This document shows, one piece after another, positions 1-61,982 of a DNA stretch of 61,982 bases. The notes under the pieces were generated by a model. The model was not told the origin of the DNA. It worked only from the letters and a program-made list of their open reading frames with translations, and did no database searches. How positions within the stretch are numbered: the first letter of the stretch is position 1; each line of letters begins with the position of its first letter. The stretch is taken from assembly GCA_016193585.1 (NCBI GenBank), contig JACPRW010000002.1:1-61982 (forward strand), given 5' to 3'. Both the position numbers and the translations under genes were made by a program. Origin of the DNA: Candidatus Aenigmatarchaeota archaeon (GTDB lineage: Archaea; Aenigmatarchaeota; Aenigmatarchaeia; GW2011-AR5).

Positions 1-225
1 TATGTCCTGATATTATTTGCAATTCACCTATAGAAAATTGCGCGTTATAGTGAAGCAAATAAATAATACCGATATTATACATTTGCTTCACATATAGCAA
101 ACAAGGAAGTAATACAAGGTGGATTCCATGAATCCACCTGTACAGGAGAATCTTCGATTCGCCTCGTATCGTGTTTATTTCCTTGTATTGCTATAATACG
201 ACATAAGCTGCGCAATTATCTATAA
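1..225. repeat. Composite hairpin-module repeat, family A. Contains a partial gtgaattgca module, an aattgcgcg module, the gtgaagcaaat...atttgcttcac hairpin, and the acaaggaag...ttccttgt hairpin carrying an inner 56-nt insert with ggtggattccatgaatccacc and ggagaatcttcgattc palindromes.
   Basis: Same modules recur at 8209-8304, 25288-25478, 30528-30706, 33526-33816 and 47236-47439. Each module is an inverted repeat bounded by TATAG/CTATA. Confidence 0.85.
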
Positions 226-462
226 CAGGCTCCCGACGTCTCGCTCGTGAACATGGCATCGTGCCTTCTGGTCGTTCAGGATTCTCCTTTGAGGTGTGGT
301 GGGCAGTGACGTCCGTGTGTTTGGTCCAACCCATTTTTCCACTTTATTGTATTCATGACTATTGAGGGGCAATAACTTGTGGAGTATGTCCACACCTCGC
401 AGACGCACTCGGTAATACGGAAGTATCCCAAGGGACCTCACGGCTTTAACGGCATACACTTT

Positions 463-560
463 ATAATAGTAAAGAACATTGATTTTGGAACATTTTACAA
501 TGTTCTTTCCCTATAGCAGATTGCGGCTAAAAGTTCCATTATTATTACAATCTGCTATAA
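463..560. repeat. Hairpin-module repeat (aagaacattg hairpin plus gcagattg hairpin)
   Basis: Near-identical copies at 13878-13973 and 25288-25478. Intergenic and AT-rich in a GC-rich genome. Confidence 0.85.
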
Positions 561-633
561 GAAGCGACCGGATGGCAGTCCGTTCCATGTCTGTTCTTTG
601 TTGGAAAAGCGAGATAGTGCATTCCTTCACCGA

Positions 634-1695
634 TTAATCAGTTCGCTCCCATGGCAGCGCCTCATTGCCAATAAAGCTCGTCTGTGCGATGCGGTCAAAA
701 AGCTCCGCATCACGCAAGCGATATGCTTGTGCAAGCCATTCGGGAGAAAGATTTGTGATATCATCTCGGCTTTTCCGCAGCACTACTCTGGCATTTTTCA
801 GGTCAGCGTTCCAGTTCATGGTGACGAGAGGGTGCTGCGCCCCCAGTGGATACGTAAGGGCTACGCTGTATTCATCTGCTCCATGCTGTACTGCTTTTCG
901 AGCGAGCGCGCGTGCCGCGACGAGCCCAGAAACTTCGGGTTTGCTGCCATCCTTTCCCCACGGTCCGCCGCCATAATGAGGAATGGCCTCGCCATATATG
1001 CCACGTTTGGTATTACTGGTTCCCTTGTCAACAACAGGGCCGCCATTGACGAATGGCTTGACGATGAGGTCGACATCCTCTGTGCCGATTGCCCCGCATA
1101 CCCATGGAAATAAATCTCGGCGGAGCTCTGCAGCAGTTACGCCCGGCTCATGCTGCACGGCGATGATAACCGTTGGTCTGCCGTCCGCATAGACGACCTG
1201 GACCTTTCCGTCAGGCCGCAGGTAGGGCAAAAGGCCTGCGTCGAGGCGGCCAGCAATCTGTTCCGCAGCAACAACGGCACGCGGCAAGAGTCTGCCTGTT
1301 TCATTGCAGGCGTAGCCGATGACTGTTCTAGTGTCGCCAGCGCCGCCGTATTCTGCGTTGTGTGTCAGCTCAGGCGACTGCGGCGTGAAGTTTGTAGCAA
1401 GTTCAAAGTCGTCAGGATTAAAGCCCGTTGCTGCTGTGTACCCACATCTTCGGGCACACACGCTCACTGCTTCGCGTGCTCGATCGTTCAATTGTCGTTG
1501 AGACAGGGTTGTAGCAACGTTGCCAGCAATGTATACAGAAGCACCCTTCTTTCCGCCAGCGAGCATCGCGTCGATGTCGGCGCGGGCTGCAGGATTTTCG
1601 GCGAGAAGGTACGAAACCATTTGTGTCGCTACGGCATTTGCAAGCCGGTCAGGATGCGCCCGTCGCGGGACTTCTGCATTCGTCGTGTGGTACAT
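634..1695 (-). CDS. metK: S-adenosylmethionine synthetase, bacterial/eukaryotic MetK type
   Basis: Motifs GYACNETG, LPYLRPDGKVQV, GGGPWGKDGSKPEVSG and a C-terminal LPWERTD align to the MetK GHPD, GYATNET, LPWLRPD and GGGAFSGKD blocks. Codon usage is GC3-rich like the host. Confidence 0.8.
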   Translation of the reverse strand: MYHTTNAEVPRRAHPDRLANAVATQMVSYLLAENPAARADIDAMLAGGKKGASVYIAGNVATTLSQRQLNDRAREAVSVCARRCGYTAATGFNPDDFELATNFTPQSPELTHNAEYGGAGDTRTVIGYACNETGRLLPRAVVAAEQIAGRLDAGLLPYLRPDGKVQVVYADGRPTVIIAVQHEPGVTAAELRRDLFPWVCGAIGTEDVDLIVKPFVNGGPVVDKGTSNTKRGIYGEAIPHYGGGPWGKDGSKPEVSGLVAARALARKAVQHGADEYSVALTYPLGAQHPLVTMNWNADLKNARVVLRKSRDDITNLSPEWLAQAYRLRDAELFDRIAQTSFIGNEALPWERTD

Positions 1696-1728
1696 GTGCT
1701 ATCACCGCATCAATCTCCACATGCGGCT

Positions 1729-1736
1729 ATTTATAT
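1729..1736 (-). promoter_or_regulatory. Putative archaeal TATA box (tttatata) about 30 nt upstream of the metK start
   Basis: AT-rich octamer at the expected distance from the metK ATG on the minus strand. Seen in sequence only. Confidence 0.3.
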
Positions 1737-1837
1737 GAGGCGGTTTTTTTCTATGCATTTCAGAATAAAAATGCACGCAACCGCTCATTTCTTGGTGCCC
1801 TAAATATGCATTTCTGCATAGGAAAAAAACATGCGCT

Positions 1838-1935
1838 TATAGTTCTACAAGGAAAGATTCTGGATATCATTTCCTTGTGAACTATAGGTGAACCCAGTCA
1901 TAACATATCCTGATTATTTACTGGGTTCACTATAA
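1838..1935. repeat. Hairpin-module repeat (acaaggaaag hairpin plus gtgaacccag hairpin)
   Basis: Copies at 37945-38038 and 38957-39043. Variants at 5538-5779. Confidence 0.8.
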
Positions 1936-2154
1936 ATGCAAACAACTGCACGTTAGCTCATGTCCTACAACCCGATGTTCCGCATCGGCGAGTGCACCGC
2001 GCAGTGGAGCGCGTTCAAGGTGCTTTGGCTGCAGAGCCGGAGGATAGAGGGCATGGGTGAACTATTTCGACGTTGTGCAAACAGAAGACAGGGTGCGCCT
2101 TGCCGATGAGCTGTCACGGCAAAGGGGCAGAGCCATTCCGCAGGCGATGGTTGA

Positions 2155-2604
2155 CTACAGCGCGCCTGCAAGCGCGTAGATGCCCGCGCCGATAACCACG
2201 CCGGCAATGGCGTCGCTCCAGTAGTGCTTCTTCAGGAAGACACGGGAGTACGTAACCAGAAAGGCAAGCGCGAGCAGGAAAACTGACAGCGCCGGATTGC
2301 CAAAGCGAAAGCCCAATGCCGCTGCGAGAAACGTCACGCGCACCGCGTGCACGCTGGGGAACGACGACGCCTCGAACTTTTCCCAAAATGATGCGTGCTT
2401 CATCCGCGTCGGCCGCTCCCTGAAGCGCAGGAACTTGAGCGGCACGCAGACGGCGTAGATGAGCAGCAGGCCTTTCGCGAGCGTGACAAACAGTGCGTCG
2501 TTCAGGACAAAGGCAACGGCGAGCAGCACGATGTGCGTGAAGATGCTGCCGAACAACGTCACGTTCTCCATGAGCTCATGGAAATAATAACTGACAACTT
2601 TCAT
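2155..2604 (-). CDS. PAP2-family membrane phosphatase
   Basis: PAP2 motifs KxxxxxxRP (KFLRFRERPTR), SFPSVHA and SRVFLKKHYWSD. Several TM segments. Confidence 0.75.
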   Translation of the reverse strand: MKVVSYYFHELMENVTLFGSIFTHIVLLAVAFVLNDALFVTLAKGLLLIYAVCVPLKFLRFRERPTRMKHASFWEKFEASSFPSVHAVRVTFLAAALGFRFGNPALSVFLLALAFLVTYSRVFLKKHYWSDAIAGVVIGAGIYALAGAL

Positions 2605-2657
2605 GCAATCGGTATGGTCGCGTATATTTAAATGCTCTGTATGATAATTCTCTGTTC

Positions 2658-4622
2658 ATGAGGAAAAAGGTGATACGGCTCACAGCTAAAAAAATAAAAA
2701 AGAGAACACGTGTTGCAAAGAAAGCAGCAAAGCAGCAAAAAAAGAGCAAAAATTTCTACATCACGACCGCTATTCCTTACGTCAACGCAGACCCGCACAT
2801 CGGGCATGCGCTCGAATTCATCCAGACGGACTGCATCAGGCGCTACTACCAGTTGTTAGGCTGCAAGACCTTTCTGACGACCGGTGCTGACGAGAATTCG
2901 CTCAAGAACGTGCAGGCGGCGGAGGCGAAGGGCGTGACGCCGCAGGAGCTCTGCGCAACCAATGCCGAAAAATTCAGGAGGCTCGCCATATCGCTCGGCA
3001 TGGAGTTTGATTCCTTTCTGCGCTCCTCTGTTCCAGAAGCGCACTTTCCCGGTTCGCAAAAACTCTGGAAGCGGTGCGCCAAGGACATCTACAAGAAGAA
3101 GTACAAGGGGCTGTACTGCGTCGGCTGCGAGGCGTTCTACACGGAAAGCGAGCTGAAGGAGGGCAGGTGCCCTGAGCACGACCGGAAGCCGGAAGAGGTC
3201 GAGGAGGAGAATTATTTCTTCAGGCTGTCGAAGTACCAGAAACAGCTTGAGCGGCTGATACGGACTAACGCTCTTCGCATCATCCCCGAAACGCGGAAGC
3301 ACGAGGTGCTCAGCTTCGTCAGAAGCGGGCTTGAGGATTTCTCGGTATCGCGAAGCACCAGCAGGGCGAAAGGCTGGGGCGTTCCGGTTCCCGGCGACGC
3401 GTCGCAGATCATGTACGTGTGGTTCGACGCGCTCAACATCTACCAGACTGCGGTCGGCTTCGGGACGAATGAGAAACTGTACAATCAGTGGTGGCCGTGC
3501 GATTGCCATGTCATCGGCAAGGGGATACTACGGTTCCATGCGGTGTACTGGCCGGCAATCCTGCTTTCTGCGGGTCTGCAGCCGCCGAAAAGCGTCTTCG
3601 TGCACGGCTACATCACCGTCGAGGGCAAGAAGATGTCCAAAAGCCTGGGCAACGTCGTCAACCCCGTGGAACTCATTGACCGGTGCGGTGCGGAGCGGCT
3701 GCGGTACTTCCTTCTTCACCTCCCGGCGTTTGACGACGGCGATTTCTCGGAGCGGGCGCTCGTGGAGCGGACGAACCACGAGCTCGTCGAGAATTTCTCA
3801 AACCTCTTTTACCGGATAACCTATTTCATCGAGAAGAACTTCGGAGGCACGGTGCCGAAGGGGAGGCCCGGGAAAAACGAAAAGGCGGTGCAGCGCCGGT
3901 TCACGGAGACGGCAGCGAAGAAATTCACGCCTGCCATGGAATCGTTCAGGCTGCACGAGGCGCTCGGGCATGTAATGGAGCTGTCCACCGAACTCAACAA
4001 GTATTTCCAGAATGCGAAGCCGTGGGAGCATCCTCGTGACGGCACGCCGCTGTACGTTTCAGTTAATCTGCTCAAGGACATATGCATACTCCTCTACCCG
4101 TTCCTGCCGCTCACGTCAGAGCGGGCGCTCAAGGCGCTCGGCTGCGGGCGCGACATCAATGCTATCGGTTCGCTTTCGCTCAAACCGGGCCACCGTATCA
4201 AGTCAGAGAAACTGTTCGAGAAGATCGAGCATAAGCCCGCGGCCATGGCAGCTGCGCCTACGGAAAAGGCTAAAAGCTCCGGAAAGGAAACAATACGCAT
4301 GGCGCGCGGGCTCATACCGTTCGAGGAGTTCGCCAAGCTTGACCTGCGCATCGGCACGATCACCGACGTGAAGGACCACCCCAACGCGGACAAGCTATAC
4401 GTCATGCAGGTTGATCTCGGAACTGAAAAAAAGCAGATCGTCAACGGCATGAAGGGCATCTATCGCAAGGACGAGCTTCAGAACAGGCAGGTCATCGTCG
4501 TCTGCAACATGGAGCCGAAAGACTTCAGGGGCGTCAGAAGCGATGCCATGCTCCTTGCCGCTGACGACGGAACGCTCCTCGTTCCGGTCAAGCCCCTCAT
4601 AAGCGGGATGAAGGTGCGGTAG
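2658..4622 (+). CDS. metG: Methionyl-tRNA synthetase with a C-terminal EMAP/Trbp111-like tRNA-binding domain and an unusual Lys-rich N-terminal extension
   Basis: HIGH-type motif PHIGHA, KMSKS motif, zinc knuckle CVGCEAFY...CPEH, and a C-terminal domain (LDLRIGTITDV...). There is no alternative in-frame start before the catalytic core. Confidence 0.9.
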   Translation: MRKKVIRLTAKKIKKRTRVAKKAAKQQKKSKNFYITTAIPYVNADPHIGHALEFIQTDCIRRYYQLLGCKTFLTTGADENSLKNVQAAEAKGVTPQELCATNAEKFRRLAISLGMEFDSFLRSSVPEAHFPGSQKLWKRCAKDIYKKKYKGLYCVGCEAFYTESELKEGRCPEHDRKPEEVEEENYFFRLSKYQKQLERLIRTNALRIIPETRKHEVLSFVRSGLEDFSVSRSTSRAKGWGVPVPGDASQIMYVWFDALNIYQTAVGFGTNEKLYNQWWPCDCHVIGKGILRFHAVYWPAILLSAGLQPPKSVFVHGYITVEGKKMSKSLGNVVNPVELIDRCGAERLRYFLLHLPAFDDGDFSERALVERTNHELVENFSNLFYRITYFIEKNFGGTVPKGRPGKNEKAVQRRFTETAAKKFTPAMESFRLHEALGHVMELSTELNKYFQNAKPWEHPRDGTPLYVSVNLLKDICILLYPFLPLTSERALKALGCGRDINAIGSLSLKPGHRIKSEKLFEKIEHKPAAMAAAPTEKAKSSGKETIRMARGLIPFEEFAKLDLRIGTITDVKDHPNADKLYVMQVDLGTEKKQIVNGMKGIYRKDELQNRQVIVVCNMEPKDFRGVRSDAMLLAADDGTLLVPVKPLISGMKVR

Positions 4623-4675
4623 TGCGCGAAGCGCAAGACTATATTTTAATAGATTACTTTTCATTACTCCACCAT

Positions 4676-4804
4676 GGGCCTGTAGCTCAGCCTGGTAGAG
4701 CGCCTGAACATGTGGCGAACCTCTTAATTTGGCTGAAGGTTTTTGATTGACCTTTTTCCAAAAAGGTCAGCAGGACGTCGCGAGTTCGAATCTCGTCGGG
4801 CCCA
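4676..4804 (+). tRNA. tRNA gene with a roughly 56-nt insert (intron). Anticodon not resolved by eye.
   Basis: Canonical acceptor stem GGGCCTG/CGGGCCC, D arm GCTCAGCCTGGTAGAGC, T arm GCGAG-TTCGAAT-CTCGT and discriminator A. The anticodon region is interrupted by an insert containing a perfect 10-bp hairpin, tgaccttttt-cc-aaaaaggtca. Confidence 0.75.
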
Positions 4805-4900
4805 TATGAAAAGGTTTAAATCTATGTAATACTTATTACATAGCATATGTTCCCTGCCATTGCTTCGGCAAGGGCAGGCTTATTTATTTCTTAATCAATA

Positions 4901-5449
4901 ATGTATTTTATGGACAGCAAAGAACGTGTTTGCATCTTCATAGATGGAAGCAACTTCTATCATTGTCTTCGAAAAGACTTCGGAGACGTGAATGTAGATT
5001 TTCAGAAACTTTCTCAGGAATTATGTGGTAAAGATAAGCGTCTTATAAGAACTTATTACTACAACGCTCCGCTTGATATGAGTCGCAACAAGGAGAAATA
5101 TAGGAAACAGCAACAGTTCTTTGAGATGCTAAGAAAGATGCCAAATTTCAAAGTAGTTCTTGTCAGACTACAAAAACGTAAGATCGATGGAAAGACTTAT
5201 TATGCCGTGAAAGGGGATGACATACATATAGCTGTCGATATGGTTATGTTGGCTCAGAATAACTCGTATGATACTGCAATATTAGTAACAGGTGATGGCG
5301 ACTTCGTACCTGCTGTAGAAGCAGTACAGAGCTTCGGCAAGCGTGTAGAAAATGCATACTTCAAAACAGGTCATTCTTGGCATCTAAGTCAAGCCTGTGA
5401 TGTATCGACACTAATTGACAAGAATTTCATACAAAAGTGCATCATTTAG
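4901..5449 (+). CDS. NYN-domain (LabA-like, PIN-related) protein
   Basis: CIFIDGSNFYH, VKGDDIHIAVDM and LVTGDGDFVPAV blocks typical of NYN/LabA. The gene is AT-rich with foreign codon usage and sits just 3' of the tRNA. Confidence 0.7.
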   Translation: MYFMDSKERVCIFIDGSNFYHCLRKDFGDVNVDFQKLSQELCGKDKRLIRTYYYNAPLDMSRNKEKYRKQQQFFEMLRKMPNFKVVLVRLQKRKIDGKTYYAVKGDDIHIAVDMVMLAQNNSYDTAILVTGDGDFVPAVEAVQSFGKRVENAYFKTGHSWHLSQACDVSTLIDKNFIQKCII

Positions 5450-5537
5450 CAAGAATAAATAATCTACCAACCATGGGAATCGTAGCAGTTCTATTCTGAA
5501 CTCGTCGGCTACAGGTGTCGGGCCCACTTTTAATTTT

Positions 5538-5779
5538 TTATAGCTCTACGAGGAAACAATCTGGGTACTACTTCCTTGTGAGCTATACATGGTGAAACAA
5601 CGTTTCACCTGTACAGGTAAAGCTTTGCTTTACCATGTATGTGAAACCAGTTTTATAGCTCTACAAGGAAATAAACACGATATTACTTCCTTGTGAGCTA
5701 TATGTGAACCCAGAAATCATATCCAGATTCTTTTCTGGGTTCACTATATATGTCCAGGTTATGTGCTGGTTTCACTATA
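5538..5779. repeat. Cluster of four hairpin modules (acaaggaa/ttccttgt variants, gtgaacccag, ggtgaaac)
   Basis: Modules are shared with 1838-1935 and 37945-38038. The cluster supplies the stop codon of the 5759-6460 gene. Confidence 0.8.
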
Positions 5780-6460
5780 AGGCTTCAAGCCGTGCAACAT
5801 GTTCAGGGTATCTTTGCCTGAATTCTTACCCCGCATTTCTGCATCTCTCCTGCTTTTCAACACGTAAGCTCCCCAGAGTTCTTCATACGTTTTTTCAGGA
5901 GGGATGGCGAATTCTTTTCTGAAACCTTCCATGAGCATTTCCTGGTATTCTCCTGCATCACGGCCATCGGGCAATGATACCCCGCTTTCAGAAGTGACCA
6001 GCGAGAGGCACCTGTATGCTGTATGCGGCGCCCGTGGAATTCTTCTCGTTCCCGGATATTTGTGTTCCCTGTCCACGTTCGCAGCGATCCAGAAATCCAC
6101 ATCACGCGGATCAGCGCCCTCTACAAGCGTTGTATATTTTGGGTCAAAATCGATCTTGACGACACTTGAATCATGCCTGACCAGCCAATTGCCAAGATTC
6201 TGGTCGGCATCTTGCATGCAATATTTTGAGAAAGTTGCAACCACCTGCCCCATGGTATAGCATGTTTGGAGCATGCCGCGGTGGTCTAGTCCTCCTGTCA
6301 TGAGGAGCGTTGATAGCCTTGGATAATCGATATGAGCAAATGTTACATCCGGTCCGTAAAACTCCCGGAGGTCATCATCTATCCTTTCTATTGGCGGTGT
6401 TATTCCCCTTTCGCCTGTATACAGCAAGACCGGCACTAATTTCGTGGGTATTCTGCCCAT
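5759..6460 (-). CDS. Hypothetical protein
   Basis: 233-aa ORF with host-like GC3 codon usage. No motif recognised. Confidence 0.5.
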   Translation of the reverse strand: MGRIPTKLVPVLLYTGERGITPPIERIDDDLREFYGPDVTFAHIDYPRLSTLLMTGGLDHRGMLQTCYTMGQVVATFSKYCMQDADQNLGNWLVRHDSSVVKIDFDPKYTTLVEGADPRDVDFWIAANVDREHKYPGTRRIPRAPHTAYRCLSLVTSESGVSLPDGRDAGEYQEMLMEGFRKEFAIPPEKTYEELWGAYVLKSRRDAEMRGKNSGKDTLNMLHGLKPYSETST

Positions 6461-6532
6461 TTTACGAGAATAGGCGCTGTTTATTTAAACCACTATGTCT
6501 GAAAACGTATGGCAGCGGCTGTAGGTGCACTC

Positions 6533-6712
6533 TTACAGAAACTCAACAATCCGCACCATGAGGGCGTACGCCGCGATGAAGACGAGCAGGGCGGCGGCTG
6601 CGCCAAGCACGTCCCTGATGTTGAGGAACACGAATACCGCAGCGGCAAGCGCAACGATGAACGAAACAACGAGCTTCCACATCTCGCCTGACTCGCCGCC
6701 GAGTGGCCACAT
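6533..6712 (-). CDS. Small hydrophobic membrane protein (59 aa). Not in the supplied ORF track.
   Basis: Translated by hand as MWPLGGESGEMWKLVVSFIVALAAAVFVFLNIRDVLGAAAALLVFIAAYALMVRIVEFL. GC3-rich. Downstream of rpl37e on the same strand. Confidence 0.35.
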   Translation of the reverse strand: MWPLGGESGEMWKLVVSFIVALAAAVFVFLNIRDVLGAAAALLVFIAAYALMVRIVEFL

Positions 6713-6741
6713 ACGTATAGTTGGTTACGAAGAAATAAATC

Positions 6742-6978
6742 TTACTTCCTCGGTTTCCCCAGCCGTGCCGTCTTGGGCTTCATGTGCTTAATCTTCAGGG
6801 CCTTGCGCCTCGAGCGGTTGAAGGTTTTCCAGCGCCACGCCTCGTTGCGTATCTTCGCCCGCGGATAGCCGCACGCGCTGCAGGACGATTTTCTGATATG
6901 ATACGAGTGGCGGCCGCACCGCTTGCAGCGTATGTGCGTTATGGACTGATGCCTGCCCATTGAAGGAGTTCCTTTCAT
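6742..6978 (-). CDS. rpl37e: Ribosomal protein L37e
   Basis: C4 zinc ribbon CKRCGRHSYH...CSACGY and basic composition typical of L37e. Confidence 0.85.
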   Translation of the reverse strand: MKGTPSMGRHQSITHIRCKRCGRHSYHIRKSSCSACGYPRAKIRNEAWRWKTFNRSRRKALKIKHMKPKTARLGKPRK

Positions 6979-6992
6979 TCATGACACCATAT

Positions 6993-7340
6993 TTAACGCT
7001 CGTAAACTACAACCGTGTAATTAGGCACTGGTTCCATTTCAATGCCACTCGGTTGTTTTACATACATGAACATTCCTGCTATCTGGTCGTCCATGCGGCT
7101 AGGACGTACTCCGACTCCGCATGGACCATCGATTCCAATATGTTTTCCAGACCTTTTTAGTGTTGCCCCAGCAGCTGACGTACTGGATTTAAAGCCAGGC
7201 CATTCGATATGAACACTTACACGTCTTCCAAGGTAAGGTTCGAGACGCCTCCTTACTTCTTCTCTTGGCATCTTCCTGTTACTCTGCAGGACAACAGTTT
7301 CCCTACCATAGAAAGCTATGCTCATGCCAGATTTCCTCAA
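6993..7340 (-). CDS. Hypothetical small protein, possibly an RNA-binding barrel
   Basis: 115-aa ORF between the Sm and L37e genes. No secure motif. Confidence 0.4.
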   Translation of the reverse strand: MRKSGMSIAFYGRETVVLQSNRKMPREEVRRRLEPYLGRRVSVHIEWPGFKSSTSAAGATLKRSGKHIGIDGPCGVGVRPSRMDDQIAGMFMYVKQPSGIEMEPVPNYTVVVYER

Positions 7341-7346
7341 AATCTT

Positions 7347-7595
7347 TCATTCGCCCTTCTCAGGGGACACGTAGATGATGTTGTCGCCGCGCACGAGCAC
7401 CGTGCCGAGCATTGTTTTCTTCTCGTCACTTATCTGCTCAGCGTTCTCAAGCCACATGTTGAGGTGCAGGTCCATCGCCTGCAAAATGCCTGATATCTCG
7501 GTCCCTTTCTTGAGCTTTATCAAAACACGTTTTCCTTTGGCGTTGTTCAATACATCGATAGGTCGTTCCACGCAAAAACCTCCAAATCTCGACAA
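7347..7595 (-). CDS. Archaeal Sm-like protein (SmAP/LSm)
   Basis: Sm1/Sm2 fold signature: KRVLIKLKKGTEISGILQAMDLHLNMWLENAE...GTVLVRGDNIIYV. Confidence 0.85.
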   Translation of the reverse strand: MSRFGGFCVERPIDVLNNAKGKRVLIKLKKGTEISGILQAMDLHLNMWLENAEQISDEKKTMLGTVLVRGDNIIYVSPEKGE

Positions 7596-7684
7596 AATGC
7601 TACCATTATGCAGAATACATTTAAATAGTTAGTTTCTGTAATAAGGGATACGATTCCTTCATAACAGGATACGAAGGTACGCAT

Positions 7685-8128
7685 ATGGCACAATGGCGAT
7701 TGCATTCGAAGCGGAAAGCGACCGGCGGGCTACTCAGGCGCCGCAGCAAGAAGAAGCGCTACCAGCGCGGCAGCGATTTTTTGCCTGCGCACATCGGCCC
7801 GGCGAAGGTGCGGGAACTGCGCACGCACGGAAACAACACGATGCTCAGGGTTCTTTCCGCCCAGACGGCAAACGTTTCGGTGAACGGGAAAGCCAGAAAG
7901 GCAGCGATTACGACCGTCGCCGAAAACCCCGCAGACTCGCAGTTTGTGCGCCGGAACATCATCACCAAAGGGGCAATCCTGCTCACGGAGCTCGGCAGGG
8001 CACGGGTCACCGGAAGGCCGGGACGGGACGGCGCTGTGAACGCGGTGATAATCGACCAGGCGCCGAAGGCGCCAGCCGGCCGCGAGGAAAAGGCGGCGAA
8101 GAAGAGTTATAGTGAACCAAGTAAATAA
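7685..8128 (+). CDS. rps8e: Ribosomal protein S8e
   Basis: N-terminal MAQWRLHSKRKATGG...RKKRKYQRG matches the S8e signature. The stop codon lies inside a hairpin-repeat module. Confidence 0.85.
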   Translation: MAQWRLHSKRKATGGLLRRRSKKKRYQRGSDFLPAHIGPAKVRELRTHGNNTMLRVLSAQTANVSVNGKARKAAITTVAENPADSQFVRRNIITKGAILLTELGRARVTGRPGRDGAVNAVIIDQAPKAPAGREEKAAKKSYSEPSK

Positions 8129-8135
8129 TCAGTTA
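8108..8135. repeat. Half hairpin module (tatagtgaaccaagtaaataatcag) overlapping the S8e stop codon
   Basis: Same module as 29110-29165 and 22830-22853. Confidence 0.6.
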
Positions 8136-8208
8136 TTCTTGTCGGTAATTTAACGAGGAAAACGACCGAATGCTCTTCATAGACCAAAACAAAAGCCGCT
8201 TGGAACTT

Positions 8209-8304
8209 TATAGTGAAGCAAATAAATAATACCGATATTATACATTTGCTTCACATATAGCAAACAAGGAAGTAATATCGTGTTTATTTCCTTGTATTGC
8301 TATA
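8209..8304. repeat. Family A repeat, uninterrupted reference copy (module 1 plus module 2)
   Basis: tatagtgaagcaaataaataataccgatattatacatttgcttcacatatagcaaacaaggaagtaatatcgtgtttatttccttgtattgctata. Confidence 0.85.
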
Positions 8305-8376
8305 AATGCATTTCTATCTTTCCTTCCCGATTAGTCCCTTTCCCATCTCATGCTTTAATATCTTTTTTTTCATTGT

Positions 8377-9447
8377 ATGCCCATGAAACTGACGGTTTTC
8401 GACAGGGGTTTCGGCTTTTTCGACCTGCTGCTCGTGTTCATACCCATTTCTATCGCCTTCGCGATGCTCAAGATGACCAATCTGCTGTTCATCGCGTCCA
8501 TACTCGCCATCATACCCCTTGCGCGGCTCATGGGCAGGGCCACGGAAGACCTGGCTGTACAAACGTCGCCCGTCATGGGGGCACTGCTCCTGGCGACGTT
8601 CGGCAACCTTATCGAGCTCATCATCGCGGTGCTTGCGCTGCGCGCCGGCCTCGATTCCGTCGTGAAAGCCTCCATCACTGGCTCGATAGTCGCGAATCTG
8701 CTCCTGCTCATCGGTCTGAGCATGTTCTTCGGCGGCCTCAAGTACAAGGAGCAGCGGTTCAACCGGGATTCTGCCAGCGTCTCGTCGACGATGCTCATCA
8801 TCGCCGTCACCGGTCTCGCGATACCGACCATCTACGCACTCACGACTGCTGGCAGGGAAATACAGCAGATCAGCACTATGGTGTCCGTGGTGCTCGCTGC
8901 CATCTACCTGCTTGGCATTGCATTCACGCTGTTCACCCACAAGCACCTCTTCGACCCAAGCGACCGCTACGTGGTCGAAAAGAAGGTGCGCTGGAGCAAG
9001 CGGTTCGCCCTTGCCGTCCTTTTCGGCGCAACCGTGCTGGTTGCGGCTGAGTCCGAGTTTCTTGTGAGCACCATCGTGTCGGCATCGAAAAGCTTCGGCA
9101 TATCCGAGCTGTTCATCGGACTCGTCATCGTCTCGATTATCACCAACATCGCGGAAAAAATGAGCGCCGTGGGCTACGCGATGCAGAACAAGGTCGACCT
9201 TTCGCTGGAAATAGGCACGTCGTCGGCAATCCAGATTGCGCTGTTCGTCGTTCCCGCACTTGTCCTCGCGAGCAACCTCCTCGGCAGGCCGCTCACGCTC
9301 GTCTTCACCATCTTCGAGCTCGCCGCCGTGCTGTTCGCCGTCATCATCACCAATTACCTGAGCGCCGACGGCAGGTGCAACTGGCTCGAGGGCGCGCAGC
9401 TGATAGCGGTCTATGCCATCATACTCATAGTTTTTTATTTCCTGTAG
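8377..9447 (+). CDS. Ca2+/H+ (CaCA family) antiporter
   Basis: Two alpha-repeat regions with GNLIELIIAVLAL and GIS.LFIGLVIVSIITNIAE motifs. About 10 TM segments. Confidence 0.8.
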   Translation: MPMKLTVFDRGFGFFDLLLVFIPISIAFAMLKMTNLLFIASILAIIPLARLMGRATEDLAVQTSPVMGALLLATFGNLIELIIAVLALRAGLDSVVKASITGSIVANLLLLIGLSMFFGGLKYKEQRFNRDSASVSSTMLIIAVTGLAIPTIYALTTAGREIQQISTMVSVVLAAIYLLGIAFTLFTHKHLFDPSDRYVVEKKVRWSKRFALAVLFGATVLVAAESEFLVSTIVSASKSFGISELFIGLVIVSIITNIAEKMSAVGYAMQNKVDLSLEIGTSSAIQIALFVVPALVLASNLLGRPLTLVFTIFELAAVLFAVIITNYLSADGRCNWLEGAQLIAVYAIILIVFYFL

Positions 9448-9468
9448 ACAAGAATAAGATGAGCACCA

Positions 9469-10404
9469 ATGGATTTCGCGAGCATCGCCCTCACTATCGC
9501 AGGGCTCATCCTGTTCGAGATAATCACGAGCATCGACAACGCGGTCATCAATGCCGACGTGCTCGCGACCATGTCCCAGCGGGCGCGGCGCTGGTTCCTG
9601 CTCTGGGGCATCTTCGTCGCCGTGTTCCTCATACGCGGCACCCTCCCCTTGCTCATCGTCTGGGCGGCGAACCCCTCGCTCGGCCCTGTGGGCGCGTTCA
9701 CCGCCATGTTCAGCGAGGACCCGGCGGTCGCGCACACCATCGAGCAATCATCGCCGGTGCTGCTCATCGGCGGCGGCGTGTTCCTCGTCCTTCTCTTCCT
9801 GCACTGGCTGTTCATGGAGCCAAAGCATTACGGCCTCCGCGGCGAGCGCTTCTTCCATTCGCAGGGGGTCTGGTTCTTCGCCGTGGCATCCCTGTTCCTC
9901 GCCGCCCTGGCGTGGTTCGCCATCAGCGAAAACCCGGCAATGGCGTTCGGCGCTGTCATCGGCTCCACCGCCTTCTTCATCGTGCACGGCTTCAAGCAGA
10001 ACGCGGAGAAGGCGGAGCAGGAGCTGCTCGACAAGTCGAAGACAAGCATGAGCGACTGGAGCAAGATACTGTACCTGGAGGTCATCGACGCGACCTTCTC
10101 GATAGACGGCGTCATCGGCGCGTTCGCCTTCACACTCCTCGTGCCGCTCATACTCATCGGCAACGGACTCGGCGCCATCGCCGTGAGGCAGATAACCGTG
10201 AGCAACATCGAGAACGTCAAGAAATACCGCTACCTCAAGAACGGCGCGATGTATTCCATACTCGTCCTTGGTTCCATCATGATCGCGGACAGCTTCGGCT
10301 TTGGCATCCCGGCATGGCTCTCGCCGCTCACGACCTTCGCCACCATTGGTTATTTCTTCTGGAAATCAAAGAGGGAAGTGAGCCTCCTGAAATCTGCGGC
10401 CTAA
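9469..10404 (+). CDS. TerC/DUF475-family integral membrane protein
   Basis: Multi-TM protein with an ITSIDNAVINA motif. Confidence 0.55.
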   Translation: MDFASIALTIAGLILFEIITSIDNAVINADVLATMSQRARRWFLLWGIFVAVFLIRGTLPLLIVWAANPSLGPVGAFTAMFSEDPAVAHTIEQSSPVLLIGGGVFLVLLFLHWLFMEPKHYGLRGERFFHSQGVWFFAVASLFLAALAWFAISENPAMAFGAVIGSTAFFIVHGFKQNAEKAEQELLDKSKTSMSDWSKILYLEVIDATFSIDGVIGAFAFTLLVPLILIGNGLGAIAVRQITVSNIENVKKYRYLKNGAMYSILVLGSIMIADSFGFGIPAWLSPLTTFATIGYFFWKSKREVSLLKSAA

Positions 10405-10438
10405 AAGACCGCAGTATTTATATCCGGCACGAAAATAG

Positions 10439-10726
10439 ATGATTATGCCGTCATTCGGTGAGGTGGTCATACATATCATCACCACCGTCATCTCGTCCAT
10501 CATCGACACGACGCTCGCGCTCGCGGCTGACGTCATGCTGCTCTTCCAGATCATCTCGGCAAACGTCGGCATCGCCCCCCTGCCCGTTATCATCGTAGCG
10601 ACCGCCGTGCTCGCCGCCATCATCTATTACCTGTTCCGGATGCTCAAGGGAGACCTGAAGCACCTCATCACCGCCATCGTCATCCTCGCCATCCTGCTGC
10701 TCCTCGCGCTCGTTTCTTCACGCTGA
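10439..10726 (+). CDS. Small membrane protein
   Basis: 95-aa hydrophobic ORF directly after the TerC-like gene. Confidence 0.4.
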   Translation: MIMPSFGEVVIHIITTVISSIIDTTLALAADVMLLFQIISANVGIAPLPVIIVATAVLAAIIYYLFRMLKGDLKHLITAIVILAILLLLALVSSR

Positions 10727-11103
10727 TTCGCGGGTTTTCATGGCTTTTCGAATTTTGTACTACTGTTTGCCTTTTGTTCCAAAAGCCTGATTATACAGGA
10801 AAGCGATTGATAGCGTATGCTGTCATGCATCGTCTGCGATGAAACGCGCGATGTGCTGCTCCAGAACATTAATGACGTGTGCATCAGCATCTGCAGCCTC
10901 CATGTTGTCCGGCAAGCCGCAGCTACATGAGCAGCACAATTGCAACGGGGTGTATCTCGATGGGCAGAAGAAAGAAACATGTCCGCCAACTCTCCTAGAT
11001 TCGGCAATTTCCTGGTGAGCCACGCAGCTTCCCTGGTGGGCGGGTGCGGTGCACGGCTTTGTCCTGCGCCTCCCTGCTCACCTTTTTATTTCTTCCCCGA
11101 CAC

Positions 11104-11502
11104 ATGGTATCTACTATGCGCCTTCAGAAGGAACACCTCGTCGCCATCGCCATCGTCGCTGCAAGCGTGCTCTACCTCGTTGTTATCGAGGACGTTTACG
11201 GCAAGCGCATAACCTTCAATATCGGCGGCCGCGACCTGCTGTTCAGCCCGTTTGACATCGTCCTCGTAACGACCAGCGTCATCGCATCGGCGCTCGTTGT
11301 CGTATCGTTCCTTGCGTACCAGCGGACAGCGGACAGAAAGCTGTTCGTGGTGTCGCTCGCGTTCATCTTCTTCACCATACGGAGCGTCCTCGACGTATTC
11401 GACAACTTCTTCCTCGCCGGCTACTCGTTTTTGAGCATCGCCAAGCGACTACTCGACCTCCTCATCGTGCTTGCCTTCCTGTTCGTCCTGTTCAGAAAGT
11501 GA
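11104..11502 (+). CDS. Membrane protein (4 TM)
   Basis: Hydrophobic ORF. The start is uncertain (M at 11104 or 11116). Confidence 0.5.
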   Translation: MVSTMRLQKEHLVAIAIVAASVLYLVVIEDVYGKRITFNIGGRDLLFSPFDIVLVTTSVIASALVVVSFLAYQRTADRKLFVVSLAFIFFTIRSVLDVFDNFFLAGYSFLSIAKRLLDLLIVLAFLFVLFRK

Positions 11503-11506
11503 TACG

Positions 11507-12025
11507 GTGGACCCGCTTGAGCTCGAGGTGCGGAAGAAGATATACGATTGCATAGTCAACTCGCCGGGCATTCACTTCCGCGAAATCCAGCGCCGCACCG
11601 GGACCGCGGTGGGCAACCTGGATTACCACCTGCATTTCCTCCGCAAGCGCGGCATCATACGGGCTGAGCAATCAGCAAAGCTGACGCGCTACTACCCGAT
11701 GACCAAGAACTGGAGCGAGGAGGAGAAGCAGATTCTCTCGCTGCTGCGCCAGCGTAACATCCGCCACATCGTGCTGCACCTGCTCACGCACCGGAAGGCC
11801 ATGCCGCGCAGCCTTGCGGAGGCTCTCGGCGTCTCGAACTCGACCATGTCGTGGTACCTGAAACAGATGACGGAGAAGAACGTCATCGCCTACACGAAAA
11901 AGGGGCGGTTCCGGACGTACCGGCTCACCGAGCCGGAGAAGATGGTGAATTACCTCGTCGTCTACCGCGCCAGCTTCCTCGACGAGCTTGTCGACAACTT
12001 CATCGACACTTGGGGGGAGAAGTAA
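11507..12025 (+). CDS. Tandem winged-helix transcriptional regulator
   Basis: Two wHTH units (GIHFREIQRRTGTAVGNLDYHLHFLRKRGII and AMPRSLAEALGVSNSTMSWYLKQMTEKNVI). Probable GTG start right after the upstream stop. Confidence 0.55.
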   Translation: MDPLELEVRKKIYDCIVNSPGIHFREIQRRTGTAVGNLDYHLHFLRKRGIIRAEQSAKLTRYYPMTKNWSEEEKQILSLLRQRNIRHIVLHLLTHRKAMPRSLAEALGVSNSTMSWYLKQMTEKNVIAYTKKGRFRTYRLTEPEKMVNYLVVYRASFLDELVDNFIDTWGEK

Positions 12026-12280
12026 TCACTTCTGGAGAAAGTACATGACCCCCACGATGAGCGAGATGAGGCCGGAGATGAGCGACAACGCCACAAAAAT
12101 CCATCCTACCATGATATATGGGCCGACAGCGCCTGCGATGGCTTCTCCTCCCGGAAGCGCGCCGAGCGCAGAAATGCCGGAACTGAGCTGGAGCATCACA
12201 TAGCCAAGTATGCCTGCCTGCAGCAGAAACAGGAGACCGGTGAACACGGAGCCGATGGCAGCGAACTTGTTGATGTCCAT
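12026..12280 (-). CDS. Small membrane protein (84 aa)
   Basis: MDINKFAAIGSVFTGLLFLLQAGILGY... Preceded by the conserved leader motif shared with pyk. Confidence 0.5.
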   Translation of the reverse strand: MDINKFAAIGSVFTGLLFLLQAGILGYVMLQLSSGISALGALPGGEAIAGAVGPYIMVGWIFVALSLISGLISLIVGVMYFLQK

Positions 12281-12399
12281 AATACCCCGCACTCCGTGCG
12301 TCGTGCGCAGAAAGCACGAGCTTTCTGGCACAGCAGAAGCGTTGCTTCTGTATGTGTCCCATTACTATTTAGGAATCCCCCTATATAAATGTACCTGAT

Positions 12400-13158
12400 A
12401 TGATCGACAGCCACTGCCATATCGAGACGATAGAGAAGCCGGAAGATATCCTTACTGAAGCACGCACGAGAGGCATGAAGGCAATCATAACGTCCTCACA
12501 GGACCCCGAGGAAGCCCGGCGTGCATTTGACCTGCAGGAAAAATGCCAGCACTTCCTTTTTGTCTGCCTCGGTTGGCATCCAACGAGGCTGAGAGACGCT
12601 CCGGAACAGCTCGGCGCGTACACGGACTTCATCCGGGCGAATCAGCACCGTGCGGTGGGAATCGGCGAAGTGGGTCTGGACTACTACTGGATGAAGGGCG
12701 AGAAGCAACGCCACGCAGCCCAACAGATTTTTGTGCGGTTCGTCACACTTGCCAAGGAACTTGACCTGCCACTGGTTATCCATTGCCGGGAAGCATACGA
12801 TGATGTCTTTGCACTGCTGGAGCAGCACGGCGCAGCGCGCGTCATGATGCACTGCTTCTCGGGCAGCAAGGAACGGCTGGCGCTTGCGCTGGAGAGGGGA
12901 TACATGATTTCCCTCGCCACGAACGTCTGTTATACGAAAAAACACCAGTTGCTTGCAGAAAAAACGCCGCTCAGCCAGATGCTTCTTGAGACGGATTCGC
13001 CGTGGCTCAATCCCTTTGACCCGAAAAAGCCGGAGAACAGACCGTGGCATATCGCTGAGTCCGCACGCGTCATTGGCGAGCTGCACAACCTGCCGCCGTC
13101 AGAGGTGCTTGCACGAACTGCAGCAAACGCCAGGCGGTTCTTCGGGCTGCGCATATAG
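12400..13158 (+). CDS. tatD: TatD-family metal-dependent hydrolase/DNase
   Basis: IDSHCHI N-terminus, a GLDYYW-type motif and an HCF block characteristic of TatD. Confidence 0.8.
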   Translation: MIDSHCHIETIEKPEDILTEARTRGMKAIITSSQDPEEARRAFDLQEKCQHFLFVCLGWHPTRLRDAPEQLGAYTDFIRANQHRAVGIGEVGLDYYWMKGEKQRHAAQQIFVRFVTLAKELDLPLVIHCREAYDDVFALLEQHGAARVMMHCFSGSKERLALALERGYMISLATNVCYTKKHQLLAEKTPLSQMLLETDSPWLNPFDPKKPENRPWHIAESARVIGELHNLPPSEVLARTAANARRFFGLRI

Positions 13159-13228
13159 ATGTCTGAAGCGCAAACCACTTTCTCTGTTGCCGTAGAAAAC
13201 TATTTATACAAGTGGGAACAAAAGTGGT

Positions 13229-13471
13229 ATGGGAATGTGCATGGGAAAAGAAACGGAACTCGAAGAACGAGGCAGAATTGTAATACCCAAAGACCTCAGG
13301 GAAGCATTGCACCTTAAACCAGGCCAAAAATTGCTCATTGAGCAACGAGGCAGAGAACTAGTGCTGAAACCGGCAGCCGATAAAGACCGTTTCCTTCGCG
13401 AACTGCAGGGATGCGTGAAAAAATCCGTGATAAAGCCGTTAGACGTCAAAAAAATCTGGGAAAAGGTATGA
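13229..13471 (+). CDS. vapB: AbrB/SpoVT-type antitoxin (VapB-like)
   Basis: GRIVIPKDLREALHLKPGQKL swapped-hairpin motif. Overlaps the downstream PIN gene by 3 nt. Confidence 0.7.
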   Translation: MGMCMGKETELEERGRIVIPKDLREALHLKPGQKLLIEQRGRELVLKPAADKDRFLRELQGCVKKSVIKPLDVKKIWEKV

Positions 13472-13896
13472 TTTTCATAGATTCCAATATGTGGTGCTAC
13501 TTCTTTGATGAATCCGCAAGAGAAAACAAGAAAGTCGTTGAATTCGTGAAAAGAATTTTAGAAAAAGAGGAAGTAGCCATAAATACTGCTGTAATTACAG
13601 AAATAGCGCATTTCCTTATCAAAAATCTTGGCCCGGTGAACGGGAAGAAAAAAATTGAAACGTTCCTCGAATTCCCGCTTGTGGTAAGAGACGTAACATA
13701 CGCCGATACCAAAGATTCTATTGAGCTACTGTGCCAGTATGCCCATGAAGGAATAGGTGGCAGGGATGCCACGCTGCTCAGCAGCATGAAAAAACTTGGC
13801 ATACAGAGAATTGCCACGCATGACGCGGCATTCAAAAAAGTAGAATGGGCAGATGTGATCGATCCGATACAAAATAATAATAGTAAAGAACATTGA
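13469..13896 (+). CDS. vapC: PIN-domain toxin (VapC-like)
   Basis: MIFIDSN start, acidic residues spaced as in PIN, IATHD motif. The stop codon lies inside a hairpin repeat. Confidence 0.7.
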
Positions 13897-13973
13897 TTTT
13901 GGAACATTTTACAATGTTCTTTCCATATAGCAGATTGTGGTAAAAGTTCCATTATTATTACAATCTGCTATAA
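13878..13973. repeat. Hairpin-module repeat lying exactly between convergent vapC and aspartate aminotransferase stop codons
   Basis: Copy of 463-560. Overlaps both stop codons. Confidence 0.85.
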
Positions 13974-15122
13974 CTAGCGCAGTCCTCTGAGCACCCGCTC
14001 CACCCGGTCCATGCCCGCTTCAATCGTCTTCATGCCCGTGGCATACGAGAGCCGCACATGCCTGTCCGAGCCGAAGTCCTTGCCGGGCACGACGGCGACG
14101 CGGGCTTTGTCGAGGAGCAAAGCGGCGAAAGCGGATGAACTCATCTTGTCCGGCACTTCAGGGAACACGTAGAATGCGCCTTCCGGAAGCCGGCAGGAAA
14201 GCCCCATCTTCTGCAGGCGCGTGGTCATGTACTTCCTCCGCCTGTCGAATTCGGCTATCATCGTGCGTACCGGCGACTGGTCTCCTGCCAGCGCTTCGAC
14301 GGCAGCCGCCTGCGCTATTGACGACGGGTTGGACGTCGTCTGGCTCTGGATATCGGCGACAGCCTTGACAATAGCTGCCGGTCCTGCGCAGTAGCCAATG
14401 CGCCAGCCGGTCATCGCGTACGTCTTCGAGACGCCGTTAACCACAATCGTGTTGTCATACGCGAACGATGCCGGGCCGCTCTGCTTCCTGCCGTCGTAGA
14501 CAAAATGCTCGTAAATCTCGTCCGAAATCAGCCAGACGCCGCGCTTTTCCGCAAGCGACGCCAGTTCCATGATCGTTTCCCTGCGCTCCACTGCACCGGT
14601 CGGGTTGCTCGGCGAGTTGACGACGATGGCCTTTGTCCTTTTCGTCAGCTTCGTCTTCACCTGCTTCGGCACTGCATGGAACTGCTTGTCCGTGGCGGCG
14701 AATACGGGCTTCCCTCCGGCCAGCCTGATCTGCTCGGGATAGCTTGTCCAGTACGGCGACGGCACGACGACCTCGTCGCCCCGGTTGAGCAGCGCCAGGA
14801 AAATATTGTAGAGGGAGTGCTTCGCGCCGCACGAAACCGCAACCTGCGACGCGCCGTAGGAGAGGCCGTTCTCCTTCTCCAGCTTCCTGCAGACAGCTTC
14901 TTTGAGTTCGGCGGTGCCTGCCGGCGCCGTGTACTTCGTGAAGCCCTGCTGTATCGCGCGTATGGCCGCCTGCTTGATGTGCTGCGGCGTGTCGAAATCG
15001 GGCTCGCCGATGCTGAAGTCCGCGACGTCGATGCCGGCCCTTCTGAGCTCTTTTGCCTTGTCGCTGATGGCCAGCGTCGCAGAAGGAGCGATTGCAGTTG
15101 CTCTCTGCGACAGCATAATCAC
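13974..15122 (-). CDS. Aspartate/aromatic aminotransferase (PLP-dependent, class I)
   Basis: NPSNPTG, SKTYAMTGWRIGY (Lys in the SKT motif). 382 aa. Confidence 0.85.
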   Translation of the reverse strand: MIMLSQRATAIAPSATLAISDKAKELRRAGIDVADFSIGEPDFDTPQHIKQAAIRAIQQGFTKYTAPAGTAELKEAVCRKLEKENGLSYGASQVAVSCGAKHSLYNIFLALLNRGDEVVVPSPYWTSYPEQIRLAGGKPVFAATDKQFHAVPKQVKTKLTKRTKAIVVNSPSNPTGAVERRETIMELASLAEKRGVWLISDEIYEHFVYDGRKQSGPASFAYDNTIVVNGVSKTYAMTGWRIGYCAGPAAIVKAVADIQSQTTSNPSSIAQAAAVEALAGDQSPVRTMIAEFDRRRKYMTTRLQKMGLSCRLPEGAFYVFPEVPDKMSSSAFAALLLDKARVAVVPGKDFGSDRHVRLSYATGMKTIEAGMDRVERVLRGLR

Positions 15123-15158
15123 GTATTGGCTGCAAGGTTTATATCTTTACTGACCAGT

Positions 15159-16625
15159 ATGTTTGCCATGGTACCGAGGACGATGTCCACCCAGCACCCC
15201 GACAATGTCCGGAACCCCTTCTTCGCAGCGAACGCCGTCCTCGAGGGCGACGACGAGATCAAGGAGGCATTTTACGCCTATTCGCATATCAAGTGCCAGG
15301 AACAGCTCTGGGACTGCGAAGGCAAGGAAGTGGACGACTACGTCGTCAAGAAGCTCCTGAGCAAATACGAGCCCTTCTTCAAGCGCAACAAGCTCGGCGA
15401 GGACATCCGCCTGACGCTGCGGGTGCCCAACCCCGAAATCGAGAAGGACGAAGCCAAGATACTCCTCGAGACGCTCGAATCGATACCGCGAAGCTTTGAC
15501 ATCGCGAAGGCGTTCTACTGCGAGGACGTTGCGCCCATATTCGAAGTCGCGCTGCCCATGACCATGTCCGCCGGCGCGCTGCTGCGGATAAAGGAATATT
15601 ATACGCGTTTTGTCGTCGGGAAGGCAGACCACAGCCTCGGCGGCATGAAGATCGCCGAATGGGTAGGCGACTTCAGGCCGAAGAGCATCAACGTCATCCC
15701 GCTGCTCGAGACGGTCGACAGCATGCTCGCCGCAGACAGCATCGTCGGGGAATACGTCAGCAAGGCGCGTGTCGAGGGCCAGCAGCGCGTCTGGCTTGCG
15801 CGTTCGGACACAGCGCTCAACTACGGTCTTGTTCCTGCTATTCTCATCAATATCCTGTCGCTCCAAAAACTCGAAACACTCGAGGAGCAGCTGTCCGCAG
15901 AGCTGTTGCCCATCATCGGCCTCGGCTCGGCGCCGTTCAGGGGCAACCTCACGCCGTCAAACCTCTCCTGCATCGGGGAGTTCCCGAGCGTGCAAACGTT
16001 TACGATACAGTCCGCGTTCAAGTACGACTACGACGAGCGCGACGTCGCTGACGCAGTGAAGCAGATGAACAGCTCGAAGCGGCACACGGCGCGGCACATC
16101 GACGAGCAGGAAGCGCGCGCCGTCATCGCCACGGCATCGGATGCCTACCGGAAGCAGGTCGCCGCGCTTGCAGAGACCATCAGCGCCGTTGCGAAGCACA
16201 TCCCGCAGCGCCGCCGGCGCAAGCTGCACATCGGCCTCTTCGGCTATTCGCGCGAGCAGGGCGGCATACGGCTGCCGCGGGCCATCACCTTCTGCGCATC
16301 CCTGTATTCCCTCGGCTTGCCGCCCGAGATTCTCGGCATGGACACACTTTCCCCGAAGGACATGGATTTCATCCGCGCCGCGTACACGAGCTTCGACCGC
16401 GACATGCAGGACGCGCTCCGGTACGTCAACGAGGACAACTTCCACTTCTTCCCCCAGGACGTCATCAAGGCGGTCAAGAAGAGCCTCGGCATGTTCGAGT
16501 ACGACGTTGATGAAAAGCACAAAAAGGTCACCGGCATTATATTAGATGATTTCAGGCGCAAGGACTTCGCGGTCATGGAAGAGAACATCATGCGCGCCGG
16601 AGCGCTGCGCGGTTTTCTTGGATGA
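15159..16625 (+). CDS. ppcA: Archaeal-type phosphoenolpyruvate carboxylase
   Basis: N-terminal VPRTMSTQHPDN signature of atPEPC. About 488 aa. The upstream part of ORF 14505-16625 is antisense to the aminotransferase and was discarded. Confidence 0.8.
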   Translation: MFAMVPRTMSTQHPDNVRNPFFAANAVLEGDDEIKEAFYAYSHIKCQEQLWDCEGKEVDDYVVKKLLSKYEPFFKRNKLGEDIRLTLRVPNPEIEKDEAKILLETLESIPRSFDIAKAFYCEDVAPIFEVALPMTMSAGALLRIKEYYTRFVVGKADHSLGGMKIAEWVGDFRPKSINVIPLLETVDSMLAADSIVGEYVSKARVEGQQRVWLARSDTALNYGLVPAILINILSLQKLETLEEQLSAELLPIIGLGSAPFRGNLTPSNLSCIGEFPSVQTFTIQSAFKYDYDERDVADAVKQMNSSKRHTARHIDEQEARAVIATASDAYRKQVAALAETISAVAKHIPQRRRRKLHIGLFGYSREQGGIRLPRAITFCASLYSLGLPPEILGMDTLSPKDMDFIRAAYTSFDRDMQDALRYVNEDNFHFFPQDVIKAVKKSLGMFEYDVDEKHKKVTGIILDDFRRKDFAVMEENIMRAGALRGFLG

Positions 16626-16743
16626 AAAAAGCAGGTGGTTCTGATGCACCGTAACAGGAGGTATCGGAACTGCGAATAACATGGGATACCCTGAAGAGCA
16701 AAGCTCTTCGGGGTGCTCAAAAACCAAAAGGTCTTTGGCATGC

Positions 16744-16859
16744 CAAAGAAGCTGAGCTTCTTTGAGCATGACAGAAAGCACATGCTTTCTGCGCACGACG
16801 CACGGAGTGCGGGGTCAAGGATTATAGCATGGGATACGACGCACGGAGTGCGGGGTATT
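16744..16859 (+). promoter_or_regulatory. Structured leader upstream of pyk. Two short hairpins, then a duplicated CGACGCACGGAGTGCGGGGT motif, the second copy abutting the ATG.
   Basis: A near-identical arrangement (minus strand, 12282-12350) precedes the 12026-12280 gene. Confidence 0.45.
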
Positions 16860-18245
16860 ATGAGGAGAAAAACGAAAATCATCGCAACCATCGGGCCTGC
16901 ATGCGCCGACGCAACGGTGCTCAGGGGCATGATGCTCGCCGGCATGGACATCGCGCGGCTCAACCTGTCCCACGGCACCCGGGAAAGCCACGGCCGGCAT
17001 GTCGAGATGCTACGCGCGGTCGCCGGGAAGCTCGGGAGGAGCGTGGGCATCCTGTTCGATCTGCAGGGGCCTGAGCTGCGCATAGAAAACCTTTCCGAAC
17101 CGATGCAGGTACGGAAGGGGGACACCATCATCTTTTCCGCGACGAACCCTTCGGGGCTCCGGCTCTCGATGGACATAGCGCCCTCGGTGCAGAAGGGCGA
17201 CATACTGTTCCTCGACGACGGCATGATACGCCTGCAGGTCGCCGGCGTCAAAGGCGGCGACGTTTCGTGCACCGTGCTCAACAGCGGCATCATCGGGCTG
17301 CGGAAACGGCTCAACATCCCGAACCCGCCGGCTCCCGGCAAGGCGGTCTCCAAGCGTACTGCAGAGGAGATACGGTTCGCGCTTGCCCACGATCCTGATT
17401 TTATTGCCCTTTCCTACGTTGACAGCAGGAAAGACGTCGACGACGCGCGGAAGCTCGTCGGCGGCAGCGACACGCTCCTCGTTTCCAAGCTGGAAACACA
17501 GCATGCAATTGCCAATCTCGACGGCATCATTGAGGCATCGGACGCTGTCATGGTCGCCCGCGGCGACCTCGGCATGCAGATTCCCATGGAGAAGCTGCCC
17601 ATCGTCCAGCACGCGGTCGTCAAGAAATGCAACTCGAAGGGCACGCCGGTCATCGTCGCGACGCACATGCTCAACTCGATGATTGAAAATCCGCTGCCGA
17701 CGCGGGCCGAGGTGAACGACGTGACGACCGCCGTCATCATGGGCGCCGACGCGGTCATGCTCTCCGGCGAGACCGCCGCAGGCAAGTACCCTGTCGAAAG
17801 CATACAGACCATGGGCAAGATAGCCTGCAACACCGAACAGGACGTGGACATCAGCCACGTCGCCGACAGCAAGATAGAAGTGGTGAGCACCGCCCAGATC
17901 ATGAGCAAGTCGCTTGCGCTGCTTGCCTACCACAAGAAGCCCGAGGCAATCATCATCGTCACCGAGGACAGCATCCTTGCGAAGATGCTCTCGAGGTACC
18001 GGCTCACCATACCCATCTACGTCTTCACCTCCACCGAGCACATCAGCCGCGAGATGTCACTCTATTGGGGAGTCTTTCCCTTCCTGCAGAAGATACCCAG
18101 CAATTACGACAGCTGCATCGCCGCGGTCATGGCCACGCTCAAGCGCAGCAAGCTCGTTTCGAAAGGGAACGACGTCATCGTCAGCATCCATGACGGCGTT
18201 GGGGAGCGCATGCACACCATCATGGACATACGGAAGGTGGAATAA
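16860..18245 (+). CDS. pyk: Pyruvate kinase
   Basis: KIIATIGPA, MVARGDLG and a C-terminal alpha/beta domain. 461 aa. Confidence 0.9.
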   Translation: MRRKTKIIATIGPACADATVLRGMMLAGMDIARLNLSHGTRESHGRHVEMLRAVAGKLGRSVGILFDLQGPELRIENLSEPMQVRKGDTIIFSATNPSGLRLSMDIAPSVQKGDILFLDDGMIRLQVAGVKGGDVSCTVLNSGIIGLRKRLNIPNPPAPGKAVSKRTAEEIRFALAHDPDFIALSYVDSRKDVDDARKLVGGSDTLLVSKLETQHAIANLDGIIEASDAVMVARGDLGMQIPMEKLPIVQHAVVKKCNSKGTPVIVATHMLNSMIENPLPTRAEVNDVTTAVIMGADAVMLSGETAAGKYPVESIQTMGKIACNTEQDVDISHVADSKIEVVSTAQIMSKSLALLAYHKKPEAIIIVTEDSILAKMLSRYRLTIPIYVFTSTEHISREMSLYWGVFPFLQKIPSNYDSCIAAVMATLKRSKLVSKGNDVIVSIHDGVGERMHTIMDIRKVE

Positions 18246-18274
18246 ATAACGGAAGACATGAGGCGCCTGAGTCC

Positions 18275-19120
18275 TCAGCGTCTTGATGCTTGAGGTTCTT
18301 TCACCATTTCAGCAGCCACAGCATCAGCGCTGAGCCCGATAAGAAATTCGAGCCTGCCGCCGGGCAGAAATTTTTTCATTTCCTGCACAAGCCTCCCTTT
18401 TGCCTCCTCGGAAAGAACGCCTCTGCCTTCTGAAAGGATCTTTACATTTTGCCTGTAGCGTTCGATGTACGCTTTCTGCCGGTCAAGTATTTCCTCATTT
18501 CCTGGTTCTCCATGACCTGGATACATTTTTGCGAATTTGCCGGACAGAGACTTCAGGCTGCTAATTGTCTCGAGCCATGCGGAGCTGTGCCCGTCGGCAA
18601 GGTATGCATGCACCCCGCCCAACACAATATCGCCTATAAAGGCGTGCATCACTCCATTGTATTCCATAACCCAGTAGGAATCGGCATGTGACTCGCCGGG
18701 TCCCATGTCGTGCACCGTGAACGTTACGCCGCCAAACACCACCGACTCCCCGTCTTTGAAAATCTTGCTGGGGAATGTCCGCCTGGATGGCCACTCGTCG
18801 CCAAAGACGGGCTTCCACTGCTTTTCCTTTGCGCCGTCGTATTCGCGGATAACCGTATCGACCGCAGCCGTCGCTATAATCGGGACATCCTTCCCCTCAA
18901 TGAGCTCTGTCACCCCATTGTAATGGTCGGGGTGCCCATGAGTCAGAAGCACTGCAAGCAGCTTCTTGCCGGTGTTTTTTACCATTTTGTTAAGTGCCTT
19001 TCCACCCGACACCGTCAGCGTTGCATCAATGGCGACAATTCCTTCAGAGGTCTCTATCAGGTATGCATTCGAGAATATCGAAGGCTCTCCCTGGCTGTAC
19101 GTGGTTATTTTGGGTTCCAT
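18275..19120 (-). CDS. MBL-fold metallo-hydrolase
   Basis: THGHPDHYNG motif. Start probably at MEPKITTY. Confidence 0.75.
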   Translation of the reverse strand: MEPKITTYSQGEPSIFSNAYLIETSEGIVAIDATLTVSGGKALNKMVKNTGKKLLAVLLTHGHPDHYNGVTELIEGKDVPIIATAAVDTVIREYDGAKEKQWKPVFGDEWPSRRTFPSKIFKDGESVVFGGVTFTVHDMGPGESHADSYWVMEYNGVMHAFIGDIVLGGVHAYLADGHSSAWLETISSLKSLSGKFAKMYPGHGEPGNEEILDRQKAYIERYRQNVKILSEGRGVLSEEAKGRLVQEMKKFLPGGRLEFLIGLSADAVAAEMVKEPQASRR

Positions 19121-19214
19121 AACAAGATGTGCTTGTAAAAGTATAAAAAAGTATACTGCCTCCTTGAGGTATGAAATCAGCACGTATAAATTCCGCAGAT
19201 TGCATATCTGTAGC

Positions 19215-20057
19215 ATGAAGGTCGTTTATTCCCCCAAGTGCCTGTCGTATCACCAGGAAGGGCACCCCGAAACGCCTGACCGGGTCAAGCAGGCGGCGCA
19301 TCACCTGAAAAACGATTTTGACGTCCGCGCTGCAGAGCCGTGCAAGGACGCGGACATCCTCCGTGCCCATGAGCAGCAGCTTTTTGACAGCGTCAGGGCA
19401 GGCACGTTCTTCGACCGGGATACTCCAAACTTGCCGCACATGTTTGCCCATGCCAAGCTCGCCGCCGGCGCGGCGATACAGGCAGCCGAGCTGTGCCTGA
19501 AAGGAGAAAAGGCGTTCTCGCTCATGCGCCCTCCCGGTCATCATGCAGGCCGCGCCTTCCTCGGCGGGTTCTGCTACTTCAACAGCATCGCCATCGCGGT
19601 GAAGAAGATTTTGCGCGACCTGGATAGAATAGCAATCCTCGACATCGACGGTCATCACGGCAACGGGACGCAGGACATCTTCCTCGGCTCGGAGGAGGTT
19701 CTTTTCGTTTCGCTGCACCAGCGGAGCGCGTTCCCGCTTTCCGGCTTCGTCTCTGAGCGGAACTGCATCAACTACCCGCTCGCCACCGCGACCGGCGGCA
19801 AACAGTACATGCAAACGCTCGAAGACGCGCTCGAAAAAATAGAGCCATTCAACCCCGATGTCATTGCCGTTTCTGCCGGCTTTGATACGTACAAAGACGA
19901 CCCGCTCCTGCAGCTGAATCTCGGAATAAACACATTCTTCGAAATCGGCGACGCGATACGGCAGCTGGAAAAGCCGTGCTTCGCCGTCCTCGAGGGCGGC
20001 TACAGCAAGGACCTGCCGCAGTGCGTGCACGCGTTCCTCAAGGGACTGGAGGATTAA
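19215..20057 (+). CDS. Histone deacetylase-family protein (AcuC/acetylpolyamine amidohydrolase-like)
   Basis: RPPGHHA, DIDGHHGNGTQ and FDTYKDDPL blocks. Confidence 0.8.
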   Translation: MKVVYSPKCLSYHQEGHPETPDRVKQAAHHLKNDFDVRAAEPCKDADILRAHEQQLFDSVRAGTFFDRDTPNLPHMFAHAKLAAGAAIQAAELCLKGEKAFSLMRPPGHHAGRAFLGGFCYFNSIAIAVKKILRDLDRIAILDIDGHHGNGTQDIFLGSEEVLFVSLHQRSAFPLSGFVSERNCINYPLATATGGKQYMQTLEDALEKIEPFNPDVIAVSAGFDTYKDDPLLQLNLGINTFFEIGDAIRQLEKPCFAVLEGGYSKDLPQCVHAFLKGLED

Positions 20058-20105
20058 TACAGAAACGTATTTAAATGATTATATCGATATAATCATAGTG
20101 GTGCT

Positions 20106-20327
20106 ATGGAAGGCATGGAAGCAAAGGTAAGAAAGTGGGGCAGATCAATAGGAATAGTTATACCAGTAGAAATCGCAGAGAAAGAAAAAATAAAGGTGAA
20201 CGACAACGTGGAAATTTTCATACGGAAGAAATCAAACGCAATACGAGAAACGTTCGGCACGCTCAGGCTTAAGGAACCTACCGAGAAAATTCTAAAAGAA
20301 ATAGACAAGGATTTGTGGCATGACTGA
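20106..20327 (+). CDS. vapB: AbrB/SpoVT-type antitoxin (VapB-like)
   Basis: GRSIGIVIPVEIAEKEKIKVND swapped-hairpin motif. Confidence 0.65.
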   Translation: MEGMEAKVRKWGRSIGIVIPVEIAEKEKIKVNDNVEIFIRKKSNAIRETFGTLRLKEPTEKILKEIDKDLWHD

Positions 20328-20682
20328 AACGGTATTTTTTGACACCTACGCATTCTTTGAGGTCATAAACGGGAATGCGAACTTCAAACGATTCGAAGAT
20401 GCCGATGTAGTGACAACTATTTTTAATCTCGTCGAACTTACTTATGGACTGAAGAAGAAAGAGAACAAAGCCGTAGCTGACAAGTATCTTGACAAGTACA
20501 AAAATCTTGCAGTTCCCATCGGGATAGAGGACATTAAAAATGCCACAGACATGAGACTCGCCTGTAAGGATATGTCATTTCCTGATGTCATAGGGTACGC
20601 CGTTGCCAAAAGGCTCGGTATAAAATTCGTAACAGGAGACTCCGATTTCGAAGGCATGGAAAACGTCGAACTTGTGAAATAA
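20320..20682 (+). CDS. vapC: PIN-domain toxin (VapC-like)
   Basis: FFDTYAFFE N-terminus. C-terminal TGDSDF motif. Confidence 0.65.
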   Translation: MTETVFFDTYAFFEVINGNANFKRFEDADVVTTIFNLVELTYGLKKKENKAVADKYLDKYKNLAVPIGIEDIKNATDMRLACKDMSFPDVIGYAVAKRLGIKFVTGDSDFEGMENVELVK

Positions 20683-20692
20683 CCGCTTTGAA

Positions 20693-20992
20693 CTAAAACC
20701 GCTTCATTTCACCAAAGAATTTTCTCGCTTTTTTCAACTGGCTTCTACCCTTCTGCGTAATGCTGTAGTACACCCTGTTGCCCTTGCTGGATTTCCGTAC
20801 ATAGCCGTCGTGATTCAGCAGGTAGAGCACCTTATACGCAGTCACGTTCCCTGCAAGGAAGCCGAAGCGTTCTTTAACGAGGTTTCGTATCTCATAACCG
20901 TACCGGTCGCGTTTCTCAAGCAGGTAGCAGACGAAGAACCACAAATTCTCCTTCTGCACCTTTTCTTTCAGCCTTTCTACCGGCGTCCGCAT
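20693..20992 (-). CDS. PadR-family transcriptional regulator
   Basis: YGYEIRNLVKE...NVTAYKVLYLLNHDGYV, a PadR wHTH. Confidence 0.75.
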   Translation of the reverse strand: MRTPVERLKEKVQKENLWFFVCYLLEKRDRYGYEIRNLVKERFGFLAGNVTAYKVLYLLNHDGYVRKSSKGNRVYYSITQKGRSQLKKARKFFGEMKRF

Positions 20993-21046
20993 GATGTTTT
21001 ACACCTGTAAAATACTTTAATAGATTTGCGAATATAAAGGTACTTC

Positions 21047-22120
21047 ATGGGAAAAGTAAGGGTGGCAATTGTCGGCGTCGGCAACTGCGCCTCCTCGCTG
21101 GTTCAGGGGGTTGAGTTCTACAAGGATGCGCATGACAACGTGCCGGGCATCATGCACACCAACCTCGGCGGTTACCGCGTCGGTGACGTGGAATTTTCTG
21201 CCGCGTTCGATATTGACAGGAACAAGGTCGGCAAGGATTTGAGCGAGGCTATCTTCACTGAACCAAACTGCACCATCAAGTTCTCCGACGTGCCCCATCT
21301 CGGCGTTCCGGTGCAGCGCGGCATGACGCACGACGGCCTGGGGAAATATCTGTCGCAAAAAATCCAGAAGCACGATTCTGCAACGGTTGACGTCGCCGAA
21401 GTCCTCAGGGAAACGAAAACGGACGTCGTTGTCAATTATCTTCCCGTCGGCAGCGAATTCGCCACGAAGTGGTATGTCGAAAAGGCACTGGAAGCAGGCT
21501 GCGGCTTCGTCAACTGCATCCCCGTATTCATCGCCAAGGAGCGGCGCTGGCAGGAACAATTCGAGAAGAAGAAGCTGCCGATCATCGGCGACGACATCAA
21601 GTCGCAGGTCGGCGCGACCATAGTTCATCGTGTTCTTGCAAATCTTTTCAGAGACAGGGGAGTGCGCCTCGACCGCACGATGCAGCTCAACGTTGGCGGC
21701 AATCATGATTTTTTGAACATGCTCGAGCGCGAGCGGCTGGAATCGAAAAAGATTTCAAAGACGAATGCGGTAACATCACAAATAGACTACCCGCTTGCAC
21801 CGGAAAACGTGCACATCGGGCCTTCGGACTACGTGCCGTGGCTCACCGACCGCAAGTGGGCGTACATACGACTGGAGGGCACTTCGTTCGGCAACGTGCC
21901 GCTGAACGTGGAACTGAAGCTGGAGGTGTGGGATTCGCCGAATTCCGCCGGCGTTGTCATTGATGCGATACGGTGCGCCAAGCTCGCGATGGACAGGGGC
22001 ATCGGCGGCGCGCTCGCCTCGCCGTCGGCGTACTTCATGAAATCGCCGCCGCAGCAGTTCACGGATGATGAAGCAAAAAAAATGGTCGAGGAATTTATGG
22101 AGGGGAAGCGGGAGCGATGA
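21047..22120 (+). CDS. ino1: myo-inositol-1-phosphate synthase (Ino1 family, NAD-dependent)
   Basis: [21 protein letters not shown] Rossmann motif characteristic of short prokaryotic MIPS. Confidence 0.8.
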
Positions 22121-22133
22121 TCAGAGGAAAATT

Positions 22134-22595
22134 TCAAAATGATTTTTCCATTTCTATCAAAACCATGTCTTTCTTCCCCTCGGGCAAGTAAATGTTTTTG
22201 ATTTTTGTAAACCCAAAGGACTCGTAAAATTTTCTTGCATAAAATGTTGACCATGCAACTATTTTTTCCAGCCCATCTTTTTCCGCTTCGTGCAATACCT
22301 TACTCAATAACTCTTTTCCTACGCCTTTTTTCTGATACGCGATATCTACGAATAATGTATGTACCTTGTAGTTATCGTAACCGCATACGCCGATTATTTT
22401 GCCATCGTCCAATGCCACATAATACGTGATGTTTTCCGACCTTTTGACCAGGCTGCCGGGTCTGTTCAACTCTATCTGCAACTGTATTCCTGACTTGGTA
22501 TGCCCTCCAATATCCAATTTAAGAAAGCAGTTCTTAACGATTTGACTTACTTCCTTAGCGTCTTCTTTTCTGAATTTTCTTATCTTGAATTTCAT
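22134..22595 (-). CDS. GNAT-family N-acetyltransferase
   Basis: VALDDGKIIGVCGY...VDIAYQKKGVGKELL acetyl-CoA motif A. AT-rich codon usage. Start taken at MKFKIRK. Confidence 0.75.
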   Translation of the reverse strand: MKFKIRKFRKEDAKEVSQIVKNCFLKLDIGGHTKSGIQLQIELNRPGSLVKRSENITYYVALDDGKIIGVCGYDNYKVHTLFVDIAYQKKGVGKELLSKVLHEAEKDGLEKIVAWSTFYARKFYESFGFTKIKNIYLPEGKKDMVLIEMEKSF

Positions 22596-22610
22596 AGTAC
22601 TGCGCCCGCT

Positions 22611-22853
22611 TATAGTGGACCAACAAAAGAATACCGACATAGTACTTTTGTTGTCCGCTACACGCGGAAAACAAGGTTTTCCGGTGCACCAAAAAGCTTT
22701 GCTTTTTGCGTGTAAGTGAACCAAGATATAGATAATTGCGCAGCTTATGTCGTATTAACGCGCAATTTTCTATAGGTGAATTGCAAATAATATCAGGACA
22801 TAACCAGTGCAATTCACCATATAATACCTGATTATTTACTTGGTTCACTATAA
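22611..22853. repeat. Composite hairpin-module repeat (about 240 bp), rearranged relative to 29045-29288
   Basis: Shares the aattgcgc, gtgaattgca and gtgaaccaag modules and a ggaaaacaaggttttcc hairpin. Track ORF 22555-22848 falls inside it and was rejected. Confidence 0.85.
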
Positions 22854-24098
22854 CTAGATATTGTACCGCAGTATCGCTCCCAGCCCGCCGAGGTGCTCGA
22901 ACTGCACACCCTCGCGCGTGTCTGACGTCACGACGACAACTGACGTGCCGTAGTCTGCCGCGCGCTCTTCGAGGTATTCGACGAGGTCCTTTTCTCCGAT
23001 GAGCATGCCTTCGACCTTCTCCGGCTTCCGCGGGTCCCAGAACACCTCTTTTTTCTCGTCGTTGACGAGGTATTCCCGCACCTTGAGCGGATTGTTCTCG
23101 TTCACGATGATTTGCTCGACCGCGCCCATCTCCAGCGCCTTCAGCACGTCGTCGAGCTTGTACAACGCCAGCCCGTGCGGCTTCTGCATCTCGGTGAGCA
23201 CACGCTGGATGACCTTCTTCTCCTTGAAGACGCTCGCTTCCTTTATAAGATTCTCGCCGCGCTGTATCGTTTCCTCAAGCCCCTGGTCGCCGGTGTAGCT
23301 CGTGTCGACGGTGCCGAGAATCTTTTTCTTCACGTCAGCGTGCAGGAAGTCCTCCTTGTACAGCATGTCCTTCACCGGGCCGGAGCCGGAAAGGAAGATG
23401 CCGATGACGTTCTTGTGCTCTTCAAAGAATTTGTTCGATGCTTCGGCGACATGCTTGAGCCAGTCGTTGAGCAGGCCCTCGCGGACGCGGCTGAAACGGG
23501 CGGAACTCTGCCCGCCCGCGCGCGTCTTTCCCGGCACGATGGATTCGAAATGCTGGAACGGTTCTATCTTCTTGCCGACCAGCAGCGCGATGTCCGCCTC
23601 GCTCCGGTCGAGACAGATAATTCCGTACACCTCCTTTTCCTCGACCATCTCCATGAGCGGCTCAAGGACGAATTTCTGGTCACACCAGTACATCTTGACC
23701 TTGACCGGTTCCGGCGGCTCGATTGCAATCAACCGGATGTCCGCCTCGCCTTCGCGCTGCGACACGTTGCCGCAGAACACCGCGAGCCCGTTGTCGGGCG
23801 TCTTCCTGTAGAGCTGCAGGTGGCGCATAATCTTCTCGAGCGCGCCGACGACGTTCTTCTTCACCTGCTTCGACTTGATGTTCTCTGCGGTGCTCTGTTC
23901 CGACCGCAGCTGGTTCATCATCTCGGCAAGGGGATAACTGACCGGCACGTACACGGTCACGAGCTCGGTGTGCCGTCCCTTGACCGCCCCAAGTTCCTTC
24001 GCGAGCTTCTTGAGGCGGAACTTTGATTTCAGCACTTCGGCGTGCTCTTCTTCAGGCATTTTCATCACGACCTTTTCCAAAGCACACGGGCGCAGCAA
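22854..24098 (-). CDS. prf1: Peptide chain release factor aRF1
   Basis: GGQ motif (TRAGGQSSARFSR) and NIKS-like region (ENIKSKQ). Alternative start at MKMPEEE (24065). Confidence 0.9.
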   Translation of the reverse strand: MLRPCALEKVVMKMPEEEHAEVLKSKFRLKKLAKELGAVKGRHTELVTVYVPVSYPLAEMMNQLRSEQSTAENIKSKQVKKNVVGALEKIMRHLQLYRKTPDNGLAVFCGNVSQREGEADIRLIAIEPPEPVKVKMYWCDQKFVLEPLMEMVEEKEVYGIICLDRSEADIALLVGKKIEPFQHFESIVPGKTRAGGQSSARFSRVREGLLNDWLKHVAEASNKFFEEHKNVIGIFLSGSGPVKDMLYKEDFLHADVKKKILGTVDTSYTGDQGLEETIQRGENLIKEASVFKEKKVIQRVLTEMQKPHGLALYKLDDVLKALEMGAVEQIIVNENNPLKVREYLVNDEKKEVFWDPRKPEKVEGMLIGEKDLVEYLEERAADYGTSVVVVTSDTREGVQFEHLGGLGAILRYNI

Positions 24099-24211
24099 CA
24101 GTCATACGTATCACCATAAGGACGGCAGAACAAGTCAAGCGCGTGCGGAAGCCATCGATATTACCGTAGACATATTTTTGCAGAAAGCTTTATATGCGGA
24201 CAATGGAATAG

Positions 24212-25189
24212 ATGCCCATGGCGCCGCCCAAGACTCCTGCTGCCGGTTTCTGGGTTGCCGTGCTGTTCATCACGCTTCTTTCGCTCTTCGCGGTATTCAG
24301 CCACGAGTTCATCGCATTCGGTGTCGCCGTCGGGCTCCTCATTGCAATCTACAAGCATTCGCCTGATGCGCAGCCGTTCCTGCGGAAGCTTATCCCTGCG
24401 GTAGTTGCCCTTGCCCTCATCGTCGAGAGCATCGTCATCATCGGCGCAGGCGAGCGCGGCGTCCTGCTCACGTTCGGGAAGGTCGAGGATGCGGTGTTCG
24501 GCGAAGGACTTCACTTCAAGATTCCGTACGTCCAGAGCGTTCCTGTCTTTAACGTGAAGACGCAGAAGTACGAGGCACTCGCTACCGCAGCCTCAAAAGA
24601 CCTGCAAGACGTGAAAACAACCGTCGCGCTTAACTTCAGGATTTCTTCCGACATGGTAAACAAGGTCTACCAGACGATCGGCATCGACTACGAAAACATC
24701 GTCATTGCCCCTGCTATCCAGGAATCGGTCAAGGCATCAACCGCCGGCTTCAATGCCGAGGAGCTCATCACCCAGCGGCCGGTCATCAAGCAGAAAATAG
24801 AAGAATCGCTCAAGGAGCGGCTCGGGGAACGGAACATCATCGTCGAAACCGTTTCGATAACCGATTTCCAGTTCTCGCCGGAGTTCTCCAAGGCAATCGA
24901 GCAGAAGCAGGTCGCCCAGCAGCTCGCGCTCAAGGCGGAGCGCGACCTGGATCGCATCAAGATCGAAGCGGAGCAGCTGCGGACGCAGGCGCTGGGAGAG
25001 GCTGACGCAAAGGTGACGCGCGCCAAGGCGGAGACTGAAGCGCTGAAACTGCAGCGCGACATCATCAACGAGCAGCTCCTCAGGCTGCGCGCCATCGAGA
25101 AATGGGACGGCATCCTGCCGAAAGTCACCGGCGCTGCGGTGCCGTTCATTGACGTGAGCACGCTTGGCGCCGTGAACAGCAGCGGCTAA
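24212..25189 (+). CDS. SPFH/Band-7 (stomatin/prohibitin-like) membrane protein
   Basis: N-terminal TM plus an SPFH core (GERGVLLTFGKV...) and a long coiled-coil tail. Confidence 0.8.
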   Translation: MPMAPPKTPAAGFWVAVLFITLLSLFAVFSHEFIAFGVAVGLLIAIYKHSPDAQPFLRKLIPAVVALALIVESIVIIGAGERGVLLTFGKVEDAVFGEGLHFKIPYVQSVPVFNVKTQKYEALATAASKDLQDVKTTVALNFRISSDMVNKVYQTIGIDYENIVIAPAIQESVKASTAGFNAEELITQRPVIKQKIEESLKERLGERNIIVETVSITDFQFSPEFSKAIEQKQVAQQLALKAERDLDRIKIEAEQLRTQALGEADAKVTRAKAETEALKLQRDIINEQLLRLRAIEKWDGILPKVTGAAVPFIDVSTLGAVNSSG

Positions 25190-25287
25190 TCAGTCATAGT
25201 AAGTTCAGTTGGTAATTAGACTTTACATGAACTTGCTATGAAGGAGATTTGGTAAACATAAAGTTCACTAATTTACCGAATCGACTA

Positions 25288-25478
25288 TCATAGTAAAGAA
25301 CATTGATTTTGGAACATTTTACAATGTTCTTTCCCTATAGCAGATTGTGGTTATAGTGAAGCAAATAAATAATACCGATATTATACATTTGCTTCACATA
25401 TAGCAAACAAGGAAGTAATATCGTGTTTATTTCCTTGTATTGCTATAAAAGTTCCATTATTATTACAATCTGCTATCA
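25288..25478. repeat. Nested hairpin repeat. The family A unit (modules 1 plus 2) is inserted into the loop of the gcagattg hairpin.
   Basis: Compare with the uninterrupted copies at 463-560 and 13878-13973. The insert equals 8209-8304. The last module overlaps the valS stop codon. Confidence 0.85.
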
Positions 25479-27875
25479 GAGCTCGATTTTCAGCGCATCC
25501 CCGTACAGTATTTTCTGCACCGCATGCGCTGCTACGATGTCCTGTTCCAGTTTCCTGAATTTCTCAGGAACAGTCAGTTTGCTGATTCCTGTCTTCAGGG
25601 AAAGCCCGCCATCCTTCTTCGTCTTCCATATCTCCTTGTTCAGCTCCATAAGTTCATCTGCGGCGAAGCCCGGCACAAACGTTTCCTTTACCGAAGGAAA
25701 ATGCTCCTCGTGCACGTTCTTTCCCCGCAGGTCATTGTATATCCGGTGCGTCATCATGGGAATGACCGGCGCCAGCAGCTTGAGCATGGTATCGAGGCAG
25801 TAATTGAGCGTGAATACGGCGCTGTTCTGCTCCTCTTTCGGAAACCTGCCCTCATGGTTGTACGCGCGGCTCTTCACGAGCTCGATGTAATGCGAAGCGA
25901 ACGTTTCCCAGATGAAATGCTTGAGCCTTGTCGCCGGCATGTGGAAGTCATACGCTTCGTACCGCCCGCGCGCATACGTGATGAGTTCGTTCATCTCCTG
26001 CATTATCCATTTATCCGTTTCTGTCAGGCGCACGGCTGCGGGCTGCATCCTGAACTGGGATACGAAACGCGCGACATTCCACAGCTTCGTGAGCGTTTTG
26101 CCCGCGCCCTCGATGCGCTCGAAGGAGCAGCGCAGGTCGCCCTCGGCAAGGTTGCCTTCCACGGCGCACCAGAACCTGAACGGCTCGGCGCCGTACTTGT
26201 CGAGTATTTCGGCAGGATTGATGACGTTGCCCAGGCTTTTCGACATCTTCTTGCCGTGCTCGTCGACGATGTGGTGGTGTATCCAGACGTCCCTGAATAT
26301 CGGCTTTTTCGCCAAGTGGTAGCAGCGGAGCAGCGTGTAGTAGAGCCACGTGCGGACGATTTCCTTGCCCTGCGGCCGCAGCGTGCATTGCTGGTGCTTT
26401 GTGAAAAACTCTTTCGGGTAGCCGAGGATGTAGAGCGGCGAAATCGATGAGTCAAACCACGTGTCGAAAACGCGCTCCTCGCCGCGGAACTCGGTGCTCC
26501 CGCACCGGCACTTTTCTACCGGAGGCTTTTCCTTCCATGGACGGTAGTACTTTCCCTTCGGCGGGACGATGACCGTTCCGCAGGAGATGCAGTACCAGAG
26601 CGGCATCTCGGTGGCATAGTAGCGCCTCCTCGATATGGCCCAGTCGATGCTCACCGCGTCAATCCAGTCGAGCAGGAACTGCCTGCTGTGCGGGGAAAAG
26701 AACTCAATATCGTTCGCAATTTTCCGTATCGCGTCCTTGAACTCTACCTGCTTCAGGTAATATTCCGGCATGGTGATGTATTCAATCGTGTGTTTGCTCC
26801 GCTCGCAGATGGGGATGCGGTGCATCACCTTTTCCTCCTTGACGAGCCAACCGCGCTCTCTCAGATGCCTGATCATCTTCTTCCGCGCCTCTTCGACTTT
26901 CATGCCTTTCAGGAATCCTGCTACTTCGTTCATCGCGCCTTCGGTGGTTATCGCCGAGAGCGGCTCGATATGCATCTCGCGCAGGAACCGTATGGCGTCC
27001 TGGTCTCCTGCCGAGCGCGACATGAACACCAGGCCGGTGCCGAACGCCGGGTCGGCAAAAGGGTGCGCCTGAATCGGCACCTCGATGTCGTAGATGGGTA
27101 TGACTGCTGTCTTGCCGTCGAGGCTCGCGTAGCGCTTGTCCTCAGGGTTGAAGATGACCATCGCCGCGGTGCAGAGCAGCTCGGGCCGCGTCGTCGCGAT
27201 GACCGCTTTGCCTCCCGTTTCCTTGACCGTCAGCACGACATGGCTGAGCTGCGTCGGGACTTCCTTGTGGTCGACTTCCTCGTCAGCGAGCGTCGTCTTG
27301 CACCCCGGGCAGTAATTGTTCAGGCGGCTGTCCTCGTAGACGAGACCCCGGTGCCACATGTCGATGAACGTCGCCTGCGTGAGCGCGCGGTATTCGACAG
27401 AATCGGTATAATAAGCATCGCCAACTTCAGTTCCCGCGTTCCACGCGTTGAACGATATGCCCAGGCGCAGGAACGACTCGATGCTCGCCTCGGACGAGGC
27501 TTCGAGCACCTGCTGGCACATTTCAAGAAATTTTTCCCTGCTCACGTCCCGCAGCGACACGCCGAACTTTTTCTCTGCGGCGATTTCAATCGGCAGGCCG
27601 TTCCGGTCGAGCCCGAGGGGGAAGAGCACGTTGTGGCCGGTCATCCGCCTGAACCGCGCGAAGAAATCCATCATGGTGTACGTTGTCGCGTGGCCGATGT
27701 GTATCGGCGTGTTGACGTACGGCGGCGGCGTGTCGATGCTGAACAGCGGCTTTGGGCTGTTCCTGTCGAAGGCGTAGGATTTCTTTTCTTTCCACTCGCT
27801 GTAGACCTGCTTCTCCAGATCTTTCGACCATGACTTCTCAACAAGCACCGGTTCAGGGGTTACCATAGCCATCAC
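25476..27875 (-). CDS. valS: Valyl-tRNA synthetase
   Basis: PPYVNTPIHIGHA, ATTRPELL (ValRS hallmark) and KMSKSLGN. Confidence 0.85.
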   Translation of the reverse strand: MMAMVTPEPVLVEKSWSKDLEKQVYSEWKEKKSYAFDRNSPKPLFSIDTPPPYVNTPIHIGHATTYTMMDFFARFRRMTGHNVLFPLGLDRNGLPIEIAAEKKFGVSLRDVSREKFLEMCQQVLEASSEASIESFLRLGISFNAWNAGTEVGDAYYTDSVEYRALTQATFIDMWHRGLVYEDSRLNNYCPGCKTTLADEEVDHKEVPTQLSHVVLTVKETGGKAVIATTRPELLCTAAMVIFNPEDKRYASLDGKTAVIPIYDIEVPIQAHPFADPAFGTGLVFMSRSAGDQDAIRFLREMHIEPLSAITTEGAMNEVAGFLKGMKVEEARKKMIRHLRERGWLVKEEKVMHRIPICERSKHTIEYITMPEYYLKQVEFKDAIRKIANDIEFFSPHSRQFLLDWIDAVSIDWAISRRRYYATEMPLWYCISCGTVIVPPKGKYYRPWKEKPPVEKCRCGSTEFRGEERVFDTWFDSSISPLYILGYPKEFFTKHQQCTLRPQGKEIVRTWLYYTLLRCYHLAKKPIFRDVWIHHHIVDEHGKKMSKSLGNVINPAEILDKYGAEPFRFWCAVEGNLAEGDLRCSFERIEGAGKTLTKLWNVARFVSQFRMQPAAVRLTETDKWIMQEMNELITYARGRYEAYDFHMPATRLKHFIWETFASHYIELVKSRAYNHEGRFPKEEQNSAVFTLNYCLDTMLKLLAPVIPMMTHRIYNDLRGKNVHEEHFPSVKETFVPGFAADELMELNKEIWKTKKDGGLSLKTGISKLTVPEKFRKLEQDIVAAHAVQKILYGDALKIEL

Positions 27876-27983
27876 TCGTAGGGATTGTATGAAACATAAT
27901 ACTTAAGAACAAAGCGTCAGCATACGGGTCTATCGCCGGTCATCGCCATCATCAGTACCTGTGCAGCAGCGTATTTAAAATGG

Positions 27984-28790
27984 TCACGTGCCTCGTGCCT
28001 CCATCCCGTCGAGGTTGATTTCCATGAAGTCCTCAGCCGCAATCGTCCGCACGCCTGTTTCCTTTTCAATGTGCTTCGCCTGCGCACGGACGTCGTTCCG
28101 CAGCATCAAAAACGAGAAGTGCTGGATGACCACAAGCTTCGGCTTCTGTCTCATCTTCCTTACCATGACGACCGCATCGTCAACGCCCATGTGCCAGTGC
28201 TTTTTCGCCTGCACGCCTTTCGGCACGAGCACGTTCAGAATGAGAACGTTACAGCCGTCGAAGCGCTTTTCCTGCCCTTTATAATAAGTGCCGTCGGCAG
28301 CATACCCTATCGACCTCGAGCCGTCTATCCTGAAACCGACCGTCGGGTCGTAGTGGTCTGTTTTGACAGCGGCAAGCGCAAGCGGACCAAGGGTTACTTT
28401 ATCCTTCGGGACTACAGCGTGGACTTCCTTTACCCTGTTCCGGTGGTACAGGCTGATGCAGGGGTAGTAGTCGTACTTCCTGCCCTGCCATTTTTTATTC
28501 TGAAGAACGCAGTGCTCCTCCGCGACAAGCACCGCCTCCTGCATGCCGTCAAGATAGACGTTCGCGTCGGTGGCGTGGTCTGGATGCAGGTGCGACAGGA
28601 GCAGCGCGTTCCAGCGCTCAGGGTGCAGCTTCAGCTTCCGTGCATTGACGAGCGAGCCGGGGCCGGGGTCGAGAATCATTTTCACGTTGTCAAGCTCGAT
28701 GTAGATGCCGCCCGTTTTCCTTGCCTGCGTGAACATCACGTTCTTGCCGCCGCCGGTGCCGAGGAAGACGAGGCGGTTGGTGGACTGCAT
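27984..28790 (-). CDS. MBL-fold metallo-hydrolase
   Basis: LSHLHPDHATD motif. Confidence 0.7.
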   Translation of the reverse strand: MQSTNRLVFLGTGGGKNVMFTQARKTGGIYIELDNVKMILDPGPGSLVNARKLKLHPERWNALLLSHLHPDHATDANVYLDGMQEAVLVAEEHCVLQNKKWQGRKYDYYPCISLYHRNRVKEVHAVVPKDKVTLGPLALAAVKTDHYDPTVGFRIDGSRSIGYAADGTYYKGQEKRFDGCNVLILNVLVPKGVQAKKHWHMGVDDAVVMVRKMRQKPKLVVIQHFSFLMLRNDVRAQAKHIEKETGVRTIAAEDFMEINLDGMEARGT

Positions 28791-29044
28791 AATAATTATT
28801 GCTTTCTTTTGTTATAAGCATATCTCAAATCCGGGCTTTGGGACAAAACTCCATATCTTGTAGAAAAGATTTCAGCCAACACAACATATCGGTTCAAATC
28901 TTCACTTCGGTATCGAAAAGAAGAAATACGAAGTAGAGAATTATCTGATTAGCTATCGACTACTTTTGTCTCAAAGCTTATTCACTGCACTCCGAGTAAT
29001 ACGTCGTACAATGCATCGAATGTTGCGGTATCCGTGAAAGCAAA

Positions 29045-29288
29045 TATAGATAATTGCGCAGCTTATGTCGTATTAACGCGCAATTTTCTATAGGTGAATT
29101 GCAAATAATATCAGGACATATAGTGAACCAAGTAAATAATCAGGTATTATATCTTGGTTCACTTACACGCAAAAAGCAAAGCTTTTTGGTGCACCGGAAA
29201 ACTTTGTTTTCCGCGTGTAGCGGACAACAAAAGTATTATGTCGGTATTCTTTTGTTGGTCCACTATAACCAGTGCAATTCACCATATA
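29045..29288. repeat. Composite hairpin-module repeat (about 240 bp), partner of 22611-22853
   Basis: Track ORF 29054-29329 lies inside it and shares its peptide with ORF 22555-22848, so it is a repeat artefact. Confidence 0.85.
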
Positions 29289-29368
29289 TGAACGCGAAAT
29301 GGGTCGAAGGGTTGTGGACAGTCCTGTAGTTTACTAGATTTATAAACCTTGATGGCGGTAATAATTAC

Positions 29369-29587
29369 ATGAAATCGAAAATGTTTACCGCAGTCCTGCG
29401 CAAGGAAGAAGATATGTATGTGGCGAAATGCGTAGAAGTAGGCACTGTAAGCCAAGGGAAGACAGTAGAACAAGCTTTGGCAAAACTCAAGGAAGCCACC
29501 GAGTTATATCTTGAAGAGTTTCCAATTAAGGAAGAATCAAAGCCATTGATGACCGTGTTCGAGGTGGCAGAAAGTGCCAAAGCTTAG
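29369..29587 (+). CDS. hicB: HicB-family antitoxin
   Basis: YVAKCVEVGTVSQGKTVEQALAKLKEATELYLEE matches the HicB/UPF0150 fold motif. Confidence 0.7.
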   Translation: MKSKMFTAVLRKEEDMYVAKCVEVGTVSQGKTVEQALAKLKEATELYLEEFPIKEESKPLMTVFEVAESAKA

Positions 29588-29816
29588 GAAAATCTCGGGC
29601 AAGGAGTGCATAAAGGCTCTTTATAAAATGGGTTTCAAGCCAGTAAGGCAGCGCGGAAGCCATGTCGTTTTGGTCAAATTAACGCCGGAAGGGAAAATAG
29701 GCACAGTGGTTCCACTTGACAAAGAACTCAAAATCGGACGCTCAAAGGAATCCTTGAGAAGGCCAAAGTGGACGAGGATGAATTTGCTAAGTTTATCTGA
29801 ACTTTTTGTTTTATAG
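29574..29816 (+). pseudogene. hicA: HicA-family toxin with a C-terminal frameshift (one missing base near 29740). Conserved TLKGILEKAKVDEDEFAKFI resumes in another frame.
   Basis: KALYKMGFKPVRQRGSHVVL is the HicA core. After ...ELKIG the canonical continuation is only readable at +2. Confidence 0.55.
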
Positions 29817-29929
29817 GAGCCGCTCGTACTTGGGCGTACATATTTTACGTGAAATTCTTCATAGTTGCTATTCGTGTTTTCTGCCTTAACCCTGATTAAG
29901 CTTAAAAACAGCCGCGCTATAATTCTGCA

Positions 29930-30508
29930 ATGGCTGCGAAAATTGTCATCGTCATCTCCGGCATGCCGGGCTGCGGCTCGACGACGACCGGCAAGCTGCT
30001 TGCCGACAAACTGAAGATGGAGTTCTTCTCCGTCGGCACGTACTTCAAGAACCTTGACGAGGATAAATGGATGGATGCGTACTATCGGGAGACGGCGACT
30101 TCAATTGAGCTGTGGAAGTCTGATATCGGTAAAAAAATCCAGTTCACTAAGGAAGGCTCGCTCAACAAATTAGAGCAGCTACAAATCGACAAAGCCAAGA
30201 AGGGCAGCATCGTCATCGAGAGCAAGCTGGGCATCCGCTTTCTGAAAGCATATGCGACGCTCACCGTGTGGCTGAAAGCGCCGCTGGAAACGCGCGTTAC
30301 GCGTTACGCGCAGCGCGAAGGTGTCACGCTGGAGGAAGCTGCACAGCTCCTCAGGGAGAAAGAAACGCTCGAACGGGAGAACTTCAAGAAAATATACGGC
30401 TTCGATTTCTTCGTGCAGGAGAAAGAAGCGGATGTCGTCATCGACACGTCTGACAAGGCACCCGGGGAAATCGTGGGCGCGATCCTGGCGCGCATGAAGA
30501 AAGCGTAG
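29930..30508 (+). CDS. cmk: Archaeal-type cytidylate kinase / P-loop nucleotide kinase
   Basis: ISGMPGCGSTTTGKLLA P-loop. Size and layout match archaeal CMP kinases. Confidence 0.6.
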   Translation: MAAKIVIVISGMPGCGSTTTGKLLADKLKMEFFSVGTYFKNLDEDKWMDAYYRETATSIELWKSDIGKKIQFTKEGSLNKLEQLQIDKAKKGSIVIESKLGIRFLKAYATLTVWLKAPLETRVTRYAQREGVTLEEAAQLLREKETLERENFKKIYGFDFFVQEKEADVVIDTSDKAPGEIVGAILARMKKA

Positions 30509-30527
30509 CGCGTTCACGAATGCTTTT

Positions 30528-30706
30528 TATAGTGAAGCAAATAAATAATACCGATATTATACATTTGCTTCACATATAGCAAACAAGGAAGTAATACAAG
30601 GTGGATTCCATGAATCCACCTGTACAGGAGAATCTTCGATTCTCCTCGTATCATGTTTATTTCCTTGTATTGCTATAATACGACATAAGCTGCGCAATTA
30701 TCTATA
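30528..30706. repeat. Family A repeat with inner insert, plus aattgcgc module
   Basis: Near-identical to 46-225. Confidence 0.85.
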
Positions 30707-30725
30707 TCTGGAATGTCATGCCTCA

Positions 30726-31454
30726 TTACTTTTTCGCTGCGTTCCACATGACGTTGAAATATTTCCGGTAGCCTTCAGCTATGGATTTGTTTTCGATGAC
30801 GATGGCCAGTGGCTCGTCCTCAGAAAAGAGAATGATCGCAACCTTGCTGCCGTAAATCCGCAGCGCCGCATGAGAGCTGAATTCGTCAGGCAGGAACCTG
30901 CATTCCAGCATCGGATTGGACGTATATCTCCTGTTGTGGGCGCTTTCGTTGTAGATAAGTTTCGGCTTGATATTTTTCTTCATCCTTCTTCTGACATACC
31001 CCGGCATGTAAAACCTGAGCACCTTTTCTATCTGCTCCCCCGGGCCGTAACCGGCATAATTTTCTCCGGCAGCAAGGATATCTTCGAATACGGTTTTGAT
31101 GCCCTCCCTTCCTTTGAAAACTTTTACGTCGCCGTGTTCCCTCCGATGGGGCTTCAATTTGTGTATCTCCTTCTCAAGCCTCCTTCTGCTTTCCTCAATG
31201 GACTTTTTCTGCTCTTCGACAATCTGAAGCAGCCGTTCAGGCTCGGTGGCGTGAAACAGTTTTCTGCTGTTCATGGTCACGAAGCTCACGAGGCCTTTCT
31301 GCATCAGCCGTTCCAGCGCGTCGTACACGTTCCTGCGGTGGATGCCCGTTGCCTCGGTGATGCGCCCTGCGCGTGAAGATCCAGACCGCAATAAATTCAG
31401 GTATATTTTCGCCTCATTTTTCGTCAGGCCGATTTCCCCCATGAGGTCCTGCAT
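30726..31454 (-). CDS. TrmB-family transcriptional regulator
   Basis: N-terminal wHTH LTKNEAKIYLNLLRSGSSRAGRITEATGIHRRNVYDALERLMQKGLV and a C-terminal TrmB effector domain. Confidence 0.75.
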   Translation of the reverse strand: MQDLMGEIGLTKNEAKIYLNLLRSGSSRAGRITEATGIHRRNVYDALERLMQKGLVSFVTMNSRKLFHATEPERLLQIVEEQKKSIEESRRRLEKEIHKLKPHRREHGDVKVFKGREGIKTVFEDILAAGENYAGYGPGEQIEKVLRFYMPGYVRRRMKKNIKPKLIYNESAHNRRYTSNPMLECRFLPDEFSSHAALRIYGSKVAIILFSEDEPLAIVIENKSIAEGYRKYFNVMWNAAKK

Positions 31455-31533
31455 ACAGCACATGATGCACGCAGGCTTTAATTTGTATGCGTGTGGTTGC
31501 CTTGGTAACCACACTGGTTAATATGTAACCGCG

Positions 31534-31839
31534 ATGAATAAAATGAAAAAGGAGGTGGAGAGAAGCATGACATACGTCGGAAGCAGGGAATCTGGTAGAT
31601 GGATATCACTGGCTGCTCGAAATGCTGCAAGCATCCAGGCGCTCTTACGGGAGCAAGTAGTCTTAGGCATTTACATAGATGCGTTGCGACGGGGAGATGC
31701 TGCGAGGGTTGCACAAGCCAGTGCACGGTTGCCGTATCCGGTGAGTGGCGTTGACGATGCCGAAGTGCGATTGGCGTACGCCCGCGATATCAGCGACTAT
31801 ACATTTCTGGCTATGCAACACGAACTGGGGAGTGGCTGA
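31534..31839 (+). CDS. Hypothetical protein
   Basis: 101-aa ORF upstream of the HK-like gene. No motif. Confidence 0.3.
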   Translation: MNKMKKEVERSMTYVGSRESGRWISLAARNAASIQALLREQVVLGIYIDALRRGDAARVAQASARLPYPVSGVDDAEVRLAYARDISDYTFLAMQHELGSG

Positions 31840-31893
31840 CATTTTTCATGAACGTGAAGTCATTGATGTTCCTGACGAAGGAGAGGTTTTCTG

Positions 31894-32856
31894 ATGGGAA
31901 GGCTACAGGAAATAATCACCCGTGAGTTTGGCGAGCGAATAATCCGAATGCCTGATCCATTGGGAGAGCTAACGCCTCCTGATGATGCACTCTATGACGC
32001 GTTAGGTTGCCATGTCGCTGACCCCTCCGTGCACGAGGCATTTGACGGGATTTTCGATGCAGTGCGGGCGATGGAAGCTGCTGCGCGCGCTGATTCGCCT
32101 GATGAGTACGACCGGCTGGCAGTGGGATTGCACGGTCATGACCTGAGGAATATGCATGCAGTTCTGGCATCAAGTTTCCGCCTGAGCAGATCACGGCCCG
32201 GCCTGCTGCGTGACAGAGAGTTTCTCGATACATTTTCAGCATATGAGCAGCTTTTCCGCCTCTTCGGTGCCACGATGGCGTATCTTTCATCAGCGGGTGA
32301 TGCACGCTATACGTTACCTGTCCCTTTTTCACGCGTGGGGTGGCTGCTGCAGGTACCGGCACGAGGCATAAAACTGACAGCGCTTGAGCATCCTCCTGTG
32401 GGGCATCTACAAAGTCCTGAGTATGTGGTGCTGCACCAGTTCGCTTCTAATGCCCCTGTTGGTTTTGGTGCTGTCATCGATGATGGCGGCGCGTACACAA
32501 CGCTCTCTGTCAGCGATAGAGGACCAGGTATTCGTGATGCCTGCGGGAGCCCGCTCCCGCCAGAACGATTCAGCGAGCTGTTTGGCGGTTTCACGACAAA
32601 GGAAAGAGGAAGAGGCCATGGCGGAGGATTGCAGATAGCCGACGGGTTGAGCCGCTTGCGAGGAGGCTATATCGATGTCAGGACAGGAACAGAGGCGCAT
32701 GAAATTCAGTATACGACGCGTGATGGCCGTTATTCCGTATCTCCTCCTAACGGTTTCCATGGGACCCGCTTCACGCTCCATGTCCCCCACTCCAACAGTT
32801 TCCATGGAAGAGGCGGTGACGCTATGGCCGGTTTCGGTGCAGCGCATTATGCGTGA
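31894..32856 (+). CDS. Histidine-kinase-like ATPase domain protein (soluble, no receiver or TM domain)
   Basis: H-box-like GLHGHDLRNMHAV. HATPase_c blocks VSDRGPGI and GRGHGGGLQIA. Codon usage less GC3-biased than neighbours. Confidence 0.55.
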   Translation: MGRLQEIITREFGERIIRMPDPLGELTPPDDALYDALGCHVADPSVHEAFDGIFDAVRAMEAAARADSPDEYDRLAVGLHGHDLRNMHAVLASSFRLSRSRPGLLRDREFLDTFSAYEQLFRLFGATMAYLSSAGDARYTLPVPFSRVGWLLQVPARGIKLTALEHPPVGHLQSPEYVVLHQFASNAPVGFGAVIDDGGAYTTLSVSDRGPGIRDACGSPLPPERFSELFGGFTTKERGRGHGGGLQIADGLSRLRGGYIDVRTGTEAHEIQYTTRDGRYSVSPPNGFHGTRFTLHVPHSNSFHGRGGDAMAGFGAAHYA

Positions 32857-32909
32857 ATGCCTCCGCTTTTGATAAAAGGTTTTAATAGACTGCTATCATT
32901 ATAGATAGT

Positions 32910-33443
32910 ATGATGCTTTTCCATCGGCTTTTCAGCGTCATGGACATGCTGCATCCAGCACGGGTTGCCTACGCCCACTGCGACATCCCGTGCGGCATCT
33001 ACGACCCTCACCTTGCCCAGCAGGCCGCGCATACGGTCATTCGCATGGTTATGCTTATCGAAGAAGCAACGGCAAAATTCAAGGCACTAGCAAACCCGAT
33101 AGCAGAGGACAGGCGCGAGTTTGTCACCAAGCTTGCCCGCTACACTGCAACGAAAGAGCAGCACGCCGAGCTGTGTAAACACGAAGTCCGCATCCTGTGG
33201 GGCGACTACTTCAAGCCTGAGCACATCCAGAAATACCCTGAACTGCACGAGCTGGTGTGGAAGGTTATGAAGCTGGGGTCCATCGCGCGGCAGTCGGTCG
33301 ATATGCAAACCGCTGAGGAGCTGCTCGAGGCCGCGAACCGCGTTGCCGAGATATTCTGGGAAACCAAGGGCATGGGCCACGCGCGCTACCCGGCGCCGAA
33401 CCCTACCGGCCGGCAAACCGTCTATCCGACGGGGAAGAAGTAA
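32910..33443 (+). CDS. sodN: Nickel-containing superoxide dismutase precursor
   Basis: Ni-hook HCDIPCGIYDP after a 22-aa propeptide. LWGDYFKPEH, YPELHELV and IFWETK blocks as in Streptomyces SodN. Confidence 0.85.
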   Translation: MMLFHRLFSVMDMLHPARVAYAHCDIPCGIYDPHLAQQAAHTVIRMVMLIEEATAKFKALANPIAEDRREFVTKLARYTATKEQHAELCKHEVRILWGDYFKPEHIQKYPELHELVWKVMKLGSIARQSVDMQTAEELLEAANRVAEIFWETKGMGHARYPAPNPTGRQTVYPTGKK

Positions 33444-33525
33444 TGCTCTGTTCTTAAAAGTTGTCGTCCAATAGACCTTTCATGGGGGATTCTGAAAACA
33501 AACAGATTTTGGGTGACTTTGCCAT

Positions 33526-33816
33526 TATATGGTGAATTGCACTGGTTATGTCCTGATATTATTTGCAATTCACCTATAGAAAATTGCGCGTTATAGTGAA
33601 GCAAATAAATAATACCGATATTATACATTTGCTTCACATATAGCAAACAAGGAAGTAATACAAGGTGATCGTGTTTATTTCCTTGTATTGCTATAATACG
33701 ACATAAGCTGCGCAATTATAGCTGACCAACTTAATATTCAGGTATTACACAAGTTGGTCACATATAGTGAACCAAGTTATAATATCCGGATTCTTTACTT
33801 GGTTAACTATATCTAT
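33526..33816. repeat. Composite hairpin-module repeat (gtgaattgca, aattgcgcg, family A with 8-nt footprint caaggtga, tgaccaactt and gtgaaccaag modules)
   Basis: Module 2 here carries only caaggtga where 97-213 carries the 56-nt insert. Confidence 0.85.
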
Positions 33817-33994
33817 AACAGTTGTCGCCATTATCATTTTCTTGCTCCCCTTCGTGCTGTACGAAGAAGGAAGCTTTTGGCGGGAGCGGAATATACAGAG
33901 GGGTACGATACTCGCTGCAATTACTTTCTTTCTCGGTGGTATATACGTGGCAGTTTACGCAAACCGGCACGAAAAAAAGAAACAGCCGCATTAG
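33767..33994 (+). CDS. Possible small 2-TM membrane protein. The start lies inside the repeat.
   Basis: Hydrophobic 75-aa ORF, but its first codons are repeat-derived. Confidence 0.2.
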   Translation: MNQVIISGFFTWLTISITVVAIIIFLLPFVLYEEGSFWRERNIQRGTILAAITFFLGGIYVAVYANRHEKKKQPH

Positions 33995-34362
33995 GAAAGC
34001 GTGTGGGATCTGTTCTTGAATCCCCGTTGAAATCTACATGAACACCGGGTTGTCCTGATACGTTTGACCGGCGGGCACCGTGGATTACGAAGGATTATAG
34101 AAGGGCTGCCGGCAGAAGCCCTTGTGGACAAAGAATGGGGCATCAGAAAAGCCTAATACCCAGGCGGCTTCTTGTGGACATAGCCGGGAGCGTCCTTGTT
34201 CGCGTACACCGGCGGGGCTGACGGCTGGCAGGTGAATCCTGCAGCTTCCTTGTGCCATCGCTCCCTGAGAAAATCAGGAATATAGTCAACGCCAGCCATG
34301 CAATTCATTTCTTTACCGCCTTTAAATGCCCACCTAAAGTTGTAGTTTTACAAGTGATTCGC

Positions 34363-35028
34363 ATGTCCCAAAGACCGAGTAGCGTTGTGACAGTTTCCGG
34401 AAATGAAATCAAAGGGCATCTAAGGCAACTGGAGAAACGTACCCACGACGGCCGTCATCATCTTCACACGGTAACATCACGATTGGAACAAGGCAGCCTC
34501 GTCAGCTTGTACGAAATAGACAACCCAGAAATATGTAGTAGATTAGGCTATTTTGCAGATGACGATTTTCCATACTGGAAGATCCATGGAGCCTTTAAAG
34601 GTCCTTGTATCACAGCTCTGTTACTAATGGAGTCTGGTGGGCATACAACAGGGGATGGAAGGAAATGTTTACCATTTTCTAAGGCATTTGATTACGATTT
34701 TGGAGAATGTTTAGAACGTGCTATTCTTACCCAGTTAATCGCCCAGCAAGCACCATATGCAACGGATAGTTTCTTGGTTTGTGGCTACGAACGAGGGCAG
34801 CATGCGTTTAACGTTGTCTACATGCCTGAACACCCGTATCTAGTTGATACCATGAATCCTTTGCGTGAGGAGGGAAAGGCACGTGAACCGTACATTGCAC
34901 CCCTTACTGGAATTGAAGTCGTGGTAACTTCGCTCTACAGTAACTATCCTCCGCTGGAATCAGATAGGTTTTTGGTCCCTCCCCAATGGGAACGGGGAAG
35001 GTCATACAAGCTTGATTGGTCTCTTTAA
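34363..35028 (+). CDS. Hypothetical protein
   Basis: 221-aa ORF. Moderately AT-rich. No motif recognised. Confidence 0.45.
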   Translation: MSQRPSSVVTVSGNEIKGHLRQLEKRTHDGRHHLHTVTSRLEQGSLVSLYEIDNPEICSRLGYFADDDFPYWKIHGAFKGPCITALLLMESGGHTTGDGRKCLPFSKAFDYDFGECLERAILTQLIAQQAPYATDSFLVCGYERGQHAFNVVYMPEHPYLVDTMNPLREEGKAREPYIAPLTGIEVVVTSLYSNYPPLESDRFLVPPQWERGRSYKLDWSL

Positions 35029-35185
35029 ATCAGTTCTGCCTGCGTGCTGTTCCTGGGGAGATTGTGTATTTGAAGAGCTTAAAAAATACACAGGAGTTTG
35101 CATAAGAAACTAGGGTAAATCCTGTGGATGCTTAATTTTTATCCCGAATTATCTTTCTATGGGGCTTGTAAAGATTAAATAATGC

Positions 35186-35560
35186 ATGAAATCTATATAT
35201 GTCTATTTAAATCTTGTCATCAATAGAATACAAGATTTTATGCAGAAAATAAAGGAAAGCGAGCTTGTTTCAGCGCGACTTAGCCCAAAAGAAATGGAAG
35301 CTATAGAGACCTTGGTAGAAGAAGGCTTCTATATGAACACGGCGGATTTCGTGAGAATGGCTGTACGGGAAAAGCTGGAGTCTATTAAAATAATAGACGT
35401 ACGCGACTTAAGCAAGGACAAGGCCAGGAAGGAAGTTATAGAATACATCAAGGATAACAAGCAAGCATATCCGAGCGATATATCTGATGCATTGAAAATT
35501 GATTTTGATATGGTTCTAGAAATAGTAAAAGAACTGGCGAAAGAGGGCAGAGTTAAATGA
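35186..35560 (+). CDS. Ribbon-helix-helix plus winged-helix transcriptional regulator
   Basis: RLSPKEMEAIETLVEEGFYMNTADFVRMAVREKL is a CopG/RHH motif. C-terminal wHTH. AT-rich. Start possibly at MQKIKES (35243). Confidence 0.55.
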   Translation: MKSIYVYLNLVINRIQDFMQKIKESELVSARLSPKEMEAIETLVEEGFYMNTADFVRMAVREKLESIKIIDVRDLSKDKARKEVIEYIKDNKQAYPSDISDALKIDFDMVLEIVKELAKEGRVK

Positions 35561-36018
35561 TACTTCGGGATTTGGGCGATGAAGTTCAGGGAGAGCAAAT
35601 TGTCTGCTTTTACAGGAAAAGAGACAGAGAAATATTGTTCCCCATGACGTCAGGTCACCGAGGCCTGAGAGTTAAGATAAAAGGCTTACCTGCACGTGCT
35701 GTCGTAGAAAAGCAAATTGAGTTTTTGAGATGAAATGCCCCTTGTTACTACCGGCTGATTCACGGAGAGCGGAGCTCTCCTGAATTCCTTGCAGAACCAA
35801 GTTCTGCGAGGTTTCAGAGAACTTTGTTCCCTGCAAATCTCAAGGGGCTTACAGAGGCCCTTTGCAGAAAAGTCCGTGGTTTCTTTGTGCAGAAAACTCT
35901 GAAAGAGTTTTCTGAAAACGTCAGAAAGCTTTTCTTTCTGCACGTTGTGCATTTCTTTCGAATTCATCCCCTCATCCGCTGACTGAAGCCAGCGGTTTTC
36001 GGGAGGATTCAAAATAAA

Positions 36019-36729
36019 TCAGAATTCGATTTTCTTGCTTTCTTTCGTCACCACAAACGTTTGTGTTTCTGCGCCGCAGTGCTTTCCGACAAGTGCCGCC
36101 AGCCCGTTCAGCGCCGCCTTCATGTCCTGTTCCGTCAGCGGCGGCAGCATCTCGATGACGAGCACTGCGCTCCTCGTTGCTTCGGTCAGCTTCGTGCGGT
36201 CGGACTCGCGCCAGTTCCATTTCCTGCAGAGCACTTCCCTGTTGTCTGTGTACACAACTTCTCCCTGAGCCGGATGCGTTACCTCTGAAGAGCCAAGAGC
36301 GACAAACGGCTCAGTCCCTTCAGCGAATTTCAGGCGTATGTCACCTGTAATTTTTTCCATGTCCTCGCCGCCAACCGGCGTTCTGTATTTGAGCGAGATG
36401 CAATTGTAGCAGTCGACCAGCGTGTTGATATGGCGGAGCGAACCGCCCTTCAGGACGCGCCGCATGAGCGCTTCATGTGACGCACGGTCATCCTTCTCGC
36501 CGAACTGCCTGTACGCCTGCCGCCAGTTCTGGATGAGCGGCGACTGCGCAAGCGTTTCGAGCTGCAGCTCATGCCGCACCTGCGCTTCCTGCTGCCGCAG
36601 CATCTGCATAACTTCCGCATTTTCCCCCTGGTTATTGATATCCCGTGCGACGGCAATGCCTATCACTGCGTCAGGGTACTTCCCGAAGATTGCATCGTCT
36701 ATGGCAAAACGCATCAAAAAATTTGTCAC
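36019..36729 (-). CDS. B3/4-domain protein (stand-alone homolog of the PheT B3/B4 tRNA-binding domain)
   Basis: LMRRVLKGGSLRHINTLVDCYNCISLKYRTPVGGED block. Confidence 0.65.
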   Translation of the reverse strand: MTNFLMRFAIDDAIFGKYPDAVIGIAVARDINNQGENAEVMQMLRQQEAQVRHELQLETLAQSPLIQNWRQAYRQFGEKDDRASHEALMRRVLKGGSLRHINTLVDCYNCISLKYRTPVGGEDMEKITGDIRLKFAEGTEPFVALGSSEVTHPAQGEVVYTDNREVLCRKWNWRESDRTKLTEATRSAVLVIEMLPPLTEQDMKAALNGLAALVGKHCGAETQTFVVTKESKKIEF

Positions 36730-36764
36730 CGTATCTTTAAAAATAGTGCCACCAAGTACTGTCT

Positions 36765-36941
36765 ATGCCGGCTGATTTGGAAAAAATACAAAAGGATCTC
36801 GCGGGGCTCAAAAGAGACATTGCGTTCATCAAGCATGTTCTTGTAGAGGAATACGAAATGAGCGGCTACGCAAAGAAAGCCCTGAAAAAGGCGAGGGAAA
36901 CGCCCAAATCAAAATACGTCAGCTTAGAAGAGCTTGGTTGA
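36765..36941 (+). CDS. Putative antitoxin (58 aa), partner of the disrupted relE-like gene. Not in the ORF track.
   Basis: MPADLEKIQKDLAGLKRDIAFIKHVLVEEYEMSGYAKKALKKARETPKSKYVSLEELG. Its stop overlaps the toxin ATG (TGAATG). Confidence 0.45.
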   Translation: MPADLEKIQKDLAGLKRDIAFIKHVLVEEYEMSGYAKKALKKARETPKSKYVSLEELG

Positions 36942-37503
36942 ATGGCATACGATGTCAGGCTACATCCTGCCGCAGATGATTTTTTAAAATGCTCCCGAAA
37001 CATGTTTCTGCGAGAATCAAGGAAAAATTAATAGTATGTTCTGTTGATTAGTGAACATTTCATCTTGAATGCCTTGAAAACTGCTACCTTCAGGCAGCAA
37101 ATGCAACAAGGCATTCGGGATCTTCAAAGAGCAGAGCTCTTTGAGATCTCAACTGCGGAAAGCTTCCACTTTCCGCAGTTGCAGATGCCATGCTCCACGG
37201 AAACCACCGACTGCAGTCGGTGGTATAGAGGAGCATATCATGCAGAACATACCCTATAGCAGGTTCAGGTGAAAAGTTTGGTTATTACGTGAACCTACTA
37301 TAATAAGAGCCATAAAGGAAAATCCATTCCATTATCTTGAGCTTTTGAAAGGAGAAAACGTTTACAAGCTGCGCATCGGCGGCTACAGGGAACTGATAGA
37401 CATCGATTTCAGGGAAAAAGTTCTTTACGTCCGTGTTCTCGGCCACAGAAAAAGAATTTGCAATGGTAGTTGGATATGCCCCTCCTCATGCGCTTCAAGG
37501 TAA
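36942..37503 (+). pseudogene. relE: RelE/ParE-family toxin gene split by a 260-bp MITE insertion. N-fragment 36942-37031, C-fragment 37303-37503.
   Basis: N-part MAYDVRLHPAADDFLK... C-part IKENPFHYLELLKGENVYKLRIGGYRELIDIDFREKVLYVRVLGHRK. The C-part is in a different frame. Confidence 0.6.
37040..37302. mobile_element. Composite MITE (family B) inserted in relE. Core atgccatgctccacggaaaccaccgactgcagtcggtggtatagaggagcatatcatgc...ctatagcaggttc-hairpin-tactata, plus three extra hairpins.
   Basis: Second copy of the about 115-bp core at 54161-54277. Non-coding and all-hairpin. Confidence 0.75.
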
Positions 37504-37757
37504 GAGACCGTAGCATGGAGCCAGCGCTCCGTGAGGGCGACTACGTGCTCGTGAGCAGCGTGCCGTTCATGGTCAGACGGCCTGCTGCAGGCGACATTGT
37601 TGTCGCACGGCACAAGGGAATGTTCGTCATCAAGCGGATACGGGAGACAGAAGGAGACGTGTACACGCTTCTCGGAGACAACCCGCATGGCAGCGGCTTC
37701 CGCGTGCCGAAAAAAGCCATTGTCGGCAAGGTTGTCCTGCACGTACGGAAAAAATAA
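37470..37757 (+). CDS. sodX: S26-family signal-peptidase-like protease, candidate NiSOD maturation peptidase SodX
   Basis: Catalytic Ser in RDRSMEPALREGDYVLV and Lys in FVIKRIRE. 95 aa. About 4 kb from sodN. Confidence 0.6.
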   Translation: MDMPLLMRFKVRDRSMEPALREGDYVLVSSVPFMVRRPAAGDIVVARHKGMFVIKRIRETEGDVYTLLGDNPHGSGFRVPKKAIVGKVVLHVRKK

Positions 37758-37944
37758 AAAGGGCGGCGCACAGATAGCTTTGGTGATTTGATGGGCGACG
37801 ACGACCGTCAGGAGTTCTTCGAGGGCAAGAAGCGGAAGAAGTACCGACGCATCTACAAGAAGGGTCACCAGCGCGTGTACAAATGACGCTCTGAGCACTT
37901 CCAGCATTCGGTGCACAGATTGCTTAAATACTTAGCGTCATGGT

Positions 37945-38038
37945 TATAGTGAACCCAGAAAAGAATCTGGATATGATTTCTGGTTCACATATAGCTCACA
38001 AGGAAGTAATATCCTGTTTATTTCCTTGTAGAGCTATA
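37945..38038. repeat. Hairpin-module repeat (gtgaacccag plus acaaggaag modules)
   Basis: Modules shared with 1838-1935. Confidence 0.8.
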
Positions 38039-38059
38039 ATGCTCAGAGGGACCACCTGC

Positions 38060-38668
38060 ATGACTAAAAAGATGAAAATACTCGCCGCGAGCGATTTCCA
38101 CCAGGACATCGAGGCGGTGAAGAAGCTTGCGAAGCAAGCGGACAAAGCGAAGGTTGATGTCGTTGTCATAGCCGGCGATCTGACGTACTTTGACGATGAC
38201 GTGTCCGGCATGGTAGGGCCATTCAGGCAGCGGCAGAGAGAGGTGCTTTTTGTTCCCGGCAACCACGACAGCCCTGCGACTGCGGATTTTGTCGTTGAGA
38301 AGTACAAGGCGCGAAACCTTCAATACTATGCCGTAGTCATCAGCGATGTCGGCTTCTTCGGCTGCGGCGGCGCCAACGTCGGCCCGCATTTCATCACCGA
38401 GAAGGAAATTGCCGACACGCTCAAGCGCGGCTTCACGTACGTGAAAGACGCTCCGAAAAAGGTCATGGTGACGCACATGCATCCTGCGAGCACGCTAGTT
38501 GAGAAATTCTCATTCAGGGGAAGCAAGGCAGTGCGCAAGGCCATCGAGGAGTTCAAGCCGGACGTGCACATCTCCGGCCACATCCATGAGACCGAAGGAC
38601 TCGTCGAAACAATCGGCAAAACCAAGACATACAGCATCGGCAAGAGCGGCCGGTTCATCAGCGTGTAG
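38060..38668 (+). CDS. Calcineurin-like metallophosphoesterase (MJ0936/YfcE type)
   Basis: ILAASDFHQD, VVIAGDLT, PGNHD and GHIHE motifs. Confidence 0.75.
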   Translation: MTKKMKILAASDFHQDIEAVKKLAKQADKAKVDVVVIAGDLTYFDDDVSGMVGPFRQRQREVLFVPGNHDSPATADFVVEKYKARNLQYYAVVISDVGFFGCGGANVGPHFITEKEIADTLKRGFTYVKDAPKKVMVTHMHPASTLVEKFSFRGSKAVRKAIEEFKPDVHISGHIHETEGLVETIGKTKTYSIGKSGRFISV

Positions 38669-38956
38669 CTGATTGTGCCGCTTCTCCAAGTGCCTGTCCG
38701 AAGGGGCGCTCGGAGCGCCGTATATGATGAAGCCTTTCTGATTCCCCCTCGTGATAGCAAGGTGGTTCCGCTGCTACCAATGGTCTGCCACCGCTCTATC
38801 CGTACCGGCACGTCCCGGCTGGTAACCTGCCGGTCACTCCGGCATGGCGTCATGTTATAGTTACTTTTCCGGTCAGGTCAGCATGAAAGTCCCGGTGGAG
38901 GCAATCCCCGTGGCAAAACTCCCCCATCCTGCCGGGGCGTGAAATACTCATGAAAT

Positions 38957-39043
38957 TATAGTTCTACAAGGAAAGATTTTGGATATTATTTCCTTGTGAA
39001 CTATAGGTGAACCCAGTCATAACATATCCTGATTATTTACTGG
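38957..39043. repeat. Hairpin-module repeat truncated by a poly-G tract
   Basis: Copy of 1838-1935 ends at gattatttactgg, then gatgggggaggggggggg. Confidence 0.8.
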
Positions 39044-39169
39044 ATGGGGGAGGGGGGGGGAGAGAATTTTGGAGAAGAACCACTTTTCTGGCTTTTGGTG
39101 TCATGCGAGGATTGGAGATAATCCTTCCGAAACACATTTATAACACCCAAAACCATAGTATGCATACGT

Positions 39170-42100
39170 ATGCTTCAATCTTCTCTGCAACCATCAGCAA
39201 GTGCCAAGCGCGTTCGCCGTACATGGTGCACCCTCTTCATACCCATTGCTGTCCTGCTTCTTGTAGCGAGTTTAAAGGCTACGCCTGCAGAAGCTGGATG
39301 CGTAACAGACGGTGGCTGGTCAGCAACGTGTAATTCTGGTAACATATACGGTGGAGGGGCCCCAAATACTAACCCATGCGTCAGAAGCGCAGGTGGATGC
39401 GGTATCGCATCAGTTGAATGCGAAAATGTTTGCTTGTTTTATAATAACAACTGCGGATTAGCTTCTGGTTGCTATTGCTCTGGGGGGAGTGTTTTGCAAC
39501 CATTCTGCGGGGGGCCGAACAAATGCTATAACCCAAAAGAACGCTATGGTAAAAGTGTTTGGTGCGGCAATGGAAAATATTGCGATCAGCAATGTGAGTG
39601 CGACAATTTATGCGGCGGCGCGCCGCCGCCGGGTAGCACGTGTTCAGCCGGCTGGAAATGCAAAAGCCCGACAACGAAAGGCTATCAGAGCAGCAACTGC
39701 GCATGGTCGCAGGAACAATACTGCAACTATGGCTGCTCCAATGGAAACTGCAATTCGGCTCCAGTGACGGCAAGCAATGACGCCGCTTTCGTAGAGCAAA
39801 CCGTGCCGTCAACGATGTGCGTCGGGCAGGTAGCGGCAGTAACCGTGAAAATGAGGAACACGGGAGGGTCGATATGGAATGCAGCTGACAATTACCGGCT
39901 TGGTGCGCAGAAGCCATCCCAAGACAGCGATCGGTGGGGCAATACAAGAGCTTATCTTGTGCCGTACATCAACTACTGGAACGGCGGTGTGGACACTGCG
40001 ACGTTCAACTCGCCGGGGTCAACGTGGAACGTGGTGCCCAATGCCGCGGGCACCTATGAGTTCCAGTGGCAGATGGTCAGGGATGGCGTTGGGTGGTTTG
40101 GCCAGAAGACGAATTCGGTGTCGGTGACCGTCCTTGCTGTGCCATCGTCGGCGCCGTCGCTGACGCAGCCTGCCTATAATCAAAAATTTCCCCCTGGCAC
40201 GTCGTCGGTGACGCTGAAGTGGAGCAGCGTCGACGGCGCGACCAGCTATGACGTGCGGGTCACCGATGATAACGATGCGGCGGATACGAGCAACATCGTC
40301 GGCGCAAATAGTAACTGTGCGCCAAGCTTAGACGTATGTTACGATGGCTGGACAAACAGAGAAATGACGATTACGGTGCAATCAGGCAAGCGGTACAAAT
40401 GGTGGGTGCACGCCAAAAACCAGTGCGGTTCTGGCGGCGGGTCGGCAAACTACGAATTTCTTGTCGATACCAACAGCCCGCCGGCGGCATCCATTGCTTC
40501 AGGCGCATCAGCCGGCTGCAGCGGCACTGCTTACACGTACGCCGCATCGGGCTCTGATGTGAACAGCAACCTCTACGATATAGCGCTCTATGTGTCTCCG
40601 ACATCCAGCAGGAGCGCGACATTGATGGGCGAATGCTCATTTGCGGACACGTCATCGTACAATTGCCAGAAGTCCTGGACACCGTCAGGAGCCGGCGCCT
40701 ATTACGTGTTCGTGAACGCGTGGGACCGGGCAGGCGGCCAGTGCTCTGGTAATCCATGGTGCGATTTCGATGGCGGCTCGCTCAGCTGCGACGCAGGCAG
40801 CAACTGCGTCTATTGTACGGGCTGGTCGCGCTGCGGGTCAAGCGACCGCACGACGGTCACCATTTCCAGCAATGAGTGCTCGGCAGCAGGCGTCATCGAA
40901 TGTTCCAGCAACCAGGCGCGCACCTGCGGCAGCAATTACGACGGCGATCCGTGCCTCGAATGGAGCTCGTACACGAGCTGCGGCAGCACGCAGTCGTGTG
41001 CATCAGGTTACAGCGGCTCCTGCGCCAATTCATGCAGCACAGCATCAGGTTGCGTCAGCTGTACGCTCACCTACACGGGAAGCTCGCCGACCTGCTGCGG
41101 CAATGACGGCACGAGCGTCGGCAGTAGCGGAACATGCTGTTCAAATCTTGTCAAGTGCGACGGCGTCTGCCGCAGCCGCAGTTCGTGCAGCTGCGACGAC
41201 GGCAATGCGTGCACCACCGGCGATACCATTCAGGCTGATGGCGTGTGCCGGGGGACAGCCTACGCGGCATCAGGAACGCCGTGCGGCACCACTGCATGCG
41301 GCTGGAACCAGGTCGGCAGCGGATGCACGCGGTACTGCAACGGCGCAGGAACCTGCAACAGCTGCCCGCCATCGTGCACGGCATCGTTTGGAACGTCCAT
41401 CGAATCGGTCTGCGTCAATAACGTGTGCAGCGGCGACGTGAGCGTGCCGACAACCGGCACCATTACGGCAGAGATTACCGTCAAAAACACTGGTGCCTTT
41501 TCCCAGGCGTGGTGGTTTGTCGGCGCCGAAGCCATGAGGGTCGGCAATTATAATGACCCCTATAACTCACGGTATGGCACGTCGCTCATCACGAAGTACT
41601 ACAACGGCAAAGACGATTACGGTGACTGCACGGTGAGCGACGCATCCGACATACCGTCAGGCGGAACACGGAAAATAACCTGCACCTTCCCTGCGGCGTC
41701 ATTTGGCGCAACGAGCGGCATCGAGCGCGTCATGTTCTGGGTGCATGAGCGGGACCTTGGCCAGGACAGGAACGGCGGCTGCGCGGTATGGGACGGGAGC
41801 AGTGATACGTACTACAAAACGTGCGGGAATGCAGTCAATTGTTACAGTGCCACTCCTGTCAGTTTATCGTGCGACCAACGCTATTATAGTCTCAGGAACG
41901 AGTTGCTGTCGCAGTACGGCCAGTGCTGGCAGTATGGTCAGAATGTGTGCAATGAACTCCAGGAATGGATAGAGTCTCTTGACAAATGCTATAGTCAGGC
42001 TGACTGCGATTTATTCAGAAATCATGCCCGGTATTCGTGCGACCCCAACCGCATCCCGATACCGAGTTACGTATGCGACAAGATGCAGCTGTACGACCAG

Positions 42101-44131
42101 AGATGTTACCGGAGCCGGTCGAATGGGTGCTGGGGCGGCTCGTGGTGGGACGACGCGCTCGCAACTGCAGCGCCTGCGGCGGTCAGGGTTTCGCTGATCG
42201 ACTGCACCGGTTCAGGCGGAGCGACTGGCCCCGGCGGTTACTGCTGCAGCGGCCTGACGAAATGCAGCGGCGACGTCTGCAGAAGCATCTGTACCGGCGA
42301 TTCCTGCAATGACGGCAGTCTGTGCACGTTCAATGACCGCATACAGGCTGACGGCTCGTGCAGGGGAACCATACACTCCTGCCCGGACGTGAAATGCGGG
42401 AGATTCGTGTGCGACGGCAACGGCGGGTGCACCGGCTCATACGTGAGCGTATGGTGCACCGACGACAATGCGTGCACCGCCGGCGATTTCTGCAGTGAAG
42501 GCTCCTGCCGGGCGACGGCCTACACCTGCCCTCCGCAGTCGTGCCCTGCTGATTCCTGCGCAAGCTCGACGTGGTACTCGACGTGGTACGATTACCCTGC
42601 GTCGTGCACGCGAAGCTGCCTCGGCAACGGCGCGTGCAGCGTCTGCGATTGCACGGCACAAACAACCGCGTGCACTGCCGGCAGCGGGTGCTGCGTTGCG
42701 CGGTGCTCAGCGGGCAGCGGGTGCTCGACAGCAGCAGGCTCGTGCGCTGATCTGTGCAGCGCGAATACGCTCACCATCGGACAAAGCTGCAGCGGGTGCG
42801 GGGCGAATGGCGCTGCAGGGAATTGTGGCGGCGGGACAAGTTATACGTGCGACGCGACATCGCATACGCTCTGTCAGCAATACTCATGCGGCGGCAGCAC
42901 GTACTCCTGCACGAATGCCGGCGGAAGCTGGTCGTGGAGAACAGCAACAGGCTGCAATGACAACAATGCATGCACGTACAACGACGCATGTGCAAGCGGC
43001 TCGTGCCGGGGAACGTCCTATGCGTGCAGCGACGTCTGCACCATGAACACGCTCACCATCGGCAGGGGATGCAACGGCGACGGCACGTGCGGCAGCGGCA
43101 CGTCCTATGCATGCGATGCCACAACGTACACGAGCGGCCAGCAGCTGACGTGTGGCGGTCTGCAGAAGTGCTGCACCTATGCCTCCGGCAGCTGGCAGTG
43201 GTCGTCATCGTGCGACAGCAATGCGCCATCCAGTGGCTGGACAGGCAGCAGCTTCGGGGCATATGATAATGACGGTACAGCATCAGCAACCGTATCATGC
43301 GCCGACAGCGGCAGCGGGCCGAAGGACGCGTGGGTCGCCAAAAAAGTCAATAATGCATGGCAGTACTACTGCGCTGACGGAACATGGCAGACGGACTCCG
43401 ACTGTAATAGCCACAATGGCATCGGCTTTTTATCATCCACGTATGCGTGCACCTCAACCGGCGCTGACGGACACCGTCTTCAATGTGCTGTCCGGTGCAG
43501 GGACAATGCGCTTAACGTTGATGCAAGCTGGGATTACACGACAGACTCATTAGTGGATACGTCTGCGCCAACATCTGGCTGGACAAGCAGCACCTTTGGG
43601 ACGTATGACACAGATGGCAGCGCTTCAGCTGTCACGTCGTGCAGTGATTCAGGAAGCGGAATCAGGGACGTATACGTAGCTTGGAGAGTCAATGGACTCT
43701 TTGCCAATTATGGTTATCAGGCATATCCCTATACCTGCACCTCAACCGGTTCTAATGGCCAGTATATTCAATGCGCTGTCCGGTGCAGGGACAATGCCGG
43801 CAATTTAGATGATAGCTGGGATTACACGGCTGGGACAATAGTGGACACTGCTCCTCCGTCCACCAGTTCTTCATCTTCCGTCACCGCCAACCAGTACAAC
43901 TGGTACACCTCGAACGTCGCGGTCACGCTGGCGTGCAGCGACACCGGCGGCAGCGGCTGCGGGGCGACGAAGTACTGCACCGATACGGCGGGCACGTGCA
44001 CGCCGACGACGACGTACAGCGCCGCGGTCACCATCAGCAGTCGAGAACCCTGCTCATCGACAAGACCGCGCCATCCGGCGTTTCGGTATCGAATACCAAC
44101 GGCTATTGGTCAGCAACAACCATACCCGTAA
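39170..44131 (+). CDS. Giant secreted Cys-rich adhesin-like protein, N-terminal 1,653 codons. Signal peptide, Cys-rich modules, CARDB/DUF11-like and FN3-like domains, four CxDxNxCT..D..C..G.CRG repeats, Ig-like repeats.
   Basis: Signal peptide MLQSSLQPSASAKRVRRTWCTLFIPIAVLLLVASLKATPAEA. About 150 Cys. The track frame ends in junk after AVTISS because of a frameshift at about 44040. Confidence 0.8.
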   Translation: MLQSSLQPSASAKRVRRTWCTLFIPIAVLLLVASLKATPAEAGCVTDGGWSATCNSGNIYGGGAPNTNPCVRSAGGCGIASVECENVCLFYNNNCGLASGCYCSGGSVLQPFCGGPNKCYNPKERYGKSVWCGNGKYCDQQCECDNLCGGAPPPGSTCSAGWKCKSPTTKGYQSSNCAWSQEQYCNYGCSNGNCNSAPVTASNDAAFVEQTVPSTMCVGQVAAVTVKMRNTGGSIWNAADNYRLGAQKPSQDSDRWGNTRAYLVPYINYWNGGVDTATFNSPGSTWNVVPNAAGTYEFQWQMVRDGVGWFGQKTNSVSVTVLAVPSSAPSLTQPAYNQKFPPGTSSVTLKWSSVDGATSYDVRVTDDNDAADTSNIVGANSNCAPSLDVCYDGWTNREMTITVQSGKRYKWWVHAKNQCGSGGGSANYEFLVDTNSPPAASIASGASAGCSGTAYTYAASGSDVNSNLYDIALYVSPTSSRSATLMGECSFADTSSYNCQKSWTPSGAGAYYVFVNAWDRAGGQCSGNPWCDFDGGSLSCDAGSNCVYCTGWSRCGSSDRTTVTISSNECSAAGVIECSSNQARTCGSNYDGDPCLEWSSYTSCGSTQSCASGYSGSCANSCSTASGCVSCTLTYTGSSPTCCGNDGTSVGSSGTCCSNLVKCDGVCRSRSSCSCDDGNACTTGDTIQADGVCRGTAYAASGTPCGTTACGWNQVGSGCTRYCNGAGTCNSCPPSCTASFGTSIESVCVNNVCSGDVSVPTTGTITAEITVKNTGAFSQAWWFVGAEAMRVGNYNDPYNSRYGTSLITKYYNGKDDYGDCTVSDASDIPSGGTRKITCTFPAASFGATSGIERVMFWVHERDLGQDRNGGCAVWDGSSDTYYKTCGNAVNCYSATPVSLSCDQRYYSLRNELLSQYGQCWQYGQNVCNELQEWIESLDKCYSQADCDLFRNHARYSCDPNRIPIPSYVCDKMQLYDQRCYRSRSNGCWGGSWWDDALATAAPAAVRVSLIDCTGSGGATGPGGYCCSGLTKCSGDVCRSICTGDSCNDGSLCTFNDRIQADGSCRGTIHSCPDVKCGRFVCDGNGGCTGSYVSVWCTDDNACTAGDFCSEGSCRATAYTCPPQSCPADSCASSTWYSTWYDYPASCTRSCLGNGACSVCDCTAQTTACTAGSGCCVARCSAGSGCSTAAGSCADLCSANTLTIGQSCSGCGANGAAGNCGGGTSYTCDATSHTLCQQYSCGGSTYSCTNAGGSWSWRTATGCNDNNACTYNDACASGSCRGTSYACSDVCTMNTLTIGRGCNGDGTCGSGTSYACDATTYTSGQQLTCGGLQKCCTYASGSWQWSSSCDSNAPSSGWTGSSFGAYDNDGTASATVSCADSGSGPKDAWVAKKVNNAWQYYCADGTWQTDSDCNSHNGIGFLSSTYACTSTGADGHRLQCAVRCRDNALNVDASWDYTTDSLVDTSAPTSGWTSSTFGTYDTDGSASAVTSCSDSGSGIRDVYVAWRVNGLFANYGYQAYPYTCTSTGSNGQYIQCAVRCRDNAGNLDDSWDYTAGTIVDTAPPSTSSSSSVTANQYNWYTSNVAVTLACSDTGGSGCGATKYCTDTAGTCTPTTTYSAAVTISSREPCSSTRPRHPAFRYRIPTAIGQQQPYP

Positions 44132-44600
44132 CGGTCAGCCGGGGCACCGACGCCCAGTCAGGCATGTCAGCAACCAATGCAGATTACCTCCTTGAGGTCG
44201 CCTCATCGGCACTGTCCGGAGGAACATGCCCCAGCTTTGGCGGCTATGCCGATGCCGGTGTCCCGGAAACAGCAGCTGCCACCAGCTACACCTATACCGG
44301 CACCTCGGGTAATTGTTATAAATTCCGCTACACCGTGGCGAATGCTGCGGGCTTGCCAATAACCTATACAGGAACCGATGTTACGAAAATCGACACGGCA
44401 GTTCCGGTAACTACGCCGTCGCTCTCTGGAACTGATGGCTGGAAAAGCTGGGGCGACTGGTACACCTCGAACGTCGCGGTCACGCTGGCGTGCAGCGACA
44501 CCGGCGGCAGCGGCTGCGGGGCGACGAAGTACTGCACCGATACGGCGGGCACGTGCACGCCGACGACGACGTACAGCGCCGCGGTCACCATCAGCAGTGC
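44042..44600 (+). CDS. Middle segment of the same giant gene, readable only in frame 1 (SRTLLIDKTAPSGVSVSNTNGYW ... YSAAVTISS)
   Basis: Part of track ORF 43933-44736. Bounded by two frameshifts at duplicated junctions. Confidence 0.6.
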
Positions 44601-46759
44601 AGTCGAGAACCCTGCTCATCGACAAGACCGCGCCGGTGTACCAGAGCTACGACGTGAGCGGCTGCGGTTACAAAACTGCCAACACGTGCTGGGTCAAGGC
44701 AGGCACCACGACGTACCACTATACCCGCCACACTGATGCCCACGCGACGCCCGCGTACCAGTACCTCACCTTCACCAAGGACGGCTGCGCGCCGAACAAC
44801 TGTGCTGCGAACAACGAAGTTAAATCCTACGTGTATGTCGACAGCGGCGCGCTCACCGACTGGATGGTGAACAATGCGTTCCTCGATATCACTGCCACAG
44901 CGTGCCAGACTGCCGGCGGCTGCACGGGCACCGACGTCACTGAGCAATGGTCGGTGTCAGCCGGCAATGCCGAAGGCGACTTCACCGTATGGACGTTCCT
45001 CTATGACGCCGCCGGGAACGGCATCGGCTACACCAACACCGGCTGGTCGTACAAGATTGACAGTACCCTGCCGTCAGCATCAATCAGCATCAACAATGGC
45101 AACGCACGGACGGTATCCTCGTCCGTGACGCTCACCCTCGCGTACGCCGACGCGCGCTCCGGCGTCAAGGACTGCCGGTACAGCAACGACGGTTCTGTAT
45201 GGAGTTCGTGGGAAAACTGTGGCACGACCAGGTCATGGACGCTCTCCGCAGGCGACGGCACGAGGGCGGTGTATTATCAGGTTCGCGATAATGCAGAAAA
45301 CGTGCAGCAAACGAGCGACACCATCGTGAAAGTGAGTTGCTCAGGCTACACCATCAATGGCGTGTGTGATAGGGATTGCGGCGGCCACGCCTCGTGCCAG
45401 GGCGACACGCCGGGGGCAAACCTCGTGCATTGTAACCTGGGAGCCAGGTCATATTTCGTTGACACGTGTACCGCCACCTGCCAGCCGGTTGACATGGATG
45501 CGGTGTGCAAAAGCGACTTGTCCCATGGCTCATGCACCGCGGACCGCAGCTGCGGCGGCATCACTGCAGGCCAGTGCGGTTCGTCGTCAATGTTATGCTC
45601 AAGCAGTTGCACCGCGGTATCGTGCCCGGGTGGCTGTTCCGGTGGCGTGTGCGCGGGCGGCGACGTGGTCTCGGCAATCACCGTGCCGTCGACGAGCACG
45701 TGGAAGCGAGAGAGCTTCACCGCCACGGCGACCGACACGCCTGTGGCATATCTCGCCACGAACACATGCCAGTACAGGGTCGAAAGCCTTGACGGGTCGG
45801 AAAACGTTGTTCATGATACGGGATGGCGCACCAGGTCCTGCAATGGCAACATCCCGTCCATAACATTGGGCGCTACCGGCGACTGCCGCGTCGAGGGCAG
45901 CGCCAGGTGCCGCGTCACGGTGCGGGCGAGCAACATCGCTGGCAGGCAGGGCACGGCGGACACGAAGACGTACAGCGTCGACTGGACAGCGCCAACGTAT
46001 GCAAGCTACGAGTTGTCAGGCTGCGACTACACGAGCGGCACCACCTGCTGGGTCAAGAGCGGCACGGTGACGACGCACACCATCCGCCACACCGATGACC
46101 GCGCCACGCCGTTGCAGCAGTACCTGTCGCTCGCATGGAATGGCTGCAATCCAATTTCATGCGCGGGGTGGGAAATCAGAAGTTATGTAAATGTTGACAC
46201 CGGCGCATTTGTTGATGATCCTCTATTGCAGAACAACAACTACCTCGACATCACAGGCACGACGTGCACCGAATCAGGCGGCTGCACGGGCACCGACGTC
46301 ACTGAGCGATGGTCGGTGTCAGCCGGCAATGCCGAAGGCGACTTCAAGGTCTGGACGAAGATGATTGACCACGCGGGGAACGGCGACACGTGGGCGGATA
46401 CGGGGAAGTGGCTCAAAGTCGATGCAGTAGCGCCCAGCCTGAGCACTGTGGTAACGCCTGAAAGGCTGTGGTACAACGGCCAGGTAACCATCGCACCGAC
46501 GGAATCAGACAGCCGTTCCGGCATCGCGTCGTGCCAGTACCAGGTGACGGATGGCATCAACGACGCGACCGACGGCATCTGGCGCACGCGCACCTGCGGC
46601 TCTCCGGTCGCCGTGAGCGTCGGCGCATCAGGCTTGTGCGCCGCCCAGGGCACCAACGCATGCACCGTCACGCTGCGTACGCTGGACAATGTGGGGAACA
46701 GCCAGCCGGTAACACGGAGCTTCAGTGTCGACTACACGGCACCGGCGTCGAGTTCGTAA
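44435..46759 (+). CDS. C-terminal 774 codons of the giant adhesin-like gene (meaningful from about 44598). Ig-like/Big-like repeats with Y..DxAGN motifs.
   Basis: RTLLIDKTAPVYQSYDVSGCGYK... Repeated about 100-aa modules ending in DxTxP. Same frame as 39170-44131. Confidence 0.75.
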   Translation: MAGKAGATGTPRTSRSRWRAATPAAAAAGRRSTAPIRRARARRRRRTAPRSPSAVQSRTLLIDKTAPVYQSYDVSGCGYKTANTCWVKAGTTTYHYTRHTDAHATPAYQYLTFTKDGCAPNNCAANNEVKSYVYVDSGALTDWMVNNAFLDITATACQTAGGCTGTDVTEQWSVSAGNAEGDFTVWTFLYDAAGNGIGYTNTGWSYKIDSTLPSASISINNGNARTVSSSVTLTLAYADARSGVKDCRYSNDGSVWSSWENCGTTRSWTLSAGDGTRAVYYQVRDNAENVQQTSDTIVKVSCSGYTINGVCDRDCGGHASCQGDTPGANLVHCNLGARSYFVDTCTATCQPVDMDAVCKSDLSHGSCTADRSCGGITAGQCGSSSMLCSSSCTAVSCPGGCSGGVCAGGDVVSAITVPSTSTWKRESFTATATDTPVAYLATNTCQYRVESLDGSENVVHDTGWRTRSCNGNIPSITLGATGDCRVEGSARCRVTVRASNIAGRQGTADTKTYSVDWTAPTYASYELSGCDYTSGTTCWVKSGTVTTHTIRHTDDRATPLQQYLSLAWNGCNPISCAGWEIRSYVNVDTGAFVDDPLLQNNNYLDITGTTCTESGGCTGTDVTERWSVSAGNAEGDFKVWTKMIDHAGNGDTWADTGKWLKVDAVAPSLSTVVTPERLWYNGQVTIAPTESDSRSGIASCQYQVTDGINDATDGIWRTRTCGSPVAVSVGASGLCAAQGTNACTVTLRTLDNVGNSQPVTRSFSVDYTAPASSS

Positions 46760-46866
46760 CCTGCGTGCGGCTGTTCAAATTCTGGGCGGCTCCGCGGGCC
46801 ATATTGAAAATTGTCCCATGCCGCGCTCTTTCGCCGTCGATGAATAAAAAGAAGTCCCGTAATGCC

Positions 46867-47187
46867 TCACGCCCTTACCCTCGCCTTCAGCTTCCCTTCG
46901 TCAAACGACTGCTTGAGCAGGAATTCCTCCAGCTTGAGGAGCGCCTGCACGCGCTCGTTCGCCGTATTGAGCGTGTAGAGCTGCACCCTGCCGATGGTTC
47001 GCGTCGGCCTCACGATGCCACTTTTGATCAGTCGCGGGAACGCCTTGTACAGTGTCGGCCGTGAAATGCCGCAGTTCCCGGCGATGTCCTTCTTCGTGTA
47101 GTCGATGCCTCTGCCTTCTATCAAAAAGTCGATGATTCTGTTTTCCACCGAGTCACCGATCACTTCCAAGAGCGTTGAATTCTCCAT
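46867..47187 (-). CDS. Winged-helix transcriptional regulator
   Basis: RIIDFLIEGRGIDYTKKDIAGNCGISRPTLYKAFPRLIKSGIV wHTH. Convergent with the adhesin gene. Confidence 0.6.
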   Translation of the reverse strand: MENSTLLEVIGDSVENRIIDFLIEGRGIDYTKKDIAGNCGISRPTLYKAFPRLIKSGIVRPTRTIGRVQLYTLNTANERVQALLKLEEFLLKQSFDEGKLKARVRA

Positions 47188-47235
47188 GATGAGCACCTTC
47201 CGCTGTTACCGTACCGTAACCATCATTACAATCAT

Positions 47236-47439
47236 TATAGTGAAACAAGAAAATAATACCGACATATTACTTCTTGTTTCACATATCCCCAGAAAGCAGA
47301 GCTTTCTGGGATCTCGAAGAACCTCTGTTCTTCGCAGATAGCAAACAAGGAAGTCATACAAGGTGGATTCCATGAATCCACCTGTACAGGAGAATCTTCG
47401 ATTCTCCTCGTATCGTGTTTATTTCCTTGTATTGCTATA
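47236..47439. repeat. Family A variant with two extra inserted hairpins (cagaaagcagagctttctgg, cgaagaacctctgttcttcg) and the 56-nt inner insert
   Basis: Shares module 1 and 2 ends with 8209-8304. Lies in the promoter region of the 46867-47187 gene. Confidence 0.8.
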
Positions 47440-47509
47440 ACATCAATATCAGCATCAGTATCAATAGCAGTGATTAATAGTATTTAAATCTTTACATTCA
47501 TGTAAAGAT

Positions 47510-47791
47510 GTGGATAACTACGTCATTCGTGCCAAAGTGCTCTACGCCTTGGCGCGAAAGCGGAAGTGGGGTGAAAGCCATACCGCGTTTGAGCACGTGC
47601 TGCGGCAGTTCAAGGCAGAGTCGTTGGGCAAAGCAGGCTTCAAGAATGCAAAGAACATTGCCGAGGACCTGATGCGAGAAGGGTTCATTATCAAAAAGCC
47701 GACAAGTTACGGCTTGCAGGTATCGCTTAATCCGGTGAGGGCGGCAGACATCAAGAGGCTGATACAGGAGCAGTTGGGGTTTGATGTATAA
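47510..47791 (+). CDS. Hypothetical small protein (GTG start)
   Basis: 93-aa ORF with host-like GC3 bias. Confidence 0.4.
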   Translation: MDNYVIRAKVLYALARKRKWGESHTAFEHVLRQFKAESLGKAGFKNAKNIAEDLMREGFIIKKPTSYGLQVSLNPVRAADIKRLIQEQLGFDV

Positions 47792-47972
47792 GGGTCTTCG
47801 TATGACACTCCCGGTTGAAGTATGGAGAAATGCGCAGCATATGTCCTTAGAGGCTGCGCATTTCTCATCTAGCGAATTGCGTTTTCACAGGTCATAAGCA
47901 ACGCAATTCTCTATAACAGTCTTTCAAAAATCCCCTAATTATGGCATTCAAGTTTCAAAAGCGATCATTGAT

Positions 47973-48335
47973 TTGGAGAAATACACTCCGCTCAAACGTA
48001 AAGACATTAACGAACAGACAGTAAGGATAGATGATAAAACGGACGAGAATTTGGTAGAATTAAGTCCACTGCAGTCCAAGCGTCAAGCAAGTATAAGCTT
48101 CTCTGATTCCAGCAATCAACAATGGCGTATCGATATCCAGATCCGCAACGATAATGAGGCACAACCTCCAGAGATTAATGTTGAATGTGTGGTCAGGTGT
48201 GGTGCAAGAAGAAGACCTTTCACCATTCCCAGGAGAGCATTGAAAACAGTGCATCGTACTACACAGCACGGCGGTATACTGGTTGGTCTGAGCTTCATGA
48301 ACAAATCCATTGCCATAGGAACAGAACTGCGCTAA
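47973..48335 (+). CDS. Hypothetical protein
   Basis: 120-aa ORF. No motif. Confidence 0.35.
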   Translation: MEKYTPLKRKDINEQTVRIDDKTDENLVELSPLQSKRQASISFSDSSNQQWRIDIQIRNDNEAQPPEINVECVVRCGARRRPFTIPRRALKTVHRTTQHGGILVGLSFMNKSIAIGTELR

Positions 48336-48745
48336 TATCTAAAGTGTCTTATTTGGAATAGATCGAACCAAATACACATTGACGCGTCTTGAACAGCCAC
48401 AATTCTTCACCCCACACCGAAATCCATATGAACTTCACCGGCGAATACATGAAGTACGTACGCTCCGCACGCCGGACGCCGCAGATATAACTTCTGTGCC
48501 GCCGCACGAGGCTCTGTTCAGATGCCCGTCGACGCTTTGTGAGCTTTTTATCCGTTCCGGGAACGAAAGTAGTATGGAGTATGTTTCGCGCCGCCTGCAG
48601 GCGCTTGTGCCGAACGCGGGCGCATATCAGGGGAGCGATGCTGTTCACTATGCTCCGGGTGGCATCGTCTATGGCAGCGCTGGCGGCCCGGCAAAGCCGT
48701 ACCCGGGAAAGGAGTCCGGCGAGTCCAGGAAATGCTGCTGACGTG

Positions 48746-48868
48746 ATGCACATGGACGAGCTGCTCTGCAACACCTGCGGGAAGCCGATGAAGACGCGCG
48801 TCATGAAGGCGTTCGGCAGCGAGATGGAAGTGCCGTACTGCCCGCGCTGCAGCGAGAGCAAGGATTGA
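48746..48868 (+). CDS. Possible zinc-ribbon mini-protein (40 aa)
   Basis: CNTCGKP...CPRCSE, a C-x2-C/C-x2-C pair. Confidence 0.25.
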   Translation: MHMDELLCNTCGKPMKTRVMKAFGSEMEVPYCPRCSESKD

Positions 48869-48924
48869 ACCAAGTGCATGCAGCAGGGCAAAAGCTTTAT
48901 GTTGTGCCATTATGAATACATAGC

Positions 48925-49308
48925 ATGAAACCCGGAAAGCCCGGAAGAGAAAGCATATGGCACTCAATTGCTCTGGCTCTTATTCTTGTACTGCTCGTTC
49001 TGGTCGGTGTATTCCTCATCAATCAAAATACCATGCCGGCTGCAGGTGGTCCGGACATTTCATGCGCTGCCGACGAAGACTGCAGGCTCGAAGTGCCGGA
49101 AGCCCTTCTGCAGTGCCTGCCGTGTGACCCCTACAATTGTGCATTCATCGATGCCGGCAGCGCTGCTGTCATCGCCGTGAATACTGCATGGGGACCTTCG
49201 TGCCCACCGCGTGAACCCCAAATGTGCATCCAGTGCATAGGCGGCATCGAGATGAACGGCTACACGGCGAAATGCGTGAATGGCCAGTGCGTCAAGCTGA
49301 AGGGATAG
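48925..49308 (+). CDS. Membrane-anchored Cys-rich small secreted protein
   Basis: N-terminal TM (IALALILVLLVLVGVFLI) and a 10-Cys ectodomain. Confidence 0.5.
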   Translation: MKPGKPGRESIWHSIALALILVLLVLVGVFLINQNTMPAAGGPDISCAADEDCRLEVPEALLQCLPCDPYNCAFIDAGSAAVIAVNTAWGPSCPPREPQMCIQCIGGIEMNGYTAKCVNGQCVKLKG

Positions 49309-49355
49309 ATAGCAGTGGTCTTAAGATTAAGAGCGTTTCCTCTGTAAAGTTCAGC

Positions 49356-49925
49356 ATGAGCAACGACACTACATGCCTGATAGTTTTTCTCAACGGCACC
49401 AGCAGCTCTGGCAAAACGACCATAGCCGGGGAGCTTGCAGAAAGGCTGCCTGATTTTGAGTACTTGGCGATAGATGCGTACTGGCAGCGTGACGAACGGC
49501 TGGCTGGACAGCTGCAACAGAACAACACAGAAGGCATTCTCTCAGCAGCCACTGACGTGGTCTATGCGTTTCACCGCTCGATTGCATCGCGTACCGCAGC
49601 AGGGCGGAGTACCATCGTCGACCATGTCCTTGATAATCCTGCGTTTGCTGAAGGCTGCGGAACGACGCTGGAGCCGTACAAAGTTTTGCTCGTCGGCGTC
49701 TATTGCCCGCTCGATGTAGCAGAGTCACGGGAAAGAGAACGCGGCGACCGGATCCCCGGTACAGCGCGCTACCTGTTTCCGCTTGTCCATGAAAGCAAAA
49801 CATACGATGTTACCGTTGACACGTCAGTCCTGTCGCCATCGCAGTGCGCAGGCCAGATAGCGTATGCAGTCGATAGAAAACTCTATGCAGATAGAACTAG
49901 CGCTGAAAAATTTGGCGTTCGGTAA
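49356..49925 (+). CDS. Chloramphenicol-phosphotransferase-like P-loop kinase (CPT family)
   Basis: LIVFLNGTSSSGKTTIAGELA P-loop typical of the CPT family. Confidence 0.65.
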   Translation: MSNDTTCLIVFLNGTSSSGKTTIAGELAERLPDFEYLAIDAYWQRDERLAGQLQQNNTEGILSAATDVVYAFHRSIASRTAAGRSTIVDHVLDNPAFAEGCGTTLEPYKVLLVGVYCPLDVAESRERERGDRIPGTARYLFPLVHESKTYDVTVDTSVLSPSQCAGQIAYAVDRKLYADRTSAEKFGVR

Positions 49926-49952
49926 TGTGCTTTTTTCTTTCTCAATAGCACA

Positions 49953-50495
49953 TTACGCCAGCACAGCAACAATAAACTGCCCTGCTGCGCCAAAAAGGAG
50001 CCAGTTGAACAGCACGTTCGTTAGTGCATAGGGCAGGAACCTGCTGAGGTTCTGCCTCCCGACCAGCAGGGTGAACATAATGTTAATGACATTCAACGCG
50101 AGCGTGACGGTGGTGCCGGCAGCCGCAATGCCGCCGCCGAGCGAGGGTGCGAGAAATCCTGCGATCACGTAGCCGGGAATGACCCACAGCACGTATTCGC
50201 CGATGAACTGCCCTGCGAGCACGTGAAATAGTATAAGCACCAGTCCCACCATTGCACCGGCGACAGGCCCGTGCGTGACGCCGGTAATGACCGTTGCGAA
50301 CGTGACGAGCTCGATGCCGACGCTCCGCACGCGGAGGAAGCTGATGACAGCGGAAACCGCGAAGCTGAGCAGCATGAGCACGCCGACAGCGACGAGGTTG
50401 CTGAGCGCAAGCACGACGAAGAGCAGCGCGCCGGCAAGTGCTACCAGCTTGAGCGAACTGCGCCCGGTGATGAACCGGTACAGGAAGCCTGCCAT
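49953..50495 (-). CDS. Multi-TM membrane protein
   Basis: 180 aa with 5-6 hydrophobic segments. Confidence 0.5.
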   Translation of the reverse strand: MAGFLYRFITGRSSLKLVALAGALLFVVLALSNLVAVGVLMLLSFAVSAVISFLRVRSVGIELVTFATVITGVTHGPVAGAMVGLVLILFHVLAGQFIGEYVLWVIPGYVIAGFLAPSLGGGIAAAGTTVTLALNVINIMFTLLVGRQNLSRFLPYALTNVLFNWLLFGAAGQFIVAVLA

Positions 50496-50529
50496 ACCCG
50501 TAGTTTGGAAGAAAAGCTTAAGAGCCCTG

Positions 50530-51129
50530 TCATTGCCCTTCTGTTTTCAATGCGCGACCGAACCCCTTAAGCGCGGTTCGCGCAGACTGTCTGCGGGCGG
50601 TTATCACCAGCTCGTTGCCGTCACGCACAATGCTCACCGATGCCGGTTGCAGCTGCGCTGCATACGGTCTGAACGCTTCGGTGAAGTCGTCGACAATGTC
50701 CGGCGTTTCATCTTCGAGAACCGGTATCCGCAGCTCATGTCCGTTGAGGCGCGGCGTTCCGAGGCGGTAGCCAGTGTCAACAACACGTTTTCCAAATAAC
50801 ATACCATATCCACCCGTACCGGGGCACAGCGTAGCAATGACCACCGGAAGCTCGATGCCGACGCTTCTGAAGACATCGCACGTGACTTCGTGCAGCCCCT
50901 CGCCGTACGCTCTCATCTGCAGTGGTGTGCCGCTGCGTGCTGCGTCGGTGAATGCCCTGTACGCATCTCCGACGGTGAGCGGACAGTGCTGGCCGTTCAA
51001 ATATCGGCAAATGACATTCCGCGCCCTGGTACCATGCGGGTGTGCTTCCCACGGAAGCTCTTGAAGATGGGTTCGTGACAGCTCATCGGTCGGCATATCG
51101 TGGACATACGCGTGCGGCATACCCGTCAT
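50530..51129 (-). CDS. Hypothetical protein
   Basis: 199-aa ORF with host codon usage. Confidence 0.45.
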   Translation of the reverse strand: MTGMPHAYVHDMPTDELSRTHLQELPWEAHPHGTRARNVICRYLNGQHCPLTVGDAYRAFTDAARSGTPLQMRAYGEGLHEVTCDVFRSVGIELPVVIATLCPGTGGYGMLFGKRVVDTGYRLGTPRLNGHELRIPVLEDETPDIVDDFTEAFRPYAAQLQPASVSIVRDGNELVITARRQSARTALKGFGRALKTEGQ

Positions 51130-51289
51130 TTACTATGCAACATATTAAAGATAGGAGGAGTATGAAGAGCTAAAACAATGTACGCATGCAGGGATGTGCG
51201 GTCGTGTCGCTCCCGCATGCGCTCCGTAGTACGCAAAAAGTACGATACCTTTATATAGAGCGCCAGGCAAGAGTAGATTGGGTGCAGCG

Positions 51290-52720
51290 ATGCATACACG
51301 AGCGGTACTTTTTGTCGTATTTGTGGCACTGTCTTCTCCTGTGTTCGCTTTTGACATGAACATTTCCTCCGAATCGGTCATCGTCCCGCTCGGCACCACG
51401 AAAGACGTCATGGTAACCGTCACCAGTTCTGTCGAGGACCGCTTCGTCCTCACGGTGCTCGGCGAGAAGCCATGGATGGTGCTTTCCAGCCAGCAGGTTA
51501 TGACGGAAGCCGGCGTTCCGGCAGCAGCGCGCGTGTATTTCACGCCGCGCGACCCCACCATGTTCGGCCTGTACAAGGTGCGACTCGTCGCGTTCTCGCT
51601 CACGACCGGGGAGAAGCAGGAAAAGGATGTCTATATCTCTGTTGTCCGCGGCGACGGCGTCTTTGCCGAGAAGGTCGTGCTCACCGGCGACTGGTACCCG
51701 ACCGGTACGCTGGACGCAGCAGTGCACGTGAAGAACTACGGCACGTCGCAGCTGCAGAACCTCAAGGTCGTGTACAAGGTCTACTCGCCATCCGGAACAC
51801 TGTACGCTTCCGAGCAGTCGCTCGAAAAGCTCGGACCCGAAGAGGCAGCTGTGGTGCGGATGGTATATTATATCCCTGAAAACACCGCGGCAGGCGACTA
51901 TACGGTCGACGCGACGCTCATGTACCAGAACCGGGAGTCGAAAGTGACCAGCACGTTCATGGTTGACGAAAAAGGCGTCGTCGTTGTTGCAGGGGAGGAT
52001 GCGCCCTATCCGCTCGGCTTCGGGAAACGCATCAGCGTGAGGAACAAAGGCAATGTCGTCGCGGAAACGACCGTCAGGGAACCGCTCACCAGATTCGACG
52101 GCTACTTCTTCCAGGGAACGCCGCCCTCGTACATGAGCGATACCATGTTCATATGGGAAGTCAAGAATCTGGTGCCCGGCGAGCAGCGCATCATAGCGTA
52201 CCACGTCGATTATTTGCCGTTCATCATCTTTCTCTTCTCGGTAGCGGCAGCAGGCTGGGTCGTGCTGTATAAATTGAAGACCGTCCGCATACGGAAGTAC
52301 ATCATCCAGAAGAAGCATATCGACGAGGGCGAGGAATTCACCGTCGGCATCGATGTCAAGAACTCGTCGGGGGCGGAAGCCAGGGAAATCGTCGTGAGGG
52401 ATTTCGTGCCTTCCATCTTCGAGGTGAAGGATTACGAGGGCCCGAAACCGCAGAAGAAGAAATCCGAGCACGGCACCGAGCTGACGTGGAAGATCGGCGA
52501 GATGTTCAACCGCGAGGAGCGCGTGCTCACGTACCGCATCGTGCCGGTGTTCGGCATCAACGGCGAGGTCAAGCTGCCGCCGGCGATGGCTCTATTCAGA
52601 ATCGGCACGCGCGATATCGAGAACCACTCCTTCCCGACCATGGTCGGCGTGCATGTCGGCAGGCACCCGACGCTCGAGGAAGCGTTCGAAACGGAGAAGA
52701 AAAGGAAGAGGAAGGGCTAA
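51290..52720 (+). CDS. CARDB/DUF11-domain surface protein with signal peptide and one TM near residue 300
   Basis: Signal MGAAMHTRAVLFVVFVALSSPVFA. Repeated V.V.N.G.. beta-sandwich motifs. TM YLPFIIFLFSVAAAGWVVLY. Confidence 0.6.
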   Translation: MHTRAVLFVVFVALSSPVFAFDMNISSESVIVPLGTTKDVMVTVTSSVEDRFVLTVLGEKPWMVLSSQQVMTEAGVPAAARVYFTPRDPTMFGLYKVRLVAFSLTTGEKQEKDVYISVVRGDGVFAEKVVLTGDWYPTGTLDAAVHVKNYGTSQLQNLKVVYKVYSPSGTLYASEQSLEKLGPEEAAVVRMVYYIPENTAAGDYTVDATLMYQNRESKVTSTFMVDEKGVVVVAGEDAPYPLGFGKRISVRNKGNVVAETTVREPLTRFDGYFFQGTPPSYMSDTMFIWEVKNLVPGEQRIIAYHVDYLPFIIFLFSVAAAGWVVLYKLKTVRIRKYIIQKKHIDEGEEFTVGIDVKNSSGAEAREIVVRDFVPSIFEVKDYEGPKPQKKKSEHGTELTWKIGEMFNREERVLTYRIVPVFGINGEVKLPPAMALFRIGTRDIENHSFPTMVGVHVGRHPTLEEAFETEKKRKRKG

Positions 52721-52861
52721 TTCTTGGAACGTTTCGGCCGCACGTGCACCATGTCGCCGTGCTTGCTGCCGCTACGGGATTTTCGTACCACTCGTTCGAG
52801 GCCATGTAAGAAAATTTCCATACTTCAAAGTAGGAAAAAGTTTAAATATACATTCATACAA

Positions 52862-53131
52862 AAGAGCAGTATGCACATCAAAAGGGCGGTTGGCGAAAAG
52901 GGGCAGGTCGTGGTGCCCAAGGACATACGGGAGCATCTAGGTCTCAGGCCCGGGACGAATGTGATATTCGAGGTCACAGGGAAGGACGTCGTCATCAAGG
53001 CGGAAAAAGACCCGAAAGATTTCGTGGAAGACTTTTGCAACGTCGTCCCGAAGAGCAAGCGGAAGAAGCTGGGCATAAAAAAAATCAAGCAGCTACTCGA
53101 TGAGCAATATGAAGAAGAGCTTATACGTTGA
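52862..53131 (+). CDS. vapB: AbrB/SpoVT-type antitoxin (VapB-like)
   Basis: GEKGQVVVPKDIREHLGLRPGTNV swapped-hairpin motif. Confidence 0.65.
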   Translation, partial: KSSMHIKRAVGEKGQVVVPKDIREHLGLRPGTNVIFEVTGKDVVIKAEKDPKDFVEDFCNVVPKSKRKKLGIKKIKQLLDEQYEEELIR

Positions 53132-53531
53132 CGCGAACGTGTTCATTGTCGCTGGCGTGTACCCCCAGGAAAGCCCCGAATTCAAAGCAGCGAAAAAACT
53201 GCTCTATGCGGTTTCCAGTGGCGAAGCCGAAGCTGCGACATCTCTGCTGACGTGGGATGAGCTTGTCTGGGTCGTCAGGCGAATGGCCGGCAATGAAGCA
53301 GCCGCGGAAGAAGGCAAACGGTTCCTTGAAATCCCGAACATGAAATTCCTTGGAGTGACTGAAAACATCATCCGGAAAGCGCAAAATATTACTGAGCGTT
53401 ACAACCTGAAACCCCGGGACGCTATCCACACGGCAAGCGCCATAGTGAACAATGCCGGCAGCATCGTCAGCGATGACGCTGACTTTGATGCCGTCAGGGG
53501 ACTGAAGCGAATTGCACTGGAGCGCGCGTAG
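53100..53531 (+). CDS. vapC: PIN-domain toxin (VapC-like)
   Basis: LYVDANVFIVAG N-terminus. Conserved D/E/D spacing. IVSDDADF. Confidence 0.65.
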   Translation: MSNMKKSLYVDANVFIVAGVYPQESPEFKAAKKLLYAVSSGEAEAATSLLTWDELVWVVRRMAGNEAAAEEGKRFLEIPNMKFLGVTENIIRKAQNITERYNLKPRDAIHTASAIVNNAGSIVSDDADFDAVRGLKRIALERA

Positions 53532-53534
53532 CAG

Positions 53535-54119
53535 CTATTTCTTCACATTCTGCCACACGCCGATGACGTTGCCCTCGGTGTCCATGACGCGCGCGTAGAG
53601 CCCGATGTCGCCCACCTGCATCTTCGGCATGACGACCTTGCCGCCAGCCTGCTGCACCTTCTTCAGTGCAGCGTCGAGGGAATTGACGTTCACCACGACT
53701 ACCGGCCCTTCCTTCGCCATGCGCTTCATCATGCCGCCGTTGATCGAGCCAGCCTCGACCGGCATGTTCTTTTTGTCCGTTGCAGTGGTGGTAATCAGAT
53801 AATATTCTGGTCCGGGCATCGGCGCCCTGCTTATCTGCCAGCTGAAGACGCTGCTGTAGAACTGCTGTGCACGAGCGACGTTGTCCGCAGGGATTTCGAA
53901 GTGCACGACCTTGTCAGGCTTTGCCGCTGCCGCGCTCATGGCAAGGAACCCGTCCATCTTCTTCGCCATCCGCTTCTTGTCCTCTTCGGTCATCTTACTG
54001 AGGAGCGCCTTGTGCGCCTTCGCTGCGTGGCTGAACATGGCTGTTTTTACCTCGTCTGCTGTAGTGCCGGTCGCTACAAAGTCGCATTTCCAGCCCAGAT
54101 CGCTGCATTGCAACTGCAT
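53535..54119 (-). CDS. DUF1059 metal-binding domain fused to a VOC/glyoxalase-like domain
   Basis: MQLQCSDLGWKCDF...HAAKAH (DUF1059), then a VOC core (VHFEIPADNVARAQQFY ... GNVIGVWQ). Confidence 0.55.
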   Translation of the reverse strand: MQLQCSDLGWKCDFVATGTTADEVKTAMFSHAAKAHKALLSKMTEEDKKRMAKKMDGFLAMSAAAAKPDKVVHFEIPADNVARAQQFYSSVFSWQISRAPMPGPEYYLITTTATDKKNMPVEAGSINGGMMKRMAKEGPVVVVNVNSLDAALKKVQQAGGKVVMPKMQVGDIGLYARVMDTEGNVIGVWQNVKK

Positions 54120-54160
54120 GGAAGTTCACCTCTCGTGTTGCAGAAAATTGAACGCGGAAC

Positions 54161-54277
54161 ATGCCATGCTCCACGGAAACCACGACTGCAGCCGGTGGTA
54201 TAGAGGAGCATATCATGCTGAACATACCGTATAGCAGGTTCGAACGAAAAGTTCCAGTAGTATTCGAACCTACTATA
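54161..54277. repeat. Second copy of the family B MITE core
   Basis: About 95% identical to 37179-37302 except for the terminal hairpin, which differs in sequence but not in structure. Confidence 0.75.
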
Positions 54278-54333
54278 AGTGATTATTCGTGTGCACTTTT
54301 AAATAATGCAGCACACTAGACATATGATTGATT

Positions 54334-54531
54334 CCCGCGATAGTTTGGATTCAGAAGGAATCCGAACTGCCGTGGGGCGAAAACCCGCGATAGTTTGGAT
54401 TCAGAAGGAATCCGAACTGCCGTGGGGCGAAAACCCGCGATAGTTTGGATTCAGAAGGAATCCGAACTGCCGTGGGGCGAAAACCCGCGATAGTTTGAGC
54501 TTGTGCTCGAACTGCCGGGAAGAGGCATTTT
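54334..54531 (+). repeat. Tandem array: three exact 50-bp units plus one degenerate 48-bp unit. Each begins with CCCGCGATAG, the first 10 nt of the downstream tRNA, and carries a ggattcagaaggaatcc hairpin.
   Basis: Unit cccgcgatagtttggattcagaaggaatccgaactgccgtggggcgaaaa at 54334, 54384 and 54434. Degenerate copy at 54484. No spacers. Confidence 0.8.
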
Positions 54532-54651
54532 CCCGCGATAGCTCAACGGTAGAGCACCTGGCTGTAGCCAAGCACCGACGGTGCTACGGAATCCAGCCTG
54601 TGCTTTCAAGCAGTCACCAGGGGGTTCTGAGTTCAAATCTCAGTCGCGGGA
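54532..54651 (+). tRNA. Intron-containing tRNA, probably tRNA-Tyr(GUA), with a roughly 48-nt intron at 37/38
   Basis: Acceptor CCCGCGA/TCGCGGG. D arm GCTCAACGGTAGAGC. Anticodon stem CCTGG/CCAGG with loop CT-GTA-G|intron|A. T arm CTGAG-TTCAAAT-CTCAG. Discriminator A. A 4-bp helix CTGT/GCAG flanks the putative splice bulges. Confidence 0.7.
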
Positions 54652-54712
54652 TGGGGAAGAAGGGTTCAGTTCTCCGACCTGTTATATAAAAGACGGGAAT
54701 GAGGAGGTGCAT

Positions 54713-56008
54713 ATGAACCAACCTGAGAAAATAGATGTCCACGGGTACGAAAGGCAGATAGAAATCCAGAGGAGTCTGCTGGAGAAAGCCCAAATAAAGG
54801 ATGACAACAGGCAGCTGATAAAGGACTTCATCAACTTCTGCGAGGTCGACCCTAAGGTAGGTCTGTCAAGGGTGCGTCTCTACTATTACACCCTCAGGCG
54901 TCTCGCCGAACTCACTGACAAAATTTTCAGGGAAATGGCCGAAGTGGACATAATTAACCTACTTGCCAAGCTTAAGGAGTACAAAACCTGCATCTGCAAG
55001 AAGAAGCAGAAAAACAGGGCTTCCTGCAAAGGCATGAAATGCCAAGGCAAAAGGTATTCTGAACAGTCTCTGCTAGACTTTAGGAAGGCCATAAGCAAAT
55101 TCTGGAGGTGGCTCTATTTTGACCAGTATTGCGGGCAAGCTCCGCCGCAAATAAGACGCATAAAGTGCGGTGCTCTCAGCAACAAGAAAGAACCTGATGT
55201 ATACAGCAAAGAGGAAATTAAGGCTCTCATAGACGGCATGACAACAATCAGGGACAAAGCCTTTTTCAGCTGCCTCTACGACCTGCAGTGCAGGGTATCT
55301 GAGCTTCTGTCACGGCAGATAAAGCATTTACGCTACACCGAAGGCGGAGACATCCAGATACTGATTGAAGCTGAAAAAACACAAATCAGCCATTGGGAAA
55401 CGCTCTTTGAGTCTGTTCCGCAGTTCGTGTCATGGCAGCGTCTTCATCCTATGCCATTCAATCCAAACGCACCCCTATGGACTGTAATGAAAAAATCAGG
55501 AAACATAGTCCCTCTCCACTATCCATTGGTTAGAAAGATATTCCTCAATGCGTGCAAAAGGCAGAATATAAGGCTGGGAAAGAGAAACAGCATACACATG
55601 ATACGCAAGAGCAAGGCTACTCACGACATGGCTGACGGTATACCTATAACCTTCATCGAGAGCAGGGGGAGCTGGACAAAAGGCAGCAGAGCACTCCAGA
55701 ATTGTTATCTTTCAGTTATCCAGAAGGACAAGGACAATGCATACAAAAAGAAGTACGGAATACCAGTAAACAACGGGCACGAAATTCCAATGGAACTCAA
55801 GACATGTACCCGATGCCACGTATACTTGGAAAACGCTGCGAAATTCTGCCATACGTGTGGGTTTCCCACAGACAGGTCTATAATGGCAAAGATGCAGGAA
55901 ATAAGCAAAGCTACAGCAGAACTGGTAGACAAAGACATGCTTTCAGAAATGATAAAGAAAATTGTCATGGCTGAACTGGAGAAGGATAAGGGTGCTAAAA
56001 GTGACTGA
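54713..56008 (+). CDS. Tyrosine recombinase/integrase with a C-terminal zinc ribbon
   Basis: Catalytic-box residues: R in LYDLQCRVSELLS, HMIRKSKATH, RGSW, Y in QNCYL. CTRCH...CHTCG ribbon. SD-like GAGGAGGTG before the ATG at 54713. Confidence 0.7.
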   Translation: MNQPEKIDVHGYERQIEIQRSLLEKAQIKDDNRQLIKDFINFCEVDPKVGLSRVRLYYYTLRRLAELTDKIFREMAEVDIINLLAKLKEYKTCICKKKQKNRASCKGMKCQGKRYSEQSLLDFRKAISKFWRWLYFDQYCGQAPPQIRRIKCGALSNKKEPDVYSKEEIKALIDGMTTIRDKAFFSCLYDLQCRVSELLSRQIKHLRYTEGGDIQILIEAEKTQISHWETLFESVPQFVSWQRLHPMPFNPNAPLWTVMKKSGNIVPLHYPLVRKIFLNACKRQNIRLGKRNSIHMIRKSKATHDMADGIPITFIESRGSWTKGSRALQNCYLSVIQKDKDNAYKKKYGIPVNNGHEIPMELKTCTRCHVYLENAAKFCHTCGFPTDRSIMAKMQEISKATAELVDKDMLSEMIKKIVMAELEKDKGAKSD

Positions 56009-56159
56009 AACCAAAAGAAGGCAAAGCCATCCGGAGCTTTACATACTGCTTTTTCTTGGAGTAAAGCCAAAGGTGCTGGAAAAGCATGGGTATAGCATGG
56101 CTACTATTTACAAGTACAATGGACAGATACCAAGAATTAAAGAAAAAATAAACAAGTTA

Positions 56160-57161
56160 CTATGTAGTAGTTGGTTCTTTTAGAAAATAGAGTTCATATG
56201 AAGTTCCAGTTCTTCTATCTTTGTAATCCCATTTTTCAACAGGGTTTTTTTTGATAAGTAACTTTCTCCAAAAGGTGTGAGCATTCTTTACAGTCGCTTC
56301 ACCGACTAATATTTCATTTTTATTAGCTACACTTTGAATTTTAGCTGCTATGTTTATGGTTTCCCCTATCAAATCCTTGTGCTTTTTTATTTTATCAGCA
56401 CCGACTGTAATTATTGTTGCCTCCCCAGAATCTAAGCCTATTCTAAAATTTAATTCCGGCAAGCCCTTTTCTTTTAGCATCGGATTTATACCATTGTATA
56501 TTAACAATTTCATTGAAGCTGCACAATCTAGTGCATTATCATTTTGTCCAATAAAATTAGGTTCTGGAAAATAAGCTATTATACCGTCACCCAAAAACTT
56601 TAATACGTAGCCATTAAATGCATGGATGAGCATTGCCATTTCCTTTAAAAATAACGAAATAATTTTTACATTTTCAGTACTGCTAAGGGTTTGACTCATT
56701 CGAGTTGAGTTGATTAGGTCTATTGATAGTATAACGAATTTTCTTTCTTCTTGCGGAAGAGTTTCTAAAAATTCCTCTGATACATCACTGAACTCATATT
56801 TGTTATCTTGAGTTCCATCGAGATGGTTTCTGATTTCTTGAATTCGTGACTTTATGTATTCTAGGGTGTCGTTAAATCTTCTTGGACTATAATAAAGTGG
56901 AGTGGGGCCACTTTTTTTAAAGGATTCTTCCATTGCTTTGAGAGGAATGAAAACATGATCAAACTTATCGTAAAAACCTTTCTCTCCATCGATTTCCTTT
57001 ATTTCGTATCTTTCTGGATCAGGTATAAGCTTTACTCTTAAAATTCTTTTTTCTTCGTCTACATTTACTATTTCCTGTATGAAATCCATTCTAATTGGCT
57101 CATCTTTTGTAGGCATAATAAAACCTCTACACATATGAAGATTAAAATTGAATAAAGTCAA
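56160..57161 (-). CDS. Class III nucleotidyl (adenylate/guanylate-type) cyclase with an N-terminal domain of unknown function (about 150 aa)
   Basis: Catalytic blocks ILSIDLINSTRMS (metal Asp), KFLGDGIIAYF (second Asp), RIGLDSGEATI, GETINIAAKIQS. Probable start at MPTKDEP (57116). Confidence 0.65.
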   Translation of the reverse strand: MTLFNFNLHMCRGFIMPTKDEPIRMDFIQEIVNVDEEKRILRVKLIPDPERYEIKEIDGEKGFYDKFDHVFIPLKAMEESFKKSGPTPLYYSPRRFNDTLEYIKSRIQEIRNHLDGTQDNKYEFSDVSEEFLETLPQEERKFVILSIDLINSTRMSQTLSSTENVKIISLFLKEMAMLIHAFNGYVLKFLGDGIIAYFPEPNFIGQNDNALDCAASMKLLIYNGINPMLKEKGLPELNFRIGLDSGEATIITVGADKIKKHKDLIGETINIAAKIQSVANKNEILVGEATVKNAHTFWRKLLIKKNPVEKWDYKDRRTGTSYELYFLKEPTTT

Positions 57162-57175
57162 ATATCTGCATCATT

Positions 57176-58294
57176 TCAAAAACTTTGTAGACTAATAAGT
57201 GTATCTTCGATAGCCTTATCTAAATCGACCTTGTAATGGCCTTTAATTTGGTTTTGGAATCTATTATCGATTCTCATATAATAAACCATAGTTTCTTCCC
57301 ATCTTGCCTCTCTATTACTGAGCCTTCTCAAAGAATCATTAACTAGCCATATTTTATCAGAAACCGAAATTAATGCATCCTTAAGTTTTTCTGTGCTTTT
57401 ACCCTTTATTGCATTGTCTAAACTTCTCACGTAGAAAGCAGAATTCAAATTTTTAATAGGATACTGTGGAATTATTAATGCTATTCTCTTACCTTTCTCT
57501 ATATCCCTCCTTTCGTTCATATGGAGCAATTCATCAAAGCCTCTTGAATCCCTTTGTATTCTTTCTACTTCTAATGCCAACGCATGTAAAAAATTTATTT
57601 GACACTCTGTATGTTTTCGTCTTCTATAGATTATATCCGCCAAAAGTACTATTAGAGGAATTAAAATTGCAATCCATATCGAGAGTAAGCTAGGAGACCT
57701 TGTTTCAAGTTCATATTTTGTAAAGACTCTATAGGAATATGCATTCGTTAATTCCCCATTTATATAAAAATTCGATGAGTAGCTTTCAGGAATTTCAGGC
57801 TCAATTACGTATAGGGTCGGTATTATTTCAAATCTTTTAGTTTCATTTAATAATGTTCCCGAACAATAATTTTCCTTATTGTTATTGTCCACATATTCCC
57901 ACGGCTTTTCAGGGCTTATTTGGTGAAATTCATAATAAGATTTAGGTGTCAGGTTATAATCTATCAAAATGCCATATGTATAAGGCGATGAGCAAAATAA
58001 GTGAGGACCGGGTCCAGCTCTGTCAAGCTGTATGCTGATTCTAGGTCTTACAAGGGTGCAGTTTCCCGTATTTAATATTCCTAGATTTTTTATAAAAAAT
58101 GAATCATCCTCACGTAGTTCTGGAGCTTGGTATAGAGATTTTTTACCTTCTGATATTGCTATAGTATCTAGGTATACATCAGCACTATAAACGCATTCGG
58201 CAAAGCTTATTGACGATATAGAAATCAAAAAAATCAATGCGTATAGAGTAGTTTTTGGAATTGTCATATTTTTACATATGTGGACTAACTTCAA
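57176..58294 (-). CDS. Single-pass membrane protein: signal peptide, about 200-aa extracellular domain, TM, about 150-aa cytoplasmic domain
   Basis: TM LLSIWIAILIPLIVLLADIIY. 14 bp upstream of the cyclase on the same strand. Confidence 0.5.
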   Translation of the reverse strand: MKLVHICKNMTIPKTTLYALIFLISISSISFAECVYSADVYLDTIAISEGKKSLYQAPELREDDSFFIKNLGILNTGNCTLVRPRISIQLDRAGPGPHLFCSSPYTYGILIDYNLTPKSYYEFHQISPEKPWEYVDNNNKENYCSGTLLNETKRFEIIPTLYVIEPEIPESYSSNFYINGELTNAYSYRVFTKYELETRSPSLLSIWIAILIPLIVLLADIIYRRRKHTECQINFLHALALEVERIQRDSRGFDELLHMNERRDIEKGKRIALIIPQYPIKNLNSAFYVRSLDNAIKGKSTEKLKDALISVSDKIWLVNDSLRRLSNREARWEETMVYYMRIDNRFQNQIKGHYKVDLDKAIEDTLISLQSF

Positions 58295-58412
58295 AAAACA
58301 ATAGCTTCCTTAGTAATAACTCTCTACCTGTATGTAAAAAAGGTCGTTTGAGCACTATGTTTTGATGAGACAATTATCTAATAAAAGGGTTTCTTACATA
58401 TGTAAAAAAGTC

Positions 58413-59126
58413 TTAATATTTACTTTTAATGAACTTCCTAAATTCTAAAACAGTCAGTACTATCAATGAAATAGTTGCTATGAATAAACTATTTCTGGAT
58501 ATTTCGATATTCAATTCTTCGTTACGTGACATGACTTCTATAGGTCTATCGAATGAGATATCACTTTTATCAACTGGAAATCTTTCAGTATTGCCTTTGA
58601 AAGAAGCCAATCTCATAAATATTTTAGTAGATGGGCGAGCTAATGTATTGTTGTAAAATACATTTCCACACGGGTATAAAGATGACTCTACACCTGCCGT
58701 GATATTTTCTATACCATTTTGCCAACAGCCCCATATAACTGTATCATCGCCGTAAGATGCCTGAATGCTAATGTCTATATTTGTATAGTTCCACACCATA
58801 GACCGAACTCCTACCTTGCAGGTTATGTTAGAAATGCTTGTGATAAATTGTGTGTTTGATTCACATGTAAGTTTAACAAAGGTATTTCCATTTACATCAA
58901 TTTCATTTGGCTCATAAATACCACTTTTTGTAAAGAATGGTGTCATGATTAATATATATGCAAAAACAGAAAACATCGATATCAAAGAAAACCAAAAAAC
59001 CTTACTTTTATTTCTCTTTAGCCATTTATTAATTAAATCTATACACATCATTCTTCTAATAAAAACAAAATTTATATAGATTCTTTGTAACCTTAACCAT
59101 CCTTTAACTTTGAAGCCAATATCCAC
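58413..59126 (-). CDS. Membrane protein with N- and C-terminal TM helices flanking an extracytoplasmic Cys-containing domain
   Basis: TMs FWFSLISMFSVFAYILIMTPFF and LFIATISLIVLTVLEF. Confidence 0.45.
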   Translation of the reverse strand: MDIGFKVKGWLRLQRIYINFVFIRRMMCIDLINKWLKRNKSKVFWFSLISMFSVFAYILIMTPFFTKSGIYEPNEIDVNGNTFVKLTCESNTQFITSISNITCKVGVRSMVWNYTNIDISIQASYGDDTVIWGCWQNGIENITAGVESSLYPCGNVFYNNTLARPSTKIFMRLASFKGNTERFPVDKSDISFDRPIEVMSRNEELNIEISRNSLFIATISLIVLTVLEFRKFIKSKY

Positions 59127-59311
59127 TGGTTCTGCCTACCTATCTTGAAATATTTGACTTTTCCGGCCTTCTCCAATCTGTGGAGATGCATCTGTGCAGT
59201 ATACCAAGCTAAACCTACATCTTTGGCTACCATCTCTGTTGTGGCAGAAAAAGGTATTCTTTTCAGATATGCCAGTATCTTTTCGTCTATTTCCTTCCAT
59301 GTTCGACGCAC
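59093..59311 (-). CDS. Small winged-helix DNA-binding protein
   Basis: ILAYLKRIPFSATTEMVAKDVGLAWYTAQMHLHRLEKAGKVKYF. Overlaps the downstream membrane-protein gene by 34 nt. Confidence 0.5.
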   Translation of the reverse strand: MRRTWKEIDEKILAYLKRIPFSATTEMVAKDVGLAWYTAQMHLHRLEKAGKVKYFKIGRQNQWILASKLKDG

Positions 59312-59396
59312 AAAATCACCTGAGATGTATTATAACAACATAGTATAACATATAGTCTTTTTAAGCATATCCTTTAAAGTTGTATGAGGGTGTAGT

Positions 59397-61016
59397 ATGG
59401 GTAATCAAATTCATAAAAACGCTCTAGTTTATTGTTTAGCGTTCCTTTTGTTTGCTAGTTTTCCAGTTTTAGCTGTTATAAACTTGCAATATTCTGTTTC
59501 CCCTTCAAGTAAAACTTTGTATTGGGATGAAACACTGACCGTAACTGCTTGGGTAAAAAATACGAATATGTTCACAGGAGGCTATTGCAGGGCTTCTGTT
59601 GTTGAAATACCATCCTCAGTTACTCAATGGATTTCTGTAGCTGCAGGACAATCTCAGAATATCTATTTGTACATACCGGCACCATCAACTGGACAGGCTA
59701 CAGTTCAGTACAATGTTAAAATAGAATGTTATGATAACGGCGACCCCACTATAGCTACAAAATACGGGACGGTAACTGTAACTTATCCTCCTATCGAACA
59801 ATTAGACGCCTATAACAGCCTAACATCGGCATCCGCTTTTGTTCAAGATGCTAACTCTGCAAAGACATCCGTACAATCCACCGTAAACGAGGCTGGTTCT
59901 TCTTGCACAAAAGCACAGACACAGTGGAACTCTGCAACTAACTATCTAAATACTGCTAATTCAAAATACTCGACAGCAAATAATGCCTACGCCTCCAAAA
60001 GCTTTAGCACTGCCCAATCAGATGCCAATAGTGCACAGCAGTCTGCTCTATCAGCTAAAAATAGTTTCAATACGGCATTAACAGAAGCAAATGCATGTCT
60101 GGGTCAAAAACAAGAGGCATCTGCAGCACTTACGAACACTAAAAACACGATAACAGAAGCCACAAATTCAAAAAATAGTGCTGAAAGCACTGTTAGTCAA
60201 GCCGGTTCTTCCTGCACATCAGCCCAGTCCAGCTGGACATCTGGAACAACTTTGATTGCAGACGCAGAGTCTAAATACTCAACCGCACAGAGCAATTACA
60301 ATTCTAATAACTACGAATCAGCCAAGACGAACGCCAACGCAGCTCAACAATCTGCTGTACAAGCGAAAAGTAATTTCAACGCTGCTTCAACATCAGCTTC
60401 AAGTTGTTTACAAGCCCAGAAGTCAGCAACTGGAAAAATTAGTTCTGCTCAAAATGCCATAAATCTAGCAGGCAGTCTTATAGAATCAGCTAAATCAATA
60501 GATGCTTCAGTTGAACAGTCAACGAAATATTTAGACTCTGCTAAAGAATATTTGGAACAAGCGAAGATTGCAGAAAGAAATAAAGATTCTGCTTCGTCCT
60601 CGAATAATGCGGATGCTGCATCTAGCAAAGCCATATTATCACAAAGCGAAGCCAAGAATTCTATAGCTAAAAGAGCACAAGAAATCATAGATAACTCAAA
60701 AGCAAAGCTTAGTGTGGTAGAAAGTACGGAAAGCAAATACAATGTTGATATACCAACCAGTTCCGTTAGTGAATCTATACAAAAAACAACAGACAGCTTA
60801 GCTTCTGGAGACTACTTTAAAGCTGCAGAAAACGCAAAGATTTTGTCGTCTCAAGCGGCTGAAGTAGAGGCTAGTGCAAACAAAATTACCGGACAAATAA
60901 CAGCGTCTAACACTACTTATCTTGCTGGGGGCATCGTGGCGGTTCTGCTAATCGGTGGCGGAATTTACTGGTTCAAATTCAGAAAAAAAGGAAAATCGAA
61001 GCCTAAGAGAGATTAA
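59397..61016 (+). CDS. Surface protein: signal peptide, CARDB-like N-domain, two about 100-aa Ser/Ala/Asn-rich tandem repeats, helical stalk, C-terminal TM anchor plus basic tail
   Basis: Repeat units begin ...VQSTVNEAGSSCTKAQTQWNSATNYLNTANSKYSTANNAY and ...STVSQAGSSCTSAQSSWTSGTTLIADAESKYSTAQSNY. C-terminus GGIVAVLLIGGGIYWFKFRKKGKSKPKRD. Confidence 0.6.
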   Translation: MGNQIHKNALVYCLAFLLFASFPVLAVINLQYSVSPSSKTLYWDETLTVTAWVKNTNMFTGGYCRASVVEIPSSVTQWISVAAGQSQNIYLYIPAPSTGQATVQYNVKIECYDNGDPTIATKYGTVTVTYPPIEQLDAYNSLTSASAFVQDANSAKTSVQSTVNEAGSSCTKAQTQWNSATNYLNTANSKYSTANNAYASKSFSTAQSDANSAQQSALSAKNSFNTALTEANACLGQKQEASAALTNTKNTITEATNSKNSAESTVSQAGSSCTSAQSSWTSGTTLIADAESKYSTAQSNYNSNNYESAKTNANAAQQSAVQAKSNFNAASTSASSCLQAQKSATGKISSAQNAINLAGSLIESAKSIDASVEQSTKYLDSAKEYLEQAKIAERNKDSASSSNNADAASSKAILSQSEAKNSIAKRAQEIIDNSKAKLSVVESTESKYNVDIPTSSVSESIQKTTDSLASGDYFKAAENAKILSSQAAEVEASANKITGQITASNTTYLAGGIVAVLLIGGGIYWFKFRKKGKSKPKRD

Positions 61017-61024
61017 TTATTACA

Positions 61025-61849
61025 ATGAAAAACTTATCATTGCTTGTAGCAATTCTTGTTTTCGCTTCGGGTTGTGTAACCAGCACACAGCCGTCAACTG
61101 TTAATCAGGCAAATACTTCTTTCATAGCAGATGCCAACAAGCAAAAAGCACTTGAGTCCATAAATAACGCTAAACTGTTGCACTCTACGCTTAAGAATTA
61201 TATATCAAATTTTGAAATCCAAGTATCTGAGGCAAATTTCAGAGGCGTCAATCTAACGGGCACTACAGGTAATGTGATTTCAATAAAAAATCAACTTGAT
61301 GACAATTTAAATTTGATAAATAAGGCAGAGAATGCATACGGCATTGGCTCTTATTCAACTTCTATTAATAATTCAGAACAGGCAATTGATAAATTTCAGT
61401 TTCTTAAACAAAAATTGCAAAACCTCACAGAAATTCTCCAACATGATTATCAAAGAACTATGGAGAAATACGCAAAATTAATCGAGGATTCTGAATTGAG
61501 TTATATGGAAGCAGAAGCATTTATAGTAACTGTAGAAGATTTTGGAATAAACGTTTATCAACCAAAGCTTATGTTAATGTCTCTGAATAATAGTCTGAAT
61601 GCTGCGAAAAGGTTTTTTAAGGAGAACCAATTTTCAAGCATCAATTTACAGCCAGATAGAATTAAAGCAGAAGCCGACAGCATAAAGAACGATGTAACAG
61701 ATTTGTATTTTGATTCAGCAATAACCGAAAAATTAAAAGATGCAGAAAAATACATAGAGACCAATGAAGCCAAAGAAATTCTTGCCGAGGCCGATTCTAA
61801 AAGGAGGGAAAAGAGACATTCTGAATCTGTGGATTTGATTAATTGTTAA
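61025..61849 (+). CDS. Secreted/lipoprotein-like helical protein
   Basis: Signal MKNLSLLVAILVFASGC. AT-rich. Confidence 0.5.
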   Translation: MKNLSLLVAILVFASGCVTSTQPSTVNQANTSFIADANKQKALESINNAKLLHSTLKNYISNFEIQVSEANFRGVNLTGTTGNVISIKNQLDDNLNLINKAENAYGIGSYSTSINNSEQAIDKFQFLKQKLQNLTEILQHDYQRTMEKYAKLIEDSELSYMEAEAFIVTVEDFGINVYQPKLMLMSLNNSLNAAKRFFKENQFSSINLQPDRIKAEADSIKNDVTDLYFDSAITEKLKDAEKYIETNEAKEILAEADSKRREKRHSESVDLINC

Positions 61850-61982
61850 CCGACAGCCCATACTGAGCCAGTCCTTTGTTTGGCTCTGAATACTTCTAGC
61901 GGAGTCATATACTTAAGGCTGCTGTGTGGCGTGTTGTTGTACTGCTTCTCGAACTGCTGTAGCAGTTCGTTCATGTGGTCAA
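61846..61982 (-). CDS. Partial DDE (rve-type, IS3/IS481-like) transposase, C-terminal 45 codons. The 5' part lies beyond the window end.
   Basis: Hand translation ...NELLQQFEKQYNNTPHSSLKYMTPLEVFRAKQRTGSVWAVG*. The HSSLxYxTPxE ending is typical of rve integrase cores. Confidence 0.5.
   Translation of the reverse strand, partial: DHMNELLQQFEKQYNNTPHSSLKYMTPLEVFRAKQRTGSVWAVG

Follow-up and report, generated by a model that had tools for sequence, protein, structure and literature searches.

Two-hairpin mini-elements with duplicated TA flanks nest in one another in the intergenic DNA of an Aenigmatarchaeota contig

Introduction

The interval 25288-25478 of a 62-kb contig from a Candidatus Aenigmarchaeota (DPANN) metagenome-assembled genome consists of AT-rich inverted repeats that adjoin the end of a valyl-tRNA synthetase gene, and comparable mosaics are found between other genes of the same contig. 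What is the unit of repetition at such a locus, and how does it reach new sites? A first-pass annotation made from the sequence alone had described the repeats as a mobile, modular, hairpin-based superfamily of intergenic DNA in an archaeal host, and had likened them to bacterial REP/BIME elements that are mobilised by HUH transposases cutting next to hairpins at a fixed motif. Using the whole contig (hereafter the window) together with other genomes and metagenomes, we find that the description holds, and that the assignment of the host is borne out by the genome to which the contig belongs. The mode of movement that the repeats record is a different one, namely insertion at TA dinucleotides with duplication of the target.

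Results

Extent of the repeats in the window

The window contains about 19 clusters of AT-rich hairpin modules, which account for ~5% of its DNA and all of which are intergenic or abut stop codons. The pentamer TATAG occurs 140 times on the two strands, against 60.5 +/- 7.6 in dinucleotide-preserving shuffles (0/100 shuffles reach 140), and the pattern TTCACMTATAGNNNACAAGGAA, which covers the junction between the hairpins termed A and B below, has nine matches in the 62 kb against an expectation of zero. When folded as single-stranded DNA the focal 195 nt reach -42.8 kcal/mol, compared to -12.7 +/- 2.8 for shuffled versions (z = -10.6), and identical copies of the modules are found at unrelated loci of the contig. 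The 17 loci listed previously are real, and all ten of the stems reported for them are perfect inverted repeats at those loci; the list lacked two further loci, an F-type pair at 16740-16795 and a unit of family I at 47820-47916.

A composite unit of two hairpins

Every individual hairpin is a pair of inverted arms. Hairpin modules are thus present as had been described, but what recurs is not the single hairpin: the basic unit is a composite of 96-98 nt with the plan TTATAG-hairpin 1-TATAG-hairpin 2-CTATAA, which is common to the families that we designate AB, JK, EC, DG and I. A covariance model built from AB alone picks up all five of these. The units are short, non-coding and multicopy. 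What moves comprises about 92-94 nt of non-coding DNA together with the dinucleotide that is duplicated, and in it two imperfect hairpins with TATAG/CTATA at their stem bases adjoin each other. Each family combines one hairpin of the 'GTGAA' type (A, K, G and, more loosely, E) with a family-specific partner (B, J, D and C, respectively). The conserved foot, TATAG and not GTAG as in REP, forms part of the stem, and the single-base bulges CAC-A-TATAG in hairpin A and CCTTGT-A-GAG in hairpin B are kept across the whole phylum. The two ends of DG have AATTGC in common. Those of AB share only TATAG, so AB is not a classical MITE with long terminal inverted repeats (TIRs).

Bounding by TATAG and CTATA, which the first-pass annotation had given for every module, applies to many of them; the exceptions are hairpin E, which starts with ATAG, and the class F, which is set apart as pairs of short GC-rich hairpins with the form TA-CA(A)GG-hairpin-CCTG-TA. 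Larger composites are also mobile, as a 145-nt A2-F'-A1 composite with an A-type arm at each end has been transposed whole. The two ends of JK match each other at 12 of 15 positions, and those of the A2-F'-A1 composite at 12 of 14.

The focal locus: an AB unit inside an EC unit

The features given below are on the plus strand unless stated otherwise. The focal locus starts with the left copy of a duplicated TC (25288-25289) and continues with hairpin E (25290-25340), which has the stem AAAGAACATTG/CAATGTTCTTT and a 16-nt loop, ends at the central TATAG junction and belongs to a repeat family (D8) of three copies with 92-100% identity. The left arm of hairpin C (TATAGCAGATTGTGGT; 25336-25351) is parted from its right arm by an inserted AB unit, the 92-nt core of which (25354-25445; covariance model R1, 106 bits, E = 2e-19) lies between the left (25352-25353) and right (25446-25447) TA copies of the duplication made in the C loop. 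In this AB copy, hairpin A with the stem GTGAAGCAAAT/ATTTGCTTCAC is joined by the conserved ATATAG junction to hairpin B, with the stem ACAAGGAA/TTCCTTGT and the outer pairs CAA/TTG, and its sequence is 100% identical to that at 8208-8305. The rest of the C loop and the right arm (...CAATCTGCTA) follow at 25448-25475. The right TC (25476-25477) forms part of the stop codon with which the valyl-tRNA synthetase gene ends: the TCA at 25476-25478 is TGA on the minus strand, where the ORF (25476-27875) matches Pfam tRNA-synt_1.

Removal of the AB core and one TA yields a C hairpin with 47/47 identities to the uninterrupted copy at 13926-13972, apart from one 1-nt indel and an end overhang, and with 46/48 identities to the copy at 512-559. 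The focal EC unit has TC on either side, whereas its two paralogues (463-560 and 13878-13973) have TA there; the dinucleotide next to the unit thus stems from the target and is a true 2-bp target-site duplication (TSD).

Solo and nested units elsewhere on the contig

Several loci carry a unit without another one inside it. AB units of this kind lie at 1837-1935 (minus strand; subfamily GTGAACCCAGT / TTC; 104 bits with the covariance model), at 8208-8305 (the solo copy identical to the focal one), at 37944-38039, where the CTATAA end is 21-33 nt upstream of the ATGs at 38060 and 38072, likely start codons of a metallophosphoesterase gene, and, with a truncated A hairpin, at 38956-39043 (minus strand). 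A truncated left arm of A type with part of its loop is found at 8108-8135. Both EC paralogues have an uninterrupted C hairpin, and the unit I at 47820-47916 (29.7 bits) spans 97 nt with two D-like hairpins (AAATGCGCAGC... and AATTGCGTT...). The pair at 16740-16795 consists of short GC-rich hairpins (CAAAGAAGC... and CAGAAAGC...). The locus 37040-37302, which had been listed among the AT-rich ones, is composed mostly of GC-richer F-type hairpins, several of which precede one EC-like unit of family D14 with the stem CAGGTTCA.../...GAACCTAC; a further EC-like unit of this family at 54161-54277 is 84% identical to 37208-37303.

The remaining loci are compound. At 1-224 a reverse hairpin G, cut by the contig start, precedes a D hairpin with an AB unit in its loop, and this AB in turn holds an F pair in its B loop; the restored D and B match uninterrupted copies at 48/48 and 49/49 positions. 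In the minus-strand locus 5538-5780 the A loop of an outer AB holds a second AB (5653-5749), and an F pair has entered the TA at the A/B junction of the same outer unit. Two loci show reciprocal nesting: at 22610-22853 an A1-F'-A2 composite, the end of which abuts the stop codon of eRF1, has a whole DG unit in its A2 loop (restored A2, 48/49), and at 29044-29288 a DG unit has an A2-F'-A1 composite in its G loop (restored G, 53/53). An AB with F in its B loop is followed at 30527-30706 by the right half only of a D hairpin, the left half being missing, and at 47235-47440 an AB has one F-type pair at its A/B junction and a second in its B loop. The locus 33526-33816 comprises a reverse G and a D that is interrupted by AB and also has a JK unit at a TA of its right arm; the B loop of this AB contains an 8-nt remnant of F (CAAGGTGA, at about 33661-33668), which may be an excision footprint.

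Taking these cases together, removal of the inserted core and one TA restores an uninterrupted host module, mostly exactly, in each of the eight nested insertions, and all eight are flanked by TA/TA. Restored modules agree with the closest uninterrupted copy at 49/49, 48/48, 53/53, 48/49 and 32/33 positions and, for C, at 47/47 with a 1-nt indel; the junction case is looser (55/62), the comparison copy there being from a different AB subfamily. Among AB copies 104 of 106 have TA/TA flanks, and the outer flanks read T...A in 65%. Insertion hence occurs at a TA dinucleotide that is duplicated, with AB favouring T-TA-A and with TC having been used once. Resident copies are often hit themselves, in their TA-rich loops, at the A/B junction or in the arms, and this produces nested clusters that look shuffled; the varied orders and orientations pointed out in the first-pass annotation are seen, and nested insertion at TA sites accounts for them.

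At non-nested sites no pairs of filled and empty alleles were recovered: exact-protein look-ups gave only short Logan contigs that end at or just inside the repeats, and one further look-up of this type for empty sites had no match. The closest relative by valyl-tRNA synthetase is 72% identical, and its syntenic 22 kb are without any element.

Distribution, activity and covariation

The modules recur well beyond the window. The AB unit was found at about 130 loci; 50 of 53 matches in species-representative genomes fall in Aenigmatarchaeota or unclassified archaeal MAGs (the other three are without hairpins), 81 further loci come from metagenomes, and viral contigs gave no matches. The AB family is thus common to many Aenigmatarchaeota genomes. 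Copies within a genome are up to 99-100% identical, which points to recent activity, and the JK unit of the contig is ~95% identical to that in JAGVVU01. In at least 10 samples short-read contigs (Logan) break at or within about 45 nt of element boundaries.

In the AB family 98.4% of the stem cells are paired, as opposed to only 33-46% in slid controls. Cells with a double change number 233, compared to 73 in shuffles (0/500 shuffles reach 233), and the seven strongly covarying pairs have ~4 wobble against ~216 compensatory cells. The hairpin arms therefore co-vary across genomes by strict Watson-Crick rules with almost no G-U, which indicates that the constraint acts on DNA and not on RNA. 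No clear orientation bias relative to flanking genes was detected (12 divergent, 8 and 7 tandem, 7 convergent). Searches of Rfam recovered no family at the gathering threshold; what scored below it, against miRNA and sRNA models, reflects generic hairpin similarity.

The search for a mobilising enzyme

Scans of the ~60 ORFs of the window against Pfam, NCBIfam and PADLOC found no transposase, as had been noted earlier, and no Y1_Tnp match; the sole find was the tyrosine integrase of a tRNA-linked island. No full-length element was found in the window either. Three ORFs flanked by elements were set aside as candidates: a 163-aa ORF (37425-37916) lies antisense to small toxin-antitoxin-like genes and is spurious, a 353-aa ORF on the minus strand (634-1695) is a SAM synthetase, and a 258-aa ORF (34252-35028) has no family match.

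All-against-all clustering of 346 and subsequently 894 ORFs from AB-bearing loci covered ~790 kb flanking other copies and recovered no recurrent transposase, the singleton ORFs being only partly scanned. The recurrent neighbour families are glycosyltransferases, PIN, nucleotidyltransferase, PadR, ribosomal proteins, aminoacyl-tRNA synthetases and intein-bearing ATPases. A search for inverted TATAG-initiated 15-mers spaced 250-4500 nt apart yielded no IS-sized pair of ends enclosing a transposase, and returned only neighbouring elements and an unrelated, AT-rich, eukaryote-like contig (L081).

Discussion

Mode of transposition

MITEs of ~100 bp that are A+T-rich and flanked by TA are an established class, and one of them, RUP, has been attributed to IS630-Spn1 (PMC2229807). 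We consider it likely that the present elements are non-autonomous, MITE-like DNA transposons moved in trans, with a DDE enzyme of the IS630/Tc1/mariner type as the best candidate for the mobilising activity. The TA duplication, together with the YAG termini (TAG... or CAGG... directly after the TA), points to this type of enzyme. The transposase would be encoded elsewhere in the genome, would make 2-bp staggered cuts in the target and would recognise the terminal TATAG with the adjacent arm. Complementarity of the arms would then be kept by the need for both to retain the same binding sequence or, alternatively, by hairpin or cruciform intermediates. Several points sit less comfortably with such a MITE model. 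The two ends of AB have only TATAG in common, a cognate transposase was found neither in the window nor among the recurrent neighbours of other copies, and no polymorphic empty site outside the nested cases was recovered. Synapsis in cis would moreover have to bring together two ends within a duplex of only 94 bp, which is very short, and the conserved bulges are more naturally explained by a protein that reads a folded hairpin than by a simple binder of duplex TIRs. The first-pass annotation had set ordinary MITEs of a known IS family with target-site duplications against its own proposal; the duplications were indeed found, but the elements could not be linked with any IS family already known.

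A more speculative possibility, of which we are doubtful, is that these elements are not decayed IS derivatives but form a self-standing system of hairpin replicators, vertically persistent in Aenigmatarchaeota as REPINs are with RAYTs and served by a single-copy enzyme of a novel type. Such an enzyme may read the TATAG-footed bulged hairpin instead of a long TIR and integrate by a 2-bp staggered cut, and the fixed 98-nt plan (a GTAAA-like 'GTGAA' hairpin plus its partner) may itself be the functional substrate.

The REP/BIME- or REPIN-like mechanism proposed initially posits a domesticated, single-copy HUH enzyme (Y1, RAYT or IS200/IS605-like) that reads TATAG-footed, bulged single-stranded hairpins, cuts beside them and copies them to new sites. 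We regard it as unlikely, despite several points of real likeness: the hairpins keep a foot of 5 nt that compares with the GTAG of REP, their single-base stem bulges are likewise conserved, AB ends in two unlike hairpins in the manner of LE and RE in IS200/IS605, the F modules resemble REPINs in pairing inverted hairpins, and the phylum-wide persistence at low-to-moderate copy number with lineage-specific variants resembles REPIN-RAYT dynamics (bioRxiv 10.1101/2021.07.10.451892). HUH transposition makes no target duplication, however, and the eight nested events as well as the TC/TC flanks of the focal EC unit record a true 2-bp one. The cutting at a fixed motif that had been envisaged also fails to fit, given that the sole target need is a TA with variable neighbours, which is too short for the guide-based recognition of a tetra- or pentanucleotide by Y1 enzymes. 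Single-stranded hairpins would furthermore tolerate the G-T wobbles that are nearly absent here. Finally, REPs normally flank RAYT genes, whereas a crude regex screen for the HUH...Y motif among ORFs of 95-260 aa found none in ~790 kb around ~130 copies, which speaks against the RAYT-type partner suggested earlier.

Alternatively, the TA on either side could be the crossover dinucleotide of a site-specific or non-DDE enzyme that exchanges a 2-bp core, such as a serine recombinase of the IS607 type working through a circular intermediate, or a novel enzyme, and not a duplication generated by repair. A crossover of this kind leaves the same dinucleotide on both sides, fitting TA/TA and TC/TC equally, IS607-family elements are common in archaea, and no DDE partner was found. 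We nevertheless think this quite improbable, as neither the window nor the recurrent neighbours included a serine recombinase, and a strong TA preference with minimal other specificity is the signature of IS630/Tc1/mariner. It is scarcely credible that the repeats are genes for structured ncRNAs, or RNA motifs that regulate in cis as terminators or stabilisers do, conserved because of their RNA fold and not mobile as DNA: the very strong covariation, the ~98-nt length conserved across many genomes and the intergenic positions, often adjoining gene ends or starts, would suit such a role, but the covariation is strictly Watson-Crick with nearly no G-U, both orientations occur relative to flanking genes, units nest in each other with target duplications, and no Rfam family reaches threshold. 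Individual copies may still be transcribed or exapted.

Relationship to known small elements

The TA-flanked elements on the reading as MITE-like transposons have their closest counterparts in RUP of Streptococcus pneumoniae, Correia/NEMIS of Neisseria and ERIC/MITEEc1, which are like them in being non-coding, A+T-rich and hairpin-forming with lengths of ~100-150 bp. These bacterial elements are mainly intergenic, have a terminal TA with target duplication and are without a transposase of their own (PMC2229807). They differ from the present units in having one long stem-loop with TIRs of 7-26 bp, in place of two separate hairpins and of AB ends that share only TATAG, and the host here is a DPANN archaeon. 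Correia repeats start with TATAGTGGA... (PMC5039591), resembling the A arm TATAGTGAA/TATAGTGGA; the two have TATAGTG(G/A)A and the TA duplication in common, and one copy (L034) contains the 10-mer AATCAGGACA. An anchored alignment of the 26-bp Correia terminal repeat (TATAGTGGATTAAC...ATCAGGACA) with 46 A arms, however, scored 9 at best, where shuffles averaged 7.7 (sd 1.3; p ~0.24). At the level of sequence the likeness beyond TATAG is not significant, and we treat it as a resemblance only.

Among archaea, the SM1-SM4 MITEs of Sulfolobus solfataricus (Redder et al. 2001, cited in PMC10969869) are likewise non-autonomous, occur in tens of copies and, according to that summary, are believed to depend for their mobility on resident IS transposases acting in trans. 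Their partner IS are known through TIR similarity, whereas the present elements have no partner that we could find; neither a two-hairpin plan nor systematic self-nesting is known to be described for SM elements.

With REP, BIME and REPIN the present elements share the character of short extragenic palindromes that have a conserved short 5' motif and stem imperfections, mosaic clustering, long persistence within a lineage and inverted hairpin doublets (here the F modules). REPs and REPINs make no TSD and are tied to a flanking RAYT gene, in contrast to the 2-bp TSD and the lack of a detected RAYT-like gene in our case. The PATEs of haloarchaea, which Dyall-Smith and colleagues are said to have described in 2011, are reportedly palindrome-associated elements derived from IS200/IS605. 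They are archaeal and non-autonomous too, with sub-terminal hairpins instead of long TIRs at their ends, but their insertion, 3' of a fixed sequence of four or five nucleotides, makes no duplication, whereas the present elements duplicate their target, a TA (once TC) set among variable neighbours. PATEs also have ends in common with IS1341-type elements, which is not so for the present ones. Stowaway MITEs and Tc1-mariner elements of eukaryotes share the TA target and its duplication, the short palindromic form and the YAG-type termini, and mariner ends resemble the start of the F module (TA-CAGGT...); Stowaway elements are longer, with defined TIRs matching known transposases, as opposed to units of ~98 nt with two hairpins and no known transposase.

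Implications

DPANN genomes are tiny and streamlined, and yet ~5% of this contig consists of self-nesting mini-elements of ~98 nt. They break short-read assemblies, and their positions, directly adjoining stop codons or 20-35 nt upstream of a start codon, mean that they can affect gene annotation and possibly expression, since their outward-facing ends read CTATAA and resemble an archaeal TATA box. With two hairpins, scant common terminal repeat, conserved bulges and no detectable partner, they provide a test case for what constitutes a minimal transposon substrate, and they bear on whether archaea have long-term persistence of the REPIN-like kind.

Hairpin modules and two-hairpin units

The repeats reported by the first-pass annotation are real and lie where it placed them: the ten stems that it quoted were all recovered as perfect inverted repeats at their respective loci, and we add two further loci to the set (16740-16795 and 47820-47916). 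Jointly the hairpin clusters occupy about 5% of the 61,982-nt window, in which the motif TATAG is found 140 times against an expectation of 60.5 +/- 7.6 (a 2.3-fold excess; 0 of 100 shuffles were as high).

Examination of the individual hairpins, here lettered A to K, revealed that A and B are nearly always paired in a unit of about 98 nt (AB) with the plan TTATAG-TGAAnnnnn...nnnnnTTCAC-ATATAG-nnnACAAGGAA...TTCCTTGTAnnn-CTATAA; the pattern at the A/B junction has nine matches in the window, where none is expected. The remaining modules pair likewise into units equal in length to AB: EC (463-560, 13878-13973 and the focal copy at 25288-25478), DG (22726-22823 and from 29044 onwards), JK (33716-33812) and I (47820-47916). 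Within the window, EC, DG, JK and I score 23-52 bits with a covariance model trained on AB alone. Every family combines a hairpin that has a GTGAA-type arm beside the terminal TATAG (A, K, G and, more loosely, E) with a partner hairpin specific to that family (B, J, D and C, respectively). A separate class, F, comprises two short, GC-richer hairpins in inverted orientation with a common central TA, following the plan TA-CA(A)GG-hairpin-CCTG-TA-CAGG-hairpin-CC(A)TG-TA. Single-base asymmetries of the stems are conserved throughout, namely an extra A in CAC-A-TATAG and in CCTTGT-A-GAG.

Nested insertion and duplication of a 2-bp target

The hairpin modules are mobile DNA and duplicate 2 bp of their target on insertion. 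In eight nested cases, removal of the inserted core together with one TA regenerates an uninterrupted host module. Where AB lies in the loop of C, the restored C shows 47/47 (with one 1-nt indel) and 46/48 identities to two uninterrupted copies; two cases of AB in the D loop restore D at 48/48 and 40/40, F in the B loop restores B at 49/49, DG in the loop of the A-type module A2 restores A2 at 48/49, a 145-nt composite of A- and F-type modules (A2-F'-A1) in the G loop restores G at 53/53, and JK in the right arm of D restores D at 32/33. The eighth, where F occupies the TA at an A/B junction, restores the junction at 55/62, the lower figure arising because the reference is a different AB subfamily. 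The loci 22610-22853 and 29044-29288 are reciprocal, with DG within A2 in one and A2-F'-A1 within G in the other. Thus, the seemingly shuffled orders and orientations of the modules result from nested insertions. Across many genomes, 104 of 106 AB copies are flanked by TA on both sides, and in 65% of the 106 a T precedes the left dinucleotide and an A follows the right one. Logan short-read contigs from at least 10 samples stop at, or at most about 45 nt from, the element boundaries, as expected for a dispersed repeat.

The focal stretch lies between the convergent genes for an SPFH/Band-7 protein (24212-25189, + strand) and valyl-tRNA synthetase (ValRS; 25476-27875, - strand), and reads in order TC, hairpin E, TATAG with the left arm of C, TA, hairpin A, ATATAG, hairpin B, TA, the loop and right arm of C, and TC. 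Folded as single-stranded DNA it forms hairpin E and an outer C stem surrounding hairpins A and B, at a free energy of -42.8 kcal/mol, where shuffles give -12.7 +/- 2.8 (z = -10.6). Whereas both EC paralogues are flanked by TA...TA, the focal copy is flanked by TC...TC (25288-25289 and 25476-25477), indicating that the flanking dinucleotide is duplicated target DNA outside the element proper. The right-hand TC is part of the ValRS stop codon, which the duplication kept intact.

Separately, the B loop of an AB copy at 33654-33675 holds CAAGGTGA, the first 7 nt of F plus one A, exactly where F in other copies is complete (52 nt) and has its TA duplication; this remnant may have been left by excision, or simply by an internal deletion.

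Distribution and sequence evolution

The window spans an entire contig of a Candidatus Aenigmarchaeota MAG and encodes a ValRS with 100% identity to MBI2970998.1. When the AB junction pattern was scanned against prokaryotic genomes, one per species, 53 loci were recovered, 50 of which belong to Aenigmatarchaeota or unclassified archaeal MAGs and contain the full two-hairpin unit; the other three (in Bacillaceae, Saprospiraceae and Thermoplasmata genomes) are chance matches devoid of hairpins. Metagenomes yielded 81 additional loci and viral contigs none. Copy number differs widely between genomes: the 62-kb window has at least nine AB copies, and in the closest relative sampled, as judged by ValRS (72% identity), a 918-kb contig has two pattern matches and the syntenic 22 kb no element. 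Within a genome, copies are up to 99-100% identical and several subfamilies occur side by side; the JK units of the window and of JAGVVU01 share about 95% identity.

An alignment of 106 AB copies, comprising 89 distinct sequences, has 98.4% of its stem cells paired, and double changes occur at 14 of 27 stem pairs. Double-change cells number 233 versus 73 +/- 5 in shuffled alignments (0 of 500 shuffles reach 233), and sliding the partners by 1-3 columns lowers pairing to 33-46%. The seven strongly covarying pairs have about 216 compensatory cells and only about 4 wobble (G-U) cells; hence the constraint is one of strict Watson-Crick complementarity, as inverted repeats in DNA, but not an RNA fold, would be expected to show. 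A search of Rfam returned no family match.

In other Aenigmatarchaeota, the AB-carrying loci L001/L032, L008/L027 and L018/L022/L023 occupy equivalent intergenic positions beside orthologous genes in different species, with each copy nearer to those of its own genome than to its positional counterpart. This suggests either repeated targeting of the same sites or homogenisation within genomes.

Neighbouring genes and other features of the contig

Elements directly adjoin the stop codons of eRF1 (22854) and ValRS (25476). At many loci an element lies 18-37 nt from the approximate start of an outward-reading ORF, as where AB ends at 38039 and an ATG follows at 38060 or 38072. Judging from their outward reading of CTATAA, the element ends may provide TATA boxes or stand in for existing ones; an insertion preference for TA-rich promoter DNA would produce this proximity as well.

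Toxin-antitoxin-type genes (three PIN genes, HicA, RelE-like and MazE) are dense for a small genome (13411-13896, 20320-20682, 29574-29816, 37345-37503 and 52724-53531), and several adjoin element clusters; in other genomes, PIN and nucleotidyltransferase genes are the commonest recurrent neighbours of AB. Between two element loci lies a bacterial-type S-adenosylmethionine synthetase gene (634-1695, - strand; MetK domains N, M and C) whose GC by codon position is atypical (0.66/0.49/0.53) and which may have been transferred. Intergenic sites at 4814-4843, 20067-20096 and 47480-47509 combine G(T)TTTAAAT with a directly following perfect 22-nt AT-rich palindrome (e.g. GTATTTAAATGATTATATCGATATAATCAT) and look like a TATA box with an operator palindrome; at two of the three, the gene downstream is a small toxin-antitoxin-like or regulator gene. 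Exact direct repeats of 143 nt (plus 36 nt), 557 nt apart (43899-44041/44456-44598 and 43442-43857), span the end of a 1653-aa ORF (39170-44131) and the start of a 774-aa ORF (44435-46759), and may reflect recent internal duplication or assembly collapse. Both ORFs encode Cys/Thr/Gly-rich putative surface proteins without Pfam matches.

Rfam detects two tRNA genes, both missed by ARAGORN. In the one at 4676-4804, the anticodon-loop position is interrupted by 64 nt that are presumably an archaeal intron. The other, also intron-containing (54532-54651; 58 bits), is overlapped by a gene that extends past it and encodes a 475-aa tyrosine recombinase (54581-56005; Phage_integrase, with a weak XerA-like match); together (54532-56005) they look like an integrated element at a tRNA gene. 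Just upstream, at 54334-54497, are three to four perfect 50-nt tandem repeats, each opening with CCCGCGATAG, the 10 nt with which the tRNA gene itself begins; repeated integration may have left them behind as reiterated copies of an att site or tRNA fragment. Adjoining the integrase is an AT-rich island (56000-61982; 33-35% GC versus about 53% elsewhere) with a Pycsar-type cyclase homologue (56163-57161, - strand; PADLOC PycC, E = 2e-24; Pfam Guanylate_cyc) and four ORFs without significant family matches, one having two NCBIfam matches far below cutoff. It is probably a horizontally acquired defence island running past the contig end.

Mobilisation and relation to known elements

None of the approximately 60 window ORFs scanned is a transposase for these elements; they encode housekeeping proteins, toxin-antitoxin modules, surface proteins and the tyrosine integrase, which belongs to the tRNA-linked island. 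In about 790 kb around approximately 130 AB copies, where singleton ORFs were partly scanned, there is no recurrent transposase family and no small ORF with an HUH...Y motif. Likewise, no IS-sized segment with matching TATAG ends encloses a transposase. As no enzyme was found, the mechanism is deduced from the insertion footprints. Duplication of 2 bp at TA, with no further target requirement, is a hallmark of the IS630/Tc1/mariner DDE transposases, with which we take the termini TA/TAG... and TA/CAGG... to be compatible. We consider it fairly likely that these are MITE-like elements that duplicate 2 bp of target and are moved in trans, probably by a DDE enzyme; under that reading, the DDE assignment by itself is evenly poised. 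Three observations do not agree with a simple DDE model: the two ends of AB have only TATAG in common, the duplex ends would have to synapse across a very short distance of about 94 bp, and the bulges are conserved. A TA flank is shared by several small bacterial MITEs of similar size, and RUP has been attributed to IS630-Spn1 (PMC2229807).

The proposal that these are REP/BIME-like repeats of the kind mobilised by RAYT transposases finds an analogy in the architecture, with a short conserved foot, an imperfect hairpin, mosaic clusters and prolonged persistence in a lineage. It fails on the defining features of mechanism: the target is duplicated and is a dinucleotide, the conserved foot TATAG lies inside the stem, and no RAYT-like gene was found adjoining any copy. 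On present evidence, then, this is not a REP/BIME-RAYT system. The contrary possibility raised by the first-pass annotation, MITEs of a known IS family with target-site duplications, is borne out for the duplications; no known IS family was matched to the elements.

The elements behave most like small MITEs with TA flanks (RUP, Correia/NEMIS and ERIC) and like the Sulfolobus SM elements. Correia repeats begin TATAGTGGATTAAC...ATCAGGACA (PMC5039591), resembling A arms of the AB family such as TATAGTGGACCAACAAAAGAATACCGACA; given p ~0.24 in an anchored alignment test, we treat this as no more than a resemblance. Numerous MITEs have already been tallied by automated surveys of archaea, DPANN genomes among them (PMC11602168), and in the open-access literature we found no description of the two-hairpin family of Aenigmatarchaeota. 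The elements are a new, unusually minimal, self-nesting variant of TA-duplicating MITEs that is specific to Aenigmatarchaeota.

Follow-up and report, generated by a model that had tools for sequence, protein, structure and literature searches.

Introduction

Transposases of the IS630/Tc1-mariner DDE families generate 2-bp TA duplications. A class of AT-rich MITEs shorter than 200 bp, with 5'-TA-3' termini, target site duplications (TSDs) and stem-loop transcripts, has been described (PMC2229807). RUP of Streptococcus pneumoniae is linked to IS630-Spn1 and inserts at TA-containing targets; a staggered IS630-type cut-and-paste mechanism was proposed for it, and Correia elements have the same TA termini and TSD (PMC2229807). 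REP/BIME sequences and REPINs are short extragenic palindromes with a terminal tag that are mobilised by RAYTs, which are Y1 enzymes related to IS200/IS605 (PMC2817692, PMC3733652). Among archaea, the Sulfolobus MITEs SM1-SM4 are small and non-autonomous (Redder et al. 2001, cited in PMC2229807), and some DPANN genomes carry more than 100 MITEs per Mb (PMC11602168).

This study concerns short hairpin repeats in 61,982 nt of DNA from Candidatus Aenigmatarchaeota archaeon (contig JACPRW010000002.1), referred to here as the window. We describe the anatomy of the repeats, the TA rule that their insertions follow, their nesting and their distribution across genomes. The best reading is that a superfamily of mobile elements colonises the intergenic DNA of this archaeon; its members are very small, non-coding palindromes rich in AT. 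Literature searches did not find these Aenigmatarchaeota repeats described. All features are given on the forward (+) strand unless stated otherwise.

Results

Module anatomy

The large module, about 48 nt long, opens with TATAG and closes with CTATA; in between, the two arms of a 10-12-bp stem enclose a loop that is AT-rich and quasi-palindromic. The other module class comprises GC-richer hairpins of 24-28 nt with CA...TG ends. Module GC content is 22-41%. Each unit that moved comprises two hairpins or a short series of them and measures from 52 to about 145 nt. A hairpin closes the unit on either side, and the ends are symmetrical: TA/TAG...CTA/TA, or TA/CA...TG/TA in the small ones. A single genome carries several unrelated arm sequences side by side (the A, B, C and D families).

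An unbiased sample of 26 second-module hairpins had 95.9% of its cells paired, with compensatory changes at 9/17 pairs. Covariation was 0.389, compared with 0.123 for shuffled sequences and at most 0.105 when the partners were slid. The 3' arm of these hairpins has one unpaired column, a bulged base that is usually A. Watson-Crick pairs make up 93% of the pairs in 78 unique modules. Across genomes the stems covary strongly and the termini, the loop motif and the bulged A are conserved, and each dimer shows the loop motif once per strand. The intuition of an earlier, sequence-only reading of this DNA, that the hairpins are recognised in folded form, is plausible given covarying stems and a conserved loop, bulge and termini.

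Strict perfect-stem scans missed most modules because the bulge is conserved. An energy-based scan (TAG...CTA, RNAfold) was dropped in favour of a covariance model, since it returned 32 matches in the reversed control and 21 in the real sequence; the control scored higher because GC-rich coding DNA folds by chance. The curated Rfam covariance models, applied at the gathering score, identified two tRNAs only in the window. Intron-containing tRNAs are present, and the window also encodes eRF1 and S8e, all of which speak for DNA from an archaeon. Long tRNA introns were tested as candidate hairpin modules and rejected.

The nested insertion at 25.3 kb

A B dimer lies 3' of a Band7 gene. Its module 1, hairpin B1 (ATAGTAAAGAACATTG...CAATGTTCTTTCCCTATAG, 25290-25340), aligns with copies at 466-516 and 13880-13930, and a DNA fold predicts the hairpin. 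The gcagattg hairpin, B2, is intact at 512-559 and 13926-13972 and is split by an A unit at 25336-25476 in the alignment. The 5' half of B2 (TATAGCAGATTGTGGT, 25336-25351), host of the nested insertion, was delimited by alignment and filled/empty comparison. It is followed by the left TA copy at the insertion point (25352-25353), the inserted A dimer proper (TAG...CTA, 92 nt, 25354-25445), which consists of hairpins A1 and A2, and the right TA copy (25446-25447), both TA copies being placed by filled/empty comparison. The 3' half of B2 (25448-25476; sequence and alignment) extends into the stop codon (25476-25478, minus strand) of the gene for valyl-tRNA synthetase (ValRS). Including its own TATAG and CTATA, A2 spans about 25399-25447, and the covariance model matched 25399-25447 with E=2e-18. 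A DNA fold of the nested region (196 nt) has an energy of -42.8 kcal/mol (z=-10.5).

Together with the flanking TA copies, the family A pair (25352-25447) is identical at 96/96 positions to 8209-8304, where the A dimer has no repeat around it and separates the S8e gene from the gene that follows. The claim that this unit is identical to 8209-8304 and sits inside a hairpin that is intact elsewhere was borne out by the alignment. The same reading gave the empty sites as tggTAaaag, which is correct for the copy at 13926; the copy at 512 reads cggCTAaaag and is 1 nt longer, and therefore the duplication call shifts from 1 nt to 2 nt (TA). Against the 48-nt uninterrupted B2 (GCGGCTAAAAG, 512-559; alignment, filled/empty comparison) the duplication at 25352 is TA, and against the 47-nt uninterrupted B2 (13926-13972; alignment) it is T, which leaves a clean TA with one of the two empty references only.

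Other nested insertions and the TA rule

Six filled/empty comparisons were made, all within the window. A single TA lies exactly at the insertion point in 6/6 empty sites, and TA flanks both sides in 5/6 filled sites; in the sixth, at 25352, it does so only against the 512-559 reference. The proposal of insertion without TSD is not supported at these sites.

In two cases exactly 2 nt (TA) are duplicated. A reverse-complement C1 hairpin (rcC1, 29-224; filled/empty comparison) carries an A dimer (46-196) in its loop, with exactly TA duplicated relative to the uninterrupted C1 at 22727-22774 (alignment, filled/empty comparison). A second uninterrupted C1 copy lies at 29045-29092. The A dimer at 46-196 is itself interrupted in its A2 loop by a pair of small hairpins (element 115-166, TA copies 113-114 and 167-168; filled/empty comparison), again with exactly TA duplicated, here relative to the empty A2 at 8257-8304. 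TSDs of 3-4 nt (TTA, TAA, TTAA) were rejected because the A dimer in the C1 loop duplicates exactly TA.

The other three comparisons set an upper bound. A hairpin dimer (TAGCTGACCAACTT... plus GTGAACCAAG..., 33719-33809) occupies the 3' stem arm of an rcC1, with TA copies at 33717-33718 and 33810-33811 and a duplication of at most TAT relative to the empty GCGCAATTATCTATAACAG at about 208-229. A 145-nt composite (29121-29265) made of an a' hairpin, two small hairpins and a GTGGACC hairpin was inserted at the loop TA of C2, with TA copies at 29119-29120 and 29266-29267 and a duplication of at most ATA relative to the empty C2 at 22775-22823. The loop of an a' hairpin (22716-22852) carries a C1-C2 dimer, with a duplication of at most ATATA relative to the empty a' at 29121-29162. 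Nesting is thus reciprocal: a C dimer lies in a' at 22716-22852, and a composite containing a' lies in C2 at 29121-29265. For a further insertion, at 47289-47337, an AT duplication fits rather than TA.

More TA-bounded nested copies were found in other genomes (loci L046, L052, L009, L073 and L059; also L024). Loops host 11/12 of the nested insertions recognisable in the window and the other genomes; the exception is 33719-33809, whose target is a stem arm. Most copies lie in ordinary intergenic DNA. The flanks of 41 unique dimers from relatives show T at position -1 in 63% of cases and A at position +1 in 73%. Copies sit in unrelated contexts, because the remaining flank positions are unconserved. 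A 185-nt composite at 45-229 is 98% identical to 30527-30711, and was counted, along with the 96/96 identity of the A dimers, as a sign of recency.

That the modules are or were mobile is supported by identical copies in unrelated contexts, at least six clean filled/empty pairs, reciprocal nesting and further cases in other genomes. A 2-nt TA at both junctions is formally equal to an element that has TA at one end and was inserted beside a TA without duplication, and the two cannot be told apart.

The small-hairpin pair in A2 and its remnant

The acaaggaag hairpin, A2, is intact in the alignment at 8257-8304 and 25400-25447 and filled at three sites (94-195, 30576-30677 and 47338-47439). The insert lies between GTAATA and TCRTG, consists of two small hairpins and is 54 nt long (52 nt plus the second TA); the sites and the two-palindrome make-up had been recognised before, with a length of 56 nt. 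Copies 2 and 3 of the insert are at 30597-30650 and 47359-47412 (alignment).

At a fourth A2 loop CAAGGTGA alone remains (33661-33668; alignment). The remnant had been noticed, with its start at 33655, and read as an excision footprint in support of IS200/IS605-style transposition. It arose when 46 nt were lost from within the small-hairpin pair, a simple deletion without microhomology, and it derives from a filled copy, since the outer composite context matches the copy at 29-224. The loss came after the nesting, and the remnant is not a diagnostic excision scar. A footprint would in any case argue against IS200/IS605, because excision of those elements is precise.

The proposal of single-strand transposition

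The sequence-only reading had favoured single-strand transposition of the IS200/IS605 kind. In this explanation, which extends to REP/RAYT systems, a tyrosine HUH (Y1) enzyme would recognise the folded hairpins, cut beside TATAG and insert the unit at TA in single-stranded loops, and the second TA would belong to the element. Several features fit. Hairpin structure is conserved over arm sequence, while the loop, the bulged 3' base and the terminal pentanucleotide are conserved, a pattern resembling that of REP with its GTAG tag or of IS608 hairpins. Mobile units have a complete hairpin at each end and are too small for easy double-strand synapsis, and the nested insertions are concentrated in loops. 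At the loop-closing pair G·T exceeds A·C by 20 to 4, an asymmetry considered as a possible sign of a single functional strand, although the two are similar in number outside this last pair and the alignment was fitted to the model.

Other observations are difficult to reconcile with it. TA is present on both sides of the filled sites (with the sixth case reference-dependent) and the TATAG/CTATA ends have two-fold symmetry. The dimer at 33719-33809 entered a stem arm and most copies are in ordinary intergenic DNA. The loop bias may be due to ascertainment, because stem insertions destroy the host hairpin. The orientation of the dimers does not reverse at the GC-skew minimum near 28 kb. Finally, no Y1_Tnp (Y1/HUH) domain was detected in about 60 scanned ORFs of the window and related loci. 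We consider a single-strand mechanism unlikely.

Abundance and gene context

The window contains about 17 arrays with roughly 50-60 modules, and hairpin repeat makes up about 5% of its chromosomal part (roughly the first 56 kb). The repeats greatly exceed chance expectation. With up to 3 mismatches allowed, the 15-mer TATAGTGAAGCAAAT occurs 15 times compared with 1.5 expected, and a covariance model of one module type identified 17 distinct sites in the window at E<0.01 (best E=5e-19) and none in 359 kb of related, ValRS-anchored control loci. The covariance model also found no modules in a low-GC island at 56-62 kb.

Many arrays lie 0-20 nt from stop codons (ValRS, eRF1, an aminotransferase, TrmB and CMP kinase), and these sit between convergent genes. 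Arrays also occur in 5' regions, in an intercistronic spacer and in divergent promoters; the divergent promoter region at 37917-38040 is a dimer almost throughout. The repeats supply stop codons and C-termini, fill promoter regions and lie between convergent genes. The genes they flank are core or housekeeping genes in both orientations. An ORF between two arrays (37425-37916) was considered as a small transposase and rejected, as it is domain-free and looks like a spurious antisense frame.

Distribution across genomes

The hairpin families were found in 77 loci, 75 of which come from 21 archaeal MAG assemblies labelled as Aenigmatarchaeota (13), Woesearchaeota (1) or only 'archaeon' (7). The hairpin-bearing loci contain 187 covariance-model matches on both strands. 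In loci L013, L074 and L063 the orthologous divergent spacer has no modules. Hairpins are up to 47/47 (100%) identical between genomes whose proteins are about 63-72% identical, and strong constraint or horizontal transfer is therefore needed. Viral contigs gave no match to the hairpin pattern, and an exact 22-mer of the 25.3-25.5 kb locus gave no match in the metagenome collection.

Constraint is central to another explanation, in which the hairpins are functional host elements (3'-end or terminator, mRNA stabiliser, promoter module) that are selected and are spread or homogenised by recombination or gene conversion, with nesting as a by-product. The 47/47 identities speak for it, as do the arrays beside stop codons of convergent genes, the loop motif present once per strand in each dimer and the promoter region at 37917-38040. 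For ValRS, and likewise for the aminotransferase, hairpins follow the gene in two different genomes. However, the hairpins at such 'orthologous' positions differ in family and orientation, and most ValRS relatives lack them (no modules were found downstream of ValRS in ValRS-anchored relatives at 65% identity or less). The positions are too varied, ranging over 5' regions, the intercistronic spacer and divergent promoters, for a single positional role, and the 56-62 kb island has no modules. Identical copies with unrelated flanks and TA on both sides require an insertion mechanism anyway. We felt that host function as the primary explanation was quite unlikely.

The nested arrangements might also be assembly artefacts, that is, chimeric joins of short repeats in a metagenome assembly. 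An independent short-read assembly of the same organism (L001, sample SRR12113428) breaks exactly at repeat boundaries, with both contig ends inside hairpin repeats, which indicates that the arrays are hard to assemble. Yet over 2,874 nt (30680-33553), as far as the edges of the repeats, L001 and the window show 100% identity. Comparable nesting occurs in independent assemblies of other genomes, the junctions are consistent (TA), the host hairpin halves are exactly complementary and the repeats are shorter than typical reads. An artefact is hardly credible.

Search for a mobilising enzyme

About 60 ORFs of the window and related loci were compared with Pfam or NCBIfam, and no transposase of any family was identified. 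No RAYT-like ORF was found in the scanned DNA. A parent insertion sequence was sought by means of inverted matching termini 0.4-4 kb apart, which returned only separate hairpins flanking ordinary genes. Among 1,242 clustered ORFs near hairpins in 78 loci there was no recurrent transposase-like neighbour; the recurrent neighbours are EF-1α, a DEAD helicase, an intein-containing protein, pilins and similar proteins. The only recombinase in the scanned ORFs is a XerA-like tyrosine integrase (54581-56008).

This integrase is one point in favour of another explanation, in which a tyrosine or serine recombinase acts site-specifically on a TA/TATA core, much as happens with integron attC or Xer/dif modules. 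The modules would be small circles, possibly single-stranded, able to recombine with any site that contains TA, and such recombination leaves a shared dinucleotide core at both junctions. In their logic the modules recall attC sites: each is an imperfect palindrome whose terminal motifs and extrahelical base are conserved while its arms vary and covary. The integrase, however, adjoins a tRNA and the low-GC island and looks like the integrase of an integrated element. Moreover, 2 nt is a very short core for tyrosine recombinases, the modules are not organised as a cassette array, the genes beside them are core housekeeping genes, and the module termini are presumably unlike attC R'/R'' motifs. 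Site-specific recombination is very improbable.

Discussion

Because the units insert repeatedly into one another with duplication of TA, they are best regarded as small mobile elements of the MITE type and not as IS200/IS605-style elements. We give a probability of roughly 0.55 to the reading that they are non-autonomous, TA-duplicating palindromic mini-elements moved by an enzyme encoded elsewhere. Units integrate at a TA dinucleotide, with T-TA-A preferred, leaving TA on each side. The site at 25352-25447 records one such event, in which a 92-nt A dimer entered the loop TA of B2. Module loops and termini are TA-rich, so new copies often land in or beside old ones, and nested and tandem arrays result.

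A 2-bp TA duplication together with symmetrical ends would be the product expected of a 2-bp staggered cut-and-paste reaction of the IS630/Tc1-mariner DDE type. The sequence-only reading had reserved DDE transposition for TSDs of 4 bp or longer, a rule that overlooks the TA-duplicating families. We infer that an enzyme whose gene lies elsewhere moves the units in trans. Two points count against an ordinary DDE enzyme: at 52-96 bp the units leave very little length for a double-stranded paired-end DDE complex, and the coexisting A, B, C and D arm families are not explained by a sequence-specific TIR-binding transposase. The covarying stems, the conserved loop, bulged A and termini, and the coexisting stem families suggest that what the enzyme recognises is the TATAG end together with a folded hairpin or cruciform, and not a fixed TIR sequence.

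A more speculative version, which we regard as possible but doubtful, is that the hairpins are substrates of an unrecognised structure-specific DPANN transposition system that cuts and pastes units of at least 52 nt at TA. An extruded hairpin or cruciform would be recognised via its TATAG foot, bulged A and AT-rich apical motif, with the stem sequence irrelevant. One machinery could then maintain many stem families across the phylum, and intergenic regions would be built block-wise, including gene ends, stops and possibly promoters or terminators. If this were true, the system would differ both from classical TIR-reading DDE systems and from IS200/IS605, and a structure-reading enzyme would represent TA-targeting transposition machinery of a new type, with potential use as a tool.

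The mini-element reading has consequences of its own. DPANN genomes are small and streamlined, yet about one-twentieth of the chromosomal part of the window is hairpin repeat. Even if the units are ordinary IS630-type MITEs, the arrays explain why short-read assemblies fragment at exactly these positions. The arrays are also a lineage marker for this group of Aenigmatarchaeota, and their nesting naturally preserves the order of insertions, from which element dynamics can be studied.

Comparison with known systems

The integron attC system, with its cassette array, intI/attI and recombination at GTT, differs from these repeats, in which the insertion point is TA and core genes are flanked. IS200/IS605 elements have asymmetric ends, leave the target tetra- or pentanucleotide unduplicated and on the left only, excise seamlessly and require the Y1 transposase TnpA. 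The present units resemble IS608 and ISDra2 in having a hairpin at both ends, no long TSDs and insertion beside a short fixed motif. They differ in their symmetric, inverted ends, in the TA on both sides, where IS200/IS605 has a left-only motif and no duplication, and in the lack of TnpA in the scanned ORFs.

Several likenesses to REP/BIME elements and REPINs can be seen, namely a conserved terminal tag, alternating orientation in composite arrays, very high copy number, conservation of structure over sequence and a mobilising enzyme acting in trans (PMC2817692, PMC3733652). REPs are GC-rich, 20-40 nt long and tagged with GTAG/CGTC at one end, whereas the modules here are about 48 nt long and AT-rich, with TATAG on both sides, TA flanking the insertions and several stem families with one loop motif per genome.

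Among MITEs, those of Sulfolobus are 130-350 bp deletion derivatives of identifiable IS elements, whereas the hairpins described here are much shorter, and no parent IS could be identified for them in the searched DNA. A TA target with TA duplication, the hallmark of IS630/Tc1-mariner MITEs, was found in six window cases and five nested copies elsewhere. Inverted termini are present as well, but their sequence varies among the coexisting families, and no transposase element of 0.4-4 kb with matching ends was found in the window and related loci.

Correia termini also begin with TATAG, and the sequence homology to RUP/Correia ends at this terminal pentamer. The repeats described here also differ from RUP/Correia in their host, a DPANN archaeon, in the lack of an IS630-like partner in the scanned DNA, in their freely combining modular hairpins of 24-50 nt and in their pervasive nesting. 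Their arms vary and covary while the loop and TATAG are conserved, the reverse of a pattern in which the TIR is conserved and the core varies. In other respects they are like RUP and the Correia/NEMIS elements of Neisseria: non-coding, shorter than 200 bp and AT-rich, with inverted 5'-TA-3' termini, TSDs and long stem-loops, intergenic near gene ends and able to fuse with the ends of ORFs (PMC2229807). The TA-ended hairpin elements are probably of a known kind, a variant of the described AT-rich MITE class.

Abundance and distribution of the hairpin modules

A 15-mer from the A unit (the dimer of hairpins A1 and A2) occurred 15 times in the window with ≤3 mismatches, against 1.5 expected. Folded as DNA, the nested region gave z=-10.5. 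A covariance model for one module type identified 17 distinct sites in the window (E<0.01) and had 0 matches across the control set, 359 kb of loci taken from related organisms. The repeats are far above chance expectation. All AT-rich intergenic stretches of the window were then read, which gave ~17 arrays comprising roughly 2.8 kb and ~50–60 modules. Copies at distant sites are identical or 98% identical. L001, a locus assembled independently from the same organism, is a perfect match to 30680-33553, and both its ends stop within repeats.

The genes of the window are archaeal housekeeping genes, including those for eRF1, ribosomal protein S8e, valyl- (ValRS) and methionyl-tRNA synthetases, pyruvate kinase and archaeal-type PEP carboxylase. 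A search of the genome collection with a degenerate pattern of the first A hairpin matched 77 loci, and 21 archaeal MAG assemblies account for 75/77. The label Candidatus Aenigmatarchaeota is carried by 13 of these assemblies, among them GW2011_AR5 relatives; 1 is labelled Woesearchaeota, and 7 are labelled only 'archaeon'. Proteins of the hairpin-bearing genomes are only ~55–72% identical to those of the window, and no closer relative was found in the genome collection. The A1 hairpin is nevertheless identical at 47/47 positions between the window and locus L058. Such near-identity across distant genomes is evidence of constraint or transfer. Two loci from bacterial MAGs, one from Armatimonadota and one from an uncultured bacterium (L003 and L036), carry an identical hairpin with the arms found here, TATAGTGAAGCAAG...CTTGCTTCAC. 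Its loop is GC-rich and unrelated, and the likeliest explanation is a chance match or a different element.

Module anatomy

The large module (~48 nt) consists of TATAG, a 10–12 bp stem, an AT-rich quasi-palindromic loop that often reads AATAAT-C/A-C-N-G-R-TAT, the return stem, and CTATA. Most modules form fixed pairs with the junction CTATAG or CACATATAG, and in families A, B, C and D the loop motif is oppositely oriented in the two members. A second class comprises 24–28-nt hairpins, again usually in pairs, whose stems are richer in GC and whose ends are CA...TG.

Second hairpins were sampled without bias, each chosen solely by the neighbouring first hairpin, giving a set of 26 different ones. 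In this set 95.9% of stem cells were paired, compensatory changes were present in 9/17 pairs, and the covariation score was 0.389, compared with 0.123 for shuffles and ≤0.105 for slid partners. The 3' arm has a conserved unpaired position, usually A, three pairs above CTATA. Watson-Crick pairs made up 93% among 78 unique model hits. The pairing and covariation results indicate that termini, loop and bulge are conserved while the stem drifts with compensation. Classical MITEs show the reverse, with conservation residing in their inverted repeats, whereas here the arms are what drifts.

A further repeat family, with copies at 37190-37303 and 54170-54278 that are 84% identical, joins two TATAG-bounded hairpins to a GC-rich perfect palindrome (CCACCGACTGCAGTCGGTGG). 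Downstream of the first copy, 37304-37440 on the + strand encodes a putative RelE/ParE-like peptide, judged by eye only.

Filled and empty insertion sites

All sequences quoted in the sequence-only reading were found in the window. It had described an A unit nested within another hairpin, and the unit at 25352-25447 does match 8209-8304 over 96 identical nt. It splits hairpin B2 of the B dimer (TATAGCAGATTG...CAATCTGCTATA), for which alignment A1 shows uninterrupted copies at 13926-13972 and 512-559. These two empty sites had been given a common reading, but 512-559 is GCGGCTAAAAG, 1 base longer than the 13926 copy. Hairpin A2 (...ACAAGGAAG...) has uninterrupted copies at 8257-8304 and 25400-25447 and filled ones at 94-195, 30576-30677 and 47338-47439; its insert, reported as 56 nt, measures 54 nt.

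The longest common left and right flanks were computed for each nested copy having an intact paralogous 'empty' hairpin. Exactly TA is duplicated around the A dimer in the loop of C1, first hairpin of the C dimer, at 29-224 and also from 33575 onward (empty site 22727-22774; GCGCGT[TA]TAG...CTA[TA]ATACGAC), and around the small-hairpin pair in the A2 loop (GTAA[TA]CAAGG...CCTCG[TA]TCGTG). The duplication is at most TAT where a hairpin dimer (33719-33809) interrupts the 3' stem arm of C1 (AAT[TA]TAG...CTA[TA]TCTATA), at most ATA for the 145-nt four-hairpin composite at 29121-29265 in the C2 loop, and at most ATATA for the C1-C2 dimer in the loop of the hairpin a' that spans 22716-22852 (a' is also present at 29121-29162). 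For the A dimer within B2, it is T against the 47-nt empty copy and TA against the 48-nt form. In each of the empty sites, one TA lies precisely where the element went in. Only one solution accommodates them all: the target is TA, the inserted element ends up with a TA on each side, and the elements have the form TAG...CTA or CA...TG. The sole exception to the TA rule is at 47289-47337, where two small GC-rich hairpins separate both hairpins of an A-type dimer; the junctions fit an AT repeat, CACAT[AT]...[AT]AGC, and no empty form of this insertion was found.

Nesting is also reciprocal, between composites at 22611-22852 and 29034-29290. In the first, the C1-C2 dimer lies within the a' loop; in the second, the C2 loop holds a composite of a' with two small hairpins and a GTGGACC hairpin. 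This arrangement is hard to explain unless both had moved.

The TA rule also holds for nested copies in other Aenigmatarchaeota genomes, where small-hairpin pairs are mostly at one particular TA, the apex of the host loop (L052 6050-6152, L009 5015-5117, L073 3118-3220, L024 7846-7943, L059 1996-2106 and L046 425-527). Large-hairpin type and TA are as in the window; the stems differ, with compensatory changes. The apical TA is either a strongly preferred target or part of an ancient composite that propagated and diversified. Across 41 distinct dimers of other genomes, the outer flanks have nothing in common beyond a T before (63%) and an A after (73%) the element, which points to many independent contexts with a T-TA-A preference.

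The remnant in A2 (CAAGGTGA), previously placed at 33655, is present and spans 33661-33668 (alignment A2). The copy that holds it, 33592-33696, has the same outer composite as copy 46-196 and therefore descends from a filled copy. It is without 46 internal nt of the small-hairpin pair, retains TA+CAAGGTG+A, and has no microhomology at the deletion breakpoints. The change is a deletion inside a palindromic region, and in form it is unlike a Tc1-type scar. Excision by IS200/IS605 elements is precise and is not expected to leave a scar. The supposed excision footprint was treated as uninformative on mechanism.

Genomic placement

Eight relatives lacked modules downstream of ValRS, and 359 kb of such loci contained none. 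L013, L074 and L063 also had no module in the divergent spacer orthologous to the one that holds a 206-nt array in the window, and none was found in the low-GC island at 56–62 kb of the window. These absences, together with the identical or nearly identical copies at distant sites, favour mobility. Arrays occupy convergent gene ends, 5' regions, the eRF1-GNAT intercistronic spacer and divergent promoters, and often adjoin or replace stop codons. A module supplies the last 7 codons and stop of the S8e ORF, the ValRS, eRF1 and aminotransferase stops are 0–1 nt from a module end, and a PIN-domain ORF terminates within hairpin B1. Gene ends given or adjoined by modules are at 8108-8128, 13877-13896, 25476-25478, 22854-22856 and 13974-13976; two gene-end/module junctions share the 10-mer CTATAACTAG. 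This placement is consistent with TA-targeted insertion in a compact genome whose spacers are very short. Hairpins of families other than the window's follow ValRS and the aminotransferase in one other genome each, and a secondary host function is possible. The divergent promoter regions 37917-38040 and 47197-47509 are largely hairpin arrays, and the metallophosphoesterase ATG at 38041 directly follows a terminal CTATA. Modules may be a source of TATA-box-like promoter elements.

Rfam identified tRNA genes at 4676-4804 (64-nt intron) and 54532-54651 (51-nt intron), both missed by ARAGORN in bacterial mode. Their long introns were considered as hairpin modules and rejected. The region 54334-56008 holds 3.3 tandem copies of a 50-nt unit, before tRNA 54532-54651 and each starting with that tRNA's 5' end (CCCGCGATAG...). 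An ORF for a XerA-like tyrosine integrase (54581-56008) overlaps the 3' half of this tRNA and is followed by a 33–35% GC block without hairpin modules (56000-61982). Taken together, these features suggest an integrated element in which att-like fragments of the tRNA are repeated. At 39170-46759 (60% GC) are very large ORFs (1,653 and 774 aa) with long internal DNA repeats, one of 143 nt being 100% identical between 43899-44041 and 44456-44598. The 774-aa ORF (44435-46759) had no Pfam match; the region is probably a repetitive surface protein gene.

Mechanism and relation to known elements

Among ~60 ORFs scanned from the window and from related loci, no transposase domain was found, and the only recombinase was the XerA-like integrase beside the tRNA and low-GC block. 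Neither a longer element with matching termini nor a hairpin in viral contigs was found. The mobilising enzyme must therefore act in trans.

Insertion at TA, a TA on either side and symmetric ends are typical of bacterial TA-terminated MITEs (PMC2229807). These are also the hallmarks of IS630/Tc1-mariner-type cut-and-paste transposition, and they are matched here. We give a little better than even odds (about 0.55) to the elements being TA-duplicating non-autonomous palindromic mini-elements, for which a 2-bp staggered cut would be the likelier chemistry. A plain DDE transposase that reads TIRs sits poorly with the tiny unit size, the several unrelated arm families side by side, and selection on pairing, not arm sequence. 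For the same reasons a structure-specific enzyme (HUH or other) is still in play. The sequence-only reading had proposed IS200/IS605-style insertion of mobile modules without target site duplication. Mobility stands, but TA on both sides and symmetric ends count against the rest, and we consider an IS200/IS605/RAYT-like system unlikely.

Elements of this general kind are already known, as AT-rich TA-terminated stem-loop MITEs and as REP-like extragenic palindromes in mosaic arrays. No prior description of this Aenigmatarchaeota hairpin family was found in the searchable literature; the nearest published statement is of very high MITE densities in some DPANN genomes (PMC11602168). New features are the host lineage; a modular organisation, in which 24–50-nt hairpin units recombine to form larger mobile ones; nesting that is both pervasive and reciprocal; an inverted pattern of conservation, with structure, loop and terminus kept and the arms free; and persistence at high identity across the phylum.

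What the first reader, a model, noticed from the sequence alone, without database searches (positions are those of the whole stretch)
32910..33443. Nickel superoxide dismutase (SodN) with a distal SodX-like peptidase in an archaeal genome
sodN here has the full Ni-hook HCDIPCGIYDP behind a 22-aa propeptide and all conserved downstream blocks. A minimal S26-type peptidase with a Ser/Lys dyad (37470-37757) lies 4 kb away. In streptomycetes and cyanobacteria the two are adjacent. NiSOD is mainly known from actinobacteria, cyanobacteria and marine bacteria. In an archaeon otherwise full of archaeal housekeeping genes it implies lateral acquisition and a nickel supply route. The sodX gene also directly abuts the MITE-disrupted relE locus, so the separation of sodN and sodX may reflect rearrangement by mobile DNA.
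Basis: partly seen in the sequence, partly recalled or inferred. Interest (0 to 1): 0.55.

Follow-up and report, generated by a model that had tools for sequence, protein, structure and literature searches.

The report
Archaeal nickel SOD with unlinked protease
This DPANN archaeon carries an ordinary nickel superoxide dismutase gene and, 4 kb away, a divergent copy of its maturation protease; the pair is common and already annotated in archaea, so only the split arrangement is unusual.

Summary
ORF 32910-33443 is a nickel superoxide dismutase precursor (TIGR02753 161 bits against a cutoff of 90). It has a 22-residue leader, an A-Y-A|H cleavage site and the Ni-hook HCDIPCGIYDP. ORF 37476-37757 is a 93-residue, anchor-less Ser/Lys peptidase.

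I conclude that the peptidase is the cognate SodX:
- Its homologs lie within 300 bp of sodN in 70 of 80 genomes scanned, and within about 1 kb in 7 more.
- A profile built only from sodN-adjacent peptidases scores it 87 bits. The only other S26-like ORF in the loci scores 22.
- Its nearest relatives, L001 then L005, are the same as SodN's.

It is divergent, scoring 45 bits on TIGR02754 against a cutoff of 63 and lacking the DSRxFG box.

NiSOD with SodX is widespread in Aenigmatarchaeota, other DPANN groups, Thermoplasmatota and Thaumarchaeota. Databases already annotate it and it is published (PMC10783094).

The 4 kb gap is a variable insertion spot holding low-GC genes, a dead relE module and MITE-like repeats. 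The nearest relative has an unrelated 4.9 kb insert at the same place. No nickel transporter lies in the window. Interest is low.

The parts
32910..33443 (+). sodN: nickel superoxide dismutase preprotein, 177 aa (end includes the stop codon)
   Evidence: PF09055 148.9 bits. TIGR02753 161.3 bits against a cutoff of 90. PDB NiSOD E 5.6e-26. AF2 model pLDDT 92.4, matching 1T6U at TMt 0.84. 100% identical to an NCBI protein named 'superoxide dismutase, Ni'.
32910..32975 (+). Propeptide, 22 codons, ending in V-A-Y-A. Predicted cleavage is between Ala22 and His23.
   Evidence: The alignment to mature NiSOD starts at His23. Across 81 related SodN sequences, position -1 is Ala in 80 and position -3 is Ala or Val in 78. 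An LD[RK]..P motif is also conserved.
32976..33008 (+). Ni-hook HCDIPCGIYDP: His1 and Cys2 N-terminal ligands, Cys6, Tyr9
   Evidence: Read directly from the sequence. These columns are invariant in alignment A1.
33372..33440 (+). C-terminal extension (residues 155-177) predicted as a beta-hairpin. It is absent from Streptomyces NiSOD and conserved in this subfamily.
   Evidence: The TIGR02753 and PDB matches end at residues 153-154. AF2 predicts strands 155-161 and 169-176 with pLDDT 90-94. The YPT..ETVYP motif is conserved in A1.
33524..33815 (.). Cluster of palindromic MITE-like repeats directly 3' of sodN
   Evidence: blastn finds copies at 1-219, 5650-5748, 8208-8305, 22732-22856, 25334-25448, 29050-29292, 30527-30701, 37943-38040 and 47235-47440. 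An independent Logan assembly contig ends here.
33444..37475 (.). Variable insert separating sodN from sodX. It holds a small membrane ORF (33767-33994), an unknown 258-aa ORF (34252-35028), an RHH/wHTH regulator (35186-35560), a B3_4-domain gene (36019-36729, minus strand) and a dead antitoxin/relE module.
   Evidence: Pfam results. GC is 0.38-0.45 in 34500-36000 against 0.53-0.56 for sodN, sodX and flanking windows. None of the region is shared with the insert in L001.
36765..37503 (+). Inactivated toxin-antitoxin module. A putative antitoxin (assigned by position only, no family match) lies at 36765-36941. The relE N-terminal piece is at 36942-37026 and is frameshifted. A 296-bp MITE-like insert follows at 37027-37322, then the relE C-terminal half at 37323-37503, which overlaps the sodX start.
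   Evidence: phrog_1213 RelE-like, E 2.5e-5, profile positions 36-86 of 88. Translations. 11-bp flanking direct repeats and internal hairpins. A partial second copy at 54161-54278, 86.6% identical.
37476..37757 (+). sodX-like NiSOD maturation protease, 93 aa (an alternative TTG start lies at 37470). Ser13 is encoded at 37512-37514 and Lys53 at 37632-37634.
   Evidence: Best NCBIfam match is TIGR02754, 45.4 bits, covering positions 2-88 of 90, below the cutoff of 63.25. A profile built from sodN-adjacent peptidases alone scores it 87.0 bits, E 4.6e-25. Homologs are adjacent to sodN. Ser and Lys are invariant. AF2 pLDDT 93.3, with the LexA/UmuD/signal-peptidase fold at TM 0.7-0.8.

Best explanation
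This is a conventional two-gene NiSOD system in an Aenigmarchaeota (DPANN) genome, with its two genes pulled 4 kb apart.

Inferred mechanism, by homology:
1. sodN is translated as a 177-residue cytoplasmic preprotein.
2. The soluble 93-residue SodX peptidase, using its Ser13/Lys53 dyad, cuts after Ala22 in the A-Y-A|H site.
3. This exposes His23 as the new N-terminus.
4. The free amine and imidazole of His1, the Cys2 amide, and the Cys2 and Cys6 thiolates of the hook HCDIPCGIY then bind nickel.
5. Nickel cycles between Ni(II) and Ni(III) to dismutate superoxide on a four-helix-bundle scaffold.

Shown here: the family membership of both proteins, the conserved cleavage site, the conserved catalytic residues, and co-occurrence and co-divergence of the two genes. 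Inferred only: cleavage, nickel loading and enzyme activity.

The gene pair has been resident in DPANN and other archaeal lineages for a long time and is not a recent import. In this sub-lineage the normally tight sodN-sodX junction has become an insertion spot for unrelated cargo, toxin-antitoxin modules and small repeats. sodX therefore now acts in trans, probably from its own promoter or the toxin-antitoxin module's promoter.
For: **SodN identity**
- TIGR02753 161 bits against a cutoff of 90, PF09055 and the PDB match.
- Predicted fold matches 1T6U at TMt 0.83-0.88.

**Cleavage site**
- Position -1 is Ala in 80 of 81 relatives and position -3 is Ala or Val in 78 of 81. The window reads A-Y-A|H.

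**SodX identity**
- TIGR02754 is the best-scoring NCBIfam model and matches over its full length.
- P0123, 44% identical, lies 5 bp downstream of Sod_Ni.
- 77 of the 80 genome loci fetched by SodN carry a homolog in the locus. In 70 of these it lies within 300 bp of sodN, and in the other 7 it is 353-988 bp away.
- A profile built from 71 sodN-adjacent peptidases, leaving out the window, scores it 87.0 bits (E 4.6e-25). That is just below the training range of 88.7-136.6 bits. The only other S26-like ORF in the loci scores 21.6, and no other window ORF hits.
- Ser, Lys and GDN are invariant.
- The model is confident and has the clan SF fold.

**Cognate pairing**
- Pairwise distances for SodN and SodX correlate (Mantel r 0.435; 0 of 2000 permutations reach it).
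- The two nearest relatives are L001 then L005 for both proteins.
- The window+L001 clade has bootstrap 76/100 for SodN and 68/100 for SodX.

**Long residence in archaea**
- Named relatives are archaeal.
- The NJ tree places the window among Aenigmatarchaeota and other DPANN sequences.
- The Aenigmatarchaeota locus L007 shares a neighbouring metallophosphoesterase at 65% identity, similar to its SodN at 62%.

**Variable junction**
- Separated arrangements in L001, L007, L008, L009, L079 and L011 carry unrelated inserts.
- L001 and the window share only sodN and sodX.
Against: - SodX scores below the curated TIGR02754 cutoff (45.4 against 63.25).
- It lacks the DSRxFG part of box E that 90% or more of relatives keep. 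It could be impaired or retargeted.
- Deep nodes of both trees are unresolved. Bootstraps fall to 15 or below beyond window+L001+L005, so vertical inheritance cannot be separated from transfer among archaea.
- Bacterial clades (CPR, Chloroflexota, Gammaproteobacteria) interleave with archaeal ones.
- Multi-copy repeats lie right after sodN, and an independent assembly breaks there. The exact 4 kb spacing therefore rests on a single MAG assembly.
- No biochemical data exist for any archaeal NiSOD that I could find.
Confidence: 0.85

Rival explanations
1. The 93-aa peptidase is not SodN's protease. It would be a generic or decaying S24/S26 peptidase, possibly tied to the neighbouring toxin-antitoxin module, and SodN would be matured by something else or not at all.
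For: - It scores below the TIGR02754 cutoff.
- Box E DSRxFG is lost.
- It is 4 kb from sodN and overlaps the relE remnant.
- Peptidases separated from sodN score lower than adjacent ones: window 45.4, L001 44.3 and L007 39.1, against 78-87 for L005, L006, L010 and L030.
- Some cyanobacteria with sodN lack sodX altogether (PMC8346466).
Against: - The ORF is intact, with invariant Ser, Lys and GDN.
- It scores 87 bits on a profile built from sodN-adjacent peptidases.
- It has the same nearest relatives as SodN, and distances co-vary.
- L016, which also lacks DSRxFG, is still adjacent to sodN.
- There is no second SodX-like sequence or remnant anywhere in the window.
- SodN keeps a consensus leader and A-x-A site, which implies that processing is still required.
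Confidence: 0.08
2. The sodN-sodX spacing is an assembly or binning artefact. The MAG contig would have been joined wrongly across the multi-copy repeat just downstream of sodN.
For: - A repeat family with at least nine copies in the window starts 81 bp after the sodN stop.
- The Logan assembly contig of the same sequence ends about 110 bp after sodN.
- GC drops in the intervening segment.
Against: - An independent metagenome contig from the closest relative (L001) also has sodN and sodX about 4.9 kb apart on one contig.
- Other relatives show gaps of 0.4-1 kb.
- The nearest relative is the same for both proteins, so both genes come from one lineage.
- L007 keeps sodN, sodX and the same metallophosphoesterase within 7 kb.
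Confidence: 0.07
3. sodN and sodX were acquired recently from bacteria by lateral transfer.
For: - NiSOD was first characterised in bacteria.
- Bacterial clades (Chloroflexota, CPR, Gammaproteobacteria) interleave with archaeal ones in the subfamily tree.
- Mobile DNA is nearby.
- A paper infers lateral transfer of other SOD genes (SOD2) in Aenigmarchaeota (PMC8407114).
Against: - All named close relatives are archaeal.
- The window's SodN sits among Aenigmatarchaeota and other DPANN sequences, and its best bacterial relative is at most 56% identical.
- sodN and sodX have the GC content of their native-looking neighbours, 0.53-0.56.
- The neighbourhood is partly conserved with another Aenigmatarchaeota genome.
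Confidence: 0.05

Closest known systems
Streptomyces coelicolor / S. seoulensis NiSOD (SodN; PDB 1T6U, 1Q0D) with SodX (SCO5254/SCO5255)
   Same: - The Ni-hook HCDxPCGxYDP sits at the processed N-terminus, behind an N-terminal leader ending in Ala.
- The scaffold is a four-helix bundle (about 41% identity, TMt 0.84).
- A small Ser/Lys peptidase partner is present (PMC3919588).
   Different: - The leader is 22 residues here. By my recollection it is 14 in Streptomyces.
- There is a roughly 16-residue insertion between helices 1 and 2.
- There is a 23-residue C-terminal beta-hairpin extension.
- The second-sphere residues Glu17 and Arg47 are Ala and His here (alignment).
- sodX is 4 kb away rather than adjacent, and it lacks DSRxFG.
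Archaeal, Chloroflexota and CPR 'long-form' sodN-sodX pairs, e.g. Aenigmatarchaeota L010 and uncultured archaeon L005, annotated by NCBI as 'superoxide dismutase, Ni' plus 'nickel-type superoxide dismutase maturation protease'
   Same: - SodN is 60-67% identical, with the same leader motif, A-Y-A|H site, insertion and C-terminal extension.
- SodX belongs to the same family.
   Different: - In those genomes sodX follows sodN within 0-25 bp and passes the TIGR02754 cutoff at 78-87 bits.
- Here it is unlinked and scores 45 bits.
Type I signal peptidases (S26, LepB/SipW) and LexA/UmuD (S24)
   Same: - They share the clan SF beta-fold and the Ser/Lys dyad motifs SMxP, KR and GDN.
   Different: - This protein has no membrane anchor, no domain II, no DNA-binding domain and no self-cleavage site.
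- It scores lower on those models than on the SodX model.

Membership tests
Nickel superoxide dismutase (SodN; TIGR02753 / PF09055) | Score above the curated equivalog cutoff over the full model length | tested here: met
   TIGR02753 161.3 bits against a cutoff of 90, model positions 3-144 of 145. PF09055 148.9 bits against 25.
Nickel superoxide dismutase (SodN; TIGR02753 / PF09055) | Ni-hook motif H-C-x-x-P-C-G-x-Y immediately after a cleavable leader | tested here: met
   HCDIPCGIY occupies residues 23-31 behind ...VAYA. The motif is invariant among relatives.
Nickel superoxide dismutase (SodN; TIGR02753 / PF09055) | Four-helix-bundle fold of NiSOD | tested here: met
   AF2 pLDDT 92.4 with helices 34-58, 65-100, 112-128 and 132-152. 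The top 16 PDB matches are all NiSOD, TMt 0.83-0.88.
Nickel superoxide dismutase (SodN; TIGR02753 / PF09055) | Nickel binding, N-terminal processing and superoxide dismutase activity | not testable with these tools
   This needs expression, mass spectrometry of the N-terminus, metal analysis and an activity assay.
NiSOD maturation protease (SodX; TIGR02754) | Score above the curated equivalog cutoff | tested here: not met
   45.4 bits against a cutoff of 63.25. It is still the best-scoring model and matches over its full length, positions 2-88 of 90. sodN-adjacent archaeal relatives reach 78-87 bits.
NiSOD maturation protease (SodX; TIGR02754) | Homology to peptidases encoded next to sodN | tested here: met
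   87.0 bits (E 4.6e-25) on a profile built from 71 sodN-adjacent peptidases, with the window excluded. Single-pass phmmer gives E 6e-23 to the L005 SodX. P0123 sits 5 bp after Sod_Ni.
NiSOD maturation protease (SodX; TIGR02754) | Ser/Lys catalytic dyad in a roughly 90-100 residue soluble protein without a membrane anchor | tested here: met
   Ser13 (SMEP) and Lys53 (IKRI) are invariant in A2. The protein is 93 aa with no hydrophobic segment, as read from the sequence. The fold is clan SF.
NiSOD maturation protease (SodX; TIGR02754) | Box E motif GDNxxxSxDSRxFG | tested here: not met
   The window has GDNPHGSGFR. DSR and FG are nearly invariant (90% or more) in 64 relatives but absent here, as in L001, L007 and L016.
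NiSOD maturation protease (SodX; TIGR02754) | Gene adjacent to, or co-transcribed with, sodN | tested here: not met
   The gap is 4,029 bp and holds several intervening ORFs on both strands.
NiSOD maturation protease (SodX; TIGR02754) | Co-inheritance with the SodN of the same genome | tested here: met
   Mantel r 0.435, with 0 of 2000 permutations reaching it. The nearest relatives are the same for both proteins. Bootstrap for window+L001 is 76 (SodN) and 68 (SodX).
NiSOD maturation protease (SodX; TIGR02754) | Cleaves the SodN leader to expose His1 | not testable with these tools
   This needs co-expression or an in vitro cleavage assay.
Ordinary type I signal peptidase (TIGR02227 bacterial / TIGR02228 archaeal) | Score above cutoff, plus a membrane anchor and full catalytic domain | tested here: not met
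   36.3 bits against a cutoff of 47, and 28.5 against 51.85. The bacterial-model match covers only profile positions 21-81 of 162, and the archaeal-model match covers 36-119 of 158. No transmembrane segment is visible in the sequence.

The most novel reading that the evidence does not exclude
In one Aenigmatarchaeota sub-lineage (window, L001, L007, L008, L009), the otherwise near-universal sodN-sodX linkage has been broken repeatedly by independent insertions: toxin-antitoxin modules, oxidative-stress genes such as DJ-1/PfpI and NUDIX, and MITE-like repeats. The unlinked SodX copies have diverged, losing box E and scoring lower on the family profile. This could mean relaxed or altered protease function. 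One possibility is a trans-acting SodX with a changed active-site support network. Another is a NiSOD whose maturation no longer depends strictly on SodX.
Probability: 0.2. Interest if true: 0.3.

Novelty: new member of a known kind. Interest (0 to 1): 0.15.

Why it matters
It matters little beyond annotation.
- The gene at 37476-37757, labelled only 'S24/S26 family peptidase', can be named a probable NiSOD maturation protease.
- The curated SodX model misses a divergent DPANN subgroup.
- NiSOD with SodX is a standard part of oxidative-stress defence in many small-genome archaea. This fits published surveys and hints at oxygen exposure and a nickel requirement in these organisms.
- No archaeal NiSOD appears to have been characterised biochemically. 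The long-form subfamily differs from the Streptomyces enzyme: a longer leader, a C-terminal hairpin, and Ala and His in place of Glu17 and Arg47. It would be a reasonable target for that work.

Tried and rejected
- **Word-index search with the peptidase alone** gave only 3 proteins. A profile search was needed.
- **Exact-sequence look-ups.** The look-up of the window's SodX found nothing on record. The SodN look-up returned only a short Logan contig, not the NCBI contig.
- **Plasmid search.** Megablast of 32000-39000 against plasmids found no match.
- **Conserved accessory gene between sodN and sodX.** I tested whether the genes between sodN and sodX in the separated loci are homologous. They are not, so the idea was rejected.
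- **A second, degraded sodX directly after sodN.** tblastn with the whole SodX family hit only 37.2-37.8 kb.
- **Ni transporters.** I scanned about 65 window ORFs for Ni-transporter families such as NiCoT, CbiM, HupE/UreJ and Nik ABC components. None was found. This covers only 62 kb of the genome.
- **Solved structures.** No SodX structure was found in the PDB copy. Sequence and fold searches found only LexA, UmuD and signal peptidases.
- **Deep phylogeny.** NJ bootstraps beyond the window+L001(+L005) group were too low to decide between vertical inheritance and transfer among archaea. No ML tree program was available.
- **Promoter scan.** The sigma-70 promoter and terminator scan was not used, because the organism is archaeal.
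Full report
**1. The observation**

The ORF at 32910-33443 (+) encodes 177 residues beginning MMLFHRLFSVMDMLHPARVAYA-HCDIPCGIYDP.
- It scores 148.9 bits on Pfam Sod_Ni (E 1.4e-43).
- It scores 161.3 bits on the NCBIfam equivalog TIGR02753, whose cutoff is 90.
- Against solved structures it aligns from His23 to residue 1 of mature Streptomyces NiSOD (E 5.6e-26).
- An AlphaFold model (pLDDT 92.4) has the four-helix bundle. Its 16 best PDB matches are all NiSOD, with TMt 0.83-0.88.

The second ORF (37470-37757; NCBI starts it at ATG 37476, 93 aa) matches Peptidase_S24 and Peptidase_S26. Its Ser (SMEP) and Lys (IKRI) fall in invariant columns of the family alignment. The two genes are 4,029 bp apart.

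**2. The source organism**

The window is the whole of a 61,982-bp contig of an NCBI MAG named 'Candidatus Aenigmarchaeota archaeon'. On that record SodN is already annotated 'superoxide dismutase, Ni', and the peptidase 'S24/S26 family peptidase'. An archaeal origin is supported by:
- aRF1, ribosomal protein S8e and archaeal-type PEP carboxylase;
- two intron-bearing tRNA genes.

**3. Is the distal peptidase SodX?**

Among NCBIfam models the best hit is TIGR02754, the nickel-type SOD maturation protease. The match covers the full model length but scores 45.4 bits, below the 63.25 cutoff. I therefore tested the assignment independently.

- *Homologs next to sodN.* One of its only two close database homologs (P0123, 44% identity) lies 5 bp downstream of a Sod_Ni gene.
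- *Genome scan.* I scanned one genome per prokaryotic species with a SodN alignment and kept the best 80 loci. I then searched their six-frame ORFs with the window's peptidase.
  - 77 of the 80 loci contain a homolog. In 70 of them it lies within 300 bp of sodN.
  - The usual arrangements are same strand directly downstream of sodN, or divergent directly upstream.
- *Leave-out profile.* A profile built only from 71 sodN-adjacent peptidases, with the window and other separated cases left out, scores the window's protein 87.0 bits (E 4.6e-25). This is just below the training range of 88.7-136.6 bits. The only other S26-like ORF in all loci scores 21.6 bits, and nothing else in the window hits.
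- *Names given by sources.* A profile search of the large protein collection returns relatives that NCBI and JGI name 'nickel-type superoxide dismutase maturation protease'. These come from Aenigmarchaeota, Thermoplasmata and Methanobacteriota.
- *Co-divergence with SodN.* SodN and SodX pairwise distances are correlated across 80 genomes (Mantel r 0.435; no permutation of 2000 reaches it). The window's two nearest relatives are the same for both proteins, L001 then L005. The window+L001 pair has NJ bootstrap 76/100 for SodN and 68/100 for SodX.
- *Fold.* The AlphaFold model (pLDDT 93.3) has the LexA/UmuD/signal-peptidase fold, TM 0.7-0.8.

Two family features are not met. The curated cutoff is missed, and the DSRxFG part of box E is absent. 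That motif is kept by 90% or more of relatives, but the window has GDNPHGSGFR. L001, L007 and L016 lack it as well, and L016 is still adjacent to its sodN. I conclude that this is a divergent but probably functional SodX.

**4. The substrate side**

In 81 related SodN sequences the residue before the hook is Ala in 80, and position -3 is Ala or Val in 78. An upstream L-D-[RK]-x-x-P motif is also conserved. The window's leader follows this consensus, which argues that processing is still required.

**5. Is NiSOD in this archaeon surprising?**

It is not.
- The 120 best SodN relatives are 55-72% identical. Those that carry a name are all archaeal.
- The genome scan found at least 597 loci. The best 80 include:
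  - archaeal groups: Aenigmatarchaeota, Nanoarchaeota, Woesearchaeota, Micrarchaeota, Marsarchaeota, Parvarchaeota, Thermoplasmata, Methanomassiliicoccales, Thaumarchaeota, Thermoproteota and Heimdallarchaeota;
  - bacterial groups: Chloroflexota, CPR bacteria and Gammaproteobacteria.
- The literature already reports NiSOD in MGII, Nanoarchaeota, Thermoplasmatota, Thaumarchaeota, Aenigmarchaeota, Heimdallarchaeota and Woesearchaeota (PMC10783094) and in Lutacidiplasmatales (PMC9287336).
- In an NJ tree rooted on Streptomyces NiSOD, the window groups with L001, L005 and the Aenigmatarchaeota L010 and L007.
- L007 also carries a homolog of the window's metallophosphoesterase (65% identity) a few kb past its sodX, while its SodN is 62% identical to the window's. 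This is consistent with the region being inherited together.

Deep nodes are unresolved and bacterial clades interleave. Ancient inter-domain transfer is therefore likely somewhere in the family, but a recent acquisition by this genome is not indicated.

**6. The gap between sodN and sodX**

The sequence from 33444 to 37475 holds, in order:
1. a cluster of palindromic MITE-like repeats at 33524-33815, whose family has at least nine other copies in the window;
2. a small membrane ORF;
3. a 258-aa ORF with no family match;
4. an RHH/wHTH regulator;
5. a B3_4-domain gene on the other strand;
6. a dead toxin-antitoxin module.

The relE gene is split. Its N-terminal piece is frameshifted. A 296-bp hairpin-rich insert follows, flanked by 11-bp direct repeats. 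The C-terminal half matches RelE-like phrog_1213.

GC falls to 0.38-0.45 in 34.5-36 kb, against 0.53-0.56 for sodN, sodX and flanking windows.

The MITE is inside relE, not at the junction. The nearest relative, L001, has sodN and sodX 4.9 kb apart, and its intervening genes share nothing with the window's. Those genes include PIN and DUF2204 nucleotidyltransferase ORFs, typical of toxin-antitoxin modules.

Other relatives have single unrelated genes inserted:

| Locus | Inserted gene(s) |
|---|---|
| L007 | methyltransferase |
| L008 | DJ-1/PfpI and a glyoxalase |
| L009 | RHH protein |
| L079 | NUDIX hydrolase |

The junction is thus a recurrent insertion spot in this DPANN group. It does not look like a single MITE-driven rearrangement.

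One caveat applies. An independent Logan assembly breaks at the repeat just after sodN, so the exact spacing rests on one MAG assembly. The L001 contig makes a split arrangement credible all the same.

**7. Nickel supply**

About 65 ORFs of the window were scanned with Pfam. None matched a nickel transporter family.

**8. Differences from the characterised enzyme**

Compared with Streptomyces NiSOD, this long-form subfamily has:
- a longer leader;
- a roughly 16-residue insertion between helices 1 and 2;
- a conserved 23-residue C-terminal extension, predicted with high confidence as a beta-hairpin;
- Ala and His at the positions of Glu17 and Arg47 (alignment). From my own knowledge, those two residues hydrogen-bond to His1 in the Streptomyces enzyme.

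These traits belong to the whole subfamily, not to this gene alone.

**9. Verdict**

This is a correctly spotted but ordinary NiSOD system. NiSOD in archaea, including Aenigmarchaeota, is already known and annotated. The only modestly new points are:
- the identification of the unlinked, sub-threshold peptidase as the cognate SodX;
- the observation that the sodN-sodX junction is repeatedly invaded in this lineage.

Noticed in passing
window 33524-33815, and copies at 1-219, 5650-5748, 8208-8305, 22732-22856, 25334-25448, 29050-29292, 30527-30701, 37943-38040, 47235-47440: A palindromic MITE-like repeat family of about 50-200 bp has at least ten intergenic copies, 73-100% identical. One copy lies just 3' of sodN and one just 3' of sodX. 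An independent assembly contig ends at the copy after sodN.
   Followed up: partly
window 54532-56008 (and 54161-54278): An intron-bearing tRNA gene (54532-54651, Rfam 58 bits) overlaps the start of a 475-aa tyrosine-integrase ORF (54581-56008, PF00589). A fragment of the relE-disrupting element lies just upstream. This may be an integrated element at a tRNA gene.
   Followed up: no
window 39170-44131 and 44435-46759: A 1653-aa, very Cys-rich ORF has repetitive CxxC-type modules and an N-terminal hydrophobic segment. A 774-aa ORF follows it. Neither has any Pfam match.
   Followed up: no
window 33372-33440 (SodN residues 155-177) and residues 39 and 85: The archaeal, Chloroflexota and CPR SodN subfamily has a conserved C-terminal extension predicted as a beta-hairpin (pLDDT 90 or higher). 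It also replaces Streptomyces Glu17 and Arg47 with Ala and His. Nothing in the papers I searched or read mentions these traits, though I did not search for them specifically.
   Followed up: partly
L008:4255-5180, L079:7026-7451, L007:8593-9453, L009:9306-9500, L001:1292-5250: Where sodN and sodX are separated in related archaea, the inserted genes differ each time. L008 has DJ-1/PfpI plus a glyoxalase, L079 a NUDIX hydrolase, L007 a methyltransferase, L009 an RHH protein, and L001 PIN and DUF2204 nucleotidyltransferase genes. Two of the inserts are themselves linked to oxidative stress.
   Followed up: partly
window 634-1695 (-): The S-adenosylmethionine synthetase ORF matches the bacterial/eukaryotic MAT domains only weakly (32-53 bits), so it is a divergent MAT in an archaeal genome.
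   Followed up: no
window 52724-53531 and 13411-13896: More toxin-antitoxin genes are present: a MazE/AbrB-type antitoxin plus a PIN toxin pair, and a lone PIN-domain ORF. The contig is rich in toxin-antitoxin modules.
   Followed up: no
window 31894-32856 (+), directly upstream of sodN: A 320-aa protein carries only an HATPase_c domain and no recognisable sensor or DHp domain. It is preceded by a 101-aa ORF and a divergent TrmB-family regulator. I did not examine whether it regulates sodN.
   Followed up: no
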